From Candidatus Gottesmanbacteria bacterium (lineage in GTDB: Bacteria; Patescibacteriota; Microgenomatia; JAMCYU01), in NCBI GenBank assembly GCA_043801155.1, contig JAZDMI010000021.1:2683-66682 (forward strand): a stretch of DNA of 64,000 nucleotides, read 5' to 3'. This document shows positions 1 through 64,000 of this stretch, one piece after another (the stretch's first letter is position 1; each line of letters begins with the position of its first letter). The notes beneath the pieces were generated by a model. That model worked only from the letters and a program-made list of their open reading frames with translations. It was not told the DNA's origin and ran no database searches. A program made the translations under genes and the position numbers.

Positions 1-94
1 TTATATAAAAACACTTCCAAAGCAGCCTCTCCGAGTTCAATCGATACTTTTTTCATCATTTTTCTTAGTTAGCGGGATATTTTTTCTTAGCTTA

Positions 95-667
95 GTGGCT
101 TTGCCAATAATTACCTTTCAGCTTTTTTATACGCCTAAATATGCCAGTGTTATTAGTCCTCTTTCTGACACTCAAGTCTTAGGTACCCAAACAGATTTTA
201 CTCAAGTTACCAATTGGTTTCCCAATGAGGTTAAACGGACTAGTCCGTCAAAAATCACCAGCTATACTCTGTCTATTCCTAAATTAAATATCAAAAGCGC
301 GGTGGTAAATATCGGCAGTAGTGATTTATCAAAAAGTCTGATTCAGTGGGATAGTGCTATTTTACCGGGTGAATTTGGCAATGCGGTTGTTTTTGGTCAT
401 TCAGTTTTACCGGCTTTTTTCGACCCGAAGAATTATATGACGATTTTTTCTACCTTGCCTACATTAAAACTCAAAGATGAGTTTTATGTTTATTTTGACG
501 GTATAACCTATCGTTATCAAGTCGTAGATCTTAAGGTGATTGATCCACAAGATATTTCTGTTTTAGAACAAACATATGATGGTTCATATATCTCTTTAGT
601 AACGTGTGTCCCGCCGGGAACTTATTGGAAAAGATTAGTAGTTAAGTCAAGACTGGTAAAAATATGA
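95..667 (+). CDS. sortase-family transpeptidase (GTG start)
   Basis: Catalytic His motif (VVFGHS), catalytic Cys motif (TLxTC-like SLVTCVPPG) and a downstream Arg are present. The N-terminus is short and lacks an obvious membrane anchor; a stop codon lies upstream in frame at 68-70. Confidence 0.6.
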   Translation: MALPIITFQLFYTPKYASVISPLSDTQVLGTQTDFTQVTNWFPNEVKRTSPSKITSYTLSIPKLNIKSAVVNIGSSDLSKSLIQWDSAILPGEFGNAVVFGHSVLPAFFDPKNYMTIFSTLPTLKLKDEFYVYFDGITYRYQVVDLKVIDPQDISVLEQTYDGSYISLVTCVPPGTYWKRLVVKSRLVKI

Positions 668-675
668 ATTTAGAC

Positions 676-702
676 GCGATTGCGCCTTCGGCGAACAATC
701 GC
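676..702 (+). terminator. stable stem-loop (GCGATTG / CAATCGC arms enclosing CGCC-UUCG-GCG tetraloop hairpin) 9 nt after the sortase stop, followed by a weak U tract
   Basis: Inverted repeats read directly from the sequence; the U tract is imperfect (tacttttg). Confidence 0.45.
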
Positions 703-719
703 TACTTTTGCTACGCAAA

Positions 720-1106
720 ATGAAATATCTAGGTATTGATTATGGAAATGCCAAAATCGGCTTAGCTATGTCCGAAGGAAAGTTAGCCGAACCGATAGGT
801 TCAATAAAAACTTTAAATTCCAAATCACAGATTACTAATATTTGTGAACGGGATGTTATCGAAAAAATAGTTATCGGGATTTCTGAAGGAAAGATGGCGA
901 TGCAAATCAAAAAATTTGGTGACGAGTTAGAAACAGTAATAAATATTCCGATAGAATATTGGGATGAAACCCTAAGTAGTATTCAAGCCAGAGAAAAAAT
1001 GATTGAAGCAGGGAAACCCCAAATGAAGAAAAAGACTGACGAACACTCCATTGCCGCTGCCTTAATCCTCCAGGATTATTTGGATAATAAAAAAGATTCT
1101 TTATGA
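720..1106 (+). CDS. ruvX: Holliday-junction resolvase-like nuclease YqgF/RuvX
   Basis: MKYLGIDYGNAKIGLAMSEG matches the YqgF N-terminal motif (LGxDxGxKRIGxAxSD). The ORF track starts at a TTG at 708; the ATG at 720 is preferred. Confidence 0.7.
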   Translation: MKYLGIDYGNAKIGLAMSEGKLAEPIGSIKTLNSKSQITNICERDVIEKIVIGISEGKMAMQIKKFGDELETVINIPIEYWDETLSSIQAREKMIEAGKPQMKKKTDEHSIAAALILQDYLDNKKDSL

Positions 1107-1372
1107 AAAAATGGATATTGGGGATATTATTGCTTGCTTTGTTTTTTATACCGATTCCACTAATTGTACATTATGACTGTAAAATAAATTGTCCACCAGG
1201 AATTTCATGTGAGTGTCCAAGACTAACTGAAAGACCACAATTTTTATGGGATAATTATTTATTGGTGTGGCAAAAATCCTTAGCCCAAAGATTTATTGGA
1301 AAAATATCTGGGGAGATATTTTGTTTATTCAACCAGTGCTTAAATACAAATACATTGCCAATTACCAAGTAA
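1103..1372 (+). CDS. hypothetical small membrane/Cys-rich protein
   Basis: N-terminal TM helix followed by CxxxC...CxC; start overlaps the ruvX stop by 4 nt; no recognisable family. Confidence 0.35.
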   Translation: MKKWILGILLLALFFIPIPLIVHYDCKINCPPGISCECPRLTERPQFLWDNYLLVWQKSLAQRFIGKISGEIFCLFNQCLNTNTLPITK

Positions 1373-1427
1373 ACAGTTCTTATCTTGGGATTTGAAGTTT
1401 GCTCCCAACTCCCCTAAAATAAACTAG

Positions 1428-3701
1428 ATGGTTAGTCTTGCCCAAACCATAAATGAAATTAAGTCATTAAAAATTCAGGGTGCCACCAATGTTGCCCGTT
1501 CGGCGATCAGTATTTTAAGTGATGTTCCCCAGATTAGATTAAATGAGACAATTGACGAACTAATTTCTACCCGGCCAACCGAGCCATTGCTGCAAAACTG
1601 TCTTAATTTAGTTAAATTAAAAGGAAAAATTGTTATTCCATTGATTTTAGCAAGACTTGATAATATTGAGGATGAAATTGTTAAAAATGGTGCGTCTCTT
1701 ATTAAAAATGGTGACATAATTTTAACCCATTGTCATTCTTCATCGGTGGTTAAACTTTTTAAATATACCAAGAAAAAAGGAGTTGATTTTAAGGTTTATC
1801 TAACGGAAACCCGGCCGGTTTTCCAGGGAAGGATTACTGCCGGGGAATTAACTGAAGCCGGAATAAATTCAACCATGATTACTGATTCCGAGGCTTCCTT
1901 TGTAATCAGCAAAGAGGATAACCTGGATATTAACACAGTTTTTCTCGGAGCCGATGCCATCGACAAGAATGGATCAATATATAATAAAGTCGGCAGCTAT
2001 GGCATAGCTCTTTCAGCCTCAAAGGCCAATATACCTATATATATAGTATCCACCCTGCTTAAATTCTCGGTTAAACCGGTAATTATTGAAGAAAGAAAAG
2101 GCAAGGAAGTTTGGTCAAATAAGCCTAAAAATCTCAAAATATTTAATCCGGCTTTTGATAAAGTTCCGGCGGAATTAATCACCGGATTGGTTAGTGAATT
2201 TGGCATTATTAAACCCAAAAAAGTAAAATTCATGGTTAAAAAAAATTACCCTTGGATATTAACGGGTGAGACGCTGAGGTCGCCCATTAGCGATTTTTTC
2301 GGTACAAAACCTGCGAGGAGTCGTCCCGACTCTGTCGGGACTCCTTTCGTTCCTCAAAAATCGAACGGGCTCCCCGCGTCTCACGAAAAAAATTCGTTCT
2401 CCCCTTATAAGTCCTATTCGGCGCTTCAAGATTCCCGAGCTTACAGCGAGGGTGAATTGAAGCAACGAAAAACACCTTACAGGTGTTATCTTCATCTTAA
2501 TGAAAAAGTTAACCTTAAAAATCACATTATGGCTGATTTTATTTTAACAGTTAATAAGGATGAGGATTTTTTGGAGGTTGCCGGCGGAATTGCCACCGAG
2601 TCTTCAATCGGCACCTGGACGCAAGTGACCACCCAATTAAAAAGCGTTTGGGAAAAACTTCATGCTAGGGTGCTTAAGGCAGATAAAAACAGCGGGTCTT
2701 TGCAGATTGCCTATCCGTTGGATCTTTTTGAAAAAGGGAATATTCCCCAATTATTGTCATCGATAGCCGGTAATGTCTATGGACTGAAGGAAGCTTCTTG
2801 TCTTAGATTGGATGATATTAACTTGCCCGAAAATTATGTTAAAACTTTTCCCGGGCCAGCTTTTGGCATCGATGGGATAAGAAAAATTACCGGTGTTTAC
2901 GGCCGGCCGTTAATTGGTTGTATCATTAAACCCAAATTGGGGCTGGACTGCGAAAAGCATTCAAAAATAGCCAAAGAAGTTTATGAGGGGGGAATTGATT
3001 TCGTCAAGGATGATGAAAACTTAACCTCTCAAGAATTTAATCCGTTTGAGAAAAGAGTTTCATTGATTATGAAATATTTAATTGACTCGCATCAATTAAA
3101 TAAAATATATGCTTTTAACGTAACCGCACCATCAGACAGAATGTTAAAAAGAGCTAATTTTATTAAAACCCATGGCGGAAATTGTGCGATGATTGATTTT
3201 TTAACGGCTGGTTTTTCCGGATTGCAGTCACTCCGTAGCGCTAATCTGGGTTTAATTATTCATGGCCATCGAGCTATGCATGCAGCTCTGGATAGAATAC
3301 CAAACCATGGCATATCAATGCTGGTCTTGGCAAAATTAGGAAGATTAGCAGGGTTGGATTCTTTGCATAGCGGAACAGTAATTGGTAAGATGGAAGGTGG
3401 AGAAAAAGAAATAATAAATATCAATAAATTTTTATTAGGCAGTTGGTATGGATTAAAACCGGTTTTACCGGTAGCCTCCGGAGGTTTGTATCCCGGATTA
3501 ATACCTGACTTAATCAAGATTTTAGGTAAGGATATTCTTTTAAATTTTGGCGGAGGGATTCACGGACATCCGCAAGGCTCAAAAATGGGTGCCATAGCAG
3601 TATTGGCGGCGGTTAAGGCTTATCAAAAAGGGATATCATTTTCAGAAAGTGCCAAAACCAATAAAGCCCTGGCAGTAGCTTTAGAGAAATGGCCAATATG
3701 A
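1428..3701 (+). CDS. single uninterrupted ORF: ribose-1,5-bisphosphate isomerase (e2b2/eIF-2B-like) domain (about 1428-2262) joined in frame, through a 65-aa linker encoded by a GC-rich palindromic element, to a form III-like RuBisCO large subunit (RuBisCO homology from about 2457; first ATG 2529; to 3701)
   Basis: The e2b2 part ends with NPAFDKVPAELITGLVSEFGIIKP, as the family does. The RuBisCO part carries ESSIGTWT, the catalytic KPKLG, GIDFVKDDENLTSQ, HGHRAMHAA and GGGIHGHP motifs. The ORF track shows no stop codon between the two. Confidence 0.6.
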   Translation: MVSLAQTINEIKSLKIQGATNVARSAISILSDVPQIRLNETIDELISTRPTEPLLQNCLNLVKLKGKIVIPLILARLDNIEDEIVKNGASLIKNGDIILTHCHSSSVVKLFKYTKKKGVDFKVYLTETRPVFQGRITAGELTEAGINSTMITDSEASFVISKEDNLDINTVFLGADAIDKNGSIYNKVGSYGIALSASKANIPIYIVSTLLKFSVKPVIIEERKGKEVWSNKPKNLKIFNPAFDKVPAELITGLVSEFGIIKPKKVKFMVKKNYPWILTGETLRSPISDFFGTKPARSRPDSVGTPFVPQKSNGLPASHEKNSFSPYKSYSALQDSRAYSEGELKQRKTPYRCYLHLNEKVNLKNHIMADFILTVNKDEDFLEVAGGIATESSIGTWTQVTTQLKSVWEKLHARVLKADKNSGSLQIAYPLDLFEKGNIPQLLSSIAGNVYGLKEASCLRLDDINLPENYVKTFPGPAFGIDGIRKITGVYGRPLIGCIIKPKLGLDCEKHSKIAKEVYEGGIDFVKDDENLTSQEFNPFEKRVSLIMKYLIDSHQLNKIYAFNVTAPSDRMLKRANFIKTHGGNCAMIDFLTAGFSGLQSLRSANLGLIIHGHRAMHAALDRIPNHGISMLVLAKLGRLAGLDSLHSGTVIGKMEGGEKEIININKFLLGSWYGLKPVLPVASGGLYPGLIPDLIKILGKDILLNFGGGIHGHPQGSKMGAIAVLAAVKAYQKGISFSESAKTNKALAVALEKWPI
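2266..2384 (+). repeat. GC-rich structured element: 9-bp terminal inverted repeats GTGAGACGC...GCGTCTCAC enclosing an imperfect 16-bp hairpin (GAGGAGTCGTCCCGAC-TCT-GTCGGGACTCCT). GC-rich sequence continues to about 2470 with a further small hairpin (ACACCT-TAC-AGGTGT) near 2474-2490
   Basis: Read directly; GC content is far above the surroundings; all three overlapping frames (one + and two -) are open here, as expected when AT-rich stop codons are depleted. Confidence 0.6.
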
Positions 3702-4957
3702 AAAAAACTAATAAAACAATAGCTATTCAGGCAATCAGGGATAAATTAGTTGGTAAAAGACTTTCCTATCAGGAAATATTTGCCCTGATGGATGAAATTG
3801 CTAATCATAAACTGGGCCCGGTTTTAACAACTTATTTTGCTGCGGCTGGATTTAAAGAAGGTTTTTCCAATCCCGAACTGTTTTTTCTTACCAAAGCGAT
3901 GGCCGAAACCGGCGAAAAACTTCATTTTAAGGGAATTGTAGCCGATAAACACTCCACCGGGGGAATTGCCGGAACCAGGACAACGATGATTTTGGTGCCG
4001 ATTATCGCTTCTGCCGGTATAAAGATTCCTAAAAATTCTTCTCGGGCAATCACTACTCCTTCCGGAACAGCCGATACGATGGAGGTCTTAGCTCCGGTAA
4101 CTTTTATGCCACGACAAATTGAGCAAATAGTTTATAAAACTGGCGGTTGTATTGTTTGGGGAGGTCATTTAGGGCTTGCTCCGGCCGATGATATTATTAT
4201 TCAGATTGAGGAACCGTTAGCTTTTGAGTCTTTTGATAAAATTATTATTTCGGTTATGGCTAAAAAAGTTGCTTCGGGAGCCAATCATGTTATTATTGAT
4301 ATTCCAGTTGGGCCGACCGTTAAAATAAAACATTTTACCGATGCTGAACTTATTGCTAAAAAAATTACCTTTTTAGGCAAGCAGTTCAAAATAAAAATTG
4401 TGACCGATATCAACCAAATACTTGAACCGGCCGGCCGGGGAGTTGGTCCGTCACTTGAGGCCAGAGATGTCTTAAGAGTCCTTGAACAATTACCAGATAG
4501 GCCGCTCGCATTAGAAAGAAAAGCCTTAAAATTATCTGGCCGGCTTTTAGATCTTTGTTTTGCTGATATGAAAGGGAAAAAGGTTGGTACTGGTGAAGAA
4601 GTCGCTGATCAGATTCTTAAATCGGGTAAGGCCCTAGACAAAATGAGAGAAATTATAAAAATTCAGGGCGGTAATTCCAATATCTCATCAAGCAGGATAA
4701 AACTAGGTAAATTCAAAGAAGAAATAAAAAGTACCAGGAAAGGAAGAATTATAAGTTTGGATAATCATCAGATGACAGTTATCTGTAAAATCTTAGGCGC
4801 CCCGGCAGATAAAGAAGCAGGTATTTTTTTGGGTAGGCGGGTTGACGAAAAAGTAGACAAGGATGATATACTATTTATTATGTATTCTTCCGACAAATGG
4901 AGATTAAAAGAGGCGCAGGAAACATTAAAAAATTTACCAATATTCAAGATTGAATAA
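3689..4957 (+). CDS. deoA: AMP phosphorylase / thymidine phosphorylase family (DeoA-like)
   Basis: Pyrimidine-nucleoside phosphorylase family motifs (HSTGGIAG, TTPSGTADTMEVLAP, GGCIVWGG). Overlaps the RuBisCO stop by 13 nt, completing the e2b2-RuBisCO-AMPpase pathway set. Confidence 0.75.
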   Translation: MANMKKTNKTIAIQAIRDKLVGKRLSYQEIFALMDEIANHKLGPVLTTYFAAAGFKEGFSNPELFFLTKAMAETGEKLHFKGIVADKHSTGGIAGTRTTMILVPIIASAGIKIPKNSSRAITTPSGTADTMEVLAPVTFMPRQIEQIVYKTGGCIVWGGHLGLAPADDIIIQIEEPLAFESFDKIIISVMAKKVASGANHVIIDIPVGPTVKIKHFTDAELIAKKITFLGKQFKIKIVTDINQILEPAGRGVGPSLEARDVLRVLEQLPDRPLALERKALKLSGRLLDLCFADMKGKKVGTGEEVADQILKSGKALDKMREIIKIQGGNSNISSSRIKLGKFKEEIKSTRKGRIISLDNHQMTVICKILGAPADKEAGIFLGRRVDEKVDKDDILFIMYSSDKWRLKEAQETLKNLPIFKIE

Positions 4958-4968
4958 GAAAGGAAAAT

Positions 4969-5172
4969 ATGTTTAAAAATATGATTGCCCCCGTTCAGGC
5001 TTGGTTACTTTCTCAAGGAAGATGTGTCGGGTGTGGCATGCCTTTACAGAAGTCAAATATTAAAAGTAAAAAATCAGACGTTGAGGAATTAATTACCTGT
5101 AAATGCGGTCGTGTCTATATTTATGATAGTAAGATAAATCGATATCGCCGGGCACTTATTTCGGAAGTCTAA
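4969..5172 (+). CDS. small zinc-ribbon protein (CVGCG...CKCG)
   Basis: Two Cys pairs; abuts mltG (stop TAA then ATG). Confidence 0.4.
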   Translation: MFKNMIAPVQAWLLSQGRCVGCGMPLQKSNIKSKKSDVEELITCKCGRVYIYDSKINRYRRALISEV

Positions 5173-6141
5173 ATGAGTTCTTTTAAGATAAGAATAGTAG
5201 TTCTGGTTTGTTTAATTGTTCTCTTATTCGGCGGAGGAATTTTTTGGTGGCAATTAAGTCTATCAGCGATTAATCCCGCCGATAAAAAACCAAGAATTTT
5301 TGTCATTCAAAAAGGTGATGGCGTCCGCGAGATTGCCACTCGTTTAAAGAATGATGGTTTAATCAGGGATCAAATTGCCTTTTTTCTTCTGGTAAAAATA
5401 AACAACCTGGATCAAAAACTTCAGGCTGGTGATTATCGACTATCACCAAGTATGGACGTTACCGCATTAGCTCAAGTTTTGACTAAAGGCATGAACGATA
5501 TTTGGATTACTATTCTTGAGGGATGGCGGGACGAAGAGATTGCCTTAAAATTTGCTGCCGATCTATCTATTCCCGAAAATCAATTTTTAAAATATGCGCA
5601 GGAAGGACGTATGTTTCCTGATACCTATTTGATTCCAAAAGAATCAACCGCCGGAGCAGTTGTTCAAATACTAAAGGAAAATTTTAATAATAAATTTACT
5701 TCAGAACTCCAAAAAGAGGCTACCAAAACAGGATTAACCGTTAATCAGGTTCTAATATTGGCATCTATTGTGGAAAAGGAAGCCAGCGGTGAGAAGGATC
5801 GCAGTGTCATTGCTGGAATCTTACTTAAACGCTTAAAAAAAGATTGGCCACTTCAGGTTGATGCAACCGTTCAATATGCTCTTGGCTATCAACCGGAAGA
5901 ACGATCTTGGTGGAAAAAAGCTATCACTAATTTTGATAAAAAAATAAAGTCTCCTTATAATACCTATGAGAACACCGGGCTTCCACCAGGACCAATTTGT
6001 AATCCGGGTTTAGCGTCAATTGGAGCCGCTGTTAGTCCGCAAGATTCTGTTTATTGGTTTTATCTGCATGACCCAGAAGGAAACGTTCACTACGCTAAAA
6101 CGATGGAAGAACACGAAGCCAATATTGCTAAATACCTATAG
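5173..6141 (+). CDS. mltG: endolytic murein transglycosylase MltG/YceG family
   Basis: N-terminal TM helix, YceG-like domain, signature GLPPGPICNPG near the C-terminus. Confidence 0.8.
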   Translation: MSSFKIRIVVLVCLIVLLFGGGIFWWQLSLSAINPADKKPRIFVIQKGDGVREIATRLKNDGLIRDQIAFFLLVKINNLDQKLQAGDYRLSPSMDVTALAQVLTKGMNDIWITILEGWRDEEIALKFAADLSIPENQFLKYAQEGRMFPDTYLIPKESTAGAVVQILKENFNNKFTSELQKEATKTGLTVNQVLILASIVEKEASGEKDRSVIAGILLKRLKKDWPLQVDATVQYALGYQPEERSWWKKAITNFDKKIKSPYNTYENTGLPPGPICNPGLASIGAAVSPQDSVYWFYLHDPEGNVHYAKTMEEHEANIAKYL

Positions 6142-6342
6142 TAACTTCTTTTCCTTGGAGAAAAATAAGAGGTAGATGATTTCTAATATTCCGACAGTAT
6201 TTAAAATTAAAAGAATAATAAACCAATATTTTTGTCCGCTTCTTGACGATCGCCATAACGCTAAGCCTTTCCAGAAAAAGCTCCAAATTAATATTGGATA
6301 AACCACATACCACATTTTACTAATTTCCGGTAAATTGACCAT
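6136..6342 (-). CDS. hypothetical small two-TM membrane protein
   Basis: Two hydrophobic helices. Preferred over the overlapping 6128..6313 frame, but weakly supported. Confidence 0.3.
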   Translation of the reverse strand: MVNLPEISKMWYVVYPILIWSFFWKGLALWRSSRSGQKYWFIILLILNTVGILEIIYLLFFSKEKKLL

Positions 6343-6389
6343 ACGATTATTAAAATAGAACTTATCTTATACTAAAGTCAAATCAAACC

Positions 6390-6418
6390 TTGACAAGATA
6401 TTTTCTTTATGCTATAAG
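6390..6418 (+). promoter_or_regulatory. sigma70-type promoter TTGACA-17-TATAAG upstream of rpoB, followed by a structured leader (hairpins GCGAAC/GTTCGC and TGTGTTT/AAACACA)
   Basis: Consensus -35 and -10 hexamers with a 17-nt spacer. Confidence 0.55.
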
Positions 6419-6543
6419 ATATATATCATTTAAATAATGTTAAAGGCGAACTAAATTTGTTCGCTTAATTTTGTGTTTCAATTAAAACACATAACGGATT
6501 TTTCTTGACGTACTAGAAAAATTCGTAATTTCCCAAAAATCTA

Positions 6544-9500
6544 ATGACTAAACCCAAAATTACTGGCCGAATTTTTTGGGGTAAAGAAACGCCCAATCTT
6601 CCCCCTATTGATCTGACCGCAATTCAGCGGGATTCTTATCGTTGGTTTTTAGAAAAAGGCATTGCTGAAGCCCTGGCTGAAATTTCACCACTTGAAGATT
6701 TTACTGGGAAAAATTGGCAACTTGAATTTGGTCAACATTTATTCGGCAAATCTAAATATTCCCCCCCCGAAGCATTGGAAAAAGGAGTTACTTTCGATAT
6801 TCCCCTTAAGGTTGAGACGATGCTAACCAATAAACAAACCGGAGAAAAGATCAGGCAAGAGGTCTTTTTAGGTGATATTCCGGCAATGACCGAACAGGGA
6901 ACCTTTATTATCAACGGAATTGAGCGATGTATTGTTAACCAATTGGTTCGTTCGCCGGGTGTCTTTTTTACCGGCGGGCCGGATTCCGTTACCGGTAGGA
7001 TGCTTTATATGGCGGAACTTCGACCGATGCATGGATCGTGGCTTGAATTTAATGTTAGTCGTAACAATGTCCTTACAGTTCGGATAGATCGCCGAAGAAA
7101 ATTTCCCGCCACGACATTTTTAAGAGCGGCTGATATTTTTACCGACGAAGACCTGGTATCTACTTTTGCCTCAGTTGATAATAATCCAAATCATAAATTT
7201 ATTGAGACAACGATTGAACATGATTCCACCAAGGGGCAGGAAGAAGCTATTCTCGAGATTTATCGAAAAATGAGGCCAGGTGAACCGGTAGTATTAGAAA
7301 ATGCCAAAACTTTCTTAAACAATATGTTTTTTAATCCCCGTCGTTACGACCTGGGGAAAGTCGGCCGTTATAAATTAAATAGGAAATTAGGTTTAACAAT
7401 TCCGGTAACTCCGGAGAATCAGGTTTTGACAAAAGAGGATATTATCGGGGCAATAAAGTATTTAATAAAATTACAAAACGGACAACCGGATGCAGAGATT
7501 GACGATATTGATCATTTGGCCAACCGACGGGTGCGCTGCGCCGGAGAACTAGTGGCGACTAATGCTTTCCGGATTGGAATTTTACGTCTTGAACGGACAA
7601 TCAGGGAAAAAATGAGTTTAGCTCAGGTTTCACAACCGCTTACTCCTTCGGCGGTAGTAAACGCTAGGCCGGTCATTGCCTCGATCAATGATTTTTTCCG
7701 TACCAGCCAACTTTCGACTATTTTAGATCAGACTAATCCTCTTTCAGAACTTGATAATTTACGACGGTTAACGGTTATGGGAACTGGTGGAATATCTCGT
7801 GAACGGGCCAGCTTTTCAATTCGTGATATCAATGCCAGTCAATACGGCCGAATTTGTCCGGTTCGTTCGCCCGAAGGACCGAATATTGGTTTAGTTACAT
7901 ATATGGCATTATATGCCCGCGTTAATGAATACGGCTTTTTGGAAACACCATATCGTCGGATAATAAAAAAAGACGGTAAAATGAAAGTCACCGGTGAAAT
8001 TGTCTATTTATCAGCCGACGACGAACAAAAATATTATATTACCCATGCGAGTATTAATCTCGGGCAGGATGGAATGATTGTTGATAAAAGAGTTCCGGTG
8101 CGTTATCACGGAGAATTTTTAGAAGTGCCCAGAGAATCAGTCCAATTTATTGATTTGACACCCCGGCAGGTAGTCGGGTCATCAGCCGCATTAATTCCCT
8201 TTATTTCTCATGATGAGGCTAATCGAGCTTTGATGGGTACTCATATGCAATGTCAGGCCGTACCACTGGTCAATCCAGCGGCACCGATTATTGGTACCGG
8301 AATGGAATCATTAGTTTCTCAAGCTTTAGGTCGAGTTGTCAGAGCCAGACATAGCGGTAAAGTTATTTTTGCCGATGCCGAAAAAGTGGTTATTAAATTG
8401 AATAAAAAAGTTAAACCGGAAGATGAAGAAAAAAAATTAAATGAAACAATCAAACTGGATGGTGATGAGGAAATCTATTTTATTGAGAAATTTAAACGTT
8501 CAGCCCAGTCAACTTGTTATTCGCAGCGGCCATTAGTTAAAACCGGTGACAAAGTTGAAGACGATGAAATTATCATTGATGGACCGGCGACTAAAGATGG
8601 TGAATTAGCCCTTGGACAAAACCTCGTTATCGCCTATATGTCCTTTGACGGATTAGGATTTGAAGATGCCATTGTTATTTCTGACCGATTAGTCCGCGAA
8701 GACGTTTTGACTTCGATAAATATCGAGGAATACGAAGCCAGCGTAGTCGAGACGAAGTTGGGACCGGAAGAAACTACCCGGGATATTCCTAATGTTGGTG
8801 AAGAAGCACTTTTAAATCTAGATCAGGATGGGGTAGTCATCATCGGAGCAGAAGTCGGACCCAATGATATCTTAGTTGGGAAAATTGCTCCTAAAGGCGA
8901 AACTGAATTAACCGCCGAGGAGCGGCTTTTACGGGCTATTTTTGGTGAAAAGGCCAGAGAAGTTAGGGATACATCACTAAGAATGCCACACGGAGAACGC
9001 GGGATCGTCGTTGCCATTAAAGTATTAGACAAAGAAAAAGGCGATGAACTGGAACCGGGAACCATTAGAAAGATTATTATTAAAGTAGCGCAGATTCGGA
9101 AAGTCGTCGTCGGAGATAAACTAGCCGGTAGGCATGGAAATAAAGGTGTTATCTCTAAGATTGTTCGTCGAAGCGATATGCCTTATTTACCGGACGGAAC
9201 GCCGGTTGATATGATCATCTCTCCATTATCGGTCTTGTCAAGAATGAATTTAGGGCAACTTTTAGAAGCACATCTGGGTTGGGCAGCTAATAAATTAAAC
9301 CAGAAAATTGCGATTCCGGTTTTTGAAAAAATTCCTGAAGAAAAAATTATTGAAGAGCTTAAAAAAGCTGATTTACCCACCAGCGGGAAAACAGTACTTT
9401 ATGATGGTCGAACCGGTGAACAATTCAGTCGGGAAATCGTTGTCGGCATTGCCTATGTAATGAAGCTTATTCACATGGTTGAAGATAAAACCCATGCGCG

Positions 9501-9948
9501 CTCAACCGGTCCTTACTCATTAGTAACCCAACAACCCCTAGGTGGAAAAGCGCAAATGGGTGGACAAAGATTGGGAGAAATGGAAGTTTGGGCATTAGAA
9601 TCCCATCGGGCTGCCTATGTATTACAGGAGATGCTGACTATTAAATCCGATGATGTTGTTGGCCGAGCCCGGGCGTTTGAGGCGATTGTTAAAGGTGTTG
9701 ATATTCCAGCTTCAACTGTACCGGAGTCATTTAAAGTTTTAGTTAAAGAATTACAGGCATTGTCTTTAAATATTGAGCTGACTGGTATTGTTACAACCCC
9801 AGCCGGACCGACGGATGAGGAAAAAGAAAAAGCAGCCTTGGGTCCGACGCTGGAAGCCAAAGAATTGGCAGCGGCTGCGGGTGAAAAAATTATCGCCGAA
9901 GAAAATAATCATACCGAAGTCATAAAAGAGGAAACTCAAAATGGATAA
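6544..9948 (+). CDS. rpoB: DNA-directed RNA polymerase subunit beta
   Basis: Full-length beta-subunit homology throughout (e.g. GDKLAGRHGNKG). Confidence 0.97.
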   Translation: MTKPKITGRIFWGKETPNLPPIDLTAIQRDSYRWFLEKGIAEALAEISPLEDFTGKNWQLEFGQHLFGKSKYSPPEALEKGVTFDIPLKVETMLTNKQTGEKIRQEVFLGDIPAMTEQGTFIINGIERCIVNQLVRSPGVFFTGGPDSVTGRMLYMAELRPMHGSWLEFNVSRNNVLTVRIDRRRKFPATTFLRAADIFTDEDLVSTFASVDNNPNHKFIETTIEHDSTKGQEEAILEIYRKMRPGEPVVLENAKTFLNNMFFNPRRYDLGKVGRYKLNRKLGLTIPVTPENQVLTKEDIIGAIKYLIKLQNGQPDAEIDDIDHLANRRVRCAGELVATNAFRIGILRLERTIREKMSLAQVSQPLTPSAVVNARPVIASINDFFRTSQLSTILDQTNPLSELDNLRRLTVMGTGGISRERASFSIRDINASQYGRICPVRSPEGPNIGLVTYMALYARVNEYGFLETPYRRIIKKDGKMKVTGEIVYLSADDEQKYYITHASINLGQDGMIVDKRVPVRYHGEFLEVPRESVQFIDLTPRQVVGSSAALIPFISHDEANRALMGTHMQCQAVPLVNPAAPIIGTGMESLVSQALGRVVRARHSGKVIFADAEKVVIKLNKKVKPEDEEKKLNETIKLDGDEEIYFIEKFKRSAQSTCYSQRPLVKTGDKVEDDEIIIDGPATKDGELALGQNLVIAYMSFDGLGFEDAIVISDRLVREDVLTSINIEEYEASVVETKLGPEETTRDIPNVGEEALLNLDQDGVVIIGAEVGPNDILVGKIAPKGETELTAEERLLRAIFGEKAREVRDTSLRMPHGERGIVVAIKVLDKEKGDELEPGTIRKIIIKVAQIRKVVVGDKLAGRHGNKGVISKIVRRSDMPYLPDGTPVDMIISPLSVLSRMNLGQLLEAHLGWAANKLNQKIAIPVFEKIPEEKIIEELKKADLPTSGKTVLYDGRTGEQFSREIVVGIAYVMKLIHMVEDKTHARSTGPYSLVTQQPLGGKAQMGGQRLGEMEVWALESHRAAYVLQEMLTIKSDDVVGRARAFEAIVKGVDIPASTVPESFKVLVKELQALSLNIELTGIVTTPAGPTDEEKEKAALGPTLEAKELAAAAGEKIIAEENNHTEVIKEETQNG

Positions 9949-9981
9949 GTCCAAGTATTCCTTTTTCCTTACCTCATTCAG

Positions 9982-10000
9982 GTCAGCATGTAATGCTGAC
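9982..10000 (+). promoter_or_regulatory. perfect 8-bp stem / 3-nt loop hairpin (GTCAGCAT-GTA-ATGCTGAC) in the rpoB-rpoC spacer; possible RNA processing or attenuation site
   Basis: Seen directly; no U tract follows. Confidence 0.35.
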
Positions 10001-10022
10001 ATTCTGAGGGGCGGAATAAAGG

Positions 10023-13000
10023 ATGAAAGGAACAAATAACATGGATAAAGGACAAAACTTAAATCATATTGCCGATTTTTCTGGTTTAAAGGTTACCCTA
10101 GCCTCACCAGCGATTATTAAATCCTGGTCATATGGTGAAGTTACCAAACCAGAAACAATAAATTATCGGACGCTAAAGCCAGAAAAGGATGGTCTTTTTG
10201 ACGAGAGAATTTTTGGTCCAACTAAAGATTGGGAATGTTATTGTGGAAAATATAAACGGATAAGATACCGGGGCATTATTTGTGATAAGTGTGGAGTTGA
10301 AGTTACCCAATCGAAGGTCAGACGGGAAAGAATGGGTCATATTATTTTAGCTTCTCCGGTTGCCCATGTGTGGTTCTTTAAAGGTGCGCCATCAAAACTA
10401 TCATTATTATTAGATATTACCCCTCGGGCTTTAGAAAATATTATTTACTTTGCCTCTTATTTAGTTTTAGATGTTGACGAAGAAGAAAAGAAAAAAGCGC
10501 TACGGACCTTAATTGAAGCAGAAGAAGAAAAGAAAAAAGCGCTACGGGATAAGCTGACGGAAAAACAAAAAGATCTTGAAAGTCAAAGAGCTAAAGAGGT
10601 TAAAGGAATTAAGGACAAGATTAAAAGTAAGGAACAGCAAGATTTGACTGTCAATGAATTTTTGCTAAAAAGCAAACAGGAAGAAGCGTTAGCCAGTGAA
10701 GAACAGGTTAAAGAGATTGACCAAGTTGGAGAGATTTACCGTACCCTAGCCGAATTAATCAGAAGCCAGAAAAGACTATCCCTTTTATCCGAAGACGAAT
10801 TTTTAAAACTTAAAGAATATAATGCTGCTTCATTTCTTAAGGTAGGAATGGGTGCCGAAGCCCTTCTTGATGTTATTGAAAAGATTGATTTGGATAAACT
10901 AGCGGCTGATTTAAGACAGGAAGTACAAAAATCAACCGGCCAAAGGCATATAAAGGCGACTAAAAGATTAAGAGTAGTTGAAGGTTTGAAAAAAGCCAGC
11001 CTGTCACCGTCATGGATGATTATGACGATATTGCCGGTGCTTCCTCCGGATCTGCGGCCGATGGTCCAGCTGACTGGCGGTCGATTTGCCACATCAGACC
11101 TTAATGATTTATATCGTCGGGTTATTAACCGCAATAATCGATTAAAACACTTAATGGATTTAGGAGCTCCGGAAATTATTTTACGAAATGAGAAAAGGAT
11201 GCTTCAGGAAGCAGTCGATTCTTTAATTGATGCAACCCAAAGACCAACCACACGGCCAGCGATACAGATTTTAAGATCACTTTCCGATATGCTTCGTGGG
11301 AAACAAGGTCGTTTCCGTCAAAACCTTTTAGGTAAACGAGTTGATTATTCCGGAAGATCAGTTATTGTTGTTGGGCCAGAATTATCCTTAACTCAATGCG
11401 GATTACCGAAAGAAATTGCCCTGGAAATGTTTAAACCGTTTGTTTTAAGAGAACTTATTACCAGGGGATTAGCACCAAATGTAAAATCAGCTAAAAATGT
11501 TTTGGAAAGAAGACTTCCGGAGGTTTTTGATATTTTAGAAGAAATTACTAAAGATCATCCGGTTCTTTTGAACCGAGCGCCGACACTTCATAAACTAGGT
11601 ATCCAAGCTTTTTATCCGGTGCTGATTGAAGGATCAGCTATTAGAATTCATCCATGTGTTTGCGCCGGATATAATGCCGATTTTGATGGTGATCAAATGG
11701 CTGTCCATATTCCTCTTTCGACCGCTGCTTGTAATGAAGCCGTGAACCTAATGTTACCGATCCATAATCTTTTGAAACCAGCCGATGGTTCGCCGATTAC
11801 CTTGCCTAATAAAGAAATGGCACTAGGTTGTTATTGGTTAACTACATTAATAGATAACGTTGATGATGAAAACCTAAAGGTATTTGCTAATGAAGCGACA
11901 GCTATTTTTGCTTATCAGTCTCAATCCTTGGATTTACGTCAAGCTTTTAAAATACAAATCAACGATAAGCTAATTAAAACCTCGGTTGGAAGAATTTTGT
12001 TTAATGAGATTCTACCGGATAAGCTTCGCTATATTAATGATCCTGTAAGAGCGGCAACGATTAAATCGTTAATTACTCAAGCTCTACGGATTTATCCATC
12101 AACAGAAGTAGCTAAATTAGTCGATTCTTTGAAGGATCTGGGATTCTGGGCCGCGACTCTTTCCGGGGGTGTATCAGTATCTGTTTTTGATTGCAAAGTT
12201 ATTCCGGAAAAGCAAAAAATGATTAATGAAGCCGAAGTGCGGATTACTGAAGTAGAAAATAATTTTCGTGAAGGTTTGATTACCAGTGAAGAAAAAAAGA
12301 GATTATCTAATGAAATTTGGTTGGAAGTGACAGAAAAAATTGCCGGGGAAACGTGGGTGAGATTATTACCCGATAATCCGGTAAAAATAATTATTGAATC
12401 AGGTGGAGCGAGAGCGTCAAAAGATCAACTTAAACAATTAGCCGCGATGAGGGGTTTAGTCGTTGATCCGTTAGGAAAAATTGTCGAACTGCCGACTAAA
12501 TCGAATTTTCGTGAAGGATTATCCATTTTTGAATATGTTACCAGTACTCGAGGTTCACGTAAGGGTTTAACCGATTCAGCCCTGAAGACGGCCGACGCTG
12601 GTTATTTAACCAGACGATTAGTTGATGTTTCACACGATGCCATTATCAGACTTGATGATTGTCATACCAAGGATGGCATTGAGATTAGTCGAACTGATAA
12701 ACGGCAAGCCTCTTTTGTCAGTCGAATTTTAGGAAGAATTCTGGTTGAAAACGTAACTGATCCAAAAACTAAAAAAATCCTGATAAAAAGCGGTGATGAA
12801 ATAAATGAAGATAATATTGGTTTAATCGAAGAATACAGTATTGCTAAAGTGTCAGTTCGTTCTCCATTAACCTGTCAAGCTAAGTATGGTTTGTGTGTTA
12901 CTTGTTATGGTCGCGATTTTAGTACGCGAAAAATGGTAGAGATTGGTACACCGGGCGGGGTTTTAGCAGCTCAATCAATTGGTGAACCGGGAACACAATT

Positions 13001-13751
13001 AACTATGCGGGTTAAACACACCGGAGGGATTGTCGGACTAGATGTTACTCAAGGATTACCAAGGGTCGAAGAGCTTTTTGAAGCAAGAACTCCTAAAGTT
13101 TTATCACCAATAAGTGAAATAAGCGGAAAAGCCCGAGTCGAGGAAACAGCTGACGGTTATAAGATCGTCGTGCGTAGTCGCGGTAAACCAGTAGAGGAAC
13201 GGGAATACATGGTTCCCCTGACCATTGAACTTCGGGTAAATGATGGTGATGAAGTTCTGGCGGGCGAACAGTTGGCAACAGGATTTTTAGATATTAAGGA
13301 AGTATTACAGGTTCGCGGACTGCGAGGAGCACAAAGGTATCTTATTGATGAAGTCCAGGCGGTTTATGAATCACAAGGTATTCCTATTAATGATAAACAT
13401 TTTGAAGTTATTGTCAGGAAAATGAGCGATAAGGTTAAGATTGAATCAGCCGGCGATACAGTCTTATTGCCTGGGGAACTAGTTGATAAAATTCGTTTTG
13501 AAAATGAAAACGGAAAAATATTGGCTGAAGGTGGAGAACCGGCAACCGCTCAAACAGTAGTTTTGGGAATTACCAGAGCTGCACTATATACAGAATCTTG
13601 GTTGTCGGCGGCCTCATTCCAAGAAACAACTAATGTTTTAACTGATGCGGCCATTTTAGGTAAAGAAGATAAATTGATAGGCCTTAAGGAAAATGTTATA
13701 ATCGGTCGCCTAATTCCAACGAGTCCGGACCGGGCCAAGATCGAAAGTTAA
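10023..13751 (+). CDS. rpoC: DNA-directed RNA polymerase subunit beta'
   Basis: Zn-binding [20 protein letters not shown], the NADFDGD catalytic loop and the C-terminal clamp; carries a charged coiled-coil insertion. Confidence 0.97.
10479..10547 (+). repeat. in-frame tandem duplication inside rpoC: 27-nt unit GAAGAAGAAAAGAAAAAAGCGCTACGG repeated with a 42-nt period (peptide EEEKKKALR x2)
   Basis: Exact nucleotide repeat read from the sequence. Confidence 0.8.
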
Positions 13752-13757
13752 CAATAT

Positions 13758-14219
13758 ATGCCAACTATTTCACAATTAGTCAGAAAAGGAAGAAAAAAGA
13801 TTGCCGGCAAAGTAAAGGCAACGGCTTTGCGAAAAATTTTTAATCCACGCTTGCGCCGGATAAAAATTGTTTACGGTCCACAAAAGCGGGGAGTTTGTAC
13901 TGTGGTTAAAACCATGACGCCGAAAAAGCCTAATTCAGCCCTGCGTAAAGTTGCTCGGGTAAGGCTTTCTAATAAACAGGAAGTAACGGCCTATATTCCC
14001 GGTATCGGCCATGAACTGGCCGAACATTCGATTGTTTTAGTCAGAGGTGGACGGGTCAAAGACCTTCCCGGAGTAAAATATCATATCATTAGGGGTAAAT
14101 ATGATACCAGCGGAGTAGCTGGCCGAAAACAAGGACGATCCAAATATGGTGCTAAGCTTAAAAGCATGACCGGTCCGGTGGAAAAACCACCACCAGTAGC
14201 AGCCGCACCAACGAGTTAA
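13758..14219 (+). CDS. rpsL: 30S ribosomal protein S12, with an internal approx 10-aa insertion and a Pro/Ala-rich C-terminal extension
   Basis: [14 protein letters not shown]...[15 protein letters not shown]...; 153 aa against the usual approx 124. Confidence 0.95.
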
Positions 14220-14225
14220 AAATTT

Positions 14226-14699
14226 ATGAGAGCAGGACACATAAAAAAAAGAATTATTGAAGCAGATCCACTTTACAACTCGGTTTTAGTCAACCGGTTT
14301 ATTAACCGGGTGATGAAAGATGGTAAAAAAGGTATTGCTCAACGATTAGTTTATGGAGCATTAGAAGATATTAAAAGCAAAGGTAAAGATCCGATTAAAA
14401 CTTTAGAAGATGCCATTGCGAATATTTCGCCGAGAATGGAAGTCAGGCCGCGACGGGTTGGTGGTGCTTCATATCAGGTTCCGAGTGAAGTTCGCGGAGA
14501 CAGACGAATTTCTTTGGCAATTCGCTGGATGATAAATGCGGCTAACAACCGTTCTAATAAAGAATTCCACACTTTTGATAAAAAATTATCTACCGAAATA
14601 ATTGATGCCAGTCAGGGTTTAGGGGAAGCGATTAGGAAAAGAGATCAAATGCAAAAAATGGCTGACGCCAACAGAGCCTTCGCCCACTTCAGGTGGTAA
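14226..14699 (+). CDS. rpsG: 30S ribosomal protein S7
   Basis: S7 homology; position after rpsL. Confidence 0.95.
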   Translation: MRAGHIKKRIIEADPLYNSVLVNRFINRVMKDGKKGIAQRLVYGALEDIKSKGKDPIKTLEDAIANISPRMEVRPRRVGGASYQVPSEVRGDRRISLAIRWMINAANNRSNKEFHTFDKKLSTEIIDASQGLGEAIRKRDQMQKMADANRAFAHFRW

Positions 14700-14883
14700 A
14701 TTAGTCTAATTCATCAAATTGGGATTTATTGTGAAGTATCATATTCTGCAGGTTCAATTAGCGGTCTTTTTCCCTGAGGAGACGGAGAAAAAAATAACGT
14801 CAGTATCATCATGATGACACTAAAAGAAATAATCATTAATGATACAACGATAACTATTTTCTTATTGTTCTCAAAAAATTCGT

Positions 14884-15447
14884 TCATAATTGGAATTCAC
14901 CGGTAACCCAGTCGTATTCGTTTTGCCAATTGCGGCCGGAACAACTCCAGCCTGGACTTTGTGGATGGGGTCGGGCAGTTGTTTCCATTTCTCTTATCCC
15001 TAAAACATAAAAAGTACCTCTAGCTGAAGGGCAACCATAACTGCCGGCAACGTAACGATAATAATTAAGATTATAGCATACTGATGTTCCTCCAAATGGA
15101 TCAGAAGCGTTAATTGAGGGATCGGTGATATTTGTTTTAAGATCACCCGAATCTTGAAGCGTCTTGATAAACGAAATTCCACATCCGGCTACTTCCCAAC
15201 CACCGCAAGGACTAGTACAGGTTGAATTGCCTCCGGAATTAGGCGGCGGGAAATTGCCATTAAGGATGCGATAACTACTTAGTGCTAGTCTTATTTGTGC
15301 TGTAAGTGATAATCTTTGAGCATCACGTGCCTTTTTAATTTTGCTGATCGGATTGATGGCCACCATTAATCCCGTAGATAATATACTTATAACCGCTACG
15401 ACTACTAGTAGTTCTATTAACGTAAATCCATTAGATAACTTGGACAT
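14884..15447 (-). CDS. type IV pilin / pseudopilin (prepilin-type N-terminal cleavage/methylation domain)
   Basis: GFTLIELLVVVAVISIL class III signal peptide; Cys-rich C-terminal domain. Confidence 0.8.
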   Translation of the reverse strand: MSKLSNGFTLIELLVVVAVISILSTGLMVAINPISKIKKARDAQRLSLTAQIRLALSSYRILNGNFPPPNSGGNSTCTSPCGGWEVAGCGISFIKTLQDSGDLKTNITDPSINASDPFGGTSVCYNLNYYRYVAGSYGCPSARGTFYVLGIREMETTARPHPQSPGWSCSGRNWQNEYDWVTGEFQL

Positions 15448-15476
15448 ATTTTCAGTATATACTATAATTTTATTAA

Positions 15477-16567
15477 TGAAAAGATTTTTTTATACATCCA
15501 TTTTTATCCTTATCTGTTTCGATATGCTGATTATTTTTTATTTGATAAGTATTCAACCTAAAGAAAATCAAAAGAAAATAGTTCCATTACAGGTCAATCT
15601 AAAAAAATCTTTAGAAGTAGATATTACTAATAAAAGTATTAACGTTAGTGATATCTTTAAATATCAAGATCCTGATTTTTCAGGTTATAATCCCAATGAA
15701 ATTGTGCTTTTAGCTACCGGTGATGTAATTCTAGCCAGAAGTGTCAATAGCTTAATGGTTTCGAAAAATAATTTTCTTTATCCATTTGAGAAGACCGCTA
15801 ATTTTTTAAAAAATTCTGACATAACTTTTATAAATCTGGAATCGCCCCTAATTCCCAATTGTGCAACCACAGTCGAAGGTATGGTTTTTTGTGGTAGTGA
15901 GAATGCCGTTGCAGGATTAGTTTTTAGTGGCGTTGACGTAGTCAGCATTGCTAATAACCATATGGCTGATCAAGGAGAGGATGGGATAAATAATACAACT
16001 AATATCCTGATGAAAAATAATATTGCCGTAACTGGTAACGGCAATCCGGCAATCTTAACGGCCAAAGGAAAAAAATTTGGATTTTTAGGGTACAACGATA
16101 TCAGTGAAAGATATGACTTATTGCCTAAGCCAGACGATATTCTTTTACAAAAAGATATTTATAAATTAAAACAAAAAGTGAACTATGTGATTGTTGCTTT
16201 TCATTGGGGGGTTGAATATACAGCCAGTCCTTCAGCCAGACAAGTCGAATTAGCCCATATGGCCATTGATAACGGTGCTGATTTGGTCATCGGTAATCAT
16301 CCTCACTGGGTGCAGGGAATTGAACAATACGAAGGGAAATTAATAACCTATGCCCATGGTAATTTTGTTTTTGACCAAATGTGGTCGCCAGAAACCAGGG
16401 AAGGCGTAATCGGTAAATATGTTTTTGGTAACAATGGTTTAAAGTCTGTTAATTTTTACCCAATCATTATTGAAAATTATGCTCAGCCAAGATTTGCCCA
16501 AAAAGAAGAAGCCGTCAAGATCTTGGAAAAAATGAAAGCCACATCGCCCATAGTCAAATCTCCCTAA
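15477..16567 (+). CDS. CapA/PgsA-family metallophosphatase-like membrane protein (poly-gamma-glutamate/capsule synthesis family)
   Basis: HWGVEY...GNHPHWVQG...HGNFVFDQ motifs. The ORF-track start at 15341 overlaps the pilin gene; ATG near 15477 is preferred. Confidence 0.65.
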
Positions 16568-16586
16568 CTTTGTTACACTTAACTGT

Positions 16587-19028
16587 GTGTATAAAGGACT
16601 TTCAGAAAACGAAACAGCTATTTTAAAAAGTAAATTTGGCGAGAATTCTCTTCCGGCAAAAGAGGCCACCAGTCCGTTAACTATTTTTATCTCTCAATTT
16701 AAAAGCCCACTAATTTATATCCTTTTAATTGTTGCCTTAATTTCTTTTCTATTTGCTCAATACTTTGATAGTCTGTTAATTTTTGCCGTGATATTGATTA
16801 ATGTTCTGATGAGTTTTTTCCAGGAATATAATGCCCAAAAAACCTTAGCCGCTCTTCAACAGGTCCTTAAACCTGAAGTCTTAGTAATAAGAGATGGCCT
16901 AAGAAAGCGTATTGAAGCAAAGTATCTATTACCCGGTGATTTAGTTGTTTTGGGAGCTGGTGATCGGATTCCGGCTGATGGGAAGCTGATTGAAGGGACC
17001 AGTTTCTTGGTTAACGAGGCAATTCTAACAGGAGAAGAAGAAGGAGTTAATAAGACAATCGAGGACAAGAGAAATTTACTTTTTATGGGAACAAGTATTC
17101 TTTTTGGTCAGGGAATTATGGAAGTCATAACGATCGGACAAACTACTCAAGTTGGAAAAATAGGTCAAAGTCTAACCGAGATTAAAGAAGAACCAACACC
17201 TCTTCAGAGACGACTAACACAATTTTCCAAATCTCTGGCTAAAGTTATCCTTGGTTTGTGTTTCTTTATTTTAATTATCGGAGTATTAAGTGGAAAAGAT
17301 TTCTGGATGATGCTTAAAACCTCGATTATATTATCGGTGGCCGCCATTCCCGAAGGATTACCGGTGGCGATTACCGTTATTTTGGTATTAGGCATGAGAA
17401 AAATACTAAAAAAACAGGGATTGGTTAAAAAGTTGCTGTCAATCGAAACTTTAGGTTCAACCTCAGTGATTTGCACTGATAAAACCGGGACACTGACCGA
17501 AGGAAAAATGAAGGTGGTTGAAACCGATTTTGTCGATCAGACCAAAGGAGTTTTAGCTTTAATGTTGGCCAATTATCAAAGGACTAATATCGAAATTGCT
17601 TTTTGGGATCATGCCCAAAGTAAAAAACATTTACTTCCCGCAGAAATTTTAACGTCGTTGACTAAGACATACGAGGAACCTTTTGATAGTGAAAAAAAAT
17701 ATACTCTGGTAATAAATAAAATGGCTGATAAAGAAACAGCCTTTATGGTAGGGGCAGCAGAAATTGTCCTAAATTTTTGCCGGCAAGACTCTTCTTCAAC
17801 AAAAAAAATTATCGCCATGATTGAGGATTGGGCTGACCGCGGATTAAAAGTTGTCGGATTGGCTTTTAAAGAAGACGGTAATTTGAAGGAAAAAAATAAT
17901 TTTTCTTGGCTGGGGCTTGTTGGTATTGAGGATCCCCTCCGGCAGGAAGCAAAAGAAGCGATTATCACAGCCCAAAAGGCCGGAATAAAAATAAAAATCG
18001 TTACCGGCGACTTACGGAAAACGGCTGAAAGAATCGCTAAAAATTTAGATTTACAGTTTTCCCCTGATCAAATTTTAGAAGGCAAGGAATTGGAAACGCT
18101 TACAGATTTAGAAATTAATAAAAGGATTAATAATATCGTTTTGTTTACCCGGGTTACTCCTCATCAAAAGTTAAAGATTGTCGAAATTTTACAGGCACGG
18201 GGTGAAGTGGTGGCGATGACCGGCGATGGGGTTAATGATGCGCCGGCTCTTAAAAAGGCCGATATCGGCGTTGTTGTCGGTACCGGATCGGATGTGGCGA
18301 AAGAAGCCGGAGATCTGATACTTCTGGATAATAATTTTAAAACAATCGTCTCTGCTTGTGAGGAAGGCAGATTGATTATTGCTAATCTGAAAAAAGTTAT
18401 CGGCTATGTTTTATCCAATTCGTTTTCCGAGATTATCTTAATTTTTGGGGCTATTATTACTCAACTACCAACACCATTAACCGTGGTTCAAATTCTTTGG
18501 ATTCATCTTATCTGTGACGGACCGCCGGACATTCTTTTGAGTTTTGAACCAAAAGAAAATGGCTTGATGTTACAAAAACCCAAAGACTTGAAAAACGATA
18601 TTATTCTTAGCCGAACAATGAAAGTGTTGATATTAACCGTCAGTTTGATATCCGGTTTAGGTTCACTGCTTGTTTTCAAATATTTTCTGCAAACCGGAAA
18701 TAATTTAACTATAGCCAGAACGATGATTTTTACCTTTTTATCTTTGGTCAGTCTGGTTTACATTTTTTCCTTTAAAAACCTGCATAAATCAGTTATTAAA
18801 ACTGAGAATTTTTTTGCGAATAAATACCTATTTTTGGGGGTATTGTATGGATTAATCCTAATTTTAGCAGCCGTTTATTTACCCTTTTTTAATCTGATAT
18901 TAGGAACAACTCCTCTTAATATTAAACAATGGTTATTAATCATCAGCCTTAGCTTGGCTATAACCGTAACCATTGAACTATTTAAATTGACCAATATTTT
19001 TCAAGAAAAAATAACCAGGACGGGTTAG
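16587..19028 (+). CDS. cation-transporting P-type ATPase (P2-type, Ca2+/Mg2+-like)
   Basis: DKTGTLT phosphorylation site, TGDGVNDAPAL hinge, ten predicted TM segments; GTG start. Confidence 0.9.
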   Translation: MYKGLSENETAILKSKFGENSLPAKEATSPLTIFISQFKSPLIYILLIVALISFLFAQYFDSLLIFAVILINVLMSFFQEYNAQKTLAALQQVLKPEVLVIRDGLRKRIEAKYLLPGDLVVLGAGDRIPADGKLIEGTSFLVNEAILTGEEEGVNKTIEDKRNLLFMGTSILFGQGIMEVITIGQTTQVGKIGQSLTEIKEEPTPLQRRLTQFSKSLAKVILGLCFFILIIGVLSGKDFWMMLKTSIILSVAAIPEGLPVAITVILVLGMRKILKKQGLVKKLLSIETLGSTSVICTDKTGTLTEGKMKVVETDFVDQTKGVLALMLANYQRTNIEIAFWDHAQSKKHLLPAEILTSLTKTYEEPFDSEKKYTLVINKMADKETAFMVGAAEIVLNFCRQDSSSTKKIIAMIEDWADRGLKVVGLAFKEDGNLKEKNNFSWLGLVGIEDPLRQEAKEAIITAQKAGIKIKIVTGDLRKTAERIAKNLDLQFSPDQILEGKELETLTDLEINKRINNIVLFTRVTPHQKLKIVEILQARGEVVAMTGDGVNDAPALKKADIGVVVGTGSDVAKEAGDLILLDNNFKTIVSACEEGRLIIANLKKVIGYVLSNSFSEIILIFGAIITQLPTPLTVVQILWIHLICDGPPDILLSFEPKENGLMLQKPKDLKNDIILSRTMKVLILTVSLISGLGSLLVFKYFLQTGNNLTIARTMIFTFLSLVSLVYIFSFKNLHKSVIKTENFFANKYLFLGVLYGLILILAAVYLPFFNLILGTTPLNIKQWLLIISLSLAITVTIELFKLTNIFQEKITRTG

Positions 19029-19088
19029 TCTAATATTAAAACCTTGTATTTGGATATTGGTTTTGTTAAAATCTAACTTAGAGCAAAA

Positions 19089-19116
19089 CTGCTTTGCCTT
19101 AGGCAGGCAGTTTTTT
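19089..19116 (+). terminator. imperfect hairpin plus T6 run ending 5 nt before the fusA ATG (terminator or attenuator for the ATPase transcript)
   Basis: CTGCTTTGCC-TTA-GGCAGGCAG followed by TTTTTT; no Shine-Dalgarno sequence remains for fusA. Confidence 0.4.
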
Positions 19117-19121
19117 ATATT

Positions 19122-21263
19122 ATGGCACAACAAGCACCAGAACTAATTGTTACTAAAAAAAGAAACGTTCCTTTAAATATGGTTCGTAATATCGGGATTA
19201 TTGCCCATATTGATGCCGGTAAAACGACCACGACCGAACGTTTTCTCTATTATACCGGCAGAACATATAAAATCGGCGATATTGACGAGGGAACGACAGT
19301 TATGGATTGGATGGATCAGGAACGTGAACGGGGTATTACGATTACTTCAGCCGCGACGACTGCATTTTGGCCGCCGATTGAAAAGGCCAGTAAAGAAGAA
19401 AATCAATATAGAATTAATATTATTGATACTCCGGGTCATGTGGATTTTACCGCCGAAGTTGAAAGAAGCCTGCGGGTTTTAGACGGCGGAGTTGTTGTTC
19501 TGGATGCCGAAGAAGGAGTGCAATCCCAATCGGAAACAGTCTGGCACCAAGCCGATAAATATAACGTGCCGCGGATATGTTTTATTAACAAAATGGATAA
19601 AGTCGGCGCTGACTATCAACGGACCGTTAAAATGATTGAAGATAGATTAGGCGTAAAAACTGCGGTTATGAATTTACCGATCGGCCGCGAATCAAGTTTC
19701 AAAGGTGTAGTTGACCTATTAACAAAACAAACTTATATCTGGGGATCGGATGAAATAGGCGCCAGCTTTGATACCAGTGATGAAATTCCCGCTGACCTAA
19801 AAGACGAGGTGGAAACAGCTCGTTATAAGCTGATTGAAAAGATCAGTGAAACTGATGATATTCTTTTAGATAAGTATCTTAACGGCCAGGAACCAACAAT
19901 TGCAGAATTAAAGGGAGCGTTGCGACGGGCAACTATTGCCTATAAATTGGTACCGATTTATTGCGGTTCATCGCTAAGGAATAAAGGTGTGCAACCGCTT
20001 TTGGATGCCGTGGTTGATTATTTACCTTCGCCGGTTGATTTGCCTGAGGTTGTTGGTTTTAATCCGCAGACTGGAGACAAAGAATTACGCAAGGCTGATA
20101 GTAATTCTCCCTTTGCTGCTTTAGCTTTTAAAATTCAAATTGATCCCCATGTAGGTAAACTGACCTATGCGAGAATCTATTCCGGGACCTTAAAAGCCGG
20201 TTCTTATATTCAAAATTCAGCTAAGGACAATCAGGAACGTGCCGGACGATTACTTTTAATGCATGCCGATCATCGGGAAGAAATTGACCAGGCTTTTGCC
20301 GGAGAAATCGTGGCGATTGTTGGTCTCAAAGATACGACTACCGGTGATACGCTCTGCGACGTTGCTAATCCAATAGTTCTTGAAAAAATTACTTTTCCGG
20401 ATCCGGTTATTTCACTAGCGATTGAACCAAAGACTAAAGCCGATCAGGAAAAAATGAGTTATGCTCTGCAAAGATTAGCTGAAGAAGACCCAACTTTTAA
20501 AATTAAATCTAATTTTGAAACCGGTCAAACAACTATTTGGGGAATGGGTGAGCTTCATTTGGAAATATTAGTTGATCGGATGTTTCGAGAATTTAAGGTG
20601 GGGGCCAATGTCGGAGCACCCCAGGTTGCTTACAAAGAAACAATTAAAGGCCAAGCCCAGGCTGAAGGAAAATATATCCGTCAGTCAGGCGGTCGTGGAC
20701 AATACGGACATTGTTATCTGCGGATTGAACCAAAGAATCGCGGCGAAGGTTATGAGTGGGTTAATGCGATTAAAGGCGCAGCGATTCCGAATGAATTTAT
20801 TCCGGCAGTCCAAAAGGGTGTTAAGGAGGCAATGGATAACGGAGTAATTGCCGGATATCCCCTGGTTGATATGAAAGTTACTTTATATGACGGTAGTTAT
20901 CATGAAGTTGATTCTTCCGAAGTAGCCTTTAAGATTGCTGGTTCAATGGCTCTGCAGTCTGCTGTTAAGCAAGCCCAGCCGACGCTGCTTGAGCCGATTA
21001 TGAAAGTTGAGGTGACGACTCCGGAAGAATTTATGGGTGACATTATCGGCGATATCTCGGCCAAGCGGGGACAAATATCAGGATCAGAGACACGCGGTCC
21101 AGTTAGAATTATTACCTGCTTGGTGCCGTTGGCAGAACTGGCCGGATATGCAACTACGTTACGAAGTATGAGTCAGGGGCGGGCAAATTATTATATGGAA
21201 CCGTCTCACTACGAAGAAGTACCAAAGAACATTCAGGAGAAAATAATATCTTCCCAAAGCTAA
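19122..21263 (+). CDS. fusA: elongation factor G
   Basis: [21 protein letters not shown] and full-length EF-G homology. Confidence 0.97.
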
Positions 21264-21277
21264 AGCTTTGGGTTTTA
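21253..21277 (+). terminator. hairpin CCCAAAGC-TAAA-GCTTTGGG plus TTTT overlapping the fusA stop codon
   Basis: Perfect 8-bp palindrome with the stop codon in the loop. Confidence 0.5.
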
Positions 21278-21354
21278 CCTTTAAAGGAAGATATTTAAAA
21301 TGCTTCAATTCATCCGCGCAATGAATTGCACGGTATTCTTGAAGCATTATATAA

Positions 21355-21383
21355 TTGCAAAACAAGCCTAATTGTGGTATAAA
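21355..21383 (+). promoter_or_regulatory. tuf promoter TTGCAA-17-TATAAA, preceded by a large inverted repeat (ATGCTTCAA...TTGAAGCAT, 21300-21347)
   Basis: Hexamers and spacer read directly. Confidence 0.5.
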
Positions 21384-21460
21384 CTAAATACTAATAATAA
21401 ATTTTATATTAAAAAACGCCCGCCTTCGCATCAAGCTTCGGCGAGGTAAGAAAGGAATAT

Positions 21461-22654
21461 ATGGCAGATGAAGCCAAGAAAAAATACGAGAGGAGTAAAC
21501 CTCATCTTAATATCGGAACTATTGGACATGTTGACCACGGTAAAACTACTTTAACCGCGGCCATTACTCAAGTTTTGGCAAAAAAAGGTTTTTCCAAAGC
21601 TTTGAAGTATGATGAAATTGATAACGCTCCGGAGGAAAAAGCCCGGGGATTGACGATTGCTATTTCTCATGTTGAGTATGAAACGGAAAAACGCCACTAT
21701 GCTCATATTGATTGTCCGGGACACGCCGATTATGTTAAAAACATGATTACCGGCGCCGCCCAGATGGATGGAGCCATATTAGTTGTCTCCGCTCCGGATG
21801 GACCGATGCCGCAAACCAGAGAACATGTACTTTTAGCCAGACAAGTTAATATTCCGGCGATGGTGGTATTTTTAAATAAAGTTGATATGGTTTCGGATCC
21901 GGAACTTCTTGATCTGGTCGAAATGGAAATCCGCGAGTTGTTAAAGAAATACAAATTTGACGGAGATAAAGTACCCATCATCCGCGGTTCAGCCCTAAAA
22001 GCCCTTGACGGAGACGCCAAGGCTGAAGAAGCAATCATGGAATTGATGAAAGCAGTTGATGAATATATTCCGACACCAACTCGAGACCTCGATAAACCAT
22101 TCTTAATGCCAATTGAAGACGTATTCTCAATCAAAGGCCGAGGAACGGTTGTTACCGGCCGGGTTGACCGGGGAAAGGTCAAAGTCAACGAGGAGCTAGA
22201 GATTGTTGGTATTAAAGCCACGACCAAAACAGTGGTTACCGGTGTTGAAATGTTTAGAAAAACTCTTGATGAGGGACAAGCCGGAGACAATATCGGAGTT
22301 TTGCTTCGGGGTGTTGAAAAAGACGATGTCGAGCGAGGCCAAGTCTTGGCCAAGCCGGGATCAATTACTCCTCATACAGAATTTGAGGCCGAAGTTTATG
22401 TTTTAACCAAGGATGAGGGAGGCCGTCATACGCCTTTCTTTACCGGTTATCGGCCGCAATTTTATCTCAGGACAACTGATGTTACCGGTGAAGTAACCTT
22501 ACCCAAGGGTGTGGAAATGGTTATGCCCGGTGACAATACCAAGATGATGATTAAACTGATTGTACCGGTAGCAATTGAAGAGGGTTTACGATTTGCTATT
22601 CGTGAAGGTGGTCATACCGTCGGCGCCGGAGCAGTTAGTAAGATTATTGCCTAA
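21461..22654 (+). CDS. tuf: elongation factor Tu
   Basis: [22 protein letters not shown]. Confidence 0.98.
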
Positions 22655-22703
22655 TTAGATATTGATATTAGGAATTAGGAATTGGTAATTAAGAATTTAT
22701 TTT

Positions 22704-23012
22704 ATGCCAAAAGGCAGAATCCGTGTACGTTTAAAAGCTTATGACAGTCGGGTTTTAGATGCTTGCTGTCAGCAAATCCTTGATACGGCCGTACGGACCG
22801 GCGCTAAGGTCGTGGGTCCGATACCACTGCCAACAGACAAATCCCGTTATTCTGTTCCCAAATCCCCGTTTACCGACAAAGACAGCCGCGAAGATTTCCA
22901 AATAAGAACACATAAAAGATTAATTGATATCCTTGAGCCAACCGATAAAACCATTGATCAACTGGCCCACCTCGATCTACCTGCAGGAGTTGACATTGAA
23001 ATAAAGATGTAG
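22704..23012 (+). CDS. rpsJ: 30S ribosomal protein S10
   Basis: IRVRLKAYD...GPIPLPT. Confidence 0.95.
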
Positions 23013-23313
23013 ATCCCCACACTAATTTCCTATGTTTTATGTATACATTTTAAAAAGCAAAAAAGATGGAAATTTATACACAGGATCAACCAATGATTTA
23101 AAACGCCGTATTGAAGAACATAATTCAGGTTTAGTTTATTCGACGAAAAACCGAAAGCCATTTAAGTTAATATACTATGAAGCATATAGTGATGAAAGTG
23201 ATGCTAGAAATAGAGAGCACAATTTAAAGTTAAGAGCAAAAGCCCTAGGTCAATTAAAAAGAAGGATAAAGGAAAGTCTATCTAAATAATATAAATATAA
23301 TTAGTGTGGGGAT
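23013..23313. mobile_element. compact cassette: perfect 15-bp inverted repeats ATCCCCACACTAATT (23013-23027) / AATTAGTGTGGGGAT (23299-23313) bracketing a GIY-YIG ORF
   Basis: Inverted repeats read directly; they begin 1 nt after the rpsJ stop. Confidence 0.5.
23032..23289 (+). CDS. stand-alone GIY-YIG nuclease-domain protein (YhbQ/UPF0213-like)
   Basis: MFYVYILKSKKDGNLYTGSTNDLKRRIEEHN matches the GIY-YIG core. Confidence 0.8.
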   Translation: MFYVYILKSKKDGNLYTGSTNDLKRRIEEHNSGLVYSTKNRKPFKLIYYEAYSDESDARNREHNLKLRAKALGQLKRRIKESLSK

Positions 23314-23315
23314 AA

Positions 23316-23663
23316 ATGTCTGATATACAAAAATTAACCCAGCAAATTCTAAAATTTCGCAATAAAAGGGATTGGAAGCATTTCCATTATCCTAAGGACA
23401 TGGCCATTTCTTTGGCACTGGAGGCGGCCGAGGTTCTGGAACATTTTCAATGGAAAACCCAGGAAGAAGTTGAAGCGTATCTGAAGACGCATAAAACTCA
23501 TATCGCTGACGAACTGGCCGATGTTTTGTGGTGGGTGCTATTAATGAATCATGATTTGAATATTGATGTGATGAGGGCTTTCGATAAAAAATTAAAAATC
23601 AACGAAGAAAAATATCCGGTTGATAAAGCCAAGGGTACACATAAAAAATATACCGAGTTGTAA
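23316..23663 (+). CDS. MazG-like nucleotide pyrophosphohydrolase
   Basis: EAAEVLEHFQWK...ELADVLWWVLL, the EExxE/D motifs of the MazG family. Confidence 0.7.
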   Translation: MSDIQKLTQQILKFRNKRDWKHFHYPKDMAISLALEAAEVLEHFQWKTQEEVEAYLKTHKTHIADELADVLWWVLLMNHDLNIDVMRAFDKKLKINEEKYPVDKAKGTHKKYTEL

Positions 23664-23761
23664 GATGATATCTTTTATTTCTCAATAAATACTCTGACTT
23701 TAACTTCAATATTTGACCTCGGTGTTAAAATAGTAATTATTAGAATTATTAGGAGGCATAT

Positions 23762-23956
23762 ATGAGATATGAAAATAATTGTATGCATCCTGCCATTGTT
23801 TATATTCCGGATCTTAGGCCAGGGTCATATGATGCTAATGGTTTAATGGTTGGGTCACTGAAACATATTCCAAAAGAAAAAATTCAAAAGACAGATGTTT
23901 CAGCTAAATATAGACGAATAGGGCCTCCGATTCGTATTGTTGCCAAAGGGTATTAA
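23762..23956 (+). CDS. hypothetical protein (strong AGGAGG RBS)
   Basis: RBS aggagg 6 nt upstream; no known domain. Confidence 0.45.
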   Translation: MRYENNCMHPAIVYIPDLRPGSYDANGLMVGSLKHIPKEKIQKTDVSAKYRRIGPPIRIVAKGY

Positions 23957-23983
23957 ATTATTAATTTTCAATGTCGGCAACAT

Positions 23984-24358
23984 CTACTCTTTGTTTTTTT
24001 CTAATTCGTCTTTAATTTGCGGAGCGATATTATCCAAGAAAATCTGATCAACAAGTTCTTCGGTTATATGAGCTTCTCTTGGCCCAAAATGCTGCATAAA
24101 AACATGATGTTGCCCTATTTTATCCGGACTTAATTGTATTTGACAATAAGTATTGGGGAAGCTGCGGTGGATAAAATTACAAATGATTGTTCCACTTTTA
24201 AGCATAACTGTTTCCCATACAGAAATTTGATTTGGTTTCAAATCTTTATGTTTTGGAACTGGAATATCCTCTCCGACGAGCAGATAAACATCAGGCCAAT
24301 CTAAAGGATTGTACTCATTAAGAGAAATTGGTTGTCTTTCTTGTTTAGAGTTATTCAT
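23984..24358 (-). CDS. hypothetical protein
   Basis: 124-aa ORF directly following a truncated paralog gene start. Confidence 0.5.
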   Translation of the reverse strand: MNNSKQERQPISLNEYNPLDWPDVYLLVGEDIPVPKHKDLKPNQISVWETVMLKSGTIICNFIHRSFPNTYCQIQLSPDKIGQHHVFMQHFGPREAHITEELVDQIFLDNIAPQIKDELEKNKE

Positions 24359-24360
24359 AT

Positions 24361-24396
24361 TTAAACTTGTTCTCGAGCTTCAGGATTTATTGACAT
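24361..24396 (-). pseudogene. 11-codon remnant (MSINPEAREQV*) of a third copy of the 25620..25982 family, with its promoter/leader module retained upstream (24397-24450)
   Basis: Nucleotide similarity to the start of 25620..25982 (ATGGCAATAAATCCTGAAACTCTAGAACAA). A 4-nt deletion creates the TAA stop. Confidence 0.45.
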
Positions 24397-24550
24397 AAGA
24401 AAGATATTCTACACATTCAAGTTATAATATACAAATCCTGACTAATTCCCACATCGGTATTCTACCGAAACGGCTTTCCATATAAATGTGCCATTTCTGA
24501 GTGAGACACACTATGATAAAATGGGAACAATAACGGAAAGAAATTAACAC

Positions 24551-25057
24551 ATGTCTAAAACAAAAACAAATGAAATTGTTTATGCATTTATAGATAGCCA
24601 GAATCTCAATTTAGGAGTCAGGAGTCAAAATTGGATTTTAGATTTTGACCGTTTTCGTGTTTATTTAAAAGAAAAGTACGGAACAAAGAAAGCATTTTTG
24701 TTTATAGGTTATGTTGAAGGCAATCAAAGCTTATACACATATTTACAAAAATCCGATTATATATGCATATTTAAGCCTACGTTGGAACTTAATAAAAATA
24801 AAAAAGTAAGAATAAAAGGTAATGTTGATGCTGAATTAGTGCTTCATTCGATGATAGAGTATCCCAATTATGATAAGGCTATAGTTGTTTCCGGTGATGG
24901 AGACTTTCATTGTTTGGTGGAGTATTTAAAGGAGAAAAATAAGCTATTGAAAATAATTGTTCCAAATAGAAAATATTCTTCCCTGCTTAGAGAATTTAGT
25001 AACTATATAGTTAATATAGGGTTGATGCGAAGCAAGTTAGAATTGAGAAAGAAATGA
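24551..25057 (+). CDS. NYN-domain (LabA-like, PIN-related) protein
   Basis: VYAFIDSQNLNLG ... VVSGDGDF motifs typical of NYN/LabA. Confidence 0.65.
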   Translation: MSKTKTNEIVYAFIDSQNLNLGVRSQNWILDFDRFRVYLKEKYGTKKAFLFIGYVEGNQSLYTYLQKSDYICIFKPTLELNKNKKVRIKGNVDAELVLHSMIEYPNYDKAIVVSGDGDFHCLVEYLKEKNKLLKIIVPNRKYSSLLREFSNYIVNIGLMRSKLELRKK

Positions 25058-25059
25058 AA

Positions 25060-25112
25060 AGAGAGGCATTCCCTCGGGACGAAACCCTTTGGTAGTCCTC
25101 TCATCGTGATAA
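25060..25112 (+). terminator. GC-rich stem-loop after the NYN gene (GAGAGG...CCTCTC outer arms, GGG-ACGAAA-CCC inner hairpin), no U tract
   Basis: Seen directly. Confidence 0.35.
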
Positions 25113-25198
25113 AAACATTATACTAAATTTACCTCACTACTGTCAAATACTGTATAGTCTCAGAGGGAAAAAGCATTTTTCTACTTAATGTTTAAAGC

Positions 25199-25579
25199 TT
25201 ATAATTTGGGGAAAATTCCCGAGCTCATCACTTCAATAGCTCTAAGAATAGCTTCCCGGGATTCTTTAGTAGGTTGCACGTCGTCAATAATTGAATCATT
25301 TAGTTTGTATTTTGGCAATAATCTTCTGGCCGCGGCAATAAATTGTGTCTCGAATTCCATTGTCATTTCTCTATTAGGAACACTTTCGAAACCCGGAGAA
25401 TTAAGTATTTCCAGATATGTTTTTGCAGTTCTGACATTACCTTTCAGAGCATCTTGATCTAAAAGAAGCGTAGAACTTCCCCAAGGATCCCTTTCTAATA
25501 ACTTTTGGGCGACGACCCGATCATAAACTTCTGCACGTATATTTTTAAATGTTTCACTGGCATTTGACATAAGAGGCAC
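25199..25579 (-). CDS. hypothetical protein, paralog of 25620..25982
   Basis: Shared blocks LLLDQDALKGNV / LILDQFALIEHV, ILNSPGFE / ILNSSGYE, LLPKYKL / LIPKYGL. Confidence 0.55.
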   Translation of the reverse strand: MPLMSNASETFKNIRAEVYDRVVAQKLLERDPWGSSTLLLDQDALKGNVRTAKTYLEILNSPGFESVPNREMTMEFETQFIAAARRLLPKYKLNDSIIDDVQPTKESREAILRAIEVMSSGIFPKL

Positions 25580-25619
25580 ATTCTACCTTATTTAGGAAAA
25601 AAAGTATTCCCCTTTAAAT

Positions 25620-25982
25620 TTATTTTTGATTATTAGCTATATATAGAAAAACACCTGCCCGGCAAATTTGGTCTGGTTTGATTTTTTCTAAATAATCCGG
25701 CTTAAGTCCGTATTTTGGTATTAATCTCGAAACGGCATCAATTAAAGATGTCTCACGTTTTAAAAAATCTGCCCGATCAGGAAAGTTCTCATAGCCGGAT
25801 GAATTTAAAATTTCGATAATAGCTTTTGATACCATAACGTGTTCGATTAAGGCAAACTGGTCTAGGATAAGAGAACTTCTATTACAAGGATCCGGAACAA
25901 GGACTGATCTCGCCAGGTAAATATCAGTCATGATCTCAGGTGTTAAACCTAGTTGTTCTAGAGTTTCAGGATTTATTGCCAT
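25620..25982 (-). CDS. hypothetical protein, tandem paralog
   Basis: See above; own promoter/leader module (25983-26040) duplicated at 24397-24450. Confidence 0.55.
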   Translation of the reverse strand: MAINPETLEQLGLTPEIMTDIYLARSVLVPDPCNRSSLILDQFALIEHVMVSKAIIEILNSSGYENFPDRADFLKRETSLIDAVSRLIPKYGLKPDYLEKIKPDQICRAGVFLYIANNQK

Positions 25983-26151
25983 AAGAGAGATATTCTACAT
26001 ATTTGAGTTATAATATACAAATTCTGCCAAATTCCCATCTCTAAATTTATCTATGTCTCGGATAATAACTCATTAAAATGTATAGGCCAGCCACGTACAG
26101 TCGCCGAAATCCCGTTAATTAGACCCATATTACGGTTATATTAACGGTATA

Positions 26152-26183
26152 TTGACAAAATATCGTTAATATGTTAACATATT
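26152..26183 (+). promoter_or_regulatory. Fic promoter (TTGACA -35) overlapped by a perfect 16-bp palindrome AATATGTTAACATATT abutting the start codon; putative auto-operator. Further TTAACG/CGTTAA motifs lie upstream (26111-26150)
   Basis: Palindrome verified by reverse-complementing. Confidence 0.5.
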
Positions 26184-27056
26184 GTGATGAGATTAACGCG
26201 GTTACAGGTGATTTCTGAACTGTTTGCCCAGTACCAGACAAAAAAAATAAACAAAGAATCTCTTCTTTCTATGGTCGATGATGTGGAAATTGCAGAGAGG
26301 GTCTACAACTCCAATGCCATAGAAAACTCGACACTCACCTTGCCCGAAACGGAAAAAATCCTGCTTCAGCTTGAAGTGAATAGGCATATATCGCTTAGAG
26401 AAGTTTTTGAGGCAAAAAATTTAGCCCAAGTCTACAACTATATTAAAAATACTGCCCCTCAAAAACCACTTTCCCTAGATATGATTTTATTACTTCATAA
26501 AATCCTGCTTACCAATATCCGTGATGAAGTTGCAGGACAGTTTCGTACGGGAAACGAAATGGTGCGGGTAGGAAATCACATCGGCATACCCTCGGAATTT
26601 ATAAGTCAAAGGATTCAAGAAATGCTCGTTCAATATAATTCAGACATGGAAATTTCCTTTATTCATAAAATTGGCCGTTTACATGCGGAGTTTGAAAGTA
26701 TTCACCCTTTTATTGACGGAAATGGCAGGATCGGACGAGTTCTTAATAACTATTTACTTATCCGTGAAGGATTTCCTCCGATTATCGTTAGAAATAAAGA
26801 TAAAGAAACTTATTATGATGCCCTGCGTTCATATGACACTTCGCATAATTTTAAACCAATGATGCGCATAGTTGAGTTAGCTGTTTTAGAATCTTTTCAT
26901 AAACGTCTGGCTTACCTTGAGGGACAGCGGATAATTCCTCTTACTGAATATGCGGCTACTCAAAAAAGATCTTTCCATACTCTTTTAAATTCAAGCCGTC
27001 GTCAAACTATTCCTGCTTTTCGCGAGAAAGGCGTCTGGAAAATCGGAGTAAAATAG
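26184..27056 (+). CDS. Fic-domain protein (AMPylator / Fic-Doc family)
   Basis: Canonical Fic motif HPFIDGNGRIGR. Confidence 0.85.
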   Translation: MMRLTRLQVISELFAQYQTKKINKESLLSMVDDVEIAERVYNSNAIENSTLTLPETEKILLQLEVNRHISLREVFEAKNLAQVYNYIKNTAPQKPLSLDMILLLHKILLTNIRDEVAGQFRTGNEMVRVGNHIGIPSEFISQRIQEMLVQYNSDMEISFIHKIGRLHAEFESIHPFIDGNGRIGRVLNNYLLIREGFPPIIVRNKDKETYYDALRSYDTSHNFKPMMRIVELAVLESFHKRLAYLEGQRIIPLTEYAATQKRSFHTLLNSSRRQTIPAFREKGVWKIGVK

Positions 27057-27065
27057 GAGAAAATC

Positions 27066-27105
27066 AAAAAAGTCAAAAGAGAGGAAAGAGGAGAGAGAAA
27101 AATTT
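27066..27105 (+). repeat. purine-rich approx 40-nt leader repeat (AAAAAAGTCAAAAGAGAGGAAAGAGGAGAGAGAAAAATT), copy 1
   Basis: Direct repeat of 27583-27623; the pair flanks the GNAT gene. Confidence 0.6.
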
Positions 27106-27106
27106 A

Positions 27107-27577
27107 ATGAAAATAAATAAACAAATAAAAATCGAAAAACTTACCGAGAAGAGGTTTAATGAAGCGGTTAATTTGGTTTTGGTCGCCAACCTTGATACGC
27201 GGGAAGAAATTGAACATCACCTAAAACATCTGGATGCCCATTATATTGCCCTTGATAATGATAAAATTGTCGGAGTTATCGGTTGGTATCAGGATAATGT
27301 TCATTATGCCAATGAGGCTATGGGTGATAAATTTCCCGGAGAAGAGGCCTACTGGGTGGGATTTTTTACCACTGATAAAAATTACCGGAGGCAGGGAATT
27401 GGTTTTGCCCTGCTTCAAAAATTGGAGCAGGTAATAAAAGAAAAAGGAGAGGATAAAATTTGGGTATCCTCGGTGCCGGAAACAAAAGACTATTATCAAA
27501 GACAAGGATTTGAATTAGTTTTAATGGGATATATCAACGGCAACCAAAAATGTTTTATGGTTAAAAAACTTCAGTAA
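27107..27577 (+). CDS. GNAT-family N-acetyltransferase
   Basis: Acetyl-CoA binding motif RRQGIGFALL. Confidence 0.8.
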   Translation: MKINKQIKIEKLTEKRFNEAVNLVLVANLDTREEIEHHLKHLDAHYIALDNDKIVGVIGWYQDNVHYANEAMGDKFPGEEAYWVGFFTTDKNYRRQGIGFALLQKLEQVIKEKGEDKIWVSSVPETKDYYQRQGFELVLMGYINGNQKCFMVKKLQ

Positions 27578-27582
27578 AAATT

Positions 27583-27623
27583 AAAAAAGTCAGAAGAGAG
27601 AGGAAAGAAGAGAGAGGAAAATT
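27583..27623 (+). repeat. purine-rich leader repeat copy 2 (AAAAAAGTCAGAAGAGAGAGGAAAGAAGAGAGAGGAAAATT) immediately before hsdM
   Basis: About 85 percent identical to copy 1. Confidence 0.6.
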
Positions 27624-29099
27624 ATGTTTGAACAATCATTTAAAAATATTGATGATATTCTTCACCGGGATGCCGGATGCGCCACGGAATTAGATTATAT
27701 AGAACAAACTTCATGGATTCTATTCTTGAAATACCTTGATGATTTAGAGGAAACAAAAAGGAAAGAAGCGGTTTTAAAAAATAGACAATATGAATATATT
27801 ATTGCTCCTGAATTTCGCTGGAGCGCTTGGGCGGAACCAAAAACGAAAGATGGCAAATTAGATATGAATAAGGCGTTAACCGGAGACGATCTAAGAGACT
27901 TTGTAAATTTAAAACTTTTTCCATATCTTAAGAAATTTAAAATCGACAATAACGAGAATCAAACAACTATTGAATATAAAATTGGAGAAATTTTCAGTGA
28001 GCTAAAAAACAGGATTGAAAGCGGATACAGACTTCGTGAAATTCTTAACATTGTAGATACGATGCATTTTCGAACCGATAGCGATAAACACGAACTCTCA
28101 CATCTTTATGAAGCTAAAATTAAGAACATGGGAAATGCCGGACGAAACGGCGGAGAATATTACACTCCTCGTCCGCTTATTAAAACGATAGTTAAGGTGG
28201 TAATCCCAAAGATTGGCGATACTATATATGATGGAGCCTGCGGATCTGCCGGATTTCTAGTAGAGTCTTTTGATTATCTTAAACAAAGTAAAGAATTATC
28301 TACCTCAGAATCCGTAAAGCTACAAAATAATACTTTTTACGGTAAGGAAATAAAATCACTTGCATATATTATCGGTGTTATGAATATGATTCTTCATGGT
28401 ATTGAAGCGCCGAATATTCTCCATACAAATACGCTTGCTCAAAACATCAATGATATCGAGGAAAAAGATCGGGTTGACGTAATCCTTACGAATCCGCCAT
28501 TTGGTGCAGGAATAGGTCGGGAAATTCAGCAAAATTTTCCGATAAAAACCGGCGAGACGGCATATCTTTTCCTCCAACACTTTATCAAAATGCTCAAAGC
28601 CGGAGGAAAAGCCGGAGTGGTGATTAAAAATACTTTTCTTTCTAATACTGATAACGCATCCGCTTCGCTTCGTAAACGTCTTCTTGAGAGTTGTAATCTT
28701 CACACCGTGCTTGATTTGCCTGGCGGCGTCTTTACGGGAGCAGGTGTAAAAACCGTGGTATTGTTTTTTGAAAAAGGCTCGCCAACCAAAAAAGTATGGT
28801 TCTATCAGTTAAACCTTGACCGCAATCTAGGCAAAGGTAATCCCTTAAGCGAAGCGGATCTATCAGAATTCGTCGAACTGCAAAAAACCAAAGCAGGTAG
28901 CAAAAATTCTTGGAGCGTAGACATAAAAGATATTAATCAAACAACATTTGATTTATCGGTAAAGAATCCAAACAAAGGGAGAGAAGTAACCCTACGCGAA
29001 CCGAAAGAGATTTTGGAGGGAATGAGGAAGCTAGACAAGGAAAGTGAAAATACATTTAAGATTATTAAAAACATATTAAATACTGGAATAAATGAATAA
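27624..29099 (+). CDS. hsdM: type I restriction-modification system methyltransferase subunit
   Basis: N6-adenine MTase motifs: GEYYTPRP (motif I region), LTNPPFG (motif IV). Confidence 0.92.
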   Translation: MFEQSFKNIDDILHRDAGCATELDYIEQTSWILFLKYLDDLEETKRKEAVLKNRQYEYIIAPEFRWSAWAEPKTKDGKLDMNKALTGDDLRDFVNLKLFPYLKKFKIDNNENQTTIEYKIGEIFSELKNRIESGYRLREILNIVDTMHFRTDSDKHELSHLYEAKIKNMGNAGRNGGEYYTPRPLIKTIVKVVIPKIGDTIYDGACGSAGFLVESFDYLKQSKELSTSESVKLQNNTFYGKEIKSLAYIIGVMNMILHGIEAPNILHTNTLAQNINDIEEKDRVDVILTNPPFGAGIGREIQQNFPIKTGETAYLFLQHFIKMLKAGGKAGVVIKNTFLSNTDNASASLRKRLLESCNLHTVLDLPGGVFTGAGVKTVVLFFEKGSPTKKVWFYQLNLDRNLGKGNPLSEADLSEFVELQKTKAGSKNSWSVDIKDINQTTFDLSVKNPNKGREVTLREPKEILEGMRKLDKESENTFKIIKNILNTGINE

Positions 29100-29730
29100 T
29101 TTATTAGCCTTGTTAGAGAAATATCAGACCCAAAATATTATCGCCGTCATAGCTTTAATATTGGCTTATTTAGCGTACAGAAAATCGGTTATTGATGAGT
29201 ATAGGAGTTGGTTGGATCTGGCAAAATCTTTCCAACACGAATTGAATTACGCAAAATATTGGATAGGAAATAGTTATGAAAAGATGATGAGTATAGATTG
29301 GTCGAATCCCTCCAGATTTGTTTATCCTCTTACCGCCGAAGCCGCGAAAGCGTTAATTTGGAAAGGACATCCGCCAAAGAGAATATTCCCAGATGATTTT
29401 TTTGATAAATTAGCTATATATAACGAACGTATTCAGGCATTTAACCATTTTTTAATGATTCAAGGAATCAATTATGTAGTGGCGGAAGTTGATAATAAAA
29501 ATGAAAAAATTTCAGAAAAAGCAAAGCATATTAATTATATCATCCATAATGATCTTATAGGTAGCCAGGATAATTATCACTTACACAATCTTTATAATTA
29601 TTTTAGTTGTCAATTGAAAATGATTGAAAAAGCAGATCTTTTGCTGATTCCATGGTATTTTAAATATCCTGAACGAATAGTTCTTGCTACTATTTTTATT
29701 TATATTATAGTTGATTATTTTATTCAGTGA
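29092..29730 (+). CDS. hypothetical membrane protein embedded between hsdM and hsdS (translationally coupled at both ends)
   Basis: Overlaps the hsdM stop by 8 nt and the hsdS start by 4 nt; N- and C-terminal hydrophobic segments; no known domain. Confidence 0.55.
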   Translation: MNNLLALLEKYQTQNIIAVIALILAYLAYRKSVIDEYRSWLDLAKSFQHELNYAKYWIGNSYEKMMSIDWSNPSRFVYPLTAEAAKALIWKGHPPKRIFPDDFFDKLAIYNERIQAFNHFLMIQGINYVVAEVDNKNEKISEKAKHINYIIHNDLIGSQDNYHLHNLYNYFSCQLKMIEKADLLLIPWYFKYPERIVLATIFIYIIVDYFIQ

Positions 29731-30884
29731 TTATGAAAACCAACTGGCAAACAAAAAAACTCGAAGATGTAGCAAATGTTCATGGTGGTGGTACTCCACC
29801 AACCAGTCACCCAGAATATTTTCAAGGAAATATAAATTGGTATTCTCCAACTGAGATACCTAAATTCGAAGTTACAACGCTCAAAGAAAGTCAGAAAAAA
29901 ATTTCCGATTCTGCAATAAAATTTACTACTATTTCAAGAACAAATTCAGTCCTTTTAACAAGCAGAGCTACAATTGGTACGGTTGGTATTTTGTCAACTG
30001 CTTCCGGATATAGTCAGGGCATAAAAGGAATCGAACCGGGTCCCGAACTAGACTCGTGGTATCTAGCGCATTGGTTGAGATCAAATAAAGATGAGATTAT
30101 TAATAAGGCTTCTGGTACAACCTTTAAGGAAATTAGTACAAGTGAAATAAAAAAGCTAGAAATTCCTATCCCTCCAATTGCTCAGCAAAAGAAAATTGTT
30201 AATTCCATAGAGAATATCTTGGGAAAAATTGAAAAGGCAAAAGAGAATACAGAGAAAAATCTGCAAAACGCCAAAGCTCTTTTTGAATCATATTTACAAA
30301 GTATTTTTGCGAATCCAGGAAAAGATTGGGAAGAGAAAAGATTAGGTGATGTTTGTATGGTCATTGCTGGTCAATCACCGGAAGGAAAATTCTATAACAA
30401 ATCGGGTAGGGGTTTACCTTTCTATCAGGGAAAAAAAGAATTTGAAGAAAGATATCTTGGGAAACCAACAACATGGACAACAGACATTACCAAAGAGGCG
30501 CAAAATGGTGATATTTTAATGTCAGTTCGAGCCCCTGTGGGACCTATTAATTTTGCAACTCAAAAAATTTGCATCGGTCGGGGTCTTACCGCAATTCGAG
30601 CCGGAAAAGATATTGATGAAAACTTTTTATTTTATAATTTACTCTCAAAAGAAAAAGAAATCATTGGTAATGCCGGAGCTGTATTTGCATCAATCAATAA
30701 ATCCGACATTGAGAGTTTAAAATTATTTTTACCATCTCTTCCCGAACAAAAATCTATTGATATAAAACTTGACACAATTTATGCCGAAACAAAAAAACTG
30801 GAAGCAATTTATAAACAAAAATTAGCTGATTTAGAAGAGCTAAAAAAATCGGTTTTGAGAAAAGCATTTAAAGGAGAATTGTAA
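29727..30884 (+). CDS. hsdS: type I R-M specificity subunit (two target-recognition domains)
   Basis: Duplicated TRD architecture with the conserved central (LAEQKKIV) and C-terminal (LPEQKSI) spacer repeats. Confidence 0.9.
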   Translation: MIMKTNWQTKKLEDVANVHGGGTPPTSHPEYFQGNINWYSPTEIPKFEVTTLKESQKKISDSAIKFTTISRTNSVLLTSRATIGTVGILSTASGYSQGIKGIEPGPELDSWYLAHWLRSNKDEIINKASGTTFKEISTSEIKKLEIPIPPIAQQKKIVNSIENILGKIEKAKENTEKNLQNAKALFESYLQSIFANPGKDWEEKRLGDVCMVIAGQSPEGKFYNKSGRGLPFYQGKKEFEERYLGKPTTWTTDITKEAQNGDILMSVRAPVGPINFATQKICIGRGLTAIRAGKDIDENFLFYNLLSKEKEIIGNAGAVFASINKSDIESLKLFLPSLPEQKSIDIKLDTIYAETKKLEAIYKQKLADLEELKKSVLRKAFKGEL

Positions 30885-30886
30885 TT

Positions 30887-31606
30887 ATGAAATATATAAA
30901 AAAGCTTAATATGGTTTGTTTTAACTTACTGGAACTGAAGACGCTATATAAGACTGACAAAGTAATAAAAATTCTTATAGAAGCAAATAAAACAAGGTGT
31001 AATATCGTTAATTCATCTAAAGAACAATCTAAAAAGATCGTAGATTCAGTCGTGAAAGGAGATTTAAAACAAAAGGAGGAAATTGAAATATTCTCGGCGT
31101 TAAGCTTATGTGCCTTATTTTTCGAGAATGATAGTTTTATAGGTTTCGTTTTGAAGGACGGCTATGATGTAGGAAAAAACCCAATACAAACATTAGAAGG
31201 TTTGAAAAAGGCTGCGAAAGAAGATACTCTTACTGATTTTGCAATTATCACCAAAAGTGGAATGCGAGAATTTCAGCTAAAACAATTTTATAGACAAAAA
31301 CTGGAGACGGAAGACCTTTTTAACTTTATAAAAGAAAAAATTGAACATTATGGTGGTAATTTTGGTACCACTGCTTTGTTATTCTCGGTTAGAGGTGATG
31401 GAATAGGACCTTGTCAAAGCAATATTTCTTTTAAAGAAATTCACGAGAGGCTTTGCAAACTTAATTTAGACAGAAATGGATTAATTTTGATTTGGTATAA
31501 TGATGGCAACAAAAAACAGGTGATAATTGAAGTTTATCCTGATTTATCGGCATGCCAAAAAGAAACAGGTATTCACGATCAAACAAAAAATACCCTATAT
31601 AATTAG
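30887..31606 (+). CDS. hypothetical protein embedded between hsdS and hsdR
   Basis: 3-nt gap after hsdS, 11 nt before hsdR; no Walker motif or known domain. Confidence 0.55.
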   Translation: MKYIKKLNMVCFNLLELKTLYKTDKVIKILIEANKTRCNIVNSSKEQSKKIVDSVVKGDLKQKEEIEIFSALSLCALFFENDSFIGFVLKDGYDVGKNPIQTLEGLKKAAKEDTLTDFAIITKSGMREFQLKQFYRQKLETEDLFNFIKEKIEHYGGNFGTTALLFSVRGDGIGPCQSNISFKEIHERLCKLNLDRNGLILIWYNDGNKKQVIIEVYPDLSACQKETGIHDQTKNTLYN

Positions 31607-31617
31607 ATCTAAAAATT

Positions 31618-33972
31618 ATGAACGAAGCAGAAACACGAGCCGAATATATTGATCCAAAACTGAAAGCTAGCGGTTGGGGAGAAGTTGAGGGATCAAAAGT
31701 ATTACGGGAATATCGTATCACCGAAGGACGGATTTTGGTTGGTGGAATACGTGCTAAACCGGAAATTGCTGATTATATCCTCGTATACAAAAACCAAAAA
31801 CTGGCAATTATTGAAGCAAAGCCGGATGAATCTGCCGTTACAGAGGGTGTCGCTCAAGCAAAAGTCTACGCCCAGAAGATGCAGATTGATTATACCTACT
31901 CAACCAACGGTAAAGAAATTTATCAAATTTCCATGAAATCCGGGAAAGAAGAGATTGTAGATGCGTTTTCGACCCCGGATGAGTTATGGAAAAAAGTGTA
32001 TTCAGATCAAAATGAATGGAAAGAGAAATTTGCTTCAATTCCTCTTGAGGGAGAATTAGGGAAACGATACTACCAGGAATCAGCCATTAATAACGTTATG
32101 AATGCGATTGCTGAAGATAAGAAACGAGTGCTACTTACTATGGCAACAGGAACCGGTAAGACAGCGATTGCATTTCAGACCTCTTGGAAGCTATATCAAA
32201 CGCGTTGGACTTTACAACGTGATGGAAATCGGCGTCCGAGAATTCTTTTTCTTGCCGATAGAAATATTCTTGCGGATCAAGCGTTTAATACCTTCGGTGC
32301 TTTTCCGGAAGATGCATTAGTTCGAATTAATCCTCTTGATATTCGGAGGAAGGGATTAGTTCCGATGAACGGAAGTATCTTTTTCACTATTTTTCAAACA
32401 TTTATGAGCGGACCGCAGGGAACACCTTATTTTGGTGATTATCCTCCTGATTTTTTTGATTTTATTGTCATTGATGAATGTCATCGTGGAGGAGCTAATG
32501 ATGAGGGAAACTGGCGCGGAATTTTAGAGTATTTTTCTCCAGCAGTTCAGCTTGGATTAACGGCCACACCAAAAAGAAGAGATAACGTAGATACATATAG
32601 ATATTTTGGCGATCCGGTATATATTTATTCACTTAAGGAAGGGATTAATGATGGATTTTTGACACCTTTTAAGGTGAAACGTATCCAAACAACCCTTGAT
32701 GAATATGTGTACACATCTGACGACCAAGTAATTGAAGGAGAAGTTGAAGCCGGTAAGGTATATAAAGAGCCTGATTTTAATAAAATCATAGAAATAAAAG
32801 AGCGCGAGGCAAAACGAGTTCAATTGTTGCTTGAGAATATAAACCAGAACGAGAAAACAATTGTTTTTTGTGCAACCCAGGATCATGCCCTAGCGGTACG
32901 GGATCTGGTAAATCAATATAAAAAAAGTAAAGATCCTTTTTACTGCGTCCGGGTAACGGCTAATGACGGAGCGCGTGGCGAGCAATATTTACGAGAATTT
33001 CAGGATAATGAAAAGACGATTCCTACGATATTAACCACTTCACAAAAGCTTTCTACTGGTGTTGATGCCAGAAATATCCGTAATATCGTTCTTATGCGTC
33101 CGGTTAATACCATGATCGAATTTAAACAGATTATTGGGCGTGGAACTCGGTTATTTGACGGAAAAGAATATTTTACAATCATTGATTTTGTTGATGCGTA
33201 TAAACTTTTTTTAGATCCTGAATGGGACGGCGAACCGATAGCGAATATTTGCCCAAAGTGTAACCAGGATCCCTGTATTTGCGAAAAAACTCCGCCGAAA
33301 GTTTGTCCTATTTGCGGGCAAAGACCGTGTATTTGTATTAGAGAACCAAGAATTTGTCCAATATGTGGAAAATTCCCATGTGAATGTGAATCAAAAAAGA
33401 AAATAAAAATAAAACTGCGCGATGGCAAAGAGCGAGAGATTCAACATATGATTTCTACTTCTTTTTGGGGGGCAGATGGTAAACCGATGTCGTCGGAGGA
33501 GTTTATTCAAAGCCTTTATGGAGTATTGCCGGATCTGTTTAAAAACGAAGAGGAACTTCGGAATATATGGTCAAATCCTGTGACAAGGAAACGATTTTTG
33601 GAACGGCTTTTTGATATTGGCATTGATTTAGAACAGATAGAAAATATTACCAAGATTGTTAATGCTGAACAATGTGATTTTTATGATGTGCTCTTGTATC
33701 TTGCATTTAGCAATCCACTCATTACACGTAAACAGCGGGCTGAGAAGAATAAAAATCATATTTTTGAAAATTTGTCTGATAAAGAAGGAGAATTTCTCAA
33801 CTTCGTACTGAAAAAATATGAAGAAACCGGATTTGAAGAACTTGACGAGGAGAAATTACCAATACTTCTGAATCTAAAATACCACGCTATTGCAGACGCA
33901 GAAGAAGCACTAGGAAATGTAGAAAATATTAGAGCAACATTCTTAGGATTTCAGGAAGATCTCTATAGCTAG
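31618..33972 (+). CDS. hsdR: type I R-M restriction subunit (PD-(D/E)xK nuclease plus SF2 helicase) with a C-terminal triple Cys-repeat
   Basis: ADYILVYKNQKLAIIEAK nuclease motif, TMATGTGKT Walker A, VIDECHRG DEAH box; three CPxCxxxPCxC repeats at approx 33247-33400. Confidence 0.9.
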   Translation: MNEAETRAEYIDPKLKASGWGEVEGSKVLREYRITEGRILVGGIRAKPEIADYILVYKNQKLAIIEAKPDESAVTEGVAQAKVYAQKMQIDYTYSTNGKEIYQISMKSGKEEIVDAFSTPDELWKKVYSDQNEWKEKFASIPLEGELGKRYYQESAINNVMNAIAEDKKRVLLTMATGTGKTAIAFQTSWKLYQTRWTLQRDGNRRPRILFLADRNILADQAFNTFGAFPEDALVRINPLDIRRKGLVPMNGSIFFTIFQTFMSGPQGTPYFGDYPPDFFDFIVIDECHRGGANDEGNWRGILEYFSPAVQLGLTATPKRRDNVDTYRYFGDPVYIYSLKEGINDGFLTPFKVKRIQTTLDEYVYTSDDQVIEGEVEAGKVYKEPDFNKIIEIKEREAKRVQLLLENINQNEKTIVFCATQDHALAVRDLVNQYKKSKDPFYCVRVTANDGARGEQYLREFQDNEKTIPTILTTSQKLSTGVDARNIRNIVLMRPVNTMIEFKQIIGRGTRLFDGKEYFTIIDFVDAYKLFLDPEWDGEPIANICPKCNQDPCICEKTPPKVCPICGQRPCICIREPRICPICGKFPCECESKKKIKIKLRDGKEREIQHMISTSFWGADGKPMSSEEFIQSLYGVLPDLFKNEEELRNIWSNPVTRKRFLERLFDIGIDLEQIENITKIVNAEQCDFYDVLLYLAFSNPLITRKQRAEKNKNHIFENLSDKEGEFLNFVLKKYEETGFEELDEEKLPILLNLKYHAIADAEEALGNVENIRATFLGFQEDLYS

Positions 33973-34061
33973 TTTTTTGCATTTTCTGTCCTTCCTAATT
34001 CAATCAATTTTTATTATGGCTTTTAATTAGAATTAGTGTTATAATAATAGTGGTTTAAGCG

Positions 34062-34110
34062 GTCTGCGTTTGGCAGACGACTATTGCAGCCTATCAGGGC
34101 TGCTTTTTTT
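34062..34110 (+). terminator. two hairpins (GTCTGC-GTTTG-GCAGAC; GCAGCC-TATCAG-GGCTGC) followed by T7: rho-independent terminator
   Basis: Perfect stems and U tract read directly. Confidence 0.7.
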
Positions 34111-34130
34111 ATGGAAGGAGGTGAAAAAAG

Positions 34131-34430
34131 ATGCAAATTGATAAAGATAAATCAACTTATGTTCTTCCGTATCAGGTAATAATTCTTGATGCGACTGATG
34201 CTTATTACTATGCAGATATAATGGATAATATGAAACTCTTTGATGAGACAGATTCATTATCTTTAGCAGAGAAATTGGCCGATGCTCTATTTATTGTATA
34301 TAACTATAAATGGAACAGTCTGGAAGAAATGAATAAGGTTGACGGAGGATATGATATAAGAGTTTATGATCAAAAATATTCTTGTGTCTATGCAGCTCAT
34401 AAGAAATATCTGAATAAATGGATAATCTAA
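34131..34430 (+). CDS. hypothetical protein (strong GGAGGTG RBS)
   Basis: RBS present; no known domain. Confidence 0.5.
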   Translation: MQIDKDKSTYVLPYQVIILDATDAYYYADIMDNMKLFDETDSLSLAEKLADALFIVYNYKWNSLEEMNKVDGGYDIRVYDQKYSCVYAAHKKYLNKWII

Positions 34431-34458
34431 CTGGTAAATAAAAGGATAAAATAAAAAT

Positions 34459-34902
34459 ATGAAAAAAAGTTACAGCGCCGGAGGATTGGTGGTTAATAAA
34501 TATGGTCAGATATTGGTTGTCAACCAATACGGAAACTCATGGTCATTACCTAAAGGGCATATTGAACCCGGAGAAGATATTTTGACTACGGCAAAAAGAG
34601 AAATCACCGAAGAATCCGGGATAACTGATCTAAAGTTAATAAAAGAGTTAGGGTCTTACGAAAGGCCGAGACTCGGATTAGACCCAAGAAATAATGACAT
34701 CTCGAAAGTAAAAAATATAACTCTTTTTCTATTTGTAACAGATCAACTCGAGACAAAACCTCAAGATTTAGACAATCCCGAGGCTATTTGGCTTAAACCA
34801 AGAAAAGCAGTTGGACGTCTGACGAGCAAGAAAGACAAGGAGTTTCTTCAAAAAAGTCTACGTTTGATAGATCTTAAAAAATTAATTAGCTTCACACCTT
34901 AA
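34459..34902 (+). CDS. NUDIX hydrolase
   Basis: Nudix box GHIEPGEDILTTAKREITEESGI. Confidence 0.8.
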   Translation: MKKSYSAGGLVVNKYGQILVVNQYGNSWSLPKGHIEPGEDILTTAKREITEESGITDLKLIKELGSYERPRLGLDPRNNDISKVKNITLFLFVTDQLETKPQDLDNPEAIWLKPRKAVGRLTSKKDKEFLQKSLRLIDLKKLISFTP

Positions 34903-34931
34903 AGGTGGACTAGGTTCACACCTTCTTCCTT

Positions 34932-34995
34932 TTGCCTTTTTGGGACGGCTGATTTAAATCACATTTTTGCATTTTCGTTTCTTCTGACCTAAACT
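34932..34995 (+). promoter_or_regulatory. two tandem copies of the island promoter module (TTGCCT-17-TAAATC; TTGCAT-17-TAAACT)
   Basis: Hexamers and 17-nt spacers read directly; ATG of the next gene at 35006. Confidence 0.5.
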
Positions 34996-35005
34996 TCAAG
35001 TAGAT

Positions 35006-35242
35006 ATGAATAGTCACGTAAGGTTTATAAAGGCAATTAATATCTGCCTTAAATATGACGAAATAAACACCCATTTACTTCAAAGAAAATTAATGATCGG
35101 TTATTCTACCGCACATATAATTTTCAAGAAACTAAAGGAATTAAAAGTTATAACCGGAGAAAAATATATCTATAATCCCTTTGGAAAAGTTAAAGTTGGA
35201 ACAGTTGACAAAAAGACTGCCAGGTTTTATTTAGTCAACTAA
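35006..35242 (+). CDS. stand-alone FtsK-gamma-like winged-helix DNA-binding protein
   Basis: THLLQRKLMIGYSTAHIIFKKLKELKVI resembles the FtsK gamma motif (SxLQRRLRIGYNRAARLIE...G). Confidence 0.55.
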   Translation: MNSHVRFIKAINICLKYDEINTHLLQRKLMIGYSTAHIIFKKLKELKVITGEKYIYNPFGKVKVGTVDKKTARFYLVN

Positions 35243-35261
35243 TAAATTTTGTAAATTTCTT

Positions 35262-35290
35262 TGCCTTTTTGAGTATGATGATCTAAACTG
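35262..35290 (+). promoter_or_regulatory. island promoter module TTGCCT-17-TAAACT
   Basis: As above. Confidence 0.45.
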
Positions 35291-35298
35291 GGATTAGA

Positions 35299-35814
35299 GT
35301 GGATATTGATATTAGTGGTCTTTTCAGAAAATCTTTCATTGACTCCTTACCCACCTTATTTTATTTATTAATTCCAATAATAATAATTTCAGGTCTGGTT
35401 ATTGCCATAAAAATTGGTTATTATTTTTACCGCCAGCATATCTATAATAAGGCCGGGTTGGATAAAATTGATAAAATGCCCGGTTACGTTTTTGAAGAAT
35501 ACCTTACAAATCTGTTTGCCCGGTTAGGTTACAGAGTAAATCATATTGGTAAGTTTGGAGATTTTGGGGGAGATTTAATTATCGAAAAAGATGGAATGAA
35601 AACATTAGTTCAGGCGAAAAGATCAAGTGATAGAATAAGAGAGAAAGCAATTCAGGAAGCCGTAACTGCAAAAGAGTACTACCATTGTGATAAAGCTATG
35701 GTAGTTACTAATAATTATTTTTATAAACATGCGTGGACGTTGGGCAAGGGAACAAATATAGACTTATGGGCAAGAAATAAATTGGCTGAAGTTATCTCTC
35801 AGAATATAAATTAA
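35299..35814 (+). CDS. membrane-anchored Mrr-type (Mrr_cat, PD-(D/E)xK) restriction-endonuclease-domain protein
   Basis: N-terminal TM helix; FEEYLTNLFARLGY...GDFGGDLI...LVQAKR catalytic-core pattern. Confidence 0.65.
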   Translation: MDIDISGLFRKSFIDSLPTLFYLLIPIIIISGLVIAIKIGYYFYRQHIYNKAGLDKIDKMPGYVFEEYLTNLFARLGYRVNHIGKFGDFGGDLIIEKDGMKTLVQAKRSSDRIREKAIQEAVTAKEYYHCDKAMVVTNNYFYKHAWTLGKGTNIDLWARNKLAEVISQNIN

Positions 35815-35819
35815 TTCTT

Positions 35820-35848
35820 TTGCCTTTTTGGGTCTGCTGATTTAAACT
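35820..35848 (+). promoter_or_regulatory. island promoter module TTGCCT-17-TAAACT
   Basis: As above. Confidence 0.45.
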
Positions 35849-35867
35849 AATATTATAGGAATATTCA

Positions 35868-36584
35868 ATGATTAAAATTAATACCACATTTATTAATACT
35901 TCTTCTGATAATTCTTCAAAAGGTTCTCCGGGGAATATACAATTTAACTTTAAATCATCATATTCTTTTAACAACAAATTATTATTTCATTTAGATTTTA
36001 AAGATCCTTCTCTCTATTTGCTATTATTTACAAATTTATCAACTATTTATTTTGCCTATATAGAACACTGGAATCTTTTAACAGTGATGTGGATATACTG
36101 GTTCCAGAGTATAATCATTGGTTTATTCACGTTTGTTAGACTAATAAACTTGCGAAATTATAATTCTCGGGCAATCTCTTTTATTATTAGTTATGGAATA
36201 TTTCATATGGGATTTCTGGTTTTTCTATTGTTAGGATTTTTAGGCAATGCTACTAGGGGAATAGTCTCTGAATTTGGTTTTGTTTTGATGTCCGCCTTTT
36301 TATTTTTCGTCAACCACTTATTTTCTTATTTTTATAATAAAGATCGTGATCAGGAAGGATTTATTTTTCACAAAGATGTAGATAGAATAATCTCGATTTC
36401 ATATATGCGTATAATACCCATGCATATAATAATTATTCTCGGGCAAATTATAACTTCAATTTTTTTATCGGAGGCAAGATACACTCTTTTTCTCTTTTTA
36501 TTTTTAAAGACTTATGCTGATTTATATTCCCATACACTTAAGCATACATCTGCTGCTTCGCCAATAGATGTAAAGAATTCTTAA
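35868..36584 (+). CDS. hypothetical polytopic membrane protein
   Basis: At least five hydrophobic helices; no known domain. Confidence 0.5.
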   Translation: MIKINTTFINTSSDNSSKGSPGNIQFNFKSSYSFNNKLLFHLDFKDPSLYLLLFTNLSTIYFAYIEHWNLLTVMWIYWFQSIIIGLFTFVRLINLRNYNSRAISFIISYGIFHMGFLVFLLLGFLGNATRGIVSEFGFVLMSAFLFFVNHLFSYFYNKDRDQEGFIFHKDVDRIISISYMRIIPMHIIIILGQIITSIFLSEARYTLFLFLFLKTYADLYSHTLKHTSAASPIDVKNS

Positions 36585-36596
36585 ATTTTATAATTT

Positions 36597-36625
36597 TTGC
36601 ATTTTCTGCCATTTTGATCTAGACT
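36597..36625 (+). promoter_or_regulatory. island promoter module TTGCAT-17-TAGACT
   Basis: As above. Confidence 0.45.
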
Positions 36626-36646
36626 TCGTAAACAAGAGGACCATAT

Positions 36647-37519
36647 ATGACTTTTAATCCAAATGCTGTTTTCATTTCTCCTTCATCCATCTCTGATTTT
36701 AAAACATGTCCACAAACTTATTATTATCGGAATGTCTATAGAAATCCGAAGACTGGATTAAAAATACAAATAATTAATCCAAAACTAGCGCTTGGTGCAA
36801 CAGTGCATGATATATTAGCTCAATTCCTACACACCCAGGGAATAGAAAAAACTAAAGATCAATTACTCAATATCCTTCAGAGATATTGGGGACAGATTAC
36901 TGGTGAAAAAGGAGGATTTAAAACAGAAGAGGAAGAAAAACAATACAAAGAAAGGGCATCAAAAATGTTGGATATTTTTTGGGGAAATAACCATTTTAGG
37001 GAGGTACAACCGGTAAAACTACCCGATTTCCCAAAGGTATATTTTGATGACGATTTAATTCTCACTGGAAAACTTGACTGGATTGAGCTAGAGACAGAAA
37101 ATAAATATCACATCATTGACTTTAAAACTGGAGAAAACGAAGAACGAAGCGATTCTATGCAATTACCTATTTATGCCGTTCTTGCTTCAAATATTTTAAA
37201 AACCTCTGAAATAAAAGCAAGCTATTGGTATCTTGATAGAGATGCCGACTTGAAAAAATTCGATCTGCCCGATTTAAAAGAAACAACAGAAAAACTTAAA
37301 AAAATTGGTTATGTAATTAAAAATAGTCGGTTAACAAATTCTTTTAAATGCAGTTCGGGATACGAGTCGTGTTGGTCTTGTAAAGATTTGCTATCCATTA
37401 GCAATGGAAAGGGTAAACTTGTTTCTGTTGATTACAATCGTAAACAAGAAGTTTATATAATTCCTCCAACAGAAGATAAGCCTATATTAGAAAAACCTAT
37501 TGATGACATTCCTTTCTAA
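36647..37519 (+). CDS. Cas4/RecB-like PD-(D/E)xK nuclease with a 1+3 cysteine (Fe-S type) arrangement
   Basis: N-terminal Cys (KTCPQ), D...IIDFKTGE core, C-terminal CSSGYESCWSC. Confidence 0.6.
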   Translation: MTFNPNAVFISPSSISDFKTCPQTYYYRNVYRNPKTGLKIQIINPKLALGATVHDILAQFLHTQGIEKTKDQLLNILQRYWGQITGEKGGFKTEEEEKQYKERASKMLDIFWGNNHFREVQPVKLPDFPKVYFDDDLILTGKLDWIELETENKYHIIDFKTGENEERSDSMQLPIYAVLASNILKTSEIKASYWYLDRDADLKKFDLPDLKETTEKLKKIGYVIKNSRLTNSFKCSSGYESCWSCKDLLSISNGKGKLVSVDYNRKQEVYIIPPTEDKPILEKPIDDIPF

Positions 37520-37547
37520 AGAATATGTTTATATCTTCTTCTTCTTT

Positions 37548-37576
37548 TTGCATTTTCTGACTTTCTGATTTAGACT
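37548..37576 (+). promoter_or_regulatory. island promoter module TTGCAT-17-TAGACT
   Basis: As above. Confidence 0.45.
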
Positions 37577-37612
37577 ATGGGTAACTATAGAAATTTAAAT
37601 TGGTGAGTAAAA

Positions 37613-37828
37613 ATGATAAAAATAAAAATTGCTGATTGGGAGAAAAAGAAATATCCGCTCGAAGATCCTAAAGATATTGAGGTTTTAGGGAAAATTCATG
37701 AATTGGAAAATCTTCCGCTTTCTTCCGAAGACAAGAAGTTGGTTAATTTTATCCGCACCCAACTTGAGGAAGATTGGCAAACTCCCTGTCTTAATTTCCT
37801 CGAAGATATCTTAAAGAAATATAGATAG
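37613..37828 (+). CDS. hypothetical small protein
   Basis: ORF with a GGTGAG RBS; no known domain. Confidence 0.4.
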   Translation: MIKIKIADWEKKKYPLEDPKDIEVLGKIHELENLPLSSEDKKLVNFIRTQLEEDWQTPCLNFLEDILKKYR

Positions 37829-37871
37829 AACCTAAAATTGCCTTTTTGGGTTTACTTTTTGAAACTGTTGA

Positions 37872-38795
37872 TTATTCAAACAAGCAGGCGACACCTAGAC
37901 AGTCTTTGCCGGTATAAACAGCCAAAACTTTGCCGGCCTCGCAGTAGTCAATGGCTTTTGGGCTTAGATTATATCTAGCGGCTAATAAATCAGTCATTTC
38001 CTGGGCTCTTCCCTCATTGTTGGTATGAGTAACCAGGGCTCTTTTGAGAACTTTTCCTTTTGCCTTTTCTTTTTCGATTAGTTCAATTATCTTTTCCGGA
38101 ATGCCTTTTTTACCTCGAGATAGAAGTTTAGGAATCAGCTTTGCTTCTTGTAGGTCAACAATAGGATACACTTTAAAAGCCATAGCCAAAGCTGCGACCG
38201 CTGTTCGTACGCCTTCCAGTCCTTCTTTAGAAATTCGCCTGCCCGCACTTTTTAGAAAATAAGCGGCATCGGACACGGCAATAAAAAGTTTAATATTTTG
38301 TGCCTTTAGCTCAAGTTTTCTGGATATTTCCTCAAAAGGTATATCTTGTTTTAAAAGCTCAATTGCTTCAGGAATGAGAATGCCTGCTCCGACAGAAACC
38401 GATTGGGTGTCCAAAACTTGAATTTTCATGTCGGGGTACTTACGTTTTATCGCTTCAGTCGCAGCGGTAGCACTATTAACCCCACAAGTTAAACGTACAT
38501 CCGAGAGGATAGTAAAGATTTCATTAATGCCAAAATGAGTAGCCAAACTTTCATAAGCCTTTTCGAACTGACCAAGATTAGCACCTGACGTATTAAATAA
38601 TTCCGCTGATTTTCCAAGACGATCATAAAAATCTGGTGTTTTAATTATAAAATCGGGTAATGGTTTTTCTTCGATAGTAATCCAGCTAGGAAGAGAAATA
38701 ACTCGTATCCCTGACTCGTTGCGAAAGTCAGCAGCCCGATGAGGGTCTAAAGAAGTAGTACTATCAGTTATCAGGGCTCGTTCCGGAGTAGCCAT
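37872..38795 (-). CDS. DegV-family (fatty-acid-binding) protein
   Basis: LITDSTTSL N-terminus; LSDVRLTCGVNSATAAT and VLDTQSVSVGAG blocks typical of DegV. Confidence 0.65.
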   Translation of the reverse strand: MATPERALITDSTTSLDPHRAADFRNESGIRVISLPSWITIEEKPLPDFIIKTPDFYDRLGKSAELFNTSGANLGQFEKAYESLATHFGINEIFTILSDVRLTCGVNSATAATEAIKRKYPDMKIQVLDTQSVSVGAGILIPEAIELLKQDIPFEEISRKLELKAQNIKLFIAVSDAAYFLKSAGRRISKEGLEGVRTAVAALAMAFKVYPIVDLQEAKLIPKLLSRGKKGIPEKIIELIEKEKAKGKVLKRALVTHTNNEGRAQEMTDLLAARYNLSPKAIDYCEAGKVLAVYTGKDCLGVACLFE

Positions 38796-38971
38796 ACTTT
38801 TTTCGGGTAAAAGGTTGGGATCACTGTAACAGAATTGGTTTCGCCAGTCAAATCCTTCTAAGAATTTTTACCCCGTACTAGTCGGTACGGGACTTCTTAA
38901 AATTGCCTTTTTGGGTCTTCGATAATAATCAAAATTTGTTGATTTGACGGGACAATATATAATAATAAGGT

Positions 38972-39277
38972 ATGAGAACACGGGCAGAAATTGAAAATAG
39001 GCCATCTTCCGGATCTAAATTAATAATTTGGAACAATGGACAGGGAAATTATTATGACTTTTTTAATTGTGGTGGAGAAAAAATACCAATAGAGGAGACT
39101 CTTGGGGGAGAACTATGTTTGCTTTGCGGGGTTGTTAGAGAACAACTAAAAAAGAATAACATCACCGGTTGTTTTACAATTTTTTCGTCCGACCTTCTTC
39201 CTGGTTCCAAAATTCAAGCAGCCACTAAAAAAGATTCAAAAGTAGCAGGAGTTCCCCTGATTCTTAAAATCTCCTAA
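38972..39277 (+). CDS. hypothetical small Cys-containing protein
   Basis: Preceded by the island promoter module (38903-38931) and an AAGGT RBS. Confidence 0.4.
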   Translation: MRTRAEIENRPSSGSKLIIWNNGQGNYYDFFNCGGEKIPIEETLGGELCLLCGVVREQLKKNNITGCFTIFSSDLLPGSKIQAATKKDSKVAGVPLILKIS

Positions 39278-39378
39278 GATTTAACTTTTTTTACATTAAG
39301 ATTAAGACGGGTGGAATTTTGAACGTGGTAGGTTCATATCTTAGGATTTTTGCATTTTATTTTTTCTAGTTTCTATTA

Positions 39379-41463
39379 CTAGTAAATTTTTGACCGGTAA
39401 TCAACAATCATTATTTCCAACTTACCCTCATCTCTCATTTTAAGTAAGACCCTTCCGCCGGAATGAATATGAGGTAGGGGAACTCTTAAACGATAAACCC
39501 CATCTGAATCCTCGATTTTAACAAGATGAGGATCTAAAATTTGCTGGCGTTTATTAAAATTAATAATAGCTTGTTGAACAAAACCTCTTTCTTCTGTAGA
39601 AAATCCTTTCATTAAAAGTTCCAGTTCTTCAGACGTCGGTTCGATGATCGTTAGTTTTCCGGTTAAAGCCTGTTCTTCTTCGGTGACTGGTTTTTCTTCA
39701 CCATCTTTTTTAATAGTTTCCCTTGTTTCTTCAACTCTTATCTGCCTTCTTAATTCATAGGTAACATCATGAAAATGCACTTTTGGCAGCGATGACTTGA
39801 GTGGTTCTTGATTACCGTCCTTAAGAGTGTTTTTTAATTTTTGATGTTCCAGATAATCCGCTAAGTGCGTTAAGGTTTTCAGTACAATTTCCTGGCAACC
39901 TTGTTTGTAGATATGGTTATTGGATTCATTGATCGAATCAAGAACCATCCAGTCAAAAGTCTCTTTTGTCGCATCGATGCTTAAGAGAAGAAAAATTTCC
40001 TCATCTTCTTCACTTGTTTTATCTATAAACTCAAATGCCATACCAAATTTACGGGGATGATAAGGATCTGCTATGAGAGAAGCAGCGTCAGGTTTTTTTA
40101 AAAATTGTAAATTATTTGGTAATTGATCAGCATCTAAACTAAATTTTCTTTCCTTGTTAGTCTTAGTAATTCTGTCTATCTGTCTCTTGACCTCTTGCCA
40201 ATTAAAATCATTATCTGTTTCGGATATTTCTTCATTCGCTAAAATGTCTTTTAATTCTTCACCGCTAAGGACTATTTGTGCCAGTCTCATTTTTTTCCGG
40301 TAGTTTTCGATATTTTCAACTAGCTTCTTATAAAAAGGAATACTCGTTTCCTTTTTAACCAAATTTGTAGCTGCACGGTAGAATCCAATCGTTTGTATGG
40401 CAGAATTAAAGCCAAGGAGTAAAAATAAATATCGGCGATGATAAGTATTTTCGTCCTGGAGGTATTTCTCAAAAAGATTGATAAGTTCCATATCAGGTTG
40501 GCCATCTTTAGGAAAAAGACGCCTAAAGACTTCTTTTCTTAGCAGGGACAATTTATCTACCAGCTCTACTGCTTTTTCTACAATTTCAGTTGCTGGCTGA
40601 CTATTGGACCTAACTGCTTCTTGAATGTCTGTTTTAGAGATATCTGCCTTGAGGAATTGTGCTACTCTAACGCTAAATTGTGCAAAATCTCCCTCAATTG
40701 CCAAAGGATAATATTTAAGTAAAGGATTCCGGCTGATTTGTTCAGCAATAATATGTTCAGGTAGTTCTTCAAACGGTTCAATAGCTGATGACTCTACAAA
40801 TAAACGGACAAAAGGTACTAAGGATTCACGATCTTTATTAGAAAAGTTCATAAATTCAATTAATGAAGCTCCTTGAATAGAAAAATTAGTATGAGTTGAA
40901 TATTGATAATCGGAAAGAGTAAAGAAGTCTTCAGCCCCTTGATAAAAATTTCTCGTCTGGGCGAATCGTTTTAGTGAATTAATCTTTCCATGGCAATATA
41001 AAGAGAGCCCGAAATCCAATGCAAACTTGATACCTCTTATTTTACAATTTTTCCAGGATAATTCGGTGTCCTCGTTTAAAGACGAAGCTGGTTCGCCATC
41101 GGGAACTTTTTCCAGAAAACCATAGGCATTTTGCATATCATCTTGGATTTGTATTAGCTTTTTACTCCAGTCTTCAGTTGTTTCCCATCCGAAAGGGTTA
41201 ACTGTATCAGTTAAAGACTTAATATTATTTCCAAATTCATTTTTTTGCTTCATGGCTCGTATCAAATATTCTAGATAAGTAGGAACTTTCTTTTTCATAT
41301 CGTCTGTAAATACCTGATCCATATTTTTAAATAAATCTGATTCTAAAAGTGATTCAACGGTAGGCAAGTTAGTAGAATCCTGGTCTTCCGCCTTATCCAG
41401 GAGGTAGCCTTTAAGTGCGTTATCTGGGCCTTCAATATAATCTATTTCAAACTTAGCTGACAT
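39379..41463 (-). CDS. large (694 aa) hypothetical protein, no recognisable domain
   Basis: Long clean ORF, acidic N-terminal region, no nucleotide-binding motifs found. Confidence 0.6.
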   Translation of the reverse strand: MSAKFEIDYIEGPDNALKGYLLDKAEDQDSTNLPTVESLLESDLFKNMDQVFTDDMKKKVPTYLEYLIRAMKQKNEFGNNIKSLTDTVNPFGWETTEDWSKKLIQIQDDMQNAYGFLEKVPDGEPASSLNEDTELSWKNCKIRGIKFALDFGLSLYCHGKINSLKRFAQTRNFYQGAEDFFTLSDYQYSTHTNFSIQGASLIEFMNFSNKDRESLVPFVRLFVESSAIEPFEELPEHIIAEQISRNPLLKYYPLAIEGDFAQFSVRVAQFLKADISKTDIQEAVRSNSQPATEIVEKAVELVDKLSLLRKEVFRRLFPKDGQPDMELINLFEKYLQDENTYHRRYLFLLLGFNSAIQTIGFYRAATNLVKKETSIPFYKKLVENIENYRKKMRLAQIVLSGEELKDILANEEISETDNDFNWQEVKRQIDRITKTNKERKFSLDADQLPNNLQFLKKPDAASLIADPYHPRKFGMAFEFIDKTSEEDEEIFLLLSIDATKETFDWMVLDSINESNNHIYKQGCQEIVLKTLTHLADYLEHQKLKNTLKDGNQEPLKSSLPKVHFHDVTYELRRQIRVEETRETIKKDGEEKPVTEEEQALTGKLTIIEPTSEELELLMKGFSTEERGFVQQAIINFNKRQQILDPHLVKIEDSDGVYRLRVPLPHIHSGGRVLLKMRDEGKLEIMIVDYRSKIY

Positions 41464-41576
41464 TTTTTTATTTTATCATATTTATTTCGTTTTCCTTTAT
41501 AGTAAAGAATAAACCTATACTTTTGCATTTTCTTTTCTTCAATATTTCCAATAATAATGATAAAATAAACAACAAT

Positions 41577-41843
41577 ATGGTGCGGATAGAAAGTAAGTGT
41601 CTGCCCGACGGGAAAATGTTGAATATTCAATATCAGACGTCAGAAGGGCTTACAAATTTTTTTAACATCCTTTTATGTGCTGCCAGTAGAATTCCCAAAG
41701 GGAGTCCAATATATCCTCAAGCACAAATAGTTTTACAACAAATACAAGCTTTTTCTGAAGGTTCGGATGAGCCGTTTGATGGAATTGCCATAGCCAAGGT
41801 TTTAAAATCTGCTAAGTCAATTAGACCCCCAAAACAAAATTAA
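41577..41843 (+). CDS. hypothetical small protein
   Basis: The ORF-track start at 41523 is the TTG of a TTGCAT promoter hexamer; first in-frame ATG at about 41577. Confidence 0.35.
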   Translation: MVRIESKCLPDGKMLNIQYQTSEGLTNFFNILLCAASRIPKGSPIYPQAQIVLQQIQAFSEGSDEPFDGIAIAKVLKSAKSIRPPKQN

Positions 41844-41909
41844 GAATTTGACAAATCCTTGCCTTTTTCATATAAAATAGGTAAAATCCAGGTAAATAAA
41901 GGAGGCTAT

Positions 41910-42107
41910 ATGTGTCAAAAGCAGGAAGCAGATGAAGAATCAGGTGATGGAATGATGTTTGGCGGAATGATAATAGGAAGACTGGATCAAGATACGTCTT
42001 GGTCAAAATACGCCATGGAGAATTTAGAACCTGAGCAAAAAGAACGACTTATTGAATCAGTTAGAATTCAGAAGGTTCGTCCAAAGGTTAATCCCCAAGT
42101 CAAATAA
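41910..42107 (+). CDS. hypothetical small acidic protein
   Basis: AGGAGG RBS then ATG (MCQKQEADEE...). The ORF-track start at 41859 is the TTG of a TTGCCT promoter hexamer. Confidence 0.4.
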   Translation: MCQKQEADEESGDGMMFGGMIIGRLDQDTSWSKYAMENLEPEQKERLIESVRIQKVRPKVNPQVK

Positions 42108-42138
42108 GAACCTCGTTATTTTTTGCATTTTTACTCAT

Positions 42139-42417
42139 ATGATTGAAAATCTGGGGCAGGCTATTTCTCAAGCACAGGCAGATGGATTTATAACCGAAGA
42201 ATACGGTAGGCTTATCTTAGATACAGCTAAGCTAGAATATCGTGAATGCCGGAATTGCCCTCTCCCTAATTTGTGGCGTGAGTTTTTAGAAGATCAAGGA
42301 CCATACCCGGTTTTAACCCTTGACCTTTTGTTAAAAAATATTGCTGAAAGACGAATATATTTTAGAGAGAAAGGTTGGCTTCCGCCCGATGAACCATCAC
42401 TAATTAATATTAAATAG
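42139..42417 (+). CDS. hypothetical small protein
   Basis: Promoter module TTGCAT at 42123 lies inside the longer ORF-track call (42052); ATG at 42139 follows it. Confidence 0.4.
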   Translation: MIENLGQAISQAQADGFITEEYGRLILDTAKLEYRECRNCPLPNLWREFLEDQGPYPVLTLDLLLKNIAERRIYFREKGWLPPDEPSLINIK

Positions 42418-42454
42418 CCATTTAACTTTTGCCTTTTTCTGATAAAATAAATAG

Positions 42455-43198
42455 ATGAATAATTCTAAAAAAATTAAGGATATTGTAAAAAATTCTTACG
42501 CAGAAATTGCTAAAGCCTCTGATAGTTGTGGGTGCAGTTGTGGTTGTAGTTCTAACCAGACTGTTCAACGCCAAACACAACAAATAGGTTATTCCCCGGA
42601 AGAAATTAATCAAGCGCCTTCCGGTTCTAATCTTGGGCTTGGATGTGGCAACCCGGTGGCAATTGCTTCATTAAAAGAAGGGGAAATAGTTTTGGATTTA
42701 GGTTCCGGCGCAGGATTTGATGCTTTTTTAGCAGCGCAAAAGGTTGGGACAACGGGTAAAGTCATTGGTGTTGATATGACTGAGGAAATGCTTGTCAAAG
42801 CACGAGCTAACGCTATAAAAGGTGGTTTTACCAACGTTGAGTTCAGAGAAGGAGATATTGAAAATTTGCCCTTAGATGACAACTCGGTTGATGTTGTTAT
42901 TTCTAATTGCGTTATCAACCTTAGCCCGGATAAAGAAAAAGTATTTAAGGGAATTTATCGGGTACTTAAACCAGGTGGAAGACTCATGGTATCTGATACT
43001 GTACTTTCAAAACCATTACCGGATGAACTGCGGGAAAATGAAGAATTATTAACCGGATGTGTAAGTGGAGCTATCCTTAAAAAGGATTACCTGTCATTAC
43101 TCCAAAAAACAGGCTTTTCCAATATAAAAATACAAAAAGAAAGACCGGGGTTTCTTGCAGACTACAGTATAAGTATTACCTACTCAGCAGTCAAATAA
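42455..43198 (+). CDS. class I SAM-dependent methyltransferase, ArsM/UbiE-like, with an N-terminal CGCSCGCS motif
   Basis: [12 protein letters not shown]-binding motif; paired Cys as in arsenite methyltransferases. Confidence 0.7.
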
Positions 43199-43222
43199 CC
43201 CTGTACTAGTCGATTCGGGACT

Positions 43223-43251
43223 TTGCATTTTTTCAGGTTTTAGTTTAATCT
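43223..43251 (+). promoter_or_regulatory. island promoter module TTGCAT-17-TAATCT, directly preceded by a GTACTAGTCG-containing hairpin motif (43199-43221)
   Basis: As above. Confidence 0.45.
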
Positions 43252-43270
43252 GAAAATAGGACTTAAATTT

Positions 43271-43606
43271 ATGACCGAAATAATATATAAAACAAAATTT
43301 TTTTGTAACCTTTGCAAAAAAGATATTCCCCTGGAATTATATGGTAATAAAAACACTGAATTTACACGTGATCAGGAGCCGGAAATAATTACTCCAGGGA
43401 AGCATTACCACTGGGTTGATTTTCACCGTGTTTGTGCAATTTGCGGTCAACCAATCAAAGCGCAGGATTTAACCGTGGCGATGAATGACGGGATGATCAA
43501 AATTAATGAAAATTATACTGATGAATATAATATGATTGAACAAGGAAATAAATTCGGTGTTTTTCTCATTGTCCACAAAGAATGCGTCAAAAATATTAAG
43601 TTTTAA
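43271..43606 (+). CDS. hypothetical zinc-ribbon protein (CNLC...CAICGQ...HKEC)
   Basis: Cys pairs; no known domain. Confidence 0.45.
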   Translation: MTEIIYKTKFFCNLCKKDIPLELYGNKNTEFTRDQEPEIITPGKHYHWVDFHRVCAICGQPIKAQDLTVAMNDGMIKINENYTDEYNMIEQGNKFGVFLIVHKECVKNIKF

Positions 43607-43686
43607 TAAAATGTTGGCATAACTTCATATCCTTCCTTTTTATCTTTTTGTTTCTTCCAATATTAGTTTTTTGCCGATGAGTTATA

Positions 43687-44274
43687 ATGAATTCAATGAA
43701 TATTACCGCGAAATTTATTAAAGGTATTATTGGGACTGATGATATTTTATATGACGGGAAATTTCAGGTTTGCTTCATGGGCCGTTCCAATGTTGGCAAA
43801 TCAACCCTGATTAACACTCTCACCCAAATTAAAGATCTTGCCCGTTCAAGTTCCGATCCCGGGAAAACCATCCGCATGGATTTTTTTCTCATCAATGATA
43901 AATACTATTTTGTTGATTTTCCCGGCTATGGTTATGCCAAGCGTTCACAGGAAAAAAGGGAAAAGCTGGCCAAAATGATCCTTTGGTATCTTATGTATTC
44001 GCAAGTCAAAAAGAGACTGGTGATCCTGATAATTGATGCTCAAGTGGGGATGACTCCTTATGATCTAGACATGTTAAAAACCCTGCATGAAGAAAAAGTT
44101 GATTATTTTATCGTTGCCAACAAGATCGATAAACTAAAAATGAATGAAAAGGCAAAACAACTGGCAAAAATAAAAAGTGATTGTGGAAATTCAAATGTTA
44201 TTCCTTTTTCTTCAAAAGATAAAAGAGAGAGAGTAAACCTTCTTTCGCAAATTTCCTCCCACCCTAGCTACTAA
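43687..44274 (+). CDS. engB: ribosome-biogenesis GTPase EngB/YsxC
   Basis: G1 motif GRSNVGKSTLIN, DFPGYG, NKID. Confidence 0.85.
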   Translation: MNSMNITAKFIKGIIGTDDILYDGKFQVCFMGRSNVGKSTLINTLTQIKDLARSSSDPGKTIRMDFFLINDKYYFVDFPGYGYAKRSQEKREKLAKMILWYLMYSQVKKRLVILIIDAQVGMTPYDLDMLKTLHEEKVDYFIVANKIDKLKMNEKAKQLAKIKSDCGNSNVIPFSSKDKRERVNLLSQISSHPSY

Positions 44275-44582
44275 TGGGAATAATCAAGGGCTACCTTTTC
44301 GCTGATCTTAATTCCTTTTTCCTTTATTGTTCCCGGGGGTAATTCAAGAACGTCTTTGTATTGGGGAGGCCAAAAGAAAAGGCGGCTAGCTGGAAGGGAA
44401 TGAATCATCTTTACTACTTGTTTATTACTATCCAGAATTAGTACATCAATCGGAGATTTCATTCCAAAAGTATGGATACCGAAGCGGGTCGTAAAATAAA
44501 TTGGATAAATGTTTTTTTGTCCGATTAGTCCGACCGATTTTTCTATAAAGCTATGTAATGCCTTGACTTTAAGAAGAATCAT
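44271..44582 (-). CDS. DUF192-family protein
   Basis: Conserved HTFGM...PIDVLILD pattern; 4-nt overlap with obg upstream. Confidence 0.55.
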   Translation of the reverse strand: MILLKVKALHSFIEKSVGLIGQKNIYPIYFTTRFGIHTFGMKSPIDVLILDSNKQVVKMIHSLPASRLFFWPPQYKDVLELPPGTIKEKGIKISEKVALDYSH

Positions 44583-45520
44583 GAGGTTAACAACTCTTTT
44601 AATTTTTTTATACTTTTATCATCAAGGATAGAAATCGGCAGAACCTGGCCGAATTTTTGTAACATCTTTCGTTTTTCTTTTAACTCTTCTTTGGCGACTA
44701 AATCAGATTTGGTTAATAAAATTATTTCCGATTTTTGGATTAAAAGGGGATTGAATTTTTGCAGTTCCTGACGGACGGTTTGGTAATCATTTAAAACATT
44801 TTTTGATTCTACCGATACACAATGCAGAATTAAGTTTACCTTTTCAATATGTTTAAGAAAACTTATTCCTAAACCTTTTCCTAAAGAAGCACCTTCAATA
44901 AGACCGGGGATATCGGCAATAATTTTTTTAGCCATGACTCCCAGATTGGGTTCGATCGTCGTAAATGGGTAGTCGGCGACTTTAACATTGGCGCAGGTGA
45001 GTTCATTTAAAAGGCTGCTTTTGCCGGCGTTTGGCAGACCGATTAAGCCATAGTCAGCGATTAATTTTAAGACTATTTTAAGATTTTTTTGTTGTCCGGG
45101 TTCTCCGGCTTCGGCTTTTAAAGGAGTGGTATTAGTCGGTGAAGTCAGATCATGAGTGCCTTGGCCGCCCTTTCCACCTTTACAGATTAAAACCTTCTGT
45201 TCGATATTGCTTAATTCAATGGCTTCGTTAGTTTCCTGATCAGTAATAATACTTCCCTGAGGCAAGGCAATGGTAATATCTTTTCCGTTTCTACCTGTTT
45301 TATTAAATTTTCCGCCATTTTGTCCGTCTTCGGCTCTTCTGGTTTTTTTGCCCATAAATTGATTAAGAGATGTCAAATCAGAAGTGACTGTCAGATAAAT
45401 ATTCCCGCCTTTTCCGCCGTTGCCGCCGTCAGGACCGGTTCTTTCTCCGGGGTAAAATGAGACTTTACCCGCGCCGCCACTGCCGGCCGTAAAAATTACT
45501 TCGACTTCATCAACAAACAT
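44579..45520 (-). CDS. obg: GTPase Obg (short form lacking a C-terminal extension)
   Basis: Gly-rich Obg fold N-terminus (GGNGGKGGNIY), G domain GLPNAGKSSL. Confidence 0.85.
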   Translation of the reverse strand: MFVDEVEVIFTAGSGGAGKVSFYPGERTGPDGGNGGKGGNIYLTVTSDLTSLNQFMGKKTRRAEDGQNGGKFNKTGRNGKDITIALPQGSIITDQETNEAIELSNIEQKVLICKGGKGGQGTHDLTSPTNTTPLKAEAGEPGQQKNLKIVLKLIADYGLIGLPNAGKSSLLNELTCANVKVADYPFTTIEPNLGVMAKKIIADIPGLIEGASLGKGLGISFLKHIEKVNLILHCVSVESKNVLNDYQTVRQELQKFNPLLIQKSEIILLTKSDLVAKEELKEKRKMLQKFGQVLPISILDDKSIKKLKELLTS

Positions 45521-45841
45521 AAAATCATTATATCATCTAGACAAATTTTTGCTTTATTTAACCATTAATGATATAATACAATCTAACTTGGTAGATTGAA
45601 TTTATCAATCTGCTTAAATTAAAGGTTATTTTAAGTTAATAAGATATATAAATCCTCACTTACTACGTATTTAATGATTTTTATGTCTTCGCAATTTATA
45701 ATGCGTAATTATAAAGACGGGAATAAATAAAAGATATTCCAAATTCTATTTATTTTAGCAATATCTTTTCTCCGCTATTTAAAACAAATCTTTTTTTATT
45801 TAGGCAGCTTCATTATTTTAATCCAGCCAATTTTTAAATCT

Positions 45842-47029
45842 ATGTATAGACAGTTTAATCAAAGAAACCGGGGAAGGAATAATTTTAACCGCGTTAGTAG
45901 CGGTCGTTCCCGTTTTGGGAAAAAAATTGTTTCTTTTGACCCCACAAATTTCATTAATACTGTCCCTGTGGAAAATAAAATCGAGGAATTTACCGTTACC
46001 CATACTTTTGCTGATTTTAAAATCAGGGAGGAAATAAAAGTCAATATTGACCAAAGGGGATATAAAATTCCTACTCCCATTCAGGACAAAGCAATTCCGG
46101 TAATTCTTGAGGGCCGGGATTTAATCGGTATTGCCAATACCGGCACCGGCAAAACCGCCGCTTTTTTAATCCCGCTTATCAATAAAATATTAAATGACCG
46201 CAGTCAGAGAGTTTTAATAATCACTCCGACCCGCGAGCTGGCCGCCCAAATAAGGGACGAGTTGTTCGCTTTTGCCAGAGGTTTGAACGTTTTTGGCGCT
46301 CTTTGCATTGGCGGGGCCAATATAAATAGGCAAATAAACGATATCAGAAGAAATCCCCAGTTTGTCATCGGTACTCCGGGAAGAATTCAGGATCTTATTA
46401 ATTCCCGGAATCTAAATCTGTCTAATTTTAATTCGGTGGTGCTTGATGAGGCAGACCGGATGGTCGATATCGGTTTTCTACCAAATATCAGGTATATTAT
46501 TGGTTTTCTTCCTAAAAATCGTCAGTCACTTTTTTTCTCGGCCACCATTGACGGAAAAGTCAAAGAAGTACTCAATAATTTTGTGCAAAATCCGGTTACT
46601 GTTTCGGTTAAAACCGGCGAAACCACCCAAAATATTAAACAAGATATTATTAAAATAGGCAATTCCACCAAAATTGACGAGCTCCATAATCTACTTATAC
46701 AAGATGAGTATGAGAAGGTCCTTATTTTTGCCAGGACAAAACGAGGGGTGCAAAAACTTTATGAAGAACTGCTGGAGCGTGGTTTTAAGGTCGACGCCAT
46801 TCATGGTAATAAGAGACAGGGCCAAAGGATAAAAGCTTTGGAGAAATTTAAAACCAGCTCAATTCAAATTCTTATTGCGACTGATCTTGCCTCAAGGGGT
46901 TTGGACATACCCGATGTTACACATGTTATCAACTACGACTTACCGGAATGTTTAGATGCCTATATTCACCGAATCGGTAGAACCGGAAGGATGGATAAAA
47001 AAGGTATTGCCTTAACTTTTGTTTCTTAA
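45842..47029 (+). CDS. DEAD-box ATP-dependent RNA helicase
   Basis: Q motif, AQTGSGKT-like GTGKTAAF, DEAD (VLDEADRM), SAT, HRIGRTGR. Confidence 0.9.
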   Translation: MYRQFNQRNRGRNNFNRVSSGRSRFGKKIVSFDPTNFINTVPVENKIEEFTVTHTFADFKIREEIKVNIDQRGYKIPTPIQDKAIPVILEGRDLIGIANTGTGKTAAFLIPLINKILNDRSQRVLIITPTRELAAQIRDELFAFARGLNVFGALCIGGANINRQINDIRRNPQFVIGTPGRIQDLINSRNLNLSNFNSVVLDEADRMVDIGFLPNIRYIIGFLPKNRQSLFFSATIDGKVKEVLNNFVQNPVTVSVKTGETTQNIKQDIIKIGNSTKIDELHNLLIQDEYEKVLIFARTKRGVQKLYEELLERGFKVDAIHGNKRQGQRIKALEKFKTSSIQILIATDLASRGLDIPDVTHVINYDLPECLDAYIHRIGRTGRMDKKGIALTFVS

Positions 47030-47278
47030 GCTTCTTCTCAGCTTTCTTTATTATGATTAATTAAAACCGCAACCCGCAATACGCCTAAATTAAACTGTAA
47101 TTATCTACCCTGATACATTTATATATGATATATTAATATATCATATAGATCTGGAACAACCGCGTACGTTAGACTATATCTGGCAAGATTCGGCAGGATA
47201 TGGTAGTATCTGCTAGTCTATGACTAATCCCGTCGGTTACCGAATTACTACAAAACCAGATAACCTTCCTGCTGAAAA

Positions 47279-48886
47279 TTGATGCCAAAAGAATTAGATA
47301 AGAAATCCCTAATTAAAGTTAAATTTGTTACTATCGAAGACTCAATCGTCAGCATTGGTTTTCGGCGGGTTGCCGCGGTAGCCAGAAAATTAAACCCTGA
47401 TACCGAAATCTATTTTATAACTCCGGGAAATGTGTATTCACTGCTGACTTATCTTTTTCCACTGCGAAAAACCAGTATTACCGACAAAGATTGTCAAAGA
47501 ATTGCCCGAGAACTAGCCAAGGCTGATCTTCTTTGTTTTTCCTCAATGACACCGTCATATCCTTATGTTGAAAAAATTACCCATCTGGTAAAAAAAATTA
47601 ATCCAAAAATATTTATTCTCTGCGGAGGAACCCATTGTATTCTTTATCCCGAGGAAGCGATTTGTCATGTAGATGCTATCTGTACTTGGGAAGGCGAGAA
47701 ATCTTTTAGAGAATTTTATCAAGCTTTTGCACATAACAAATCTTATCTGCGGACAAAAAATATGTGGTTTAACGTCAACGGTAAAATAATTAAAAATCCA
47801 TACCGGCCTCTTAATAGTTCCCGGGAATTAGATAATTTTCCTCATTTATTTAATGATTATGATTGCCAAATTTATGATTTTAAACCGGCGAAGTTTCGCC
47901 GATTCACCCAAAATGATTTCTTCAAATATAATGGGCTGGCTTATAAAATAATTTGGACAATCGGTTGTCCATTTTCCTGTTTTTACTGCGCTAATGATAA
48001 GTTTATCAGTATCGATAAAAATTATCGCTTAATAAGACATTCTTCAGTTGAATTTATTATTAAAGAAATCGAGGAAGCCATAAAAATATTTCCTTTTATC
48101 TCAACGATAGTTTTTTATGATGATAGTTTTATGGCTGTTGATCAAGATTCCTTAATAGCTTTTGCTAAAGAATATAAAAAAAGAATTAATCTGCCGTTTG
48201 TGGTTTTCGGCATGCATCCGAATACGATTACCCGGGAAAAAATTGCCATATTAGCCGAAGCCGGGATGAACCGGACGAGAATGGGGATCCAAAGCGGCAG
48301 CGAAAAAATACTCTCTTTTTATCGCCGGCCGACGTCTCTTAGTAATATAATCAAATCAGCTAAAATTTTAGCCAGGGCAGCGAAAAAATACAAAATGATT
48401 CCTCCTTCATATGATATTATTTCTGACAATCCAATGGCGACGAGAAAAGACATTGTTAATTCACTTAAATTGATCTACCGTTTAGAGCGGCCCTATACCC
48501 TTAATGTTTTTGCCTTGCGGATTATTCGCAATACCCCGCTTTATAATTATTTTCACCAGCATCTTTCGTTGGATATTGAGGCTTTATCGGCTTATCAACT
48601 GGAATTAAAAAAGACCATTGATAATATCCTTTTATACATATTGGCAATTTTTAAGCCGCCAAAACTGATTTTTAATTGGTTTTTAAAATATGTTAAAGGT
48701 TATCATGAAAAGCAAACTTCTTACCCGGTTATTTACTGGATGATTAAATCGATATATCTTTTCTCTCGCGGTTTATCACACTTGAAACACCTGGATTTTT
48801 CCAATATCGGTGGTTCCGAAGGCTATTATCTCTGGAAATTAGGTTTAATTAGATCCAAGTTTCGGACTCAAGCAAAACTAGGGTAA
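47279..48886 (+). CDS. B12-binding-domain radical SAM enzyme
   Basis: N-terminal cobalamin-binding-like domain, then a CPFSCFYC (Cx3Cx2C) radical SAM motif. Confidence 0.7.
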   Translation: MMPKELDKKSLIKVKFVTIEDSIVSIGFRRVAAVARKLNPDTEIYFITPGNVYSLLTYLFPLRKTSITDKDCQRIARELAKADLLCFSSMTPSYPYVEKITHLVKKINPKIFILCGGTHCILYPEEAICHVDAICTWEGEKSFREFYQAFAHNKSYLRTKNMWFNVNGKIIKNPYRPLNSSRELDNFPHLFNDYDCQIYDFKPAKFRRFTQNDFFKYNGLAYKIIWTIGCPFSCFYCANDKFISIDKNYRLIRHSSVEFIIKEIEEAIKIFPFISTIVFYDDSFMAVDQDSLIAFAKEYKKRINLPFVVFGMHPNTITREKIAILAEAGMNRTRMGIQSGSEKILSFYRRPTSLSNIIKSAKILARAAKKYKMIPPSYDIISDNPMATRKDIVNSLKLIYRLERPYTLNVFALRIIRNTPLYNYFHQHLSLDIEALSAYQLELKKTIDNILLYILAIFKPPKLIFNWFLKYVKGYHEKQTSYPVIYWMIKSIYLFSRGLSHLKHLDFSNIGGSEGYYLWKLGLIRSKFRTQAKLG

Positions 48887-48919
48887 TATAACATTTTTTG
48901 ATAAAATACTTATATAATT

Positions 48920-50308
48920 ATGTTTAGAATATTTCTTTTTATCCTTGGATCAATTTTTGCCATTACTGTTTTTACCCTTATCCAAAAGTCAGCTTTTGAA
49001 CCAATTATTCCTAAAGAAATTATGAATAGAGTTAACAGTAATCAGTCAAAAACCATTGTCTTTGGGGTGGGAGTTATGATCCAGCAAGGAAAATTATTAT
49101 GTAATCCAGCTCAAGAATATGGATCACATTTTAATTGGTTAACCCTTTCTTGGCAAAGAATTCAGCCACGACAGGATAAATGGTCTTGGACTCAATTTGA
49201 CAGTTGGGTTGATGGATACCGCAATTGTGGTCAGGAAGTAGCGGTGCATATTTTATCTGATGCTTCCTGGGCAGTTGGTCAATTACCGGAAAATATCCGG
49301 GCGATGCCGCCGAAAGACTTAAATCAATATTATACTTTTGTTTACGAAGTAGCCAAACATTATCAAGGCAAAATTAGCCGTTATGCCATCGAAAATGAAG
49401 CCCATGCCCCGGAAAATTGGGGAGGAACGGCTGAACAATACATTGCCGAGCTGCAAACTGCATATAAAGCTATTCATGCGGCTGATCCCAATGCTATCGT
49501 TACCGATGCCGGTATGTCCCATATGGGGTTGGGTTATCTAACGGCAAACTGGTTAATCTCACAAGGGAAAAGCCAACAGGCTCTGAATTTTGCTAACTCA
49601 TATGCGGCTCATCTTTATCGGGGTAATAAACCACCGTATTTGAATAGTGTTGATGAGGTAAAACAGCTTTTAAGCACCCCTGGTGTACAAAAAACAATTA
49701 GCTGGTATAACTTGATCTTAGAAAACCATCAGTATTATGACCACTTACAAATTCATAATGGTGCCCCCTGGCAGGATTTACAGCTAGTATTAGATTATGT
49801 ACATACTAACCTTCAAGCTCAGGGTGATGACAAACCTTTAGAATTATGGGAAACATGGTATAGCTGGACGGGTGCTCCCGGTAATGGTTTTAATGAGACA
49901 GAACAAGCAAAAGAAATTATAAGGTTTATGGTTACTGCTTTTTCAGGCCAAACGATAGTCTATAATTATTGGTTATTTACTGATTATGCAATTGGCGAAG
50001 GCCATCCGGGATTGGTGGATAACCAAGGAAATCCGCGGCCAGCAGCTATTGCTTATAAAATAGCGTCAGAGAAACTAAATGGTTCTTCTTTTGTGTCCAG
50101 ACTAGATTTGGGGGGGAATATAAATGCTTACAAATTTATTAACCAAACCAAGGAAGTCTTTGTCGTTTGGTCTACCAATTCTTCCCCGGTAAATGTAAGA
50201 CTACCTATAAGTCAAGTAAAAATTACTGATATTCAAGGAAACGTAACCACCGCAGATAATAACCAGATTTTGATTAGTGATTCTCCTATATTTGTTGAAC
50301 GAAGATAA
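48920..50308 (+). CDS. secreted TIM-barrel glycoside-hydrolase-like protein (paralog of 55882..57306)
   Basis: Signal/TM anchor; ENEAHAPENWGG block paralogous to IYNEPNHNKEWGG; family assignment uncertain. Confidence 0.45.
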   Translation: MFRIFLFILGSIFAITVFTLIQKSAFEPIIPKEIMNRVNSNQSKTIVFGVGVMIQQGKLLCNPAQEYGSHFNWLTLSWQRIQPRQDKWSWTQFDSWVDGYRNCGQEVAVHILSDASWAVGQLPENIRAMPPKDLNQYYTFVYEVAKHYQGKISRYAIENEAHAPENWGGTAEQYIAELQTAYKAIHAADPNAIVTDAGMSHMGLGYLTANWLISQGKSQQALNFANSYAAHLYRGNKPPYLNSVDEVKQLLSTPGVQKTISWYNLILENHQYYDHLQIHNGAPWQDLQLVLDYVHTNLQAQGDDKPLELWETWYSWTGAPGNGFNETEQAKEIIRFMVTAFSGQTIVYNYWLFTDYAIGEGHPGLVDNQGNPRPAAIAYKIASEKLNGSSFVSRLDLGGNINAYKFINQTKEVFVVWSTNSSPVNVRLPISQVKITDIQGNVTTADNNQILISDSPIFVERR

Positions 50309-50344
50309 AAACGCTGCTTAAGATATTTTTAATTTATAAAATAG

Positions 50345-50878
50345 TTACGAGGTTGGTTCGGGGGGTAAAAATTCCTCACCACTGGAATCTGAAGATGTAA
50401 CATATTCTCCCGGTTTAAGCCATTGGATATAAGTACAACCGGTAGCAACTCTTTTAGCGCTATCCCAACCGGCCGTCTCACACTTTTTCATTTTCTTGCC
50501 GTTAGCAGTAGTATAAAGAACTAATTTTTGCCCGCACTTTGGGCAATCCTCATCAAGTTTCTCGGTGGTACCATTTATCCACTCAATATAGTCGCAACCC
50601 TCGGCTTTTCTAGTTTCCTTATTCCAAACATTAGTTGAGCATTTTTTCATTTTCTTGCCAAACCGGGTAACTACCAAAAGAAGTGGAGAACCGCACTTCG
50701 GACATTTTTCCTCAAGAGTTTGCGGTTCTACCGCCAGCCACTTAACAAAAGTACACCCTTCATTTTGATGGGTTTCCTTATTCCAGCTGCCCTTTGAGCA
50801 ACGCTGAAGTTTTCTGCCGGTTGGTGTTTCAATAATATCGGTTAATTTGGCTCCGCATTTCGGGCATACATCATCCAT
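50345..50878 (-). CDS. protein made of three tandem topoisomerase-type C4 zinc-ribbon repeats
   Basis: Three approx 58-aa repeats, each CPKCG...L...G(K/R)K..(K/R)C...W(N/D)...GC.Y(I/V).W. Confidence 0.6.
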   Translation of the reverse strand: MDDVCPKCGAKLTDIIETPTGRKLQRCSKGSWNKETHQNEGCTFVKWLAVEPQTLEEKCPKCGSPLLLVVTRFGKKMKKCSTNVWNKETRKAEGCDYIEWINGTTEKLDEDCPKCGQKLVLYTTANGKKMKKCETAGWDSAKRVATGCTYIQWLKPGEYVTSSDSSGEEFLPPEPTS

Positions 50879-50934
50879 ATAGAAAATAGTATATCAGAAA
50901 AATTAAAAATAATCTTGAGCTATTTTGGAAAATT

Positions 50935-51390
50935 TTGCTTTTTATATTAAAACTTTACTATAATAAAGTTAATATGGTCGAAGGTGACAGAGATGTCCTT
51001 TCGAAAATAAAGACCAGAGTTAAACATATTGGTCAGGCTTTTTTACCTGATAAAGAGGAATTCATACCCTTATCTGATATTAATGCCGATACCGTATGCA
51101 AGACAATCCGGAAGTGTCTAGGCACGCCAATTCAAAAAAGGTTTATCGGAAATGCTTGGGCAAATCCTTTCTCGGTGGTTGATGTCCTTGTCCATATGGG
51201 TTATTTAGATCCCTGGGTGGAGTCTGATTATTTAGAGAAGTTTCCCGAAGAATATCGGGCAACCCGTAAAGCTCTGAATGACCTGGTTGCGAATAAGATA
51301 TTAAAGCCTGTACAATTAGAAGATAAAGATAGTCATCGCGAGGATTTATATTATCAAGTAGTAAATAGTCAAGATCTGCAAAATAATTAA
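50935..51390 (+). CDS. hypothetical protein
   Basis: ORF; no known domain. Confidence 0.45.
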   Translation: MLFILKLYYNKVNMVEGDRDVLSKIKTRVKHIGQAFLPDKEEFIPLSDINADTVCKTIRKCLGTPIQKRFIGNAWANPFSVVDVLVHMGYLDPWVESDYLEKFPEEYRATRKALNDLVANKILKPVQLEDKDSHREDLYYQVVNSQDLQNN

Positions 51391-51404
51391 TCTATTAAAA
51401 ATTT

Positions 51405-52292
51405 ATGGATCAAGAAAACCAGACAACTATTAATTCTCAACCAGTACCAGTCGCCCCCCAACAAAAAACTAATTTATGGATGATTGTTTCGCTAGTTTTG
51501 ATTACCGCCATACTTGTTGGCGGAGGCGTATTTTTTTTGATGAACTCAACTAAAAAAGAACCAACCGGTTCTTTAAGCCAGGCTGAACCAAAAGCAACAT
51601 CCCTGCCAATTGTTTCTACTCAACCTACATTAACGCCGGTTGCGATTCCCAGTCTAATATCAATTGATAATACCTGGAATAAATATACCAATTCTGTCTT
51701 GGGTTTTTCTCATAAGGTTTTAAAAAATATGATTGAACCATACGGTCTTTGCCCCTTTAGCGATACTAATGGTGATCATTCATATCGGCCAAAACCAAGT
51801 AGCGTCCCGGTTAAGATTTTTGAAGAAGGAATAAATGTTTATATCGCCAGCGAATATTTTTATAAATTGACAGGAGAAACCAATGAAAATGGCAGGTCAT
51901 TTTTTTCTGGTTGCGATAAAATCACCAACTCGGTTAGTCTGATTAAAGATATGAAAAACTATTTTTCACCGGCCTGGAGAATCGTGGTTAAAAATATAGC
52001 CAATGATAGTGAGTTAGATCAATTTCTGAAAGACAGGTATGGTGTAGGTTGCAGCTTGGGCGAAAAAAAACCGGCTAAACAAAATGGGGTTTTTGATATT
52101 CATATCAAAGGAGATGGATTAGATTTAGGGGAAACCAAATGCCCGATAAATTATATAACTGTCGTTAAATACTATCCGGAAAAGCAAAAAGTGGCTGCTT
52201 GGGATATTGGTCAAAGTTGCAGTTTTACCACTGACTTAAATTATCAAAACTGTCTTGATCAGGAAATGACTGATAGTTTTACCTTCGAATAA
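51405..52292 (+). CDS. hypothetical membrane-anchored secreted protein
   Basis: TM helix after a Q/P-rich N-terminus; Cys-containing extracellular domain. Confidence 0.5.
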   Translation: MDQENQTTINSQPVPVAPQQKTNLWMIVSLVLITAILVGGGVFFLMNSTKKEPTGSLSQAEPKATSLPIVSTQPTLTPVAIPSLISIDNTWNKYTNSVLGFSHKVLKNMIEPYGLCPFSDTNGDHSYRPKPSSVPVKIFEEGINVYIASEYFYKLTGETNENGRSFFSGCDKITNSVSLIKDMKNYFSPAWRIVVKNIANDSELDQFLKDRYGVGCSLGEKKPAKQNGVFDIHIKGDGLDLGETKCPINYITVVKYYPEKQKVAAWDIGQSCSFTTDLNYQNCLDQEMTDSFTFE

Positions 52293-52318
52293 GGTATTTT
52301 TAAAGTAAAATCTTTAGA

Positions 52319-52696
52319 TTAATCTTCAAATTCTTCAGATTCTGGAGATTCTGAAAAGTGAAGTATCTGATTACATACCCTGACAAAATTAAGTTGCTCG
52401 TTTAGTTCTTCTTTATCATAACCATTACCAATACCGGTATGAATTTTGTGGATAAGATTCCATACCGAGGATTTTTGATAACCTCGTTGCAATAATTCAA
52501 GGTCATCTGATTTTGCTGTTCTACATAATACCCTAGATAGTGCATGCTCTACAGCTGTACTCGTATCAGGAATAACCCGCGAGCCTATAGCTTTTTGTTC
52601 TTTGGTAATAAATCGTTGAACAAATCCTTCGGCTTTTTCCCTTGAAAAATACGGGGTTCGATAATCAATTCCAAACTCTGCGCCCTTATTATTCAT
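52319..52696 (-). CDS. hypothetical protein
   Basis: ORF; acidic C-terminus; no known domain. Confidence 0.45.
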   Translation of the reverse strand: MNNKGAEFGIDYRTPYFSREKAEGFVQRFITKEQKAIGSRVIPDTSTAVEHALSRVLCRTAKSDDLELLQRGYQKSSVWNLIHKIHTGIGNGYDKEELNEQLNFVRVCNQILHFSESPESEEFED

Positions 52697-52731
52697 ATAA
52701 ATATATATCCTATAATATTATGGTTAGATTG

Positions 52732-53760
52732 TCAAGAGGCGCTGATTTGCTCCTTAATGAAGTTACGTAGTTCCTGCCAGTCGTCGGATTTGGGAACAAG
52801 GATAAACTGGCCTTGGGAATTTTTCCCGGACTTTAAAATATTGGCATCTGACGGAACTATTTGGCTGATCTTATATTCACTTGGGTTAACAATTAAAGAA
52901 ATAATTGTCTTGGTAGTAGCTAAGTCCAAATCGGTTTTAACGAATTTAACTAAACTGTTAAAAATCTTATCCACGTTTTTTAGGGCATTTAATGTTAACA
53001 ACTTATCTTTAATACCGATTAAAATTGTTTGTTGTCTGGCTCCCCGGCCAAAATCCGAGCCATCCTGAGCCGAATGACGCGAGCGGGCATATTTTAAAGC
53101 CATAATTCCGTCAATATGCGTTTTACCGGTATCAAAGTGAAGATGTTCGTAGCGGCAGGTAAATTGTTTTTCCAATTCAAATCCGCTTAGGGTGGCCGAA
53201 AGATTAGCGACTTCTTCCGGTGATTTTCCACAGGTTTCCAGTTCCTTGCCGGCCACCGGATAAAAATAATCGTCAAACGTCTTGGCAATATTTATATCAA
53301 TTCCGCCCAGAGAGTCAATCAGGCGGATAAAGTTTGGGAAATCAACAACTATAGCTTGCCCGATTGATAATCCGGTAATTGAGCCAACCGTTTCTTTGGC
53401 TAACGCAAATCCGCCCTTAGAGTAGGCTTCATTAATTTTCATATTATTGACATACATATCGCGGGGAATAAAAATAAGCGCGGCTTTTTTATTAATAGTA
53501 TTTATATGAACAATCATCTCAGAATCAGCTAAGATACCACCTTCATGTCCGGCTCCGCCCTGACCTAAAAGCAAGATATTATATTCTCCTTGATTTGCAG
53601 GTTTGGGGGTTATATTAGAAACTGAATTAATGGTGGTAGTTTGCTCAAGCGGGCTGATTATCTTATTGGTTTTTCTTGAGAGTAAAAAGTATGTCAAAAC
53701 ACTAATAACTATTAGTACTAGGACTATTATCGGAATGATAATTAAAACTGGTTTCTTCAT
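52732..53760 (-). CDS. LytR-CpsA-Psr (LCP) family cell-envelope phosphotransferase
   Basis: N-terminal TM anchor; LCP-domain-like core (LLLGQGGAGHEGG..SEMIVHIN). Confidence 0.7.
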   Translation of the reverse strand: MKKPVLIIIPIIVLVLIVISVLTYFLLSRKTNKIISPLEQTTTINSVSNITPKPANQGEYNILLLGQGGAGHEGGILADSEMIVHINTINKKAALIFIPRDMYVNNMKINEAYSKGGFALAKETVGSITGLSIGQAIVVDFPNFIRLIDSLGGIDINIAKTFDDYFYPVAGKELETCGKSPEEVANLSATLSGFELEKQFTCRYEHLHFDTGKTHIDGIMALKYARSRHSAQDGSDFGRGARQQTILIGIKDKLLTLNALKNVDKIFNSLVKFVKTDLDLATTKTIISLIVNPSEYKISQIVPSDANILKSGKNSQGQFILVPKSDDWQELRNFIKEQISAS

Positions 53761-53837
53761 TTTAATATTATCGCATTATTATGATAAACTGCCAAGTGAA
53801 TAAATTATTGACTTAATATACATAAATCATTAAGATA

Positions 53838-54440
53838 TTGCTGATGAAAAAATATTCAATTTTTATAATTCTCGTTATTTTATTATTTGCTATAATACTA
53901 ATTAAGATGCAAAATTCAAATAATCAAAATAACCAACCTCCCATAGTAACACCAACCTCCGCACCGGAAAGCCTAAGCCCGACGAGTTCTGCGTCAGTCT
54001 CAGCATCTGCGGTGACAACTACGGAAACTCAAGCATTAATTAAAACCTCAAAAGGCGATATCAATCTAAGTTTATATCCGGACGCAGCGCCAAAAACAGT
54101 AGCCAATTTTATTAATAAAGCCAACAGCGGTGACTATAAAAATCTAACTTTCCACCGGGTTGAAGATTGGGTTATCCAGGGAGGCGATCCTTTAGGAAAT
54201 GGTACCGGCGGCGGAGAAATTGCTACCGAAATTAGTAATAAACCATTTGTCATTGGTTCTTTGGGAGTTGCCCGAGGGCAAGATATCAAAATCTCCAACG
54301 ACAGCCAGTTTTTTATTACCAAAACCGAGGCTTCGTGGCTAAACGGCCAATATACCAACTTCGGGCTGGTGATATCAGGAATGGAAGTAGTTAATCAAAT
54401 TCAAGTCGGCGACAAAATTTTAGACATTATTATTAAATAA
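53838..54440 (+). CDS. cyclophilin-type peptidyl-prolyl cis-trans isomerase (secreted)
   Basis: FHRVEDWVIQGGDPLGNGTGGGE. Confidence 0.85.
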   Translation: MLMKKYSIFIILVILLFAIILIKMQNSNNQNNQPPIVTPTSAPESLSPTSSASVSASAVTTTETQALIKTSKGDINLSLYPDAAPKTVANFINKANSGDYKNLTFHRVEDWVIQGGDPLGNGTGGGEIATEISNKPFVIGSLGVARGQDIKISNDSQFFITKTEASWLNGQYTNFGLVISGMEVVNQIQVGDKILDIIIK

Positions 54441-54482
54441 GAAAAATCTTTTTTCTTACCTCATTGTAGTATAATCTAGTGC

Positions 54483-54923
54483 ATGCCACCCGAACAAGAA
54501 AAAATCCTCTATCATGGTACTACTTATGGCCGTATTAAAAGGGCTGATGCTTTATATGGTTATATTAGACCGCAAGAACCAGGCATGTCAGGAAATATGA
54601 CGGATGATTATAAGACGGCAGCAGTCTTTGCTCGTCTTGCCTCTTGTACGGAGAATGGTGATATGCCGATTATACTACATATAAAACTATCAAACTCAGA
54701 AATTGTCGAACTTGGGAAAATGACACATACCAACAAAAATACTTTTGGATTAACTAAAGCGATATCTGCAGAGTTAATTCCTGAAGATTTTTTTAGCAAG
54801 ACACCTTTTTTAAAAAAACCAATTGCTTTACAGGATGAAGCTGATGGGTATGTAACCTTTTATATTATTGATAGATCAAAAATTATTAATTCCACCATAG
54901 TCCATGATGAGAATATTACTTAG
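54483..54923 (+). CDS. hypothetical protein
   Basis: ORF; no known domain. Confidence 0.45.
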   Translation: MPPEQEKILYHGTTYGRIKRADALYGYIRPQEPGMSGNMTDDYKTAAVFARLASCTENGDMPIILHIKLSNSEIVELGKMTHTNKNTFGLTKAISAELIPEDFFSKTPFLKKPIALQDEADGYVTFYIIDRSKIINSTIVHDENIT

Positions 54924-55881
54924 ATTACTGCTTATACTTATAATTCTTATTGCCCTTGTCGGTGGTGTCTCCTTTTATTTTTTATCTCCAGTTGAAAATA
55001 TTAATAAACCAGTCATTTTTACTTTACAAAAAGACGATAATAAACTTGATGCGGCAATAAAACTTAAAGAACAAAAATTAATAAGAAATGTGGCGGTATT
55101 TTCTTTTCTGCTGACGTATTTTGCGGCTGATAAAAAAATACTGCCGGGTGGATATAGGTTAAATTCCAATATGAATGCTTGGCAGGTTATGGAAAAGATT
55201 ACCAAAAAACCTGATTTAGTCTGGGTGGTTATCCGGGAGGGTTTACGCAAAGAACAAGTGGCGATTGTTTTAGCCAAAGCCCTAGGTTGGACAGATAAAC
55301 AAAGAAGTTTATGGCTTGACAACTATACCAGTTCTAATCCTGAATATATTGAAGGTGTTTATTTCCCCGATACCTACCTTATTCCGGTTGATGAAAACGG
55401 CGCTGATATTGTTCGGAGGTTTATCAATAATTTTAATGCCAAAATGGCACCGCTTTTTCCTGAATTTGCTAAAAAGGACATTCTCTGGACTACCGGTATC
55501 AAAATTGCCTCATTAATCCAGCGTGAAGCCGGGGGATCGGCTGATATGCCGATTATTGCCGGAGTGATTTGGAATCGGCTTAATAAGGGAATGAAGCTGG
55601 AAATTGATGCTACGATGCAGTATACCCGGGGTGAACAAAACGATAACTGGTGGGGACCAATAGATCTGGAAGAGAAATTAACGGATTCGCCATATAACAC
55701 TTATCTATACAAAGGTTTACCACCGACGCCGATTTGTAATCCTGGTTTGGAGGCTATTAAAGCAGCCTTAAATCCGGCGGAAACCGACTGTATATTTTAT
55801 TTGCATGATGCTCAAAAACAGATTCATTGTGCCAAAACCTACGAAGAACACAAGAGAAATATCATAGAGTTTCTTAATTAA
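54904..55881 (+). CDS. mltG: MltG/YceG-family endolytic transglycosylase, second paralog
   Basis: GLPPTPICNPGLEAI signature; TM anchor. Confidence 0.8.
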   Translation: MMRILLRLLLILIILIALVGGVSFYFLSPVENINKPVIFTLQKDDNKLDAAIKLKEQKLIRNVAVFSFLLTYFAADKKILPGGYRLNSNMNAWQVMEKITKKPDLVWVVIREGLRKEQVAIVLAKALGWTDKQRSLWLDNYTSSNPEYIEGVYFPDTYLIPVDENGADIVRRFINNFNAKMAPLFPEFAKKDILWTTGIKIASLIQREAGGSADMPIIAGVIWNRLNKGMKLEIDATMQYTRGEQNDNWWGPIDLEEKLTDSPYNTYLYKGLPPTPICNPGLEAIKAALNPAETDCIFYLHDAQKQIHCAKTYEEHKRNIIEFLN

Positions 55882-57306
55882 ATGACTTCGTCATATATGG
55901 TAAAATGGGTGTTTGTGAAAAGAGCTATTTTACTCAACCTTTTCCTTTTTGTTTTTGTTTTAAAGCCTGTCTTTGCTTTGGAAAACAATAAATTTGGAAT
56001 TCATATTATTCAGCCGGAAGATCTCCCCCGGGCGGCGGAGCTGGTTAACAGCAATAGCGGTGATTGGGGGTATGTAACAATTGTGATTGCGGATAATGAT
56101 AGGAATAAAGATAAATGGCAAAGTTTTTTTGATGACTGCCGGCAAAAGCATTTAATCCCGCTGGTCAGAATTGCGACACATCTGGAAAATGATATTTGGA
56201 GTAAACCTGAAGAAAATCAGATTAGTGAGTGGGCAAAGTTTCTTGATAGTCTTAATTGGCCGGTTAAAACCCAATATATCAGCATTTATAATGAACCGAA
56301 TCATAACAAAGAATGGGGAGGAAAGTCAGATCCGGTCGAATACGCGAAAATTTTGGATAAAGCGTTAACCATCTTTAAACAAAAAAACAGCAATTTTTAT
56401 ATTCTGAATGCCGGTTTTGATCAAGCTGCCGGTAATTCCCCGACGACTATTGACGAAGAATGGTATATTGCGCAAATGGAAAAAGAAGTCCCGGGTATTT
56501 TTAGCCGTTTAGATGGTTGGGTATCCCATTCTTATCCTAATCATGGTTTTATTGGAAAACCATGGGAGACTGGTCGGGCATCGGTTGCCGGTTACCAATG
56601 GGAACTGTCAATTCTAAAATCTCAGTTTGGCGTGACAAAAAACCTACCAATTTTTATTACCGAGACGGGTTGGCCGCATAGATTAGACAATAGGGTAAAG
56701 GGCATAGGGTATAGTTACTACGATGAAAAGTTAACGGCCGAGTATATAAAACAGGCGTTTGAAAATGTTTGGCTAGCTGATGATCAGGTCATAGCGGTAA
56801 CCCCTTTTATTTTAAATTATCCGGCGTATCCTTTCGAAAACTTTTCCTGGTTGGATAGTAGCGGGCAACCACTTTCTCAATACCAAGAGATTAAATCAAT
56901 TAAAAAAAATATTGGTCAACCGGAACAAAAACAAAGCTTTGCATTAATTAAGTCGCCTTTTCCTCCAATAGTTACCACGAACTTGGTTTTTAACGGCAAA
57001 GTGATATTAAAAAATACCGGTCAGTCAATATGGGGAGAAAAACCATTTATATTAAAGGCCTTTGCTCCCGGTTTAAAGTTATCTGATTTAATCTTGCCTT
57101 CCGGCCAGTTAGTTAAACCCGGGCAAAGAGCGGAACTGGATTTTACTTTGGAGACAGTTAATGTCGGCGGAGATTATGTTGCCGGCTGGCAAGGACTGAC
57201 ACCCTATGAAATTAAAGTTTTTGGTATTTGGGGGTTGACAGCATCGCCAAATACACCCTTAAATAACATCCTCGAAAATATTTTTGGTTTCTGGTTTAAT
57301 CTTTAA
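55882..57306 (+). CDS. secreted glycoside-hydrolase-like protein (paralog of 48920..50308)
   Basis: IYNEPNHNKEWGG block (GH5-like NEP); signal peptide. Confidence 0.45.
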   Translation: MTSSYMVKWVFVKRAILLNLFLFVFVLKPVFALENNKFGIHIIQPEDLPRAAELVNSNSGDWGYVTIVIADNDRNKDKWQSFFDDCRQKHLIPLVRIATHLENDIWSKPEENQISEWAKFLDSLNWPVKTQYISIYNEPNHNKEWGGKSDPVEYAKILDKALTIFKQKNSNFYILNAGFDQAAGNSPTTIDEEWYIAQMEKEVPGIFSRLDGWVSHSYPNHGFIGKPWETGRASVAGYQWELSILKSQFGVTKNLPIFITETGWPHRLDNRVKGIGYSYYDEKLTAEYIKQAFENVWLADDQVIAVTPFILNYPAYPFENFSWLDSSGQPLSQYQEIKSIKKNIGQPEQKQSFALIKSPFPPIVTTNLVFNGKVILKNTGQSIWGEKPFILKAFAPGLKLSDLILPSGQLVKPGQRAELDFTLETVNVGGDYVAGWQGLTPYEIKVFGIWGLTASPNTPLNNILENIFGFWFNL

Positions 57307-57312
57307 TACTAT

Positions 57313-57341
57313 TTGCATTTTTTGGGCTCTTGAATTATAAT
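57313..57341 (+). promoter_or_regulatory. rplC-operon promoter TTGCAT-17-TATAAT
   Basis: Consensus hexamers with a 17-nt spacer. Confidence 0.55.
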
Positions 57342-57416
57342 AAGTGAACTTTGATATGGAGGTGATTTCACCGACAAAAAGTTAGAATAGCGGACTGGCA
57401 CAACGTATTTAGTCTA

Positions 57417-57438
57417 GGTGCAGTCGGCACCTTTTTTT
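57417..57438 (+). promoter_or_regulatory. leader hairpin GGTGC-AGTCG-GCACC plus T7 (terminator-like) between promoter and rplC start, with an alternative pairing GTGATTTCA (approx 57362) / TGAAATCAC (approx 57444): putative attenuator
   Basis: Stems read directly. Confidence 0.4.
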
Positions 57439-57466
57439 GTGCCTGAAATCACTTAAACTAAAAAAT

Positions 57467-57904
57467 ATGACAATTGTATTTAAGGGTAAAAAAATTAGTC
57501 AGGGTGAAAAGTTTACCGATGAAGGCTGGCGGATTCCCGTCACCAGCATTCAACTGGATAAAGATACCAATTTGACCGAAGGTCTTCAGGTTGGCGACAA
57601 GGTTAAAGTAAGCGGTACTTCCCGGGGTAAAGGCTTTGCGGGTGTTGTTAAGCGGTGGAAATTTGCCGGGGGGCCGAAAACCCACGGTCAATCAGATCGG
57701 GAGCGTGCTCCTGGTTCAATTGGACAAACAACCACACCGGGCCGGGTATATAAAGGTAAACGAATGGCTGGCCGAATGGGTGGAGATAAAGTAACAATTT
57801 CCGGTTTGAAAGTTGTTGAAATTAAATCAGAAGAAAAAATATTAATTGTTAAAGGTTTAATTCCGGGTCCGATCAAAGGTTTAGTTAAAATAAGTAAACC
57901 ATAA
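57467..57904 (+). CDS. rplC: 50S ribosomal protein L3 (shortened form)
   Basis: SGTSRGKGFAGVVKRWKF...GSIGQTTTPGRVYKGKRMAGRMG conserved core; ATG at 57467 preferred over the TTG at 57437. Confidence 0.85.
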   Translation: MTIVFKGKKISQGEKFTDEGWRIPVTSIQLDKDTNLTEGLQVGDKVKVSGTSRGKGFAGVVKRWKFAGGPKTHGQSDRERAPGSIGQTTTPGRVYKGKRMAGRMGGDKVTISGLKVVEIKSEEKILIVKGLIPGPIKGLVKISKP

Positions 57905-57911
57905 AAAATTT

Positions 57912-58589
57912 ATGCCAAAAACTAAAAAAACCATAGTTAAAGAGACGGATGAAGTAAAAAATGCTTTAACAGCCGATATATTTGATATGGATGGTAAAGT
58001 CGTGGGGAAGATAGAATTATCCAAGGATATTTTTGACACCAAGATTAACCAAACACTTCTTGCTCAATCAGTCAGAGTCTATTTGGCCAATCAACGTCAG
58101 GGCAGTGCATCAACTAAAACCCGCGGAGAGGTTGCCGGGTCAACTAAAAAAGTCTATCGGCAAAAAGGAACCGGACGGGCGCGTCATGGGTCAATTAAAG
58201 CTCCGATTTATGTTGGTGGTGGCATTGTTTTTGGACCCAAGCCGAGAGATTTTAGCCTTAAAATGCCCTCAGCCATGAAAAAAAAAGCCCTCTTTTCCGC
58301 CTTAACCGCTAAATATAAAAATAACGATATCCAAATAATTGAAGATCTAGAAAAACCAAATTATAAAACCAAAGAAATTATTAAAATGTTTCAGGCCTTA
58401 AACTCGGAAAATAAAAATAACCTCAACATTAAGACGCTTATAATTTCTACATTAAAGAATAACCTTAATCGGGCTTGCCGGAATATTGCCAATTTAACGC
58501 TGATGCCGGTGGAACTGATTAATCCTTATCAGGTTTTATCACATCAAAAAATTATCTTTACCAAAAAGGCAATTGCTAATTTACATTAA
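57912..58589 (+). CDS. rplD: 50S ribosomal protein L4
   Basis: L4 homology and operon position. Confidence 0.9.
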   Translation: MPKTKKTIVKETDEVKNALTADIFDMDGKVVGKIELSKDIFDTKINQTLLAQSVRVYLANQRQGSASTKTRGEVAGSTKKVYRQKGTGRARHGSIKAPIYVGGGIVFGPKPRDFSLKMPSAMKKKALFSALTAKYKNNDIQIIEDLEKPNYKTKEIIKMFQALNSENKNNLNIKTLIISTLKNNLNRACRNIANLTLMPVELINPYQVLSHQKIIFTKKAIANLH

Positions 58590-58594
58590 TAATT

Positions 58595-58957
58595 ATGGAA
58601 TTAACAGATATTATTATTAAGCCGATTATTTCCGAGAAATCGCTGGCTAATGCGGCTACTAATTGGTATACCTTTGCCGTTAAAACTGCTGCCAATAAAC
58701 CGGAAATTAAAAAGGCCATTGAAACAGCCTTTAATGTGAAAGTTTTGGCGATTAAATCAATGATTGTGAAAGGCAAAACCAGACGGGTAGGTAAAAGACA
58801 ACAAACAATTAAAACCATGCCCTGGAAGAAAACAATTGTCTTATTGCCCAAGGAACAAAAAATTGACCTGTTTGAAGTACCCGGAGGTGAAAGTGCAGTT
58901 GCCCCGGCAAAGTCCAATCCAACGGACAAGAAGACTAAAAAGGAAGATAAAAAATGA
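58595..58957 (+). CDS. rplW: 50S ribosomal protein L23 (Lys-rich C-terminal tail)
   Basis: L23 homology and position. Confidence 0.9.
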   Translation: MELTDIIIKPIISEKSLANAATNWYTFAVKTAANKPEIKKAIETAFNVKVLAIKSMIVKGKTRRVGKRQQTIKTMPWKKTIVLLPKEQKIDLFEVPGGESAVAPAKSNPTDKKTKKEDKK

Positions 58958-59691
58958 GTAACAGATTATATAAAATTCTCGCCAAAAAGGGAGGCCGAGA
59001 CAATAAAGGCCAAGTTACTGTCCGTCATCAAGGCGGGAGACAAAAAAGATTTTTACGGCTAATTGATTTTAAAAGAGATAAATATAACATTCCCGCCAAG
59101 GTTATAATGATCGATTACGATCCTAACCGGACGGCTAAAATCGCCCTGTTACTTTATCAAGACGGAGAACAGCGGTATATATTGGCCCCCGAAGGACTCT
59201 CAATTGGTGATATAATCACCAGCGGTCCCGATGTAGAAATTAAAATTGGCAATGCTTTGCCTTTAGTAAAATTGCCGATTGGGACACAAGTTCATAATAT
59301 AGAATTCTATCCCGGGAAAGGTAGTAAGATTATCAGATCAGCCGGGACGGCCGCGTCAGTTTTAGCCCAGGAAGACAAATTTACCCAGATAAAATTACCT
59401 TCCGGTCAGGTAAGAAAAATAAATAACCATTGTCTGGCAACGGTTGGGCAGCTCGGATTTATAGACTGGAAATTACGGAAGTTTAATAAAGCCGGAGCTA
59501 AACGCTGGCGGGGAATTCGACCGACAGTCAGAGGTGTGGCGCAAAATCCGCATTCACATCCTCATGGCGGCGGTGAAGGTAGGTCGGGTATTGGTATGTC
59601 AACGCCAAAGACCTATGCTGGAAGACCAGCCGTAGGAAAAACACGCAGGAAAAATAAGTATAGTGATAAATTTATTATTCACAGTATATAA
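58954..59691 (+). CDS. rplB: 50S ribosomal protein L2 (short form)
   Basis: GRNxxGxITxRHxGGGHK-like core and SHPHGGGEGR motif. Confidence 0.92.
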   Translation: MSNRLYKILAKKGGRDNKGQVTVRHQGGRQKRFLRLIDFKRDKYNIPAKVIMIDYDPNRTAKIALLLYQDGEQRYILAPEGLSIGDIITSGPDVEIKIGNALPLVKLPIGTQVHNIEFYPGKGSKIIRSAGTAASVLAQEDKFTQIKLPSGQVRKINNHCLATVGQLGFIDWKLRKFNKAGAKRWRGIRPTVRGVAQNPHSHPHGGGEGRSGIGMSTPKTYAGRPAVGKTRRKNKYSDKFIIHSI

Positions 59692-59701
59692 TTTATAAAA
59701 T

Positions 59702-59974
59702 ATGAGTAGATCATCTAAAAAAGGTCCATATATCGATAAAAAATTATTGACGAAAATTCAAATACATACGCCCGAACCGATTAAAACTTGGTCTCGGGAT
59801 TGTCAGATTCCGCCGGAATTTGTAAATCACCGATTTGCCGTGCATACCGGTCGGGATTTTAAAGAAATCTTTATCAATGAAGCCATGGTAGGTCATCGGT
59901 TAGGTGAATTTGCTCCGACAAGGACATTCCATGGTCATGGTCAAGTAACCAAGAGAGTCTTAGAAAAGACATAA
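59702..59974 (+). CDS. rpsS: 30S ribosomal protein S19
   Basis: [12 protein letters not shown]...[13 protein letters not shown]. Confidence 0.92.
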
Positions 59975-59999
59975 CGCGATTGAGCAAAAGCTAAAATTT

Positions 60000-60419
60000 A
60001 TGACAGAAGTCTCGGTAACAAGTAAATATTTAAGAACTAGCCCGAAGAAATTACGGTTGGTGGCAAACATGATCAAGGGGATGAAACCCGAGGAAGCTTT
60101 GACCCAGCTTAAATTTTTACCAAAAGCAGCCGCCAAACCATTAGCCTCTAGTCTTAAATCCGTTTTGGCTAATGCGACCAACAATTTAAAACTAAGTGCT
60201 GATAATTTAAAAATAAAAATAATTGAAATAAACGAAGGCCCGCGGCTAAAAAGATGGCGGGCAGTTTCTCGGGGGACAGCACATCAATATAAACATCGGA
60301 CATCGCATATTAAGATAATATTGGAAGACGTGACCCTATCCGTTAATACTATTAATAATAAAGAAGAGACGGTTAAAGGTCTTGATAAAGGAGAGCATGG
60401 GACAAAAAATAAATCCTAA
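60000..60419 (+). CDS. rplV: 50S ribosomal protein L22
   Basis: L22 homology and position. Confidence 0.9.
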   Translation: MTEVSVTSKYLRTSPKKLRLVANMIKGMKPEEALTQLKFLPKAAAKPLASSLKSVLANATNNLKLSADNLKIKIIEINEGPRLKRWRAVSRGTAHQYKHRTSHIKIILEDVTLSVNTINNKEETVKGLDKGEHGTKNKS

Positions 60420-61041
60420 TGGTTTTCGATTAGGAATTTTAAATACTTGGAATTCCCGGTGGTTTGCTGACGATAAACGTTATAAAGATTTCCTGTTAGA
60501 GGATGTAAAAATTCGTCGTGCTTTAACAGCCAAACTTAAACCGGCGGGTATTTCCAAGATTGAGATTGAAAGATCAATAAACAAAATTGATATTATTTTG
60601 CATGTATCCCGTCCGGGAATGGTTATCGGTCGGGGAGGATCCGGACTAGATGAGGTTAAAAAATTTGTTGAGTCAATCATTTCGCCGCTTAAAAATAAGA
60701 CTGAATCAAAACTTAAGCTGGAAATAAAGGTAGAACCGATAAAACAACCCAATTTAGACGCAAATTTAGTCGCGATAATGATTGCCGATCAGTTGGCTAA
60801 ACGTTTACCGCAACGAAGAGTTGTCGGGGCAGCTATAGATAAAGTCATGGGTGCTGGTGCTAAAGGTGTAAAAGTTATTTTGTCAGGTAGAATTGGTGGG
60901 GCAGATATTTCCAGAAGAGAAACATATAAGAACGGAACCATTCCCTTATCAACGTTACGGGAAAATATCGATTTTGCGAGTTACCCAAGTTTAACGCGAT
61001 CCGGATATGTAGGCGTAAAAGTCTGGATATGCAAATTATAA
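60382..61041 (+). CDS. rpsC: 30S ribosomal protein S3
   Basis: KINPNGFRLG KH-domain N-terminus. Confidence 0.92.
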   Translation: MIKESMGQKINPNGFRLGILNTWNSRWFADDKRYKDFLLEDVKIRRALTAKLKPAGISKIEIERSINKIDIILHVSRPGMVIGRGGSGLDEVKKFVESIISPLKNKTESKLKLEIKVEPIKQPNLDANLVAIMIADQLAKRLPQRRVVGAAIDKVMGAGAKGVKVILSGRIGGADISRRETYKNGTIPLSTLRENIDFASYPSLTRSGYVGVKVWICKL

Positions 61042-61056
61042 TATTAAGAATAAAAT

Positions 61057-61464
61057 ATGTTAGTTCCAAAAAGAGCAAAATTCAGAAAACAATTTAGGGG
61101 AACAATGAAGGGTATGTCTATTCGTTCTTCCTCGATTGATTTTGGTGATTATGGTCTTAAGGCTAAAACTATTGGTTGGGTAACTAGCCGGCAAATAGAA
61201 GCTGCCCGACGTGCCCTGACCCATTTTACCCAAAAAGGCGGCCGGATATGGATTAGGCTTTTTCCCGACAAACCGATTTCTAAAAAACCAGCCGAAACCA
61301 GAATGGGCGGAGGTAAAGGTGATATTACCGATTATGTTGCTCCGGTTTTACCGGGCCGAATTTTATTTGAAATCGGAGGCGTTACCAGAGAAATTGCTAA
61401 AGAGGCGATGAGATTAGCCGGTGCTAAATTGCCCATACGAACAGAATTTTATGAAAAAAAATAA
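61057..61464 (+). CDS. rplP: 50S ribosomal protein L16
   Basis: [15 protein letters not shown]... Confidence 0.92.
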
Positions 61465-61666
61465 ATTAACTGAAGCCAAAAGTAAAAACGAAATTGAACT
61501 GAAAAAAGACGTTATTACGGCTAAACAGCAATTGAATAAGACACGTCTGGAGATTCAAAGTGGTAAAACAAGAAATATAAGGTTAACCAGAATCCTAAGA
61601 AAGGATATCGCCCAGCTAGAGACAATCTTAAGACAAAAAGAAATACAAGGAAGAAAAAGTATATGA
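61451..61666 (+). CDS. rpmC: 50S ribosomal protein L29
   Basis: The ORF-track call 61421 extends upstream; the ATG at 61451 ([10 protein letters not shown]...) overlaps the L16 stop. Confidence 0.8.
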
Positions 61667-61905
61667 CAAAAATTTTAACCGGTAAAATTATTTCTGTTAA
61701 TAAAATACCTAATACGGTAACGGTCAGAATTGAATCAAATTATAAACATCCGTTATATAAAAAGGTTATTAAAAAACATAAGAAAATTTTAGCTCATATT
61801 GATAAGCCGATTAATGAAGGAGAAATCGTCAGGTTAATTGAGGTTAGTCCTATTTCTAAAAGAAAGCATTTTAAGGTTTTATTAAAAGAGGATGTGAAGT
61901 CATGA
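61663..61905 (+). CDS. rpsQ: 30S ribosomal protein S17
   Basis: S17 homology and position. Confidence 0.9.
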
Positions 61906-62273
61906 TACAGTTACGTAGTATTTTGAAACCAGCAGATAATAGCGGTGCGGAAAAGCTAATATTAATCCATGTTATGGGAGGCAATAAAAAAATTGCTACC
62001 GTTGGGTCGACTATCACCTGCGTGGTTAGTGGTGCCTCGCCAGTAGGATTGGTTAAGGACAGTGAAATCGTTAAAGCAGTGGTGGTTAGAACCAAGAAAG
62101 AGATTCGTAGAAAAGACGGTTCTTATATTCGTTTTGATGATAATGCAGCCGTAGTTATTGATAACGCCAATGATAAAAACCCACGGGGGACAAGAATTTT
62201 TGGTCCAGTGGCCAGGGAACTTAGAGATCTAGGTTTTACTAAAATTATTTCGATGGCAACAGAAGTCTATTAA
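61902..62273 (+). CDS. rplN: 50S ribosomal protein L14
   Basis: [16 protein letters not shown]... Confidence 0.95.
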
Positions 62274-62299
62274 AAGCAGGAAGATGTTCTTAAAAATAT

Positions 62300-62617
62300 A
62301 TGAAATTTAAAACAGGAGATGAAGTTACAGTAACAATTGGGAAAGACCGTGGTAAACGGGGTAAAATTGAAGCCATTTTTCCAAAACGGCAAGAAGTCAT
62401 CGTGGCCGGTGTTAATATTTATAAACGACATCTAAAACCAAGGGGCGAAGGTAAACCGGGCGGTATTGTTGATAAAACAATTCCCTTATCGGTAGCCAAG
62501 ATTGCTTTAATTTGTCATAAATGTGGAAAACCGACACGTATTGGATATCAAGTTGACCAAAAAGATGGGAAAATGAATAAACTTAGAGTTTGCCGTAAAT
62601 GCGGAGGTATTATTTAA
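62300..62617 (+). CDS. rplX: 50S ribosomal protein L24
   Basis: KOW motif MKFKTGDEVTVTIGKDRGKRGKI. Confidence 0.9.
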   Translation: MKFKTGDEVTVTIGKDRGKRGKIEAIFPKRQEVIVAGVNIYKRHLKPRGEGKPGGIVDKTIPLSVAKIALICHKCGKPTRIGYQVDQKDGKMNKLRVCRKCGGII

Positions 62618-62618
62618 G

Positions 62619-63119
62619 ATGGAAAACATAATGATGAAGCCCAAACTTATTAAAATCGTTATCAATATCAGCTTAAAAGAAGCCTTAGTTGATAAAAAGA
62701 AGCTTGAGATCATGGCTGGGCAATTAGCCTTAATTACCGGTCAAAAGCCGGTAACTACTTATGCCCGCAAAGCGATTGCGGCTTTTAAATTGAGGCAGGG
62801 TGACCCTCTTGGATTAAAAGTAACATTACGCGGGTCAAGGATGCATGATTTTTTTAAAAAAATGGTTACCATTGTATTATCCAGAGTTAGAGATTTTAAA
62901 GGAGTATCATTAACCGGTTTTGATGGCCGCGGAAATTATACCTTAGGCATAGGAGAAATCCTGATTTTTCCGGAGATAGATTTTACTAAAATTGATAAAC
63001 AAAGTTTAATGCTAGACAAGTCAAAGGGGTTAGAGGTAACCATAGTAACAACAGCTGGCGATAATAACCAGGGAAAAAAATTATTAGAAGAAATGGGAAT
63101 GCCCTTCAGCCACCAATAG
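62619..63119 (+). CDS. rplE: 50S ribosomal protein L5
   Basis: L5 homology and position. Confidence 0.9.
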
Positions 63120-63168
63120 GTGGCTTCAGGGTAAACCCTTCGCTCATAAAAATGTTTACATTGAGCGA

Positions 63169-63369
63169 TTGAGAGGAGCAGAAGTGGCTAAAGTTTCAAA
63201 TATAGTTAAATTTAAAAAACCGCAAAAATATAAAGCGCGGGATCATAACCGTTGTCAATTATGTGGACGGGCGAGAGGTTATATGAGGAAATTTGGTTTA
63301 TGTCGTTTATGTTTTCGTGAATTGGCACATAAAGGAGATTTACCAGGAGTATATAAATCATCATGGTAG
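63169..63369 (+). CDS. rpsZ: 30S ribosomal protein S14 type Z (zinc-binding)
   Basis: [33 protein letters not shown]. Confidence 0.9.
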
Positions 63370-63384
63370 TAAGGAGGAATTTTT

Positions 63385-63777
63385 GTGGATCCAATTGCTA
63401 ATTTATTATCAATTATAAAAAACGGCTATTTAGCTAAAAAAAAGCAGGTGGTAGTCCCTTATTCTAGATTTGGACAAAACTTGTTAAAAATTTTAGTGGA
63501 CGAAGGATATCTTAAAGAAATCAAAAAACAAAAGACAAAAAATAAAAAACAAGACGAATTAGTTATACTATTAAAATATGATGGTAAAAAACCAGTTATG
63601 ACTGATATTAAAAAAGTGAGTAAACCAGGTTTACGTGTTTATGTTGGAAAAATGGATATTCCGCGAGTTTTAAGCGGGCTAGGAATAAACATCGTCTCTA
63701 CCTCGGCCGGATTAATGGTTGATAAAGAAGCCAGACAAAAAGGTTATGGAGGAGAGATCATTTGCAAAGTATGGTAA
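63385..63777 (+). CDS. rpsH: 30S ribosomal protein S8
   Basis: MDPIANLLSIIKNG... Confidence 0.9.
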   Translation: MDPIANLLSIIKNGYLAKKKQVVVPYSRFGQNLLKILVDEGYLKEIKKQKTKNKKQDELVILLKYDGKKPVMTDIKKVSKPGLRVYVGKMDIPRVLSGLGINIVSTSAGLMVDKEARQKGYGGEIICKVW

Positions 63778-63817
63778 ACATTTTATATTTACACTTAAGT
63801 CTTAAAAAGGAGCCGAA

Positions 63818-64000
63818 GTGTCTAGAATAGGAAAATTACCAATCATTATTCCAAGTAATGTTACTCTTAAGGTCGATGGAAGCACCGTAACGGCTGCTGG
63901 ACCTAAGGGAGAATTAACGATTAGCATACCAAGACAAGTCATGGTTAATCTTGATAATGGGCAAGCAATTTGCCAAACAGAAAAACAACATGCTAATCTA
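63818..64000 (+). CDS. rplF: 50S ribosomal protein L6 (N-terminal part; runs off the window end)
   Basis: GTG start, VSRIGKLPIIIPSNVTLKVDGSTVTAAGPKGEL. Confidence 0.8.
   Translation, partial: MSRIGKLPIIIPSNVTLKVDGSTVTAAGPKGELTISIPRQVMVNLDNGQAICQTEKQHANL

Follow-up and report, generated by a model that had tools for sequence, protein, structure and literature searches.

We analysed a 64,000-nt stretch of DNA (the window) from a Candidatus Gottesmanbacteria MAG, an uncultured CPR bacterium, in which a densely packed hsdM-orfX-hsdS-orfY-hsdR operon occupies positions 27624-33972 of the + strand. The initial annotation had proposed an hsd operon with two extra genes here, and all five ORFs were found on the + strand at the coordinates it gave (Table 1). 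In a consensus scan, the hairpin that ends the operon, at 34086-34103, is the strongest + strand terminator-like site of the region; further + strand sites of this kind within the operon have 3 GC pairs and are weaker.

Table 1. Genes and features of the hsd operon (window coordinates).
Feature	Position	Strand	Description	Source
hsdM	27624..29099	+	491 aa, type I R-M methyltransferase subunit	Pfam, PADLOC
orfX	29092..29730	+	212 aa, slot 1 cargo (hsdM/hsdS junction)	
hsdS	29727..30884	+	385 aa, specificity subunit, two target-recognition domains	
orfY	30887..31606	+	239 aa, slot 2 cargo (hsdS/hsdR junction), soluble protein	
hsdR	31618..33972	+	784 aa, type IB (EcoAI/EcoEI family) restriction/translocase subunit	
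Intrinsic-terminator-like hairpin, operon end	34086..34113	+	7-bp stem, 5 GC pairs, T7 tail	Consensus scan

The hsdM stop and the orfX ATG overlap by 8 nt (ATGAATAA), as had been described. The second overlap that had been claimed, of orfX with the hsdS start, exists only if hsdS begins at GTG 29727, which shares 4 nt with the orfX TGA (GTGA). The alternative ATG at 29733 lies 2 nt past the orfX stop and is the likelier start by analogy with the sister locus L004; the overlap thus depends on start choice, and the genes abut both ways. The hsdS stop is followed after 2 nt by the orfY start, with GGAG ahead of orfY, and the orfY-hsdR spacer is 11 nt.

HsdM matched Pfam N6_Mtase (1.5e-65) and HsdM_N as well as PADLOC MTase_I (1.4e-158), and NPPF and SAM-binding motifs were found in it. 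HsdS matched Pfam Methylase_S in two stretches (1.5e-44) and PADLOC Specificity_I (4.3e-90). HsdR was assigned to the NCBIfam EcoAI/FtnUII equivalog (3e-243; 809.6 bits, cutoff 550), with the Pfam domains ResIII, Helicase_C, EcoEI_R_C and HSDR_N_2, and its nuclease motif D...EAK and helicase motif DECH are both intact. The R-M operon is intact and of type IB (EcoAI family), and it is probably functional. Alignment with the sister HsdRs also revealed a lineage-specific Cys-rich insert in HsdR (∼33241-33390).

Neither orfX nor orfY matched any Pfam, NCBIfam, PADLOC or PHROG model or any PDB sequence. Judged by sequence, orfX founds a small family that matches no known domain; 30 database relatives were found, and every member with a named source is from CPR. 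Hydropathy and the family alignment place hydrophobic helices at residues ∼16-29 and ∼195-207, both kept across the family, with a helical bundle of ∼160 aa between them. Invariant in the family are Y29, W57, Y62, G92, N111-E112-R113, F117-N118, Q124, N148 and H152. These conserved helices agree with the original description of orfX as a membrane protein, its location in the membrane being a prediction; orfX is likely membrane-anchored, and the helices, which are short (∼13-15 residues), could form an oligomerisation core instead. The bundle would lie on the cytoplasmic side, because near-invariant R30-K31 follow helix 1 and K/R residues precede helix 2. The pN/pS of orfX was 0.27, vs. 0.18-0.21 for hsdM/hsdR.

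The orfY family comprises ∼185 cluster representatives. In the alignment of 116 members, conservation is 100% for E67 and D117 and 99% for K132; position 130 is occupied by Q in 104 members and by E in 12. This pattern, E...D...(Q/E)xK, is typical of PD-(D/E)xK nucleases and gives orfY a recognisable catalytic signature, a correction to the initial annotation; its statement that neither protein has a PrrC, Abi or ATPase signature agreed with our profile searches. Structure prediction of both proteins, as had been suggested, gave an all-helical AF2 model for orfX (pLDDT 83.7, pTM 0.75) and an alpha-beta core for orfY, with no significant fold match for either (Foldseek vs. PDB and BFVD in the case of orfX). 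In the orfY model E67 sits on a helix, D117 at a strand start and Q130-x-K132 on the following strand, in the order H63-78, E84-89, E118-122, E125-132, H141-155, E164-169. Confidence in this model is low (pLDDT 59.8, pTM 0.61), and the alpha-beta-beta-beta-alpha-beta core is its best-predicted part (core blocks 69-80). Motif and model together suggest that orfY is probably a PD-(D/E)xK nuclease.

Profile and fold searches of orfY (Pfam, PDB, PADLOC, Foldseek) returned no significant match to a characterised protein. The top Foldseek matches, XPF/ERCC1 nuclease-fold chains, were below significance, Pfam Mrr_cat and other nuclease HMMs gave no meaningful match among the 116 members, and profile-profile comparison with nuclease domains scored no better than negative controls. 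The likeness to the Mrr_cat/PD-(D/E)xK superfamily lies in the acidic residue on a helix, the D at a strand start and the (Q/E)xK on the next strand, and the D-x12-QxK-R/Q spacing is identical to that of the window's own Mrr_cat protein 3.7 kb downstream. The best local alignment of the two by hhalign placed D, Q and K in register at a probability of 0.2%, which is not significant. orfY differs from Mrr_cat proteins in lacking a significant nuclease HMM match and in its extra N-terminal and C-terminal regions; the regions outside the core (1-60, 170-239) have conserved residues of their own (N205, P218). The dN/dS of orfY against its counterpart in L010 was ∼0.08/0.36 (∼0.22).

We compared four closely related operons, the window included; the HsdM proteins of the other three (L004, L010, L032) are 77-80% identical to that of the window and the HsdR proteins 72-82%. 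The window order, M-X-S-Y-R, becomes M-X(67%)-S-87aa-R in L004. L010 and L032 are without orfX: L010 reads M-[Zn-ribbon/coiled-coil + DUF2130 + OLD ATPase]-S-Y(84%)-R, the OLD-family ATPase matching at 5.7e-57, and L032 reads M-S-Y'(36%)-R-GmrSD. By blastn, homology between the window and L004 is unbroken across hsdM and orfX, that between the window and L010 spans the hsdS 3' end, orfY and hsdR, and DNA homology among the sisters stops exactly at the two cargo slots. Within hsdS it covers only the conserved parts in the centre and at the C-terminal end, which fits the variability expected of TRDs. An orfY homologue occurred in 0 of 12 other orfX contexts and an orfX homologue in 0 of 5 other orfY contexts. 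orfX and orfY assort independently, and the proposal that they form a single module fails on this point, the two genes occurring together in the window only.

The census of genomic contexts was small (13 for orfX, 6 for orfY) and biased to contigs long enough for reading. In it, 10 of the 13 orfX contexts place the gene within or next to an R-M or DNA-methyltransferase locus, and the R-M link spans at least three type I lineages. orfX is part of type I operons in the window and in L003-6, L001/14, L007/8 (with L015), L016/18, L017, L025-27 and L029; it adjoins an N6_N4 methyltransferase in L022, has a type II R-M pair 2.5 kb away in L023/24 and accompanies an RT and a PD-(D/E)XK nuclease in L019. 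The sole unlinked loci are L028 and L030, with no R-M genes within 5-6 kb. Sequence identity of orfX is 46-62% where the adjoining HsdM proteins are only 24-31% identical, and outside the window orfX abuts hsdM directly in L004 and overlaps it by 4 nt in L016, L017 and L025. The gene immediately after orfX encodes a PD-Lambda-3_A homologue in L025 (2.3e-28), and in L016/17 orfX is followed by a gene for a protein with an RNxxxH/RHxxxH motif; the L029 slot holds DUF3800/PDC-M04A. Recognised defence genes thus fill these slots elsewhere (OLD-family ATPase, PD-Lambda-3_A homologue, DUF3800/PDC-M04A). In three type IB operons the hsdS-hsdR slot is taken by a member of the orfY family; the other orfY loci are defence-island-like. 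Since relatives of orfY also occur outside R-M loci, orfY is not dependent on Hsd proteins. These contexts uphold the earlier suggestion that both genes are candidate R-M-associated accessories; the check for co-occurrence with hsd genes did not reduce them to common housekeeping families unconnected to hsd genes.

We consider it reasonably probable that the locus is an intact type IB R-M operon with two independent embedded defence or accessory genes in separate slots. The accepted case of an embedded second-line defence is the PrrC anticodon nuclease in the EcoprrI (type IC) hsd operon (PMC3874165), a precedent for an arrangement that we think unlikely here, in which orfX (a membrane disruptor) and/or orfY (a nuclease) would be latent toxins silenced by HsdMS(R), and a phage anti-restriction protein would release them and cause abortive infection. 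PrrC, too, is a non-Hsd gene in a type I operon, shares the hsdS-hsdR position with orfY and is co-expressed with Hsd subunits. The embedding of orfX and orfY in hsd operons and their translational coupling to hsd genes fit such silencing, as do the overlap or abutment of hsdM by orfX in several lineages (window, L004, L016, L017, L025) and the PD-Lambda-3_A homologue in L025, PD-Lambda-3_A belonging to an abortive-infection system (PMC13190303). However, PrrC is a fusion of an ABC-ATPase and a HEPN RNase, almost exclusively R-M-embedded and set in a type IC backbone, whereas orfY also stands alone and belongs here to a type IB operon. orfX and orfY both lack a P-loop and an ATPase or sensor domain, and neither matches PrrC, RloC or HEPN models. 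It is unlikely that a specific silencing interface has co-evolved, because the Hsd partners of orfX diverge, or are absent where it accompanies type II or orphan methyltransferases or no R-M genes at all. Relatives of orfY alone in non-R-M loci imply that it is not lethal without Hsd partners, and the movement of both genes from one unrelated Hsd backbone to another counts somewhat against the anti-restriction sensing that had been proposed.

It is more doubtful still that orfX is a structural accessory that tethers or localises the type I enzyme, or else partner nucleases, to the cytoplasmic membrane close to where DNA enters, with orfY an unrelated passenger. The conserved hsdM-hsdS position with its stop/start overlaps suggests stoichiometric co-production, the predicted topology is that of a two-helix anchor with a cytoplasmic bundle, and orfX is associated with methyltransferase and R-M loci of other kinds besides type I. 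The type I enzymes of E. coli are also said, by Holubova et al., to be membrane-associated. Most type I systems, however, work without an orfX-like protein, and orfX is missing from two sister operons and has two loci away from R-M genes. Membrane placement of a nuclease can give self/non-self discrimination and matter for DNA-targeting immunity, as in SNIPE (PD-lambda-1), a single polypeptide comprising a TM segment, DUF4041 and a GIY-YIG nuclease (PMC13190303). The likeness of orfX to SNIPE is conceptual only and lies in the pairing of a membrane anchor and a cytoplasmic domain in a defence setting; orfX resembles neither a nuclease nor DUF4041, and it carries a hydrophobic helix at each end. 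That orfX and orfY are irrelevant hitch-hikers or mis-called ORFs unrelated to restriction is very improbable: homology assigns them no function, but they are under purifying selection comparable to hsd genes, have dozens to hundreds of homologues with invariant polar residues, and recur in the same slot over deep divergence. Both are real genes, as their homologues and purifying selection show. Least credible is a new two-gene system using the R-M operon as scaffold; the pair meets in the window and small nuclease-like genes follow orfX in L025 and L016/17, but the independent assortment and the absence of reciprocal co-occurrence largely refute it.

Under the preferred reading, of two independent embedded genes, each slot would carry a passenger that was acquired independently and is co-transcribed and translationally coupled. 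orfY would be a small stand-alone PD-(D/E)xK nuclease of the QxK variant and may provide a second, autonomous nucleic-acid-cleaving defence layer co-expressed with R-M, type IV-like or abortive-infection-like. By analogy, we favour as its functional model TgvAB, a GmrSD-like type IV system within the Vibrio cholerae VPI-2 type I R-M operon that acts as an independent nuclease-based defence complementing R-M (PMC11411939); like the Campylobacter Rlo genes, TgvAB was of initially unknown function and interrupts a type I operon. TgvAB is a two-protein GmrSD/DUF262-DUF1524 system, whereas orfY is a single protein that bears a PD-(D/E)xK-type signature and shows no resemblance to GmrSD. orfX, anchored by its two terminal helices with the conserved bundle in the cytoplasm, would act at the membrane as an accessory or effector associated with R-M.

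We infer a defence role for both genes; embedding by itself is no proof of one. The same logic underlies guilt-by-embedding (HEC and PDC families, PADLOC-DB v2), which counts type I R-M among its host systems and reported 3,231 protein families nested within BREX, DISARM or type I R-M (Payne et al., 2024; 10.1101/2024.01.29.577857). No PADLOC v2 model matched orfX, its distant 262-aa form or any consistent subset of the 116 orfY relatives, so neither gene is one of the HEC/PDC candidates published in searchable form. The window operon is a fresh example of the known nesting of defence genes in other defence systems, alongside PrrC, TgvAB and the families found through guilt-by-embedding.

An ORF map of the window between 24000 and 38000 confirmed the five plus-strand genes, hsdM-orfX-hsdS-orfY-hsdR, of the initial annotation. 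The HsdR match to the NCBIfam equivalog NF046051 lies above the curated cutoff of 550 bits and the protein carries the EcoEI_R_C C-terminal domain; the same operon encodes a gamma-class N6-adenine methyltransferase (HsdM) and an HsdS with two target-recognition domains. By these matches the backbone is assigned to the type I R-M systems of family IB (EcoAI/EcoEI). The hsdM and orfX genes overlap by 8 nt, as read from the sequence (ATGAATAA), and the orfX stop codon TGA overlaps a GTG start of hsdS (GTGA). An alternative ATG located 2 nt past the orfX stop is the more likely hsdS start, since the gene calls in the sister locus L004 are analogous. The orfY start is preceded by GGAG and lies 2 nt after the hsdS stop, and an 11-nt spacer separates orfY from hsdR. 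Three tandem CPxCxxxPCxC repeats (ICPKCNQDPCIC, VCPICGQRPCIC and ICPICGKFPCEC) were observed between the helicase and EcoEI_R_C domains of HsdR, and this insert could be a zinc-binding module. A K/E-rich charged linker is found at the same place in the HsdRs of two sister operons (L004 and L032), and the DNA homology between the window and L004 is interrupted precisely across the repeat stretch.

Positions of the operon genes, neighbouring window genes and features on other contigs with orfX or orfY relatives
Sequence	Feature	Position	Strand	Matches and remarks
Window	NYN nuclease	24551-25057		
Window	Two adjacent ORFs, 126 and 120 aa	25199-25579, 25620-25982	-	ORF map
Window	Fic protein	26184-27056		PADLOC PDC-S04 3.7e-36, SoFic 2e-29
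Window	GNAT	27107-27577		
Window	hsdM	27624-29099	+	Pfam N6_Mtase 1.5e-65 and HsdM_N; PADLOC MTase_I 1.4e-158
Window	orfX	29092-29730	+	212 aa
Window	hsdS	29727-30884	+	Methylase_S 1.5e-44, two stretches; PADLOC Specificity_I 4.3e-90
Window	orfY	30887-31606	+	239 aa
Window	hsdR	31618-33972	+	NCBIfam NF046051 (EcoAI/FtnUII), 809.6 bits, full length; Pfam ResIII, Helicase_C, EcoEI_R_C 1.6e-22
Window	Cys repeat insert of hsdR	33241-33390		
Window	Strong terminator-like hairpin	34086-34103		Downstream of hsdR
Window	NUDIX	34459-34902		
Window	FtsK-gamma-like wHTH	35006-35242		
Window	Mrr_cat endonuclease, TM-anchored	35299-35814		Pfam Mrr_cat 3.6e-25
Window	DUF6498 membrane protein	35868-36584		
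Window	PDDEXK_1/Cas4-like nuclease	36647-37519		
L001	Fused nuclease-domain/methyltransferase, HsdS-type protein, orfX homologue	4134-7948		Saccharibacteria MAG
L007	HTH and M78 peptidase genes	6904-7886		
L007	Apparently split hsdS	8615-9714		Also in L008
L010	Three-gene insert between hsdM and hsdS	2151-5157		
L011	HTH and M78 peptidase genes	8851-10456		
L016	WFR(H/N)GLCHEY protein after orfX	4202-4654		150-154 aa
L017	WFR(H/N)GLCHEY protein after orfX	1082-1546		150-154 aa
L018	WFR(H/N)GLCHEY protein after orfX	2573-3025		150-154 aa
L025	PD...EIK protein after orfX	7624-8082		152 aa; PADLOC PD-Lambda-3_A 2.3e-28
L032	HTH and M78 peptidase genes	4321-5403		PD-Lambda-2_B 5.9e-44
L032	GmrSD/HEC-06-like type IV enzyme	11185-12969		After hsdR

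orfX and orfY are real genes, both under purifying selection. Comparison of orfX with its copy in L004 gave pN/pS of 0.27, and orfY and its copy in L010 differ by dN 0.08 and dS 0.36; the corresponding values for hsdM and hsdR were 0.18-0.21. Neither protein matched a model in Pfam, NCBIfam or PADLOC (E <= 0.1), ATPase, HEPN and PrrC models included, in agreement with the initial annotation, which had seen no PrrC, Abi or ATPase motifs in them. PADLOC-DB v2 (HEC, PDC and PD-* models) returned 0 families for orfX, 0 for orfY and 0 for the distant 262-aa orfX form of contig L029, and only scattered single matches (E 2e-4 to 9e-3) for 116 orfY relatives. In PHROGs, orfY had two weak matches (E about 0.03) to families of unknown function and orfX had none. 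orfX was not found in plasmid and viral-contig searches, nor was orfY in phage and plasmid searches. Both exact proteins already have database entries, annotated as hypothetical, from a 272-kb contig of a Candidatus Gottesmanbacteria MAG. A single-sequence search yielded 14 relatives of orfX and a profile search 30; for orfY, a word-indexed search found 4 relatives vs. 185 cluster representatives by exhaustive profile search (E <= 1e-3).

The window shares its R-M lineage with three other contigs (HsdM 77-80% and HsdR 72-82% identical to the window), and these four sister operons with different slot contents form a natural experiment. L004 has orfX (67% identical) between hsdM and hsdS, and an 87-aa two-TM protein in place of orfY between hsdS and hsdR. 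In L010 the first junction is occupied by genes for a 173-aa Zn-ribbon/coiled-coil protein, a DUF2130 protein and an OLD-family ATPase, and the second by orfY (84%). The L032 operon starts with an HTH-M78 pair, has hsdM followed directly by hsdS, carries an orfY relative (36%) before hsdR and ends with GmrSD. Between the window and L004, DNA homology is unbroken over hsdM and orfX (27619-29761) and restarts at hsdR; between the window and L010 it ends at 29036, within the hsdM 3' end, and is again unbroken at 30729-33195, from the hsdS 3' end through orfY into hsdR. Because the sister passengers differ and the DNA homology breaks in this way, we concluded that the hsdM-hsdS and hsdS-hsdR junctions act as separate cargo slots in which orfX and orfY assort independently. 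The proposal of the initial annotation that the two genes form one module was thus not borne out, and a two-gene system is likewise ruled out by the independent assortment. The alternative cargo was also considered as degraded orfX or orfY, but the 87-aa gene of L004 and the 173-aa gene of L010 have no similarity to either. The 36% identity of the slot gene in L032, within an Hsd backbone that is about 75% identical, indicates that the slot gene has been replaced or has diversified fast, the pattern expected of a conflict gene.

The OLD-family gene of L010, an ATPase-TOPRIM nuclease, matches PADLOC Old at 5.7e-57 and AriA at 8.4e-35, and the three-gene insert is possibly an R-M-embedded composite system of the OLD/PARIS type. 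Genes for HTH proteins and M78 (ImmA/IrrE-like) peptidases occur repeatedly next to orfX and orfY loci, on L032, L007 and L011.

Among 13 orfX contexts, a small sample, 8 lie inside type I operons and 10 beside a DNA methyltransferase. The gene is placed between hsdM and hsdS in the window, L003-6, L016/18, L017 and L025-27; preceded by an antisense M78/HTH pair and followed by a split hsdS in L007/8 and L015; behind an MTase-S pair in L001/14, from a Saccharibacteria MAG; and, as the longer form, between hsdS and hsdR in L029. Distant forms adjoin an N6_N4 methyltransferase in L022; in L023/24 orfX lies 2.5 kb from a type II methyltransferase and MvaI/BcnI endonuclease pair, in L019 it follows a reverse transcriptase and a PD-(D/E)XK nuclease, and L028 and L030 carry no R-M gene on the contig. 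The type I operons with orfX belong to at least three HsdM/HsdR lineages. orfX is 46-62% identical across loci whose HsdM proteins are only 24-31% identical and whose HsdR proteins are unrecognisable by tblastn; it therefore moves between, or is kept across, unrelated type I families. All named sources are CPR bacteria (Gottesmanbacteria, Paceibacterota and Saccharibacteria). Two of these loci have unusual R-M genes. The hsdS of L007/L008 is apparently split into a 105-aa ORF, which starts with a typical HsdS N-terminus (WPVKKLGEI), and an overlapping 262-aa Methylase_S ORF. A frameshift, a phase-variable gene or a half-size hsdS could account for this arrangement. L001 encodes a 790-aa protein with HSDR_N_2 and N6_Mtase/Eco57I domains, a 483-aa Methylase_S protein and then the orfX homologue, and such a fusion is unlike the classical three-subunit type I system.

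At the N-terminus, the orfX family alignment (31 sequences) has a conserved hydrophobic helix with the consensus ALILAYLAY and then a near-invariant R30-K31-S32; the C-terminal helix is also hydrophobic. Invariant positions are Y29, W57, Y62, G92, N111-E112-R113, F117-N118, Q124, N148 and H152. The AF2 model is confident (pLDDT 83.7, pTM 0.75) and all-helical, with a long helix at 13-59, helices at 83-91, 103-130, 138-156 and 164-185, and a terminal helix at 193-211. Mean Kyte-Doolittle peaks over 19 residues reach 1.6-2.3 at the N-terminus and 1.7-2.95 at the C-terminus across the family, with hydrophobic cores of only about 13-15 residues. orfX is thus a probable membrane protein anchored by two short terminal hydrophobic helices. 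Since basic residues follow helix 1 and precede helix 2, with very short termini, we infer that the helical bundle lies on the cytoplasmic side. Foldseek against PDB and BFVD gave nothing under E = 0.4 for orfX, and profile searches against Pfam and PDB sequences gave nothing meaningful. An assignment as HEPN (R113-x5-H119) was dropped because more distant members have Q, A, E or F in place of H119; no HEPN Pfam family was among the lenient matches for the 31 members.

In L025-27 the gene directly after orfX, inside a type I R-M operon, encodes a protein with a literal PD...EIK motif that matches PD-Lambda-3_A. PD-lambda-3 is listed as having a PD-(D/E)xK nuclease (PMC10952713), works via abortive infection (PMC13190303) and was earlier reported from Proteobacteria only (bioRxiv 10.1101/2024.10.26.620412); the L025 homologue sits on a metagenomic contig. 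PD-lambda-3 is not SNIPE, which is PD-lambda-1. The orfX of L016/17/18 is 68% identical to the L025 copy and is followed by a different gene, whose product has no Pfam or PADLOC match. Its WFR(H/N)GLCHEY sequence is, as a motif reading only, an RNxxxH/RHxxxH motif reminiscent of HEPN RNases, and the protein may be a new small HEPN-like effector. Given these two different followers, the slot downstream of orfX is itself variable and nuclease-rich, which is compatible with a possible functional pairing of orfX with nucleases.

In the alignment of 116 orfY members (18-84% identical to orfY), E67 and D117 alone are invariant (100%) and K132 is conserved in 99%. At position 130, 104 members have Q and 12 have E (90%/10%), with no other residue, and F87, L106, F129, Y155, N205 and P218 exceed 90% conservation. 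A PD-(D/E)xK-type signature, E67/D117/(Q/E)130-x-K132, is therefore present in a protein in which the initial annotation had recognised no PrrC, Abi or ATPase motif. QxK variants are catalytically active, e.g., in Mrr and HinP1I. The AF2 model is poor overall (pLDDT 59.8, pTM 0.61) because its alignment comprised only 4 sequences and not the 185-member family. In its best part (residues about 81-170, block means 58-80) and just before it, the predicted order is helix 63-78, strands 84-89, 118-122 and 125-132, helix 141-155 and strand 164-169, which would correspond to the alpha-beta-beta-beta-alpha-beta core of restriction-endonuclease-like enzymes. The first helix bears the acidic residue, D117 stands where strand 2 starts, and strand 3 holds (Q/E)xK. 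With strands assigned from the model, the catalytic signature is in place across the 116 members.

The Mrr_cat protein of the window has the same D-x12-QxK spacing as orfY, and the top local hhalign alignment of the two has D/Q/K in register, at a probability of 0.2% and E of 0.3. No consistent Pfam family, Mrr_cat or other, was seen for the 116 members (E <= 1) among the 25 families listed of 107 matched, and a profile search of PDB sequences gave nothing meaningful. The best Foldseek matches were XPF/ERCC1 nuclease-fold chains (E 0.14-2.3). Local hhalign of the orfY profile against HsdR N-domains, Mrr_cat, PDDEXK_1, NucS, NERD and PD-Lambda-3_A-like domains gave probabilities of <= 2.2%, indistinguishable from negative controls. 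We regard orfY as a fairly probable PD-(D/E)xK nuclease and rate it no higher because independent confirmation by profiles, Foldseek and hhalign failed. A 546-aa protein (P0181) first considered as a possible orfY fusion proved to be a spurious match, a protein with DUF5776 repeats.

orfY relatives occupy the hsdS-hsdR slot in the window, L010 and L032 (in the last with a 4-nt overlap with hsdS), all of one type IB lineage. Elsewhere, a relative in L011/12 adjoins an M78 peptidase and a PIN/DUF4411 protein, and another lies near caspase-like protease, SocA/Panacea, GIY-YIG, Fic and NUDIX genes. These neighbourhoods look defence-island-like in a small sample, in which L031 is too short to judge. 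The window itself is rich in defence-type genes at about 23000-38000, and GC content around the operon is low (0.30-0.37 across most of 23-38 kb vs. about 0.41-0.45 at 19-23 kb). A search for tRNA genes over the whole window found none. The two minus-strand ORFs between the NYN and Fic genes look like tandem paralogues by eye (...L(L/I)LDQ.AL...ILNS.G(F/Y)E...), and neither has a Pfam match.

On the best-supported explanation, two independent passengers are embedded in the operon. orfY would be a stand-alone nuclease, expressed together with the restriction genes as a second layer that cleaves DNA or RNA, and orfX probably a membrane-anchored factor tied to R-M and methyltransferase loci. Less probably, either gene is instead a guard of the PrrC type, a latent toxin released by an anti-restriction protein: both are embedded in the operon and translationally coupled to hsd genes, and orfX has an abortive-infection-type neighbour in L025. 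This model is weakened by the mobility of orfX among unrelated Hsd backbones and by the occurrence of orfY free of hsd genes. PrrC and RloC also combine an N-terminal ABC-type ATPase with a C-terminal HEPN domain, whereas orfX and orfY are too short for both, and orfX is all-helical with terminal hydrophobic helices.

We consider it unlikely, even with topology and gene order in its favor, that orfX is a dedicated membrane adaptor that places type I R-M enzymes or partner nucleases at the cytoplasmic membrane face, where DNA enters. Candidate partners would be orfY, the PD-Lambda-3_A-like protein and the RNxxxH/RHxxxH protein. SNIPE offers a conceptual parallel, in that membrane placement can serve DNA-targeting immunity (PMC13190303). 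If true, such an adaptor would add spatial self/non-self discrimination to that based on methylation.

The embedding phenomenon itself is not new, since PrrC (PMC3874165), the Campylobacter Rlo genes, TgvAB (PMC11411939) and a catalogue of 3,231 families found inside BREX, DISARM or type I R-M systems (Payne et al., 10.1101/2024.01.29.577857) precede it. The orfX and orfY families, neither of which is represented in Pfam, NCBIfam or PADLOC v2, are new, as are the strong cross-family R-M linkage and predicted membrane anchor of orfX and the nuclease-type signature of orfY. The four-operon comparison, which shows two discrete cargo slots, is also new. orfX recurs within type I operons of at least three lineages and orfY in the hsdS-hsdR slot of three operons, and by this embedding both are candidate defence genes. 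R-M-nested genes, e.g., PrrC and TgvAB, have repeatedly proved to have new immune functions, and clear features that can be tested now define the orfX and orfY families. Where a source is named, members belong to CPR bacteria, a group with little-known defences; CRISPR-Cas is rare in these bacteria (PMC6509639) and some, the Saccharibacteria, are naturally competent for DNA uptake (PMC10187176). If orfX localises or regulates restriction at the membrane, this would be relevant to the way in which type I enzymes encounter DNA entering the cell.

Follow-up and report, generated by a model that had tools for sequence, protein, structure and literature searches.

Promoter-like modules repeated along a variable island of a Candidatus Gottesmanbacteria chromosome as candidate recombination boundaries

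This work describes a family of stereotyped, predicted sigma-70-type promoter modules in a Candidatus Gottesmanbacteria genome. In the reading that we consider somewhat probable, these modules would double as recombination boundaries and form a bacterial analogue of phage promoter-early stem-loops (PeSLs). Direct support comes from the statistics of the motif, the conservation of the rplC promoter, the modules found before unrelated genes in relatives and the breakpoints that lie on modules. The window, i.e. the whole stretch of 64,000 nt that was analyzed, stems from a CPR MAG and encodes rpoB/C, tuf and r-protein operons, so that it represents chromosome and not the genome of a T4-type phage.

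A repeated box in a variable island

The island (Table 1) is a hypervariable accessory and defence region between a type I restriction system and engB/obg. According to the ORF list it comprises 16 genes, 14 on the + strand and two on the - strand. Searches in Pfam, NCBIfam, PADLOC and PHROGs identified NUDIX, Mrr_cat, DUF6498 and PD-(D/E)XK Cas4-like nuclease domains and, below the Pfam cut-off, an FtsK-gamma-like winged-helix (wHTH) match in a small protein. Also encoded are DegV (-) and ArsM, a 694-aa ORFan (-) and a number of small ORFans. For the 694-aa ORFan, neither these databases nor structure comparison gave a matching family or solved structure. None of the island genes was found at syntenic loci of related genomes.

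The box TTGC(A/C)TTTT (TTGCMTTTT) occurs 22 times in the window versus 5.0 expected (maximum of 10 in 100 shuffles), and the related box TTGCKTTTT occurs at chance level (5 observed versus 5.05 expected). The stretch 33977-43231 contains 16 of these copies, each of them on the + strand, of which 15 are intergenic. The one at 38060, inside the DegV gene, was missing from the sequence-only reading and is probably due to chance; the coordinates in that reading were all correct within 1 nt (35262 is 35261). It had also attributed an own copy to nearly every island ORF, which is borne out when gaps of 30 nt or more are compared: the exact box is present in 14 of 15 such gaps within the island versus 1 of 33 elsewhere in the window (Fisher p = 4.5e-10). 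The sole box-bearing gap outside the island is located upstream of the rplC operon (57313), and the fifteenth island gap (43640) holds a degenerate copy instead of an exact one. When a weight matrix trained on the 15 intergenic island copies was scored over the whole window, these copies reached at least 16 bits and the remaining window at most 13.4 bits, with three exceptions: rplC (21.7 bits), the box within the DegV gene at 38060 (21.4 bits) and position 44155 on the - strand in the engB coding region (18.0 bits). Three mechanical ORFs (37838, 41523 and 41859) begin on the TTG of a box, as the earlier remark on mis-started genes had it.

Table 1. Coordinates of the island, its modules and associated features in the window
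Feature	Position	Strand	Description
Module-punctuated variable island	33973..43686	+	9.7 kb; between hsdR (ends 33972) and engB (starts 43687)
Module 1	33977..34005	+	A-type box TTGCATTTT; -10 part decayed, 1-nt insertion; 5 nt past hsdR stop; 29.5 bits
Module 2	34932..34960	+	C-type box TTGCCTTTTTGGGACGGCTGATTTAAATC; first member of tandem pair with module 3; near-match geometry
Module 3	34967..34995	+	Full, TTGCAT-17-TAAACT; ATG 35006 is 10 nt beyond -10
Module 4	35261..35289	+	Full, TTGCCT-17-TAAACT; GTG 35299 is 9 nt beyond -10
Module 5	35820..35848	+	Full, TTGCCTTTTTGGGTCTGCTGATTTAAACT; ATG 35868 at 19 nt downstream; 40.3 bits
Module 6	36597..36625	+	Full, TTGCAT-17-TAGACT; ATG 36647 at 21 nt downstream; AGAGGA ribosome-binding site before ATG
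Module 7	37548..37576	+	Full; 20 nt past box 85 % identical to L115 module 14990 (closest relative)
Module 8	37838..37866	+	Orphan; aimed at 3' end of convergent DegV gene; poor -10 GAAACT
DegV gene	37872..38795	-	Inverted; + strand modules 8 and 9 on either side; own TTGACT-17-TACAGT promoter (38851-38823)
Module 9	38903..38931	+	Box only; stable hairpin upstream at 38872-38891 (-13 kcal/mol, z = -2.8)
Module 10	39350..39378	+	Orphan; aimed at 3' end of convergent 694-aa gene; without credible -10
694-aa ORFan	39379..41463	-	Inverted; + strand modules 10 and 11 on either side; own predicted leaderless TGATAAAAT promoter
Module 11	41523..41551	+	Box only; two divergent TGATAAAAT extended -10 promoters around it
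Divergent extended -10 pair around module 11	41470-41478 (-) and 41558-41566 (+)	- and +	Positions read off the sequence
Module 12	41859..41887	+	TTGCCT-17-TAAAAT; AGGAGG ribosome-binding site before ATG 41910
Module 13	42123..42151	+	TTGCAT-16-GAAAAT; in-frame ATG 42139 within module, 16 nt after box start
Module 14	42429..42457	+	Box, shortened spacer; arsM ATG 42455 at 26 nt from box start
Extended -10 in module 14	42440-42448	+	TGATAAAAT; 6 nt before arsM ATG; geometry read off the sequence
Module 15	43223..43251	+	TTGCAT-17-TAATCT; ATG 43271 at 19 nt downstream
Degenerate module	43640..43668	+	TTTATCTTTTTGTTTCTTCC; last island gap, before engB; 10.2 bits
rplC operon promoter	57313..57341	+	TTGCATTTTTTGGGCTCTTGAATTATAAT; only module copy outside island

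Promoter geometry and the likely reader of the box

In a complete module, a T run and the -35 hexamer TTGC(A/C)T would be followed by a T tract and a pyrimidine-rich spacer (17 nt overall, frequently with CTGAT at its end) and then by the -10 hexamer TA(A/G)ACT or TATAAT. The exact arrangement TTGCMT-N17-TARACT is found in five copies (34967, 35261, 35820, 36597 and 37548) versus 0.04 expected, and the copies at 34932, 37838, 41859, 42123 and 43223 are near-matches. At 33977, 38903, 39350, 41523 and 42429, no usable -10 is present at 16-18 nt from the box. The earlier statement that each copy has a 17-nt spacer and a TAAACT/TAGACT hexamer therefore holds as worded for the five exact copies only, is approached by the five near-matches and fails for the other five. 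If a credible -10 hexamer at 16-18 nt is required, no more than 5 to 8 of the 15 copies qualify, the others having kept the box alone. Likewise, conservation well beyond the hexamers is confined to the full-module subfamily and does not extend to all copies, for which identity after the box is 0.40 versus 0.29 in shuffled sequence. In at least three cases (33977, 41523 and 42429) a separate extended -10 promoter (TGnTAnAAT type) follows the box-only copy, so the box is dispensable there as a -35 element.

Upstream of rplC, the box and the -10 are conserved in four genomes (window 57313, L110 9860, L112 9923 and L116 5089), where TTGCATTTT and TATAAT are separated by 17 nt (18 nt in L116). The spacer sequence drifts between the genomes, and mean identity after the box among these orthologous promoters is 0.39. 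Given its place before a conserved ribosomal-protein operon, the box is likely read by the housekeeping sigma factor and, judged from the sequence, represents a genuine -35 region for the polymerase of the host. The general pattern of a TTGnnn -35 and a TAnnnT -10 at 16-18 nt is also seen in each of the four rplC promoters and in some 20 copies of relatives and metagenomes. The reading of the modules as promoters, which had been put forward for each copy, thus stands at the sequence and comparative level for about half of the window copies. Other promoters in the window are of the TTGACA, TTGTAT or TTGCTT type, so that the motif does not precede most genes, and the condition under which the sequence-only reading was to be given up is not borne out.

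We infer transcription from the modules, and often leaderless transcription, from their spacing to the genes. Across the window, the relatives and the metagenome contigs, 34 modules have a TA...T hexamer at 16-18 nt; in 12 of them, the start codon of an ORF of 40 aa or more follows the -10 after 6-12 nt, and in seven more after 17-23 nt, several of the latter with a ribosome-binding site. The shorter distance implies leaderless mRNAs, as does the TGATAAAAT element 6 nt before the arsM ATG for arsM. In the proposed model, the modules would fire monocistronic, often leaderless mRNAs and head almost every gene of the region.

The layout also resembles that of canonical sigma-70/sigma-A promoters, with a TTGnnn -35, a 17-nt spacer, a TAnnnT -10, a T tract after the -35 and a G-containing stretch before the -10; this corresponds to the general four-part spacer of strong promoters, i.e. 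a T tract, a GC-ish stretch, a T tract and a G-rich stretch (PMC12641261). Unlike canonical promoters, the -35 is TTGCAT or TTGCCT with only 3/6 matches to TTGACA, the TG is located 3 nt before the hexamer and hence outside the extended -10 position, and the copies form a recognizable repeat family clustered in one region. An alternative-sigma promoter (sigma-54, ECF or phage-encoded) is not supported. The island module sequences have no GG 10 nt upstream of the box GC (the GG-N10-GC spacing of sigma-54), the island encodes neither a sigma factor nor a phage RNA polymerase, and the same box heads the ribosomal-protein operon. Together with the lack of any module copy in viral contigs (IMG/VR), this speaks against the phage- or ECF-sigma-type promoter that the sequence-only reading named as a check.

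Modules and breakpoints in relatives

In the closest relative, whose L3 and Obg are 81 % identical to those of the window, full modules recur: within 3.6 kb there are seven box copies on the same strand, and the window matrix gives five of them 16 bits or more. The small genes that follow these copies are non-homologous and adjoin defence genes, and one copy points at a convergent gene. The gene content of the L115 module cluster differs from that of the window island. Tandem pairs akin to 34932/34967 are present in L115 (15022/14990) and L116, and modules also head conserved genes (a DEAD helicase gene in L115 and a PD-(D/E)XK gene in L123). A strict 22-position pattern retrieved 16 metagenome contigs, about 10 of them with additional shared consensus, and the block CTGAT(T/C)TA(A/G)ACT is conserved across genomes. 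No modules were found near obg in the more distant relatives L134 and L136. Orphan copies, which face convergent genes, are not restricted to 37838 and 39350, the two that had been reported as possible sources of antisense RNAs and that indeed point at - strand genes, but also occur at L115 12939 and L129 676 (with a perfect TAAACT).

In about four comparisons, a small sample, homology blocks and indels between relatives end on modules. L120 and L121 share 588 nt at 98.6 % identity, consisting of a module, a 166-aa ORF that reads as NUDIX from its signature motif and a 30-nt 3' UTR. This block starts at one T-run/box and stops at the next, between unrelated flanks; the homology continues for 30 nt behind the stop codon, and on the other side the intergenic DNA is unrelated over 25-45 nt. 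In L115, a 3.3-kb five-gene segment is located between two modules that are 17 nt apart in L116. Next to a Zn-ribbon gene, the box is the point at which synteny is lost in a comparison of four genomes. The suggestion that the module may be a cassette boundary or recombination site, offered earlier as a possibility, appears from these alignments to be the best-supported additional claim of the sequence-only reading. Since modules largely fill the short intergenic gaps, some coincidence of breakpoints and modules is expected anyway. Unlike the prediction of a simple box-to-box crossover, the L115/L116 indel leaves two tandem boxes and no single hybrid box.

As the same 13-30 nt are repeated in direct orientation at every junction, we propose that the modules are also places of DNA exchange. 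Units of a module and its gene would be inserted, deleted or replaced via recombination within modules or at their edge, the likely mechanism being short-homology recombination, possibly following DNA uptake. Insertion of a circle with one module would place a + strand module on either side of any cargo, even of an inverted gene that has its own promoter, which would account for the N+1 pattern as well as for orphan copies. Against this, 13-30 nt of shared sequence are few for a RecA-type process.

Alternative readings, known systems and implications

The modules could instead be optimal housekeeping promoters only, alike through convergent selection, in an island that is merely monocistronic and whose tiny gaps force breakpoints into them. 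We consider this unlikely, albeit with a real chance. It agrees with the box at the rplC promoters, with the relatives' modules before conserved genes, with the equal identity after the box in window copies and orthologous rplC promoters, and with a spacer that follows general promoter rules (PMC12641261). It does not explain why the exact 9-mer persists in 14 of 15 gaps of the island, including those in which the -10 is lost or a separate promoter is present, why three or four orphan copies face convergent genes, or why the L120/L121 homology passes the stop codon by 30 nt, yet has both ends on a T-run/box; the different -35 boxes at other window promoters also speak against it. An operator of a dedicated DNA-binding protein (regulator, silencer or alternative sigma) that co-regulates the island, with the extra conservation as its site, would suit a box kept independently of the -10, the conserved CTGAT(T/C)TA(A/G)ACT block and the small FtsK-gamma-like protein encoded in the island. 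Still, this is improbable: the rplC operon would hardly share a regulon with accessory genes, the motif lacks dyad symmetry, the wHTH gene has no homologue beside the relatives' modules and the geometry suits the primary sigma factor.

Uniform orientation at every junction whatever the gene orientation, tandem 'empty' sites and cassette-sized units ending at the box would be expected of a dedicated integron-like, site-specific cassette system with an unrecognized recombinase. Such a system is very improbable given that no integrase, transposase, serine recombinase or other recombinase domain was detected in the ORFs scanned (23-52 kb of the window), that the modules are asymmetric, without attC-like imperfect inverted repeat or dyad symmetry, and that they have promoter geometry, with one site being a conserved r-protein promoter. 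No tRNA was found either. Least credible of all are 3'-end signals, i.e. terminators or processing sites of the upstream gene, even if modules begin 4-30 nt past a + strand stop codon, contain T runs and are in a few cases preceded by a hairpin (window 38872, L124 and L131). Most copies have none: folding against shuffles yielded one clearly stable hairpin (38872-38891), a marginal one at 34896-34935 and two others that fold no better than shuffled sequence, and only one terminator-like site exists on the + strand of the island. Moreover, copies 38903 and 41523 have no + strand gene before them, and the tight spacing from -10 to start codon and the rplC conservation favour initiation. A bolder extension of our own reading seems quite doubtful, namely that the T-run plus TTGC(A/C)TTTT box is the dedicated crossover/insertion site of a previously unrecognized, integrase-less CPR cassette system, in which cassettes with their own promoter would move between cells (e.g. 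by DNA uptake), integrate at any resident box and build chromosomal defence/accessory arrays.

Promoter modules that double as boundaries, as we propose, would most closely parallel PeSLs, the 'mobile regulatory cassettes' of T4-type phages (Arbiol et al. 2010, PMC2839356; Comeau et al. 2014, PMC4122927). In either system, the repeats are modules of ~30-100 nt around a strong sigma-70-like promoter that begin directly behind the stop codon of the preceding gene, cluster in hyperplastic regions and precede small ORFan/accessory genes. In both, indels and replacements between close relatives end on modules, and genes between two modules in one genome correspond to one or adjacent modules in another. 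An upstream stem-loop is present at some copies here (L124, L129 and L131 among the metagenome copies; the L129 hairpin is shared with window 34905), but the stem-loop/terminator half is missing from most, with one or two convincing cases among the 15 window copies. The modules also differ from PeSLs in residing on a bacterial (CPR) chromosome, with no IMG/VR copy, instead of in phage genomes, in their TA(A/G)ACT -10 and in the many mRNAs predicted to be leaderless rather than to have a ribosome-binding site. Excised mini-circles with one chimeric module are a further PeSL trait.

Integron cassette arrays (attC, IntI) similarly consist of single-gene units between uniformly oriented repeats, may contain inverted genes and vary in content among relatives. 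They differ by their IntI, their attC-like imperfect palindrome and their GTTRRRY core, all missing here, and most of their cassettes lack a promoter and carry attC 3' of the gene, whereas the present repeat is a promoter 5' of each gene. Boundary or linker sequences of mosaic phages, mycobacteriophage stoperators and start-associated sequences are other oriented, short intergenic junction repeats tied to mosaicism or regulation. These are phage elements that are repressor-bound or without promoter geometry, unlike the modules, which have no repressor or phage context.

CPR/Patescibacteria are mostly uncultured and, to our knowledge, almost nothing is known about their promoters or the exchange of accessory genes in their small genomes. 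Should the modules be promoters only, they would still aid annotation, as automated gene prediction wrongly opens ORFs at the TTG within the box. If the proposed reading is correct, it would provide a concrete promoter consensus for a Microgenomates lineage, with a strong hint of many leaderless mRNAs, and the module would serve as a sequence handle for variable gene cassettes in metagenomes. Repeated regulatory cassettes would then also be recombination substrates that deliver new genes ready for expression, and a mechanism described only for T4-type phages would also shape a defence/accessory hot spot of a bacterial chromosome.

Gene content of the island and distribution of the box

The window, chromosomal DNA of an uncultured Candidatus Gottesmanbacteria (CPR/Microgenomates) MAG, has genes of rpoB/C size together with fusA, tuf, rpsJ and an operon of ribosomal proteins from rplC to rpsH, and its GC content of ~0.37 drops to 0.30-0.34 at 35-37 kb. 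The genes of the island (33973-43686, between hsdR and engB) and its flanks are listed in the table below. The 694-aa ORFan was without a match in Pfam, NCBIfam, PHROGs, PADLOC and PDB sequences, and the homologue search with DegV returned solely the DegV protein itself. A look-up of contigs encoding proteins of the window gave no entry. Integrase, transposase and tRNA genes were looked for in the window and none was found. An Rfam scan of the window gave zero matches at the gathering score and only noise at permissive thresholds.

Genes of the island and its flanks, and sites of extended -10 elements
Feature	Coordinates	Strand	Remark
Type I restriction-modification system hsdM/S/R and two extra ORFs	27624-33972		left flank of island
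99-aa ORFan			island
NUDIX hydrolase			island
78-aa FtsK-gamma-like winged-helix protein			island; score under Pfam cut-off
Mrr-type nuclease			island; membrane-anchored
DUF6498 membrane protein			island
Cas4-like PD-(D/E)XK nuclease			island
71-aa ORFan			island
DegV		-	island
101-aa ORFan			island
694-aa ORFan	39379-41463	-	island; largest island gene
Three small ORFans			island
ArsM			island; NCBIfam 349 bits, cut-off 263
111-aa Cys-rich protein			island
EngB, DUF192, Obg			right flank, after island
Extended -10, TGATAAAAT or TGATATAAT	41470-41478	-	
Extended -10, TGATAAAAT or TGATATAAT	41558-41566	+	
Extended -10, TGATAAAAT or TGATATAAT	42440-42448	+	
Extended -10, TGATAAAAT or TGATATAAT	~1310-1340	-	on contig L129
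Extended -10, TGATAAAAT or TGATATAAT	upstream of 50878	-	

The box, TTGCMTTTT, occurs 22 times in the window against 5.0 expected and at most 10 times in each of 100 shuffles; the sister pattern TTGCKTTTT is at chance frequency. Sixteen copies fall within 33977-43231, all on the + strand whichever way the adjoining gene runs, and 15 of the 16 are intergenic. The other, at 38060 inside DegV, is probably a Lys-codon accident. On a crude gene map, with island gaps of at least 30 nt, the exact 9-mer was present in 14/15 island gaps versus 1/33 gaps elsewhere in the window (Fisher p = 4.5e-10), and the 15th island gap (43640) has a copy with two substitutions. In a weight matrix built from 15 copies, all 15 score at least 16 bits over a window background of 13.4 bits, which is exceeded at three other sites: the rplC promoter (21.7 bits), the intragenic 38060 (21.4 bits) and 44155 on the - strand inside engB (18.0 bits). 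These counts bear out the repeated intergenic module described in the sequence-only reading, and the module family is real, highly non-random and lineage-specific. A DNA-uptake-sequence or Chi-like reading of the box was ruled out, as all the copies are intergenic and fall in a single 9-kb region.

Putative promoter elements, hairpins and leaders

The sequence-only reading had also placed TTGC(A/C)T, a 17-nt spacer and TA(A/G)ACT at each copy. This makes the set more regular than it is: the geometry is exact in five copies (expected 0.04) and nearly matched in about five, and in the other five a usable -10 is missing at 16-18 nt. Conservation beyond the hexamers, also noted in that reading, reaches up to 85 % over 20 nt in some copies; over all copies the mean pairwise identity downstream of the box is just 0.40 versus 0.29 in shuffled sequence, and extended conservation is therefore a property of a subfamily.

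Upstream of rplC the window reads TTGCATTTTTTGGGCTCTTGAATTATAAT, and the arrangement is also found in three relatives (L110, with L3 81 % identical; L112, L3 72 %; L116, Obg 75 %). All four genomes carry TTGCATTTT, followed by a 17-nt spacer (18 nt in L116), TATAAT and a conserved leader, and the spacer sequence differs. The retention of both boxes with spacer drift at an orthologous housekeeping operon marks a real promoter, which the primary sigma factor would read, and the comparison is the strongest evidence for the box as a promoter element. In the island modules, the spacer opens with a T tract after the -35, passes through a GC-containing stretch into a second T tract, and closes with a G-containing stretch ahead of the -10. 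This layout agrees with the four-part spacer that is reported across bacteria and can change promoter strength several-hundred-fold (PMC12641261). Among 34 modules collected with a TA...T hexamer at 16-18 nt, the start codon of an ORF of at least 40 aa lies 6-12 nt past the -10 in 12 and 17-23 nt past it in seven more, several of the latter with a ribosome-binding site ahead of the start (AGAGGA, AGGAGG, GGAGG). The 6-12-nt spacing would imply leaderless or nearly leaderless mRNAs.

The motif does not stand uniformly before most genes, as it would, by the sequence-only reading's own refutation test, if it were just the housekeeping consensus: other promoters of the window use TTGACA, TTGTAT, TTGCAC or TTGCTT boxes, which makes the module one specific type of promoter. 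From rplC conservation and -10-to-start spacing, about half of the copies have good support as promoters. A generic promoter/terminator scan was uninformative because TTGCAT scores 3/6 against TTGACA. Two other readings were ruled out: sigma-54 for TTGCA, as GG is absent at -24, and an extended -10 for the TG in CTGATnTAAACT, which lies 3 nt rather than 1 nt ahead of the hexamer.

Several copies are unlike simple promoters. The orphan modules 37838 and 39350 each point at a convergent gene and into its 3' end, DegV in the first case and the 694-aa gene in the second; both of these inverted genes have their own promoters on the - strand (TTGACT-17-TACAGT for DegV and, as read from the sequence, TGATAAAAT 6 nt ahead of the ATG for the 694-aa gene). 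Modules 33977, 41523 and 42429 are accompanied by a separate extended -10 promoter nearer the gene (TGTTATAAT at 34037, TGATAAAAT at 41558 and 42440, the last 6 nt ahead of the arsM ATG), and the ATG at 42139 falls within module 42123. Given these separate promoters and orphan copies, practically all junctions retain the box, usable as a -35 or not. The extended -10 elements are found repeatedly at 5-10 nt from a start codon downstream, which suggests that leaderless mRNAs may be widespread in the lineage; those at 41470 and 41558 are arranged as an inverted repeat that would drive the divergent genes on either side.

A CTAG-loop hairpin upstream was ruled out by folding as an obligatory part of the module, only 38872-38891 being clearly stable, and the island has one + strand terminator-like site. 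Directly 5' of two modules lies a 26-nt repeat (38870-38895 and 43198-43223; ACCC(C/T)GTACTAGTCG(G/A)T(A/T)CGGGACTT, 88 % identical), and a related element, GGTGGACTAG(G/A)TTC(A/G)CACC, precedes module 34932 and module 1374 of contig L129; only the 38872 copy folds stably. At 34037-34110, between module 33977 and the ORF at 34131, the TGTTATAAT promoter is followed by a compact two-hairpin RNA (-25.4 kcal/mol, z = -3.4) that ends in an intrinsic terminator (GCAGCCTATCAGGGCTGC + T7). It has no Rfam match and may act as a small RNA, or else as a leader that attenuates the ORFan-NUDIX pair.

The rplC operon has a leader of ~120 nt (57342-57466), conserved in the window, L110 (9889-10000), L112 and L116, which reads GATATGGAGGTGAT...GGTGCAGTCGGCACC plus a T run, with a terminator-like hairpin right before the start codon. 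It matches no Rfam family above noise and looks like an r-protein autoregulatory attenuator. L3 itself (57467-57904) is only 145 aa in the window and its closest relatives, many homologues from the same search having ~200-230 aa; the mechanical ORF start (TTG 57437) over-extends the gene. Elsewhere in the window, two intergenic regions (24359-24550 and 25983-26183) share a ~55-nt repeat, GATATTCTACA..TTATAATATACAAAT.CTG, holding a - strand TTGTAT-17-TAGAAT promoter ahead of two small - strand genes (23984-24358 and 25620-25982) that match nothing in Pfam. The window thereby has another duplicated promoter region, unrelated to the module.

Relatives and rearrangement end points

Around the island, the core genes keep their synteny with relatives (S10, MazG and acetyltransferase on one side; Obg, DEAD helicase, LytR, YceG, a 474-aa protein and L3 on the other), and the content between them is wholly different in each: an EcoRI-type methylase and GmrSD/HNH in L116; a methylase, GmrSD, SIR2 and a Shedu-like protein in L115, the closest relative. 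Apart from one 26 % PD-(D/E)XK match, no homologue of the island proteins was found in the syntenic loci. L115 has seven same-strand boxes in 3.6 kb (15923, 15627, 14990, 14345, 13821, 12939, 12324), five of which score at least 16 bits on the window matrix, and a degenerate tandem copy at 15022. Its modules head unrelated small genes, one copy reads TTGCATTTTCTGCCTTCCTGATTTAAACT, and 12939 lies opposite a convergent gene. Modules are absent across 21 kb around obg in the more distant L134 and L136 (Obg 71-75 % identical).

A JGI metagenome scan with TTTGCMTTTTYN8TGATYTARACT returned 16 contigs, ~10 of which share the further consensus tttTTTGCATTTTyyyyyyyCTGATTTAAACT; the rest resemble chance or other-taxon matches in GTDB genomes. 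Reading of the translations, without family search, gave NUDIX-like, PD-(D/E)XK-like (twice), cytidine-deaminase-like, restriction-endonuclease-like, SufC-like and small Cys-rich proteins as cargo. With TTGCMTTTTYN8TGAYYTARAY, the GTDB representative genomes, among whose matches the window's own genome does not figure, yielded 102 single matches in unrelated taxa, which is chance level (~69 expected), and no arrays, and IMG/VR yielded seven isolated matches in coding-like contexts, none of them a real copy, for which reason a phage origin was dropped.

Homology between relatives ends at boxes in three comparisons. Contigs L120 and L121 share a block of 588 nt (98.6 % identity) that starts at the T run of a module, takes in the -10, a 166-aa NUDIX-like ORF and a 3' UTR of 30 nt, and stops at the T-run/box of the next module; outside it they are unrelated: on the left, intergenic DNA is non-homologous over at least 25-45 nt, and on the right the two contigs have different module bodies. 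Between modules 15627 and 12324, L115 has an extra 3.3 kb in which five genes and four further modules lie; the homologous flanks of this segment adjoin in L116, with the two boxes only 17 nt apart. For the Zn-ribbon gene (50345-50878), conservation among the window, L115, L122 and L129 includes the gene's own TGATATAAT promoter and stops at a box (TTGCMTTTT in the three relatives, TTGCTTTTT in the window), beyond which the gene differs in each of the four genomes, that of L129 being inverted opposite a perfect module. Tandem modules, found in three cases (window 34932/34967, L115 15022/14990, L116 12292/12275), could be emptied junctions. The cassette boundary or recombination site, which the sequence-only reading raised as a possibility, finds direct but limited support in these comparisons.

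On a larger scale, rpsJ (S10, 22704-23012) follows tuf, yet lies ~34 kb from rplC (57467); the distance to L3 is 5 kb in L112 and ~16 kb in L116, and the interval appears to be a hot spot for accessory/defence genes and rearrangement. Obg and the DEAD helicase are divergent in the window and convergent in L115 and L116. The acetyltransferase gene (27107-27577; 82 % protein identity to its L116 counterpart) is flanked on both sides by purine-rich direct repeats of ~46-50 nt (AAAAAAGTCAAAAGAGAGGAAAGAGGAGAGAG...; 27057-27106 and 27578-27623). A GIY-YIG nuclease-like ORF of ~88 aa (..VYILKSKKDGNLYTGSTNDLKRRIEEHNSG..; 23030-23300), absent from ORF lists made at 90 aa or more, lies between rpsJ and the MazG-like gene.

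Proposed module-mediated exchange and alternative explanations

We propose that the module is a portable promoter. Because modules recur in direct orientation, they would offer short homology (13 nt identical, up to ~30 nt similar) through which [module + gene] units may be lost by deletion, perhaps in circular form, may insert again at any other module, or may be replaced when DNA taken up from relatives recombines by double crossover. A one-module circle would integrate whichever way its cargo faces, leaving the cargo between two + strand modules; this would give N genes their N+1 modules and explain why orphans lie beside the 694-aa gene and DegV.

The modules might instead be just the lineage's best promoter, with breakpoints falling there by default. 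The gaps are short, such that some coincidence with modules is expected, and the sample of breakpoints is small; at the same time, boxes are kept at junctions where they are not needed as a -35, and we consider this explanation unlikely. A simple crossover would produce one hybrid box, which is not what the L115/L116 junction shows. That the box or module is the operator of a regulator or the site of an alternative sigma factor is improbable: retention of the box independently of the -10 would suit it, and the rplC comparison points to the primary sigma factor. Sites of an integron-like site-specific system would fit the end points at boxes, but neither a recombinase nor an attC-like structure was found, which makes them very improbable. 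Least credible is a role as 3'-end signals, which the T runs of the modules would suit and the start codons shortly past the -10 would not.

Exchange through portable promoters as proposed here has been proposed, and partly demonstrated, for the promoter-early stem-loops (PeSLs) of T4-type phages (Arbiol et al., PMC2839356; also PMC4122927). In the searchable literature we found such modules described neither for CPR bacteria nor for bacterial chromosomes. In contrast to PeSLs, the present modules reside in a bacterial chromosome, mostly have no stem-loop half, and many of their transcripts would be leaderless. By analogy, the modules may be rated as a variant of the PeSL-like regulatory cassette.
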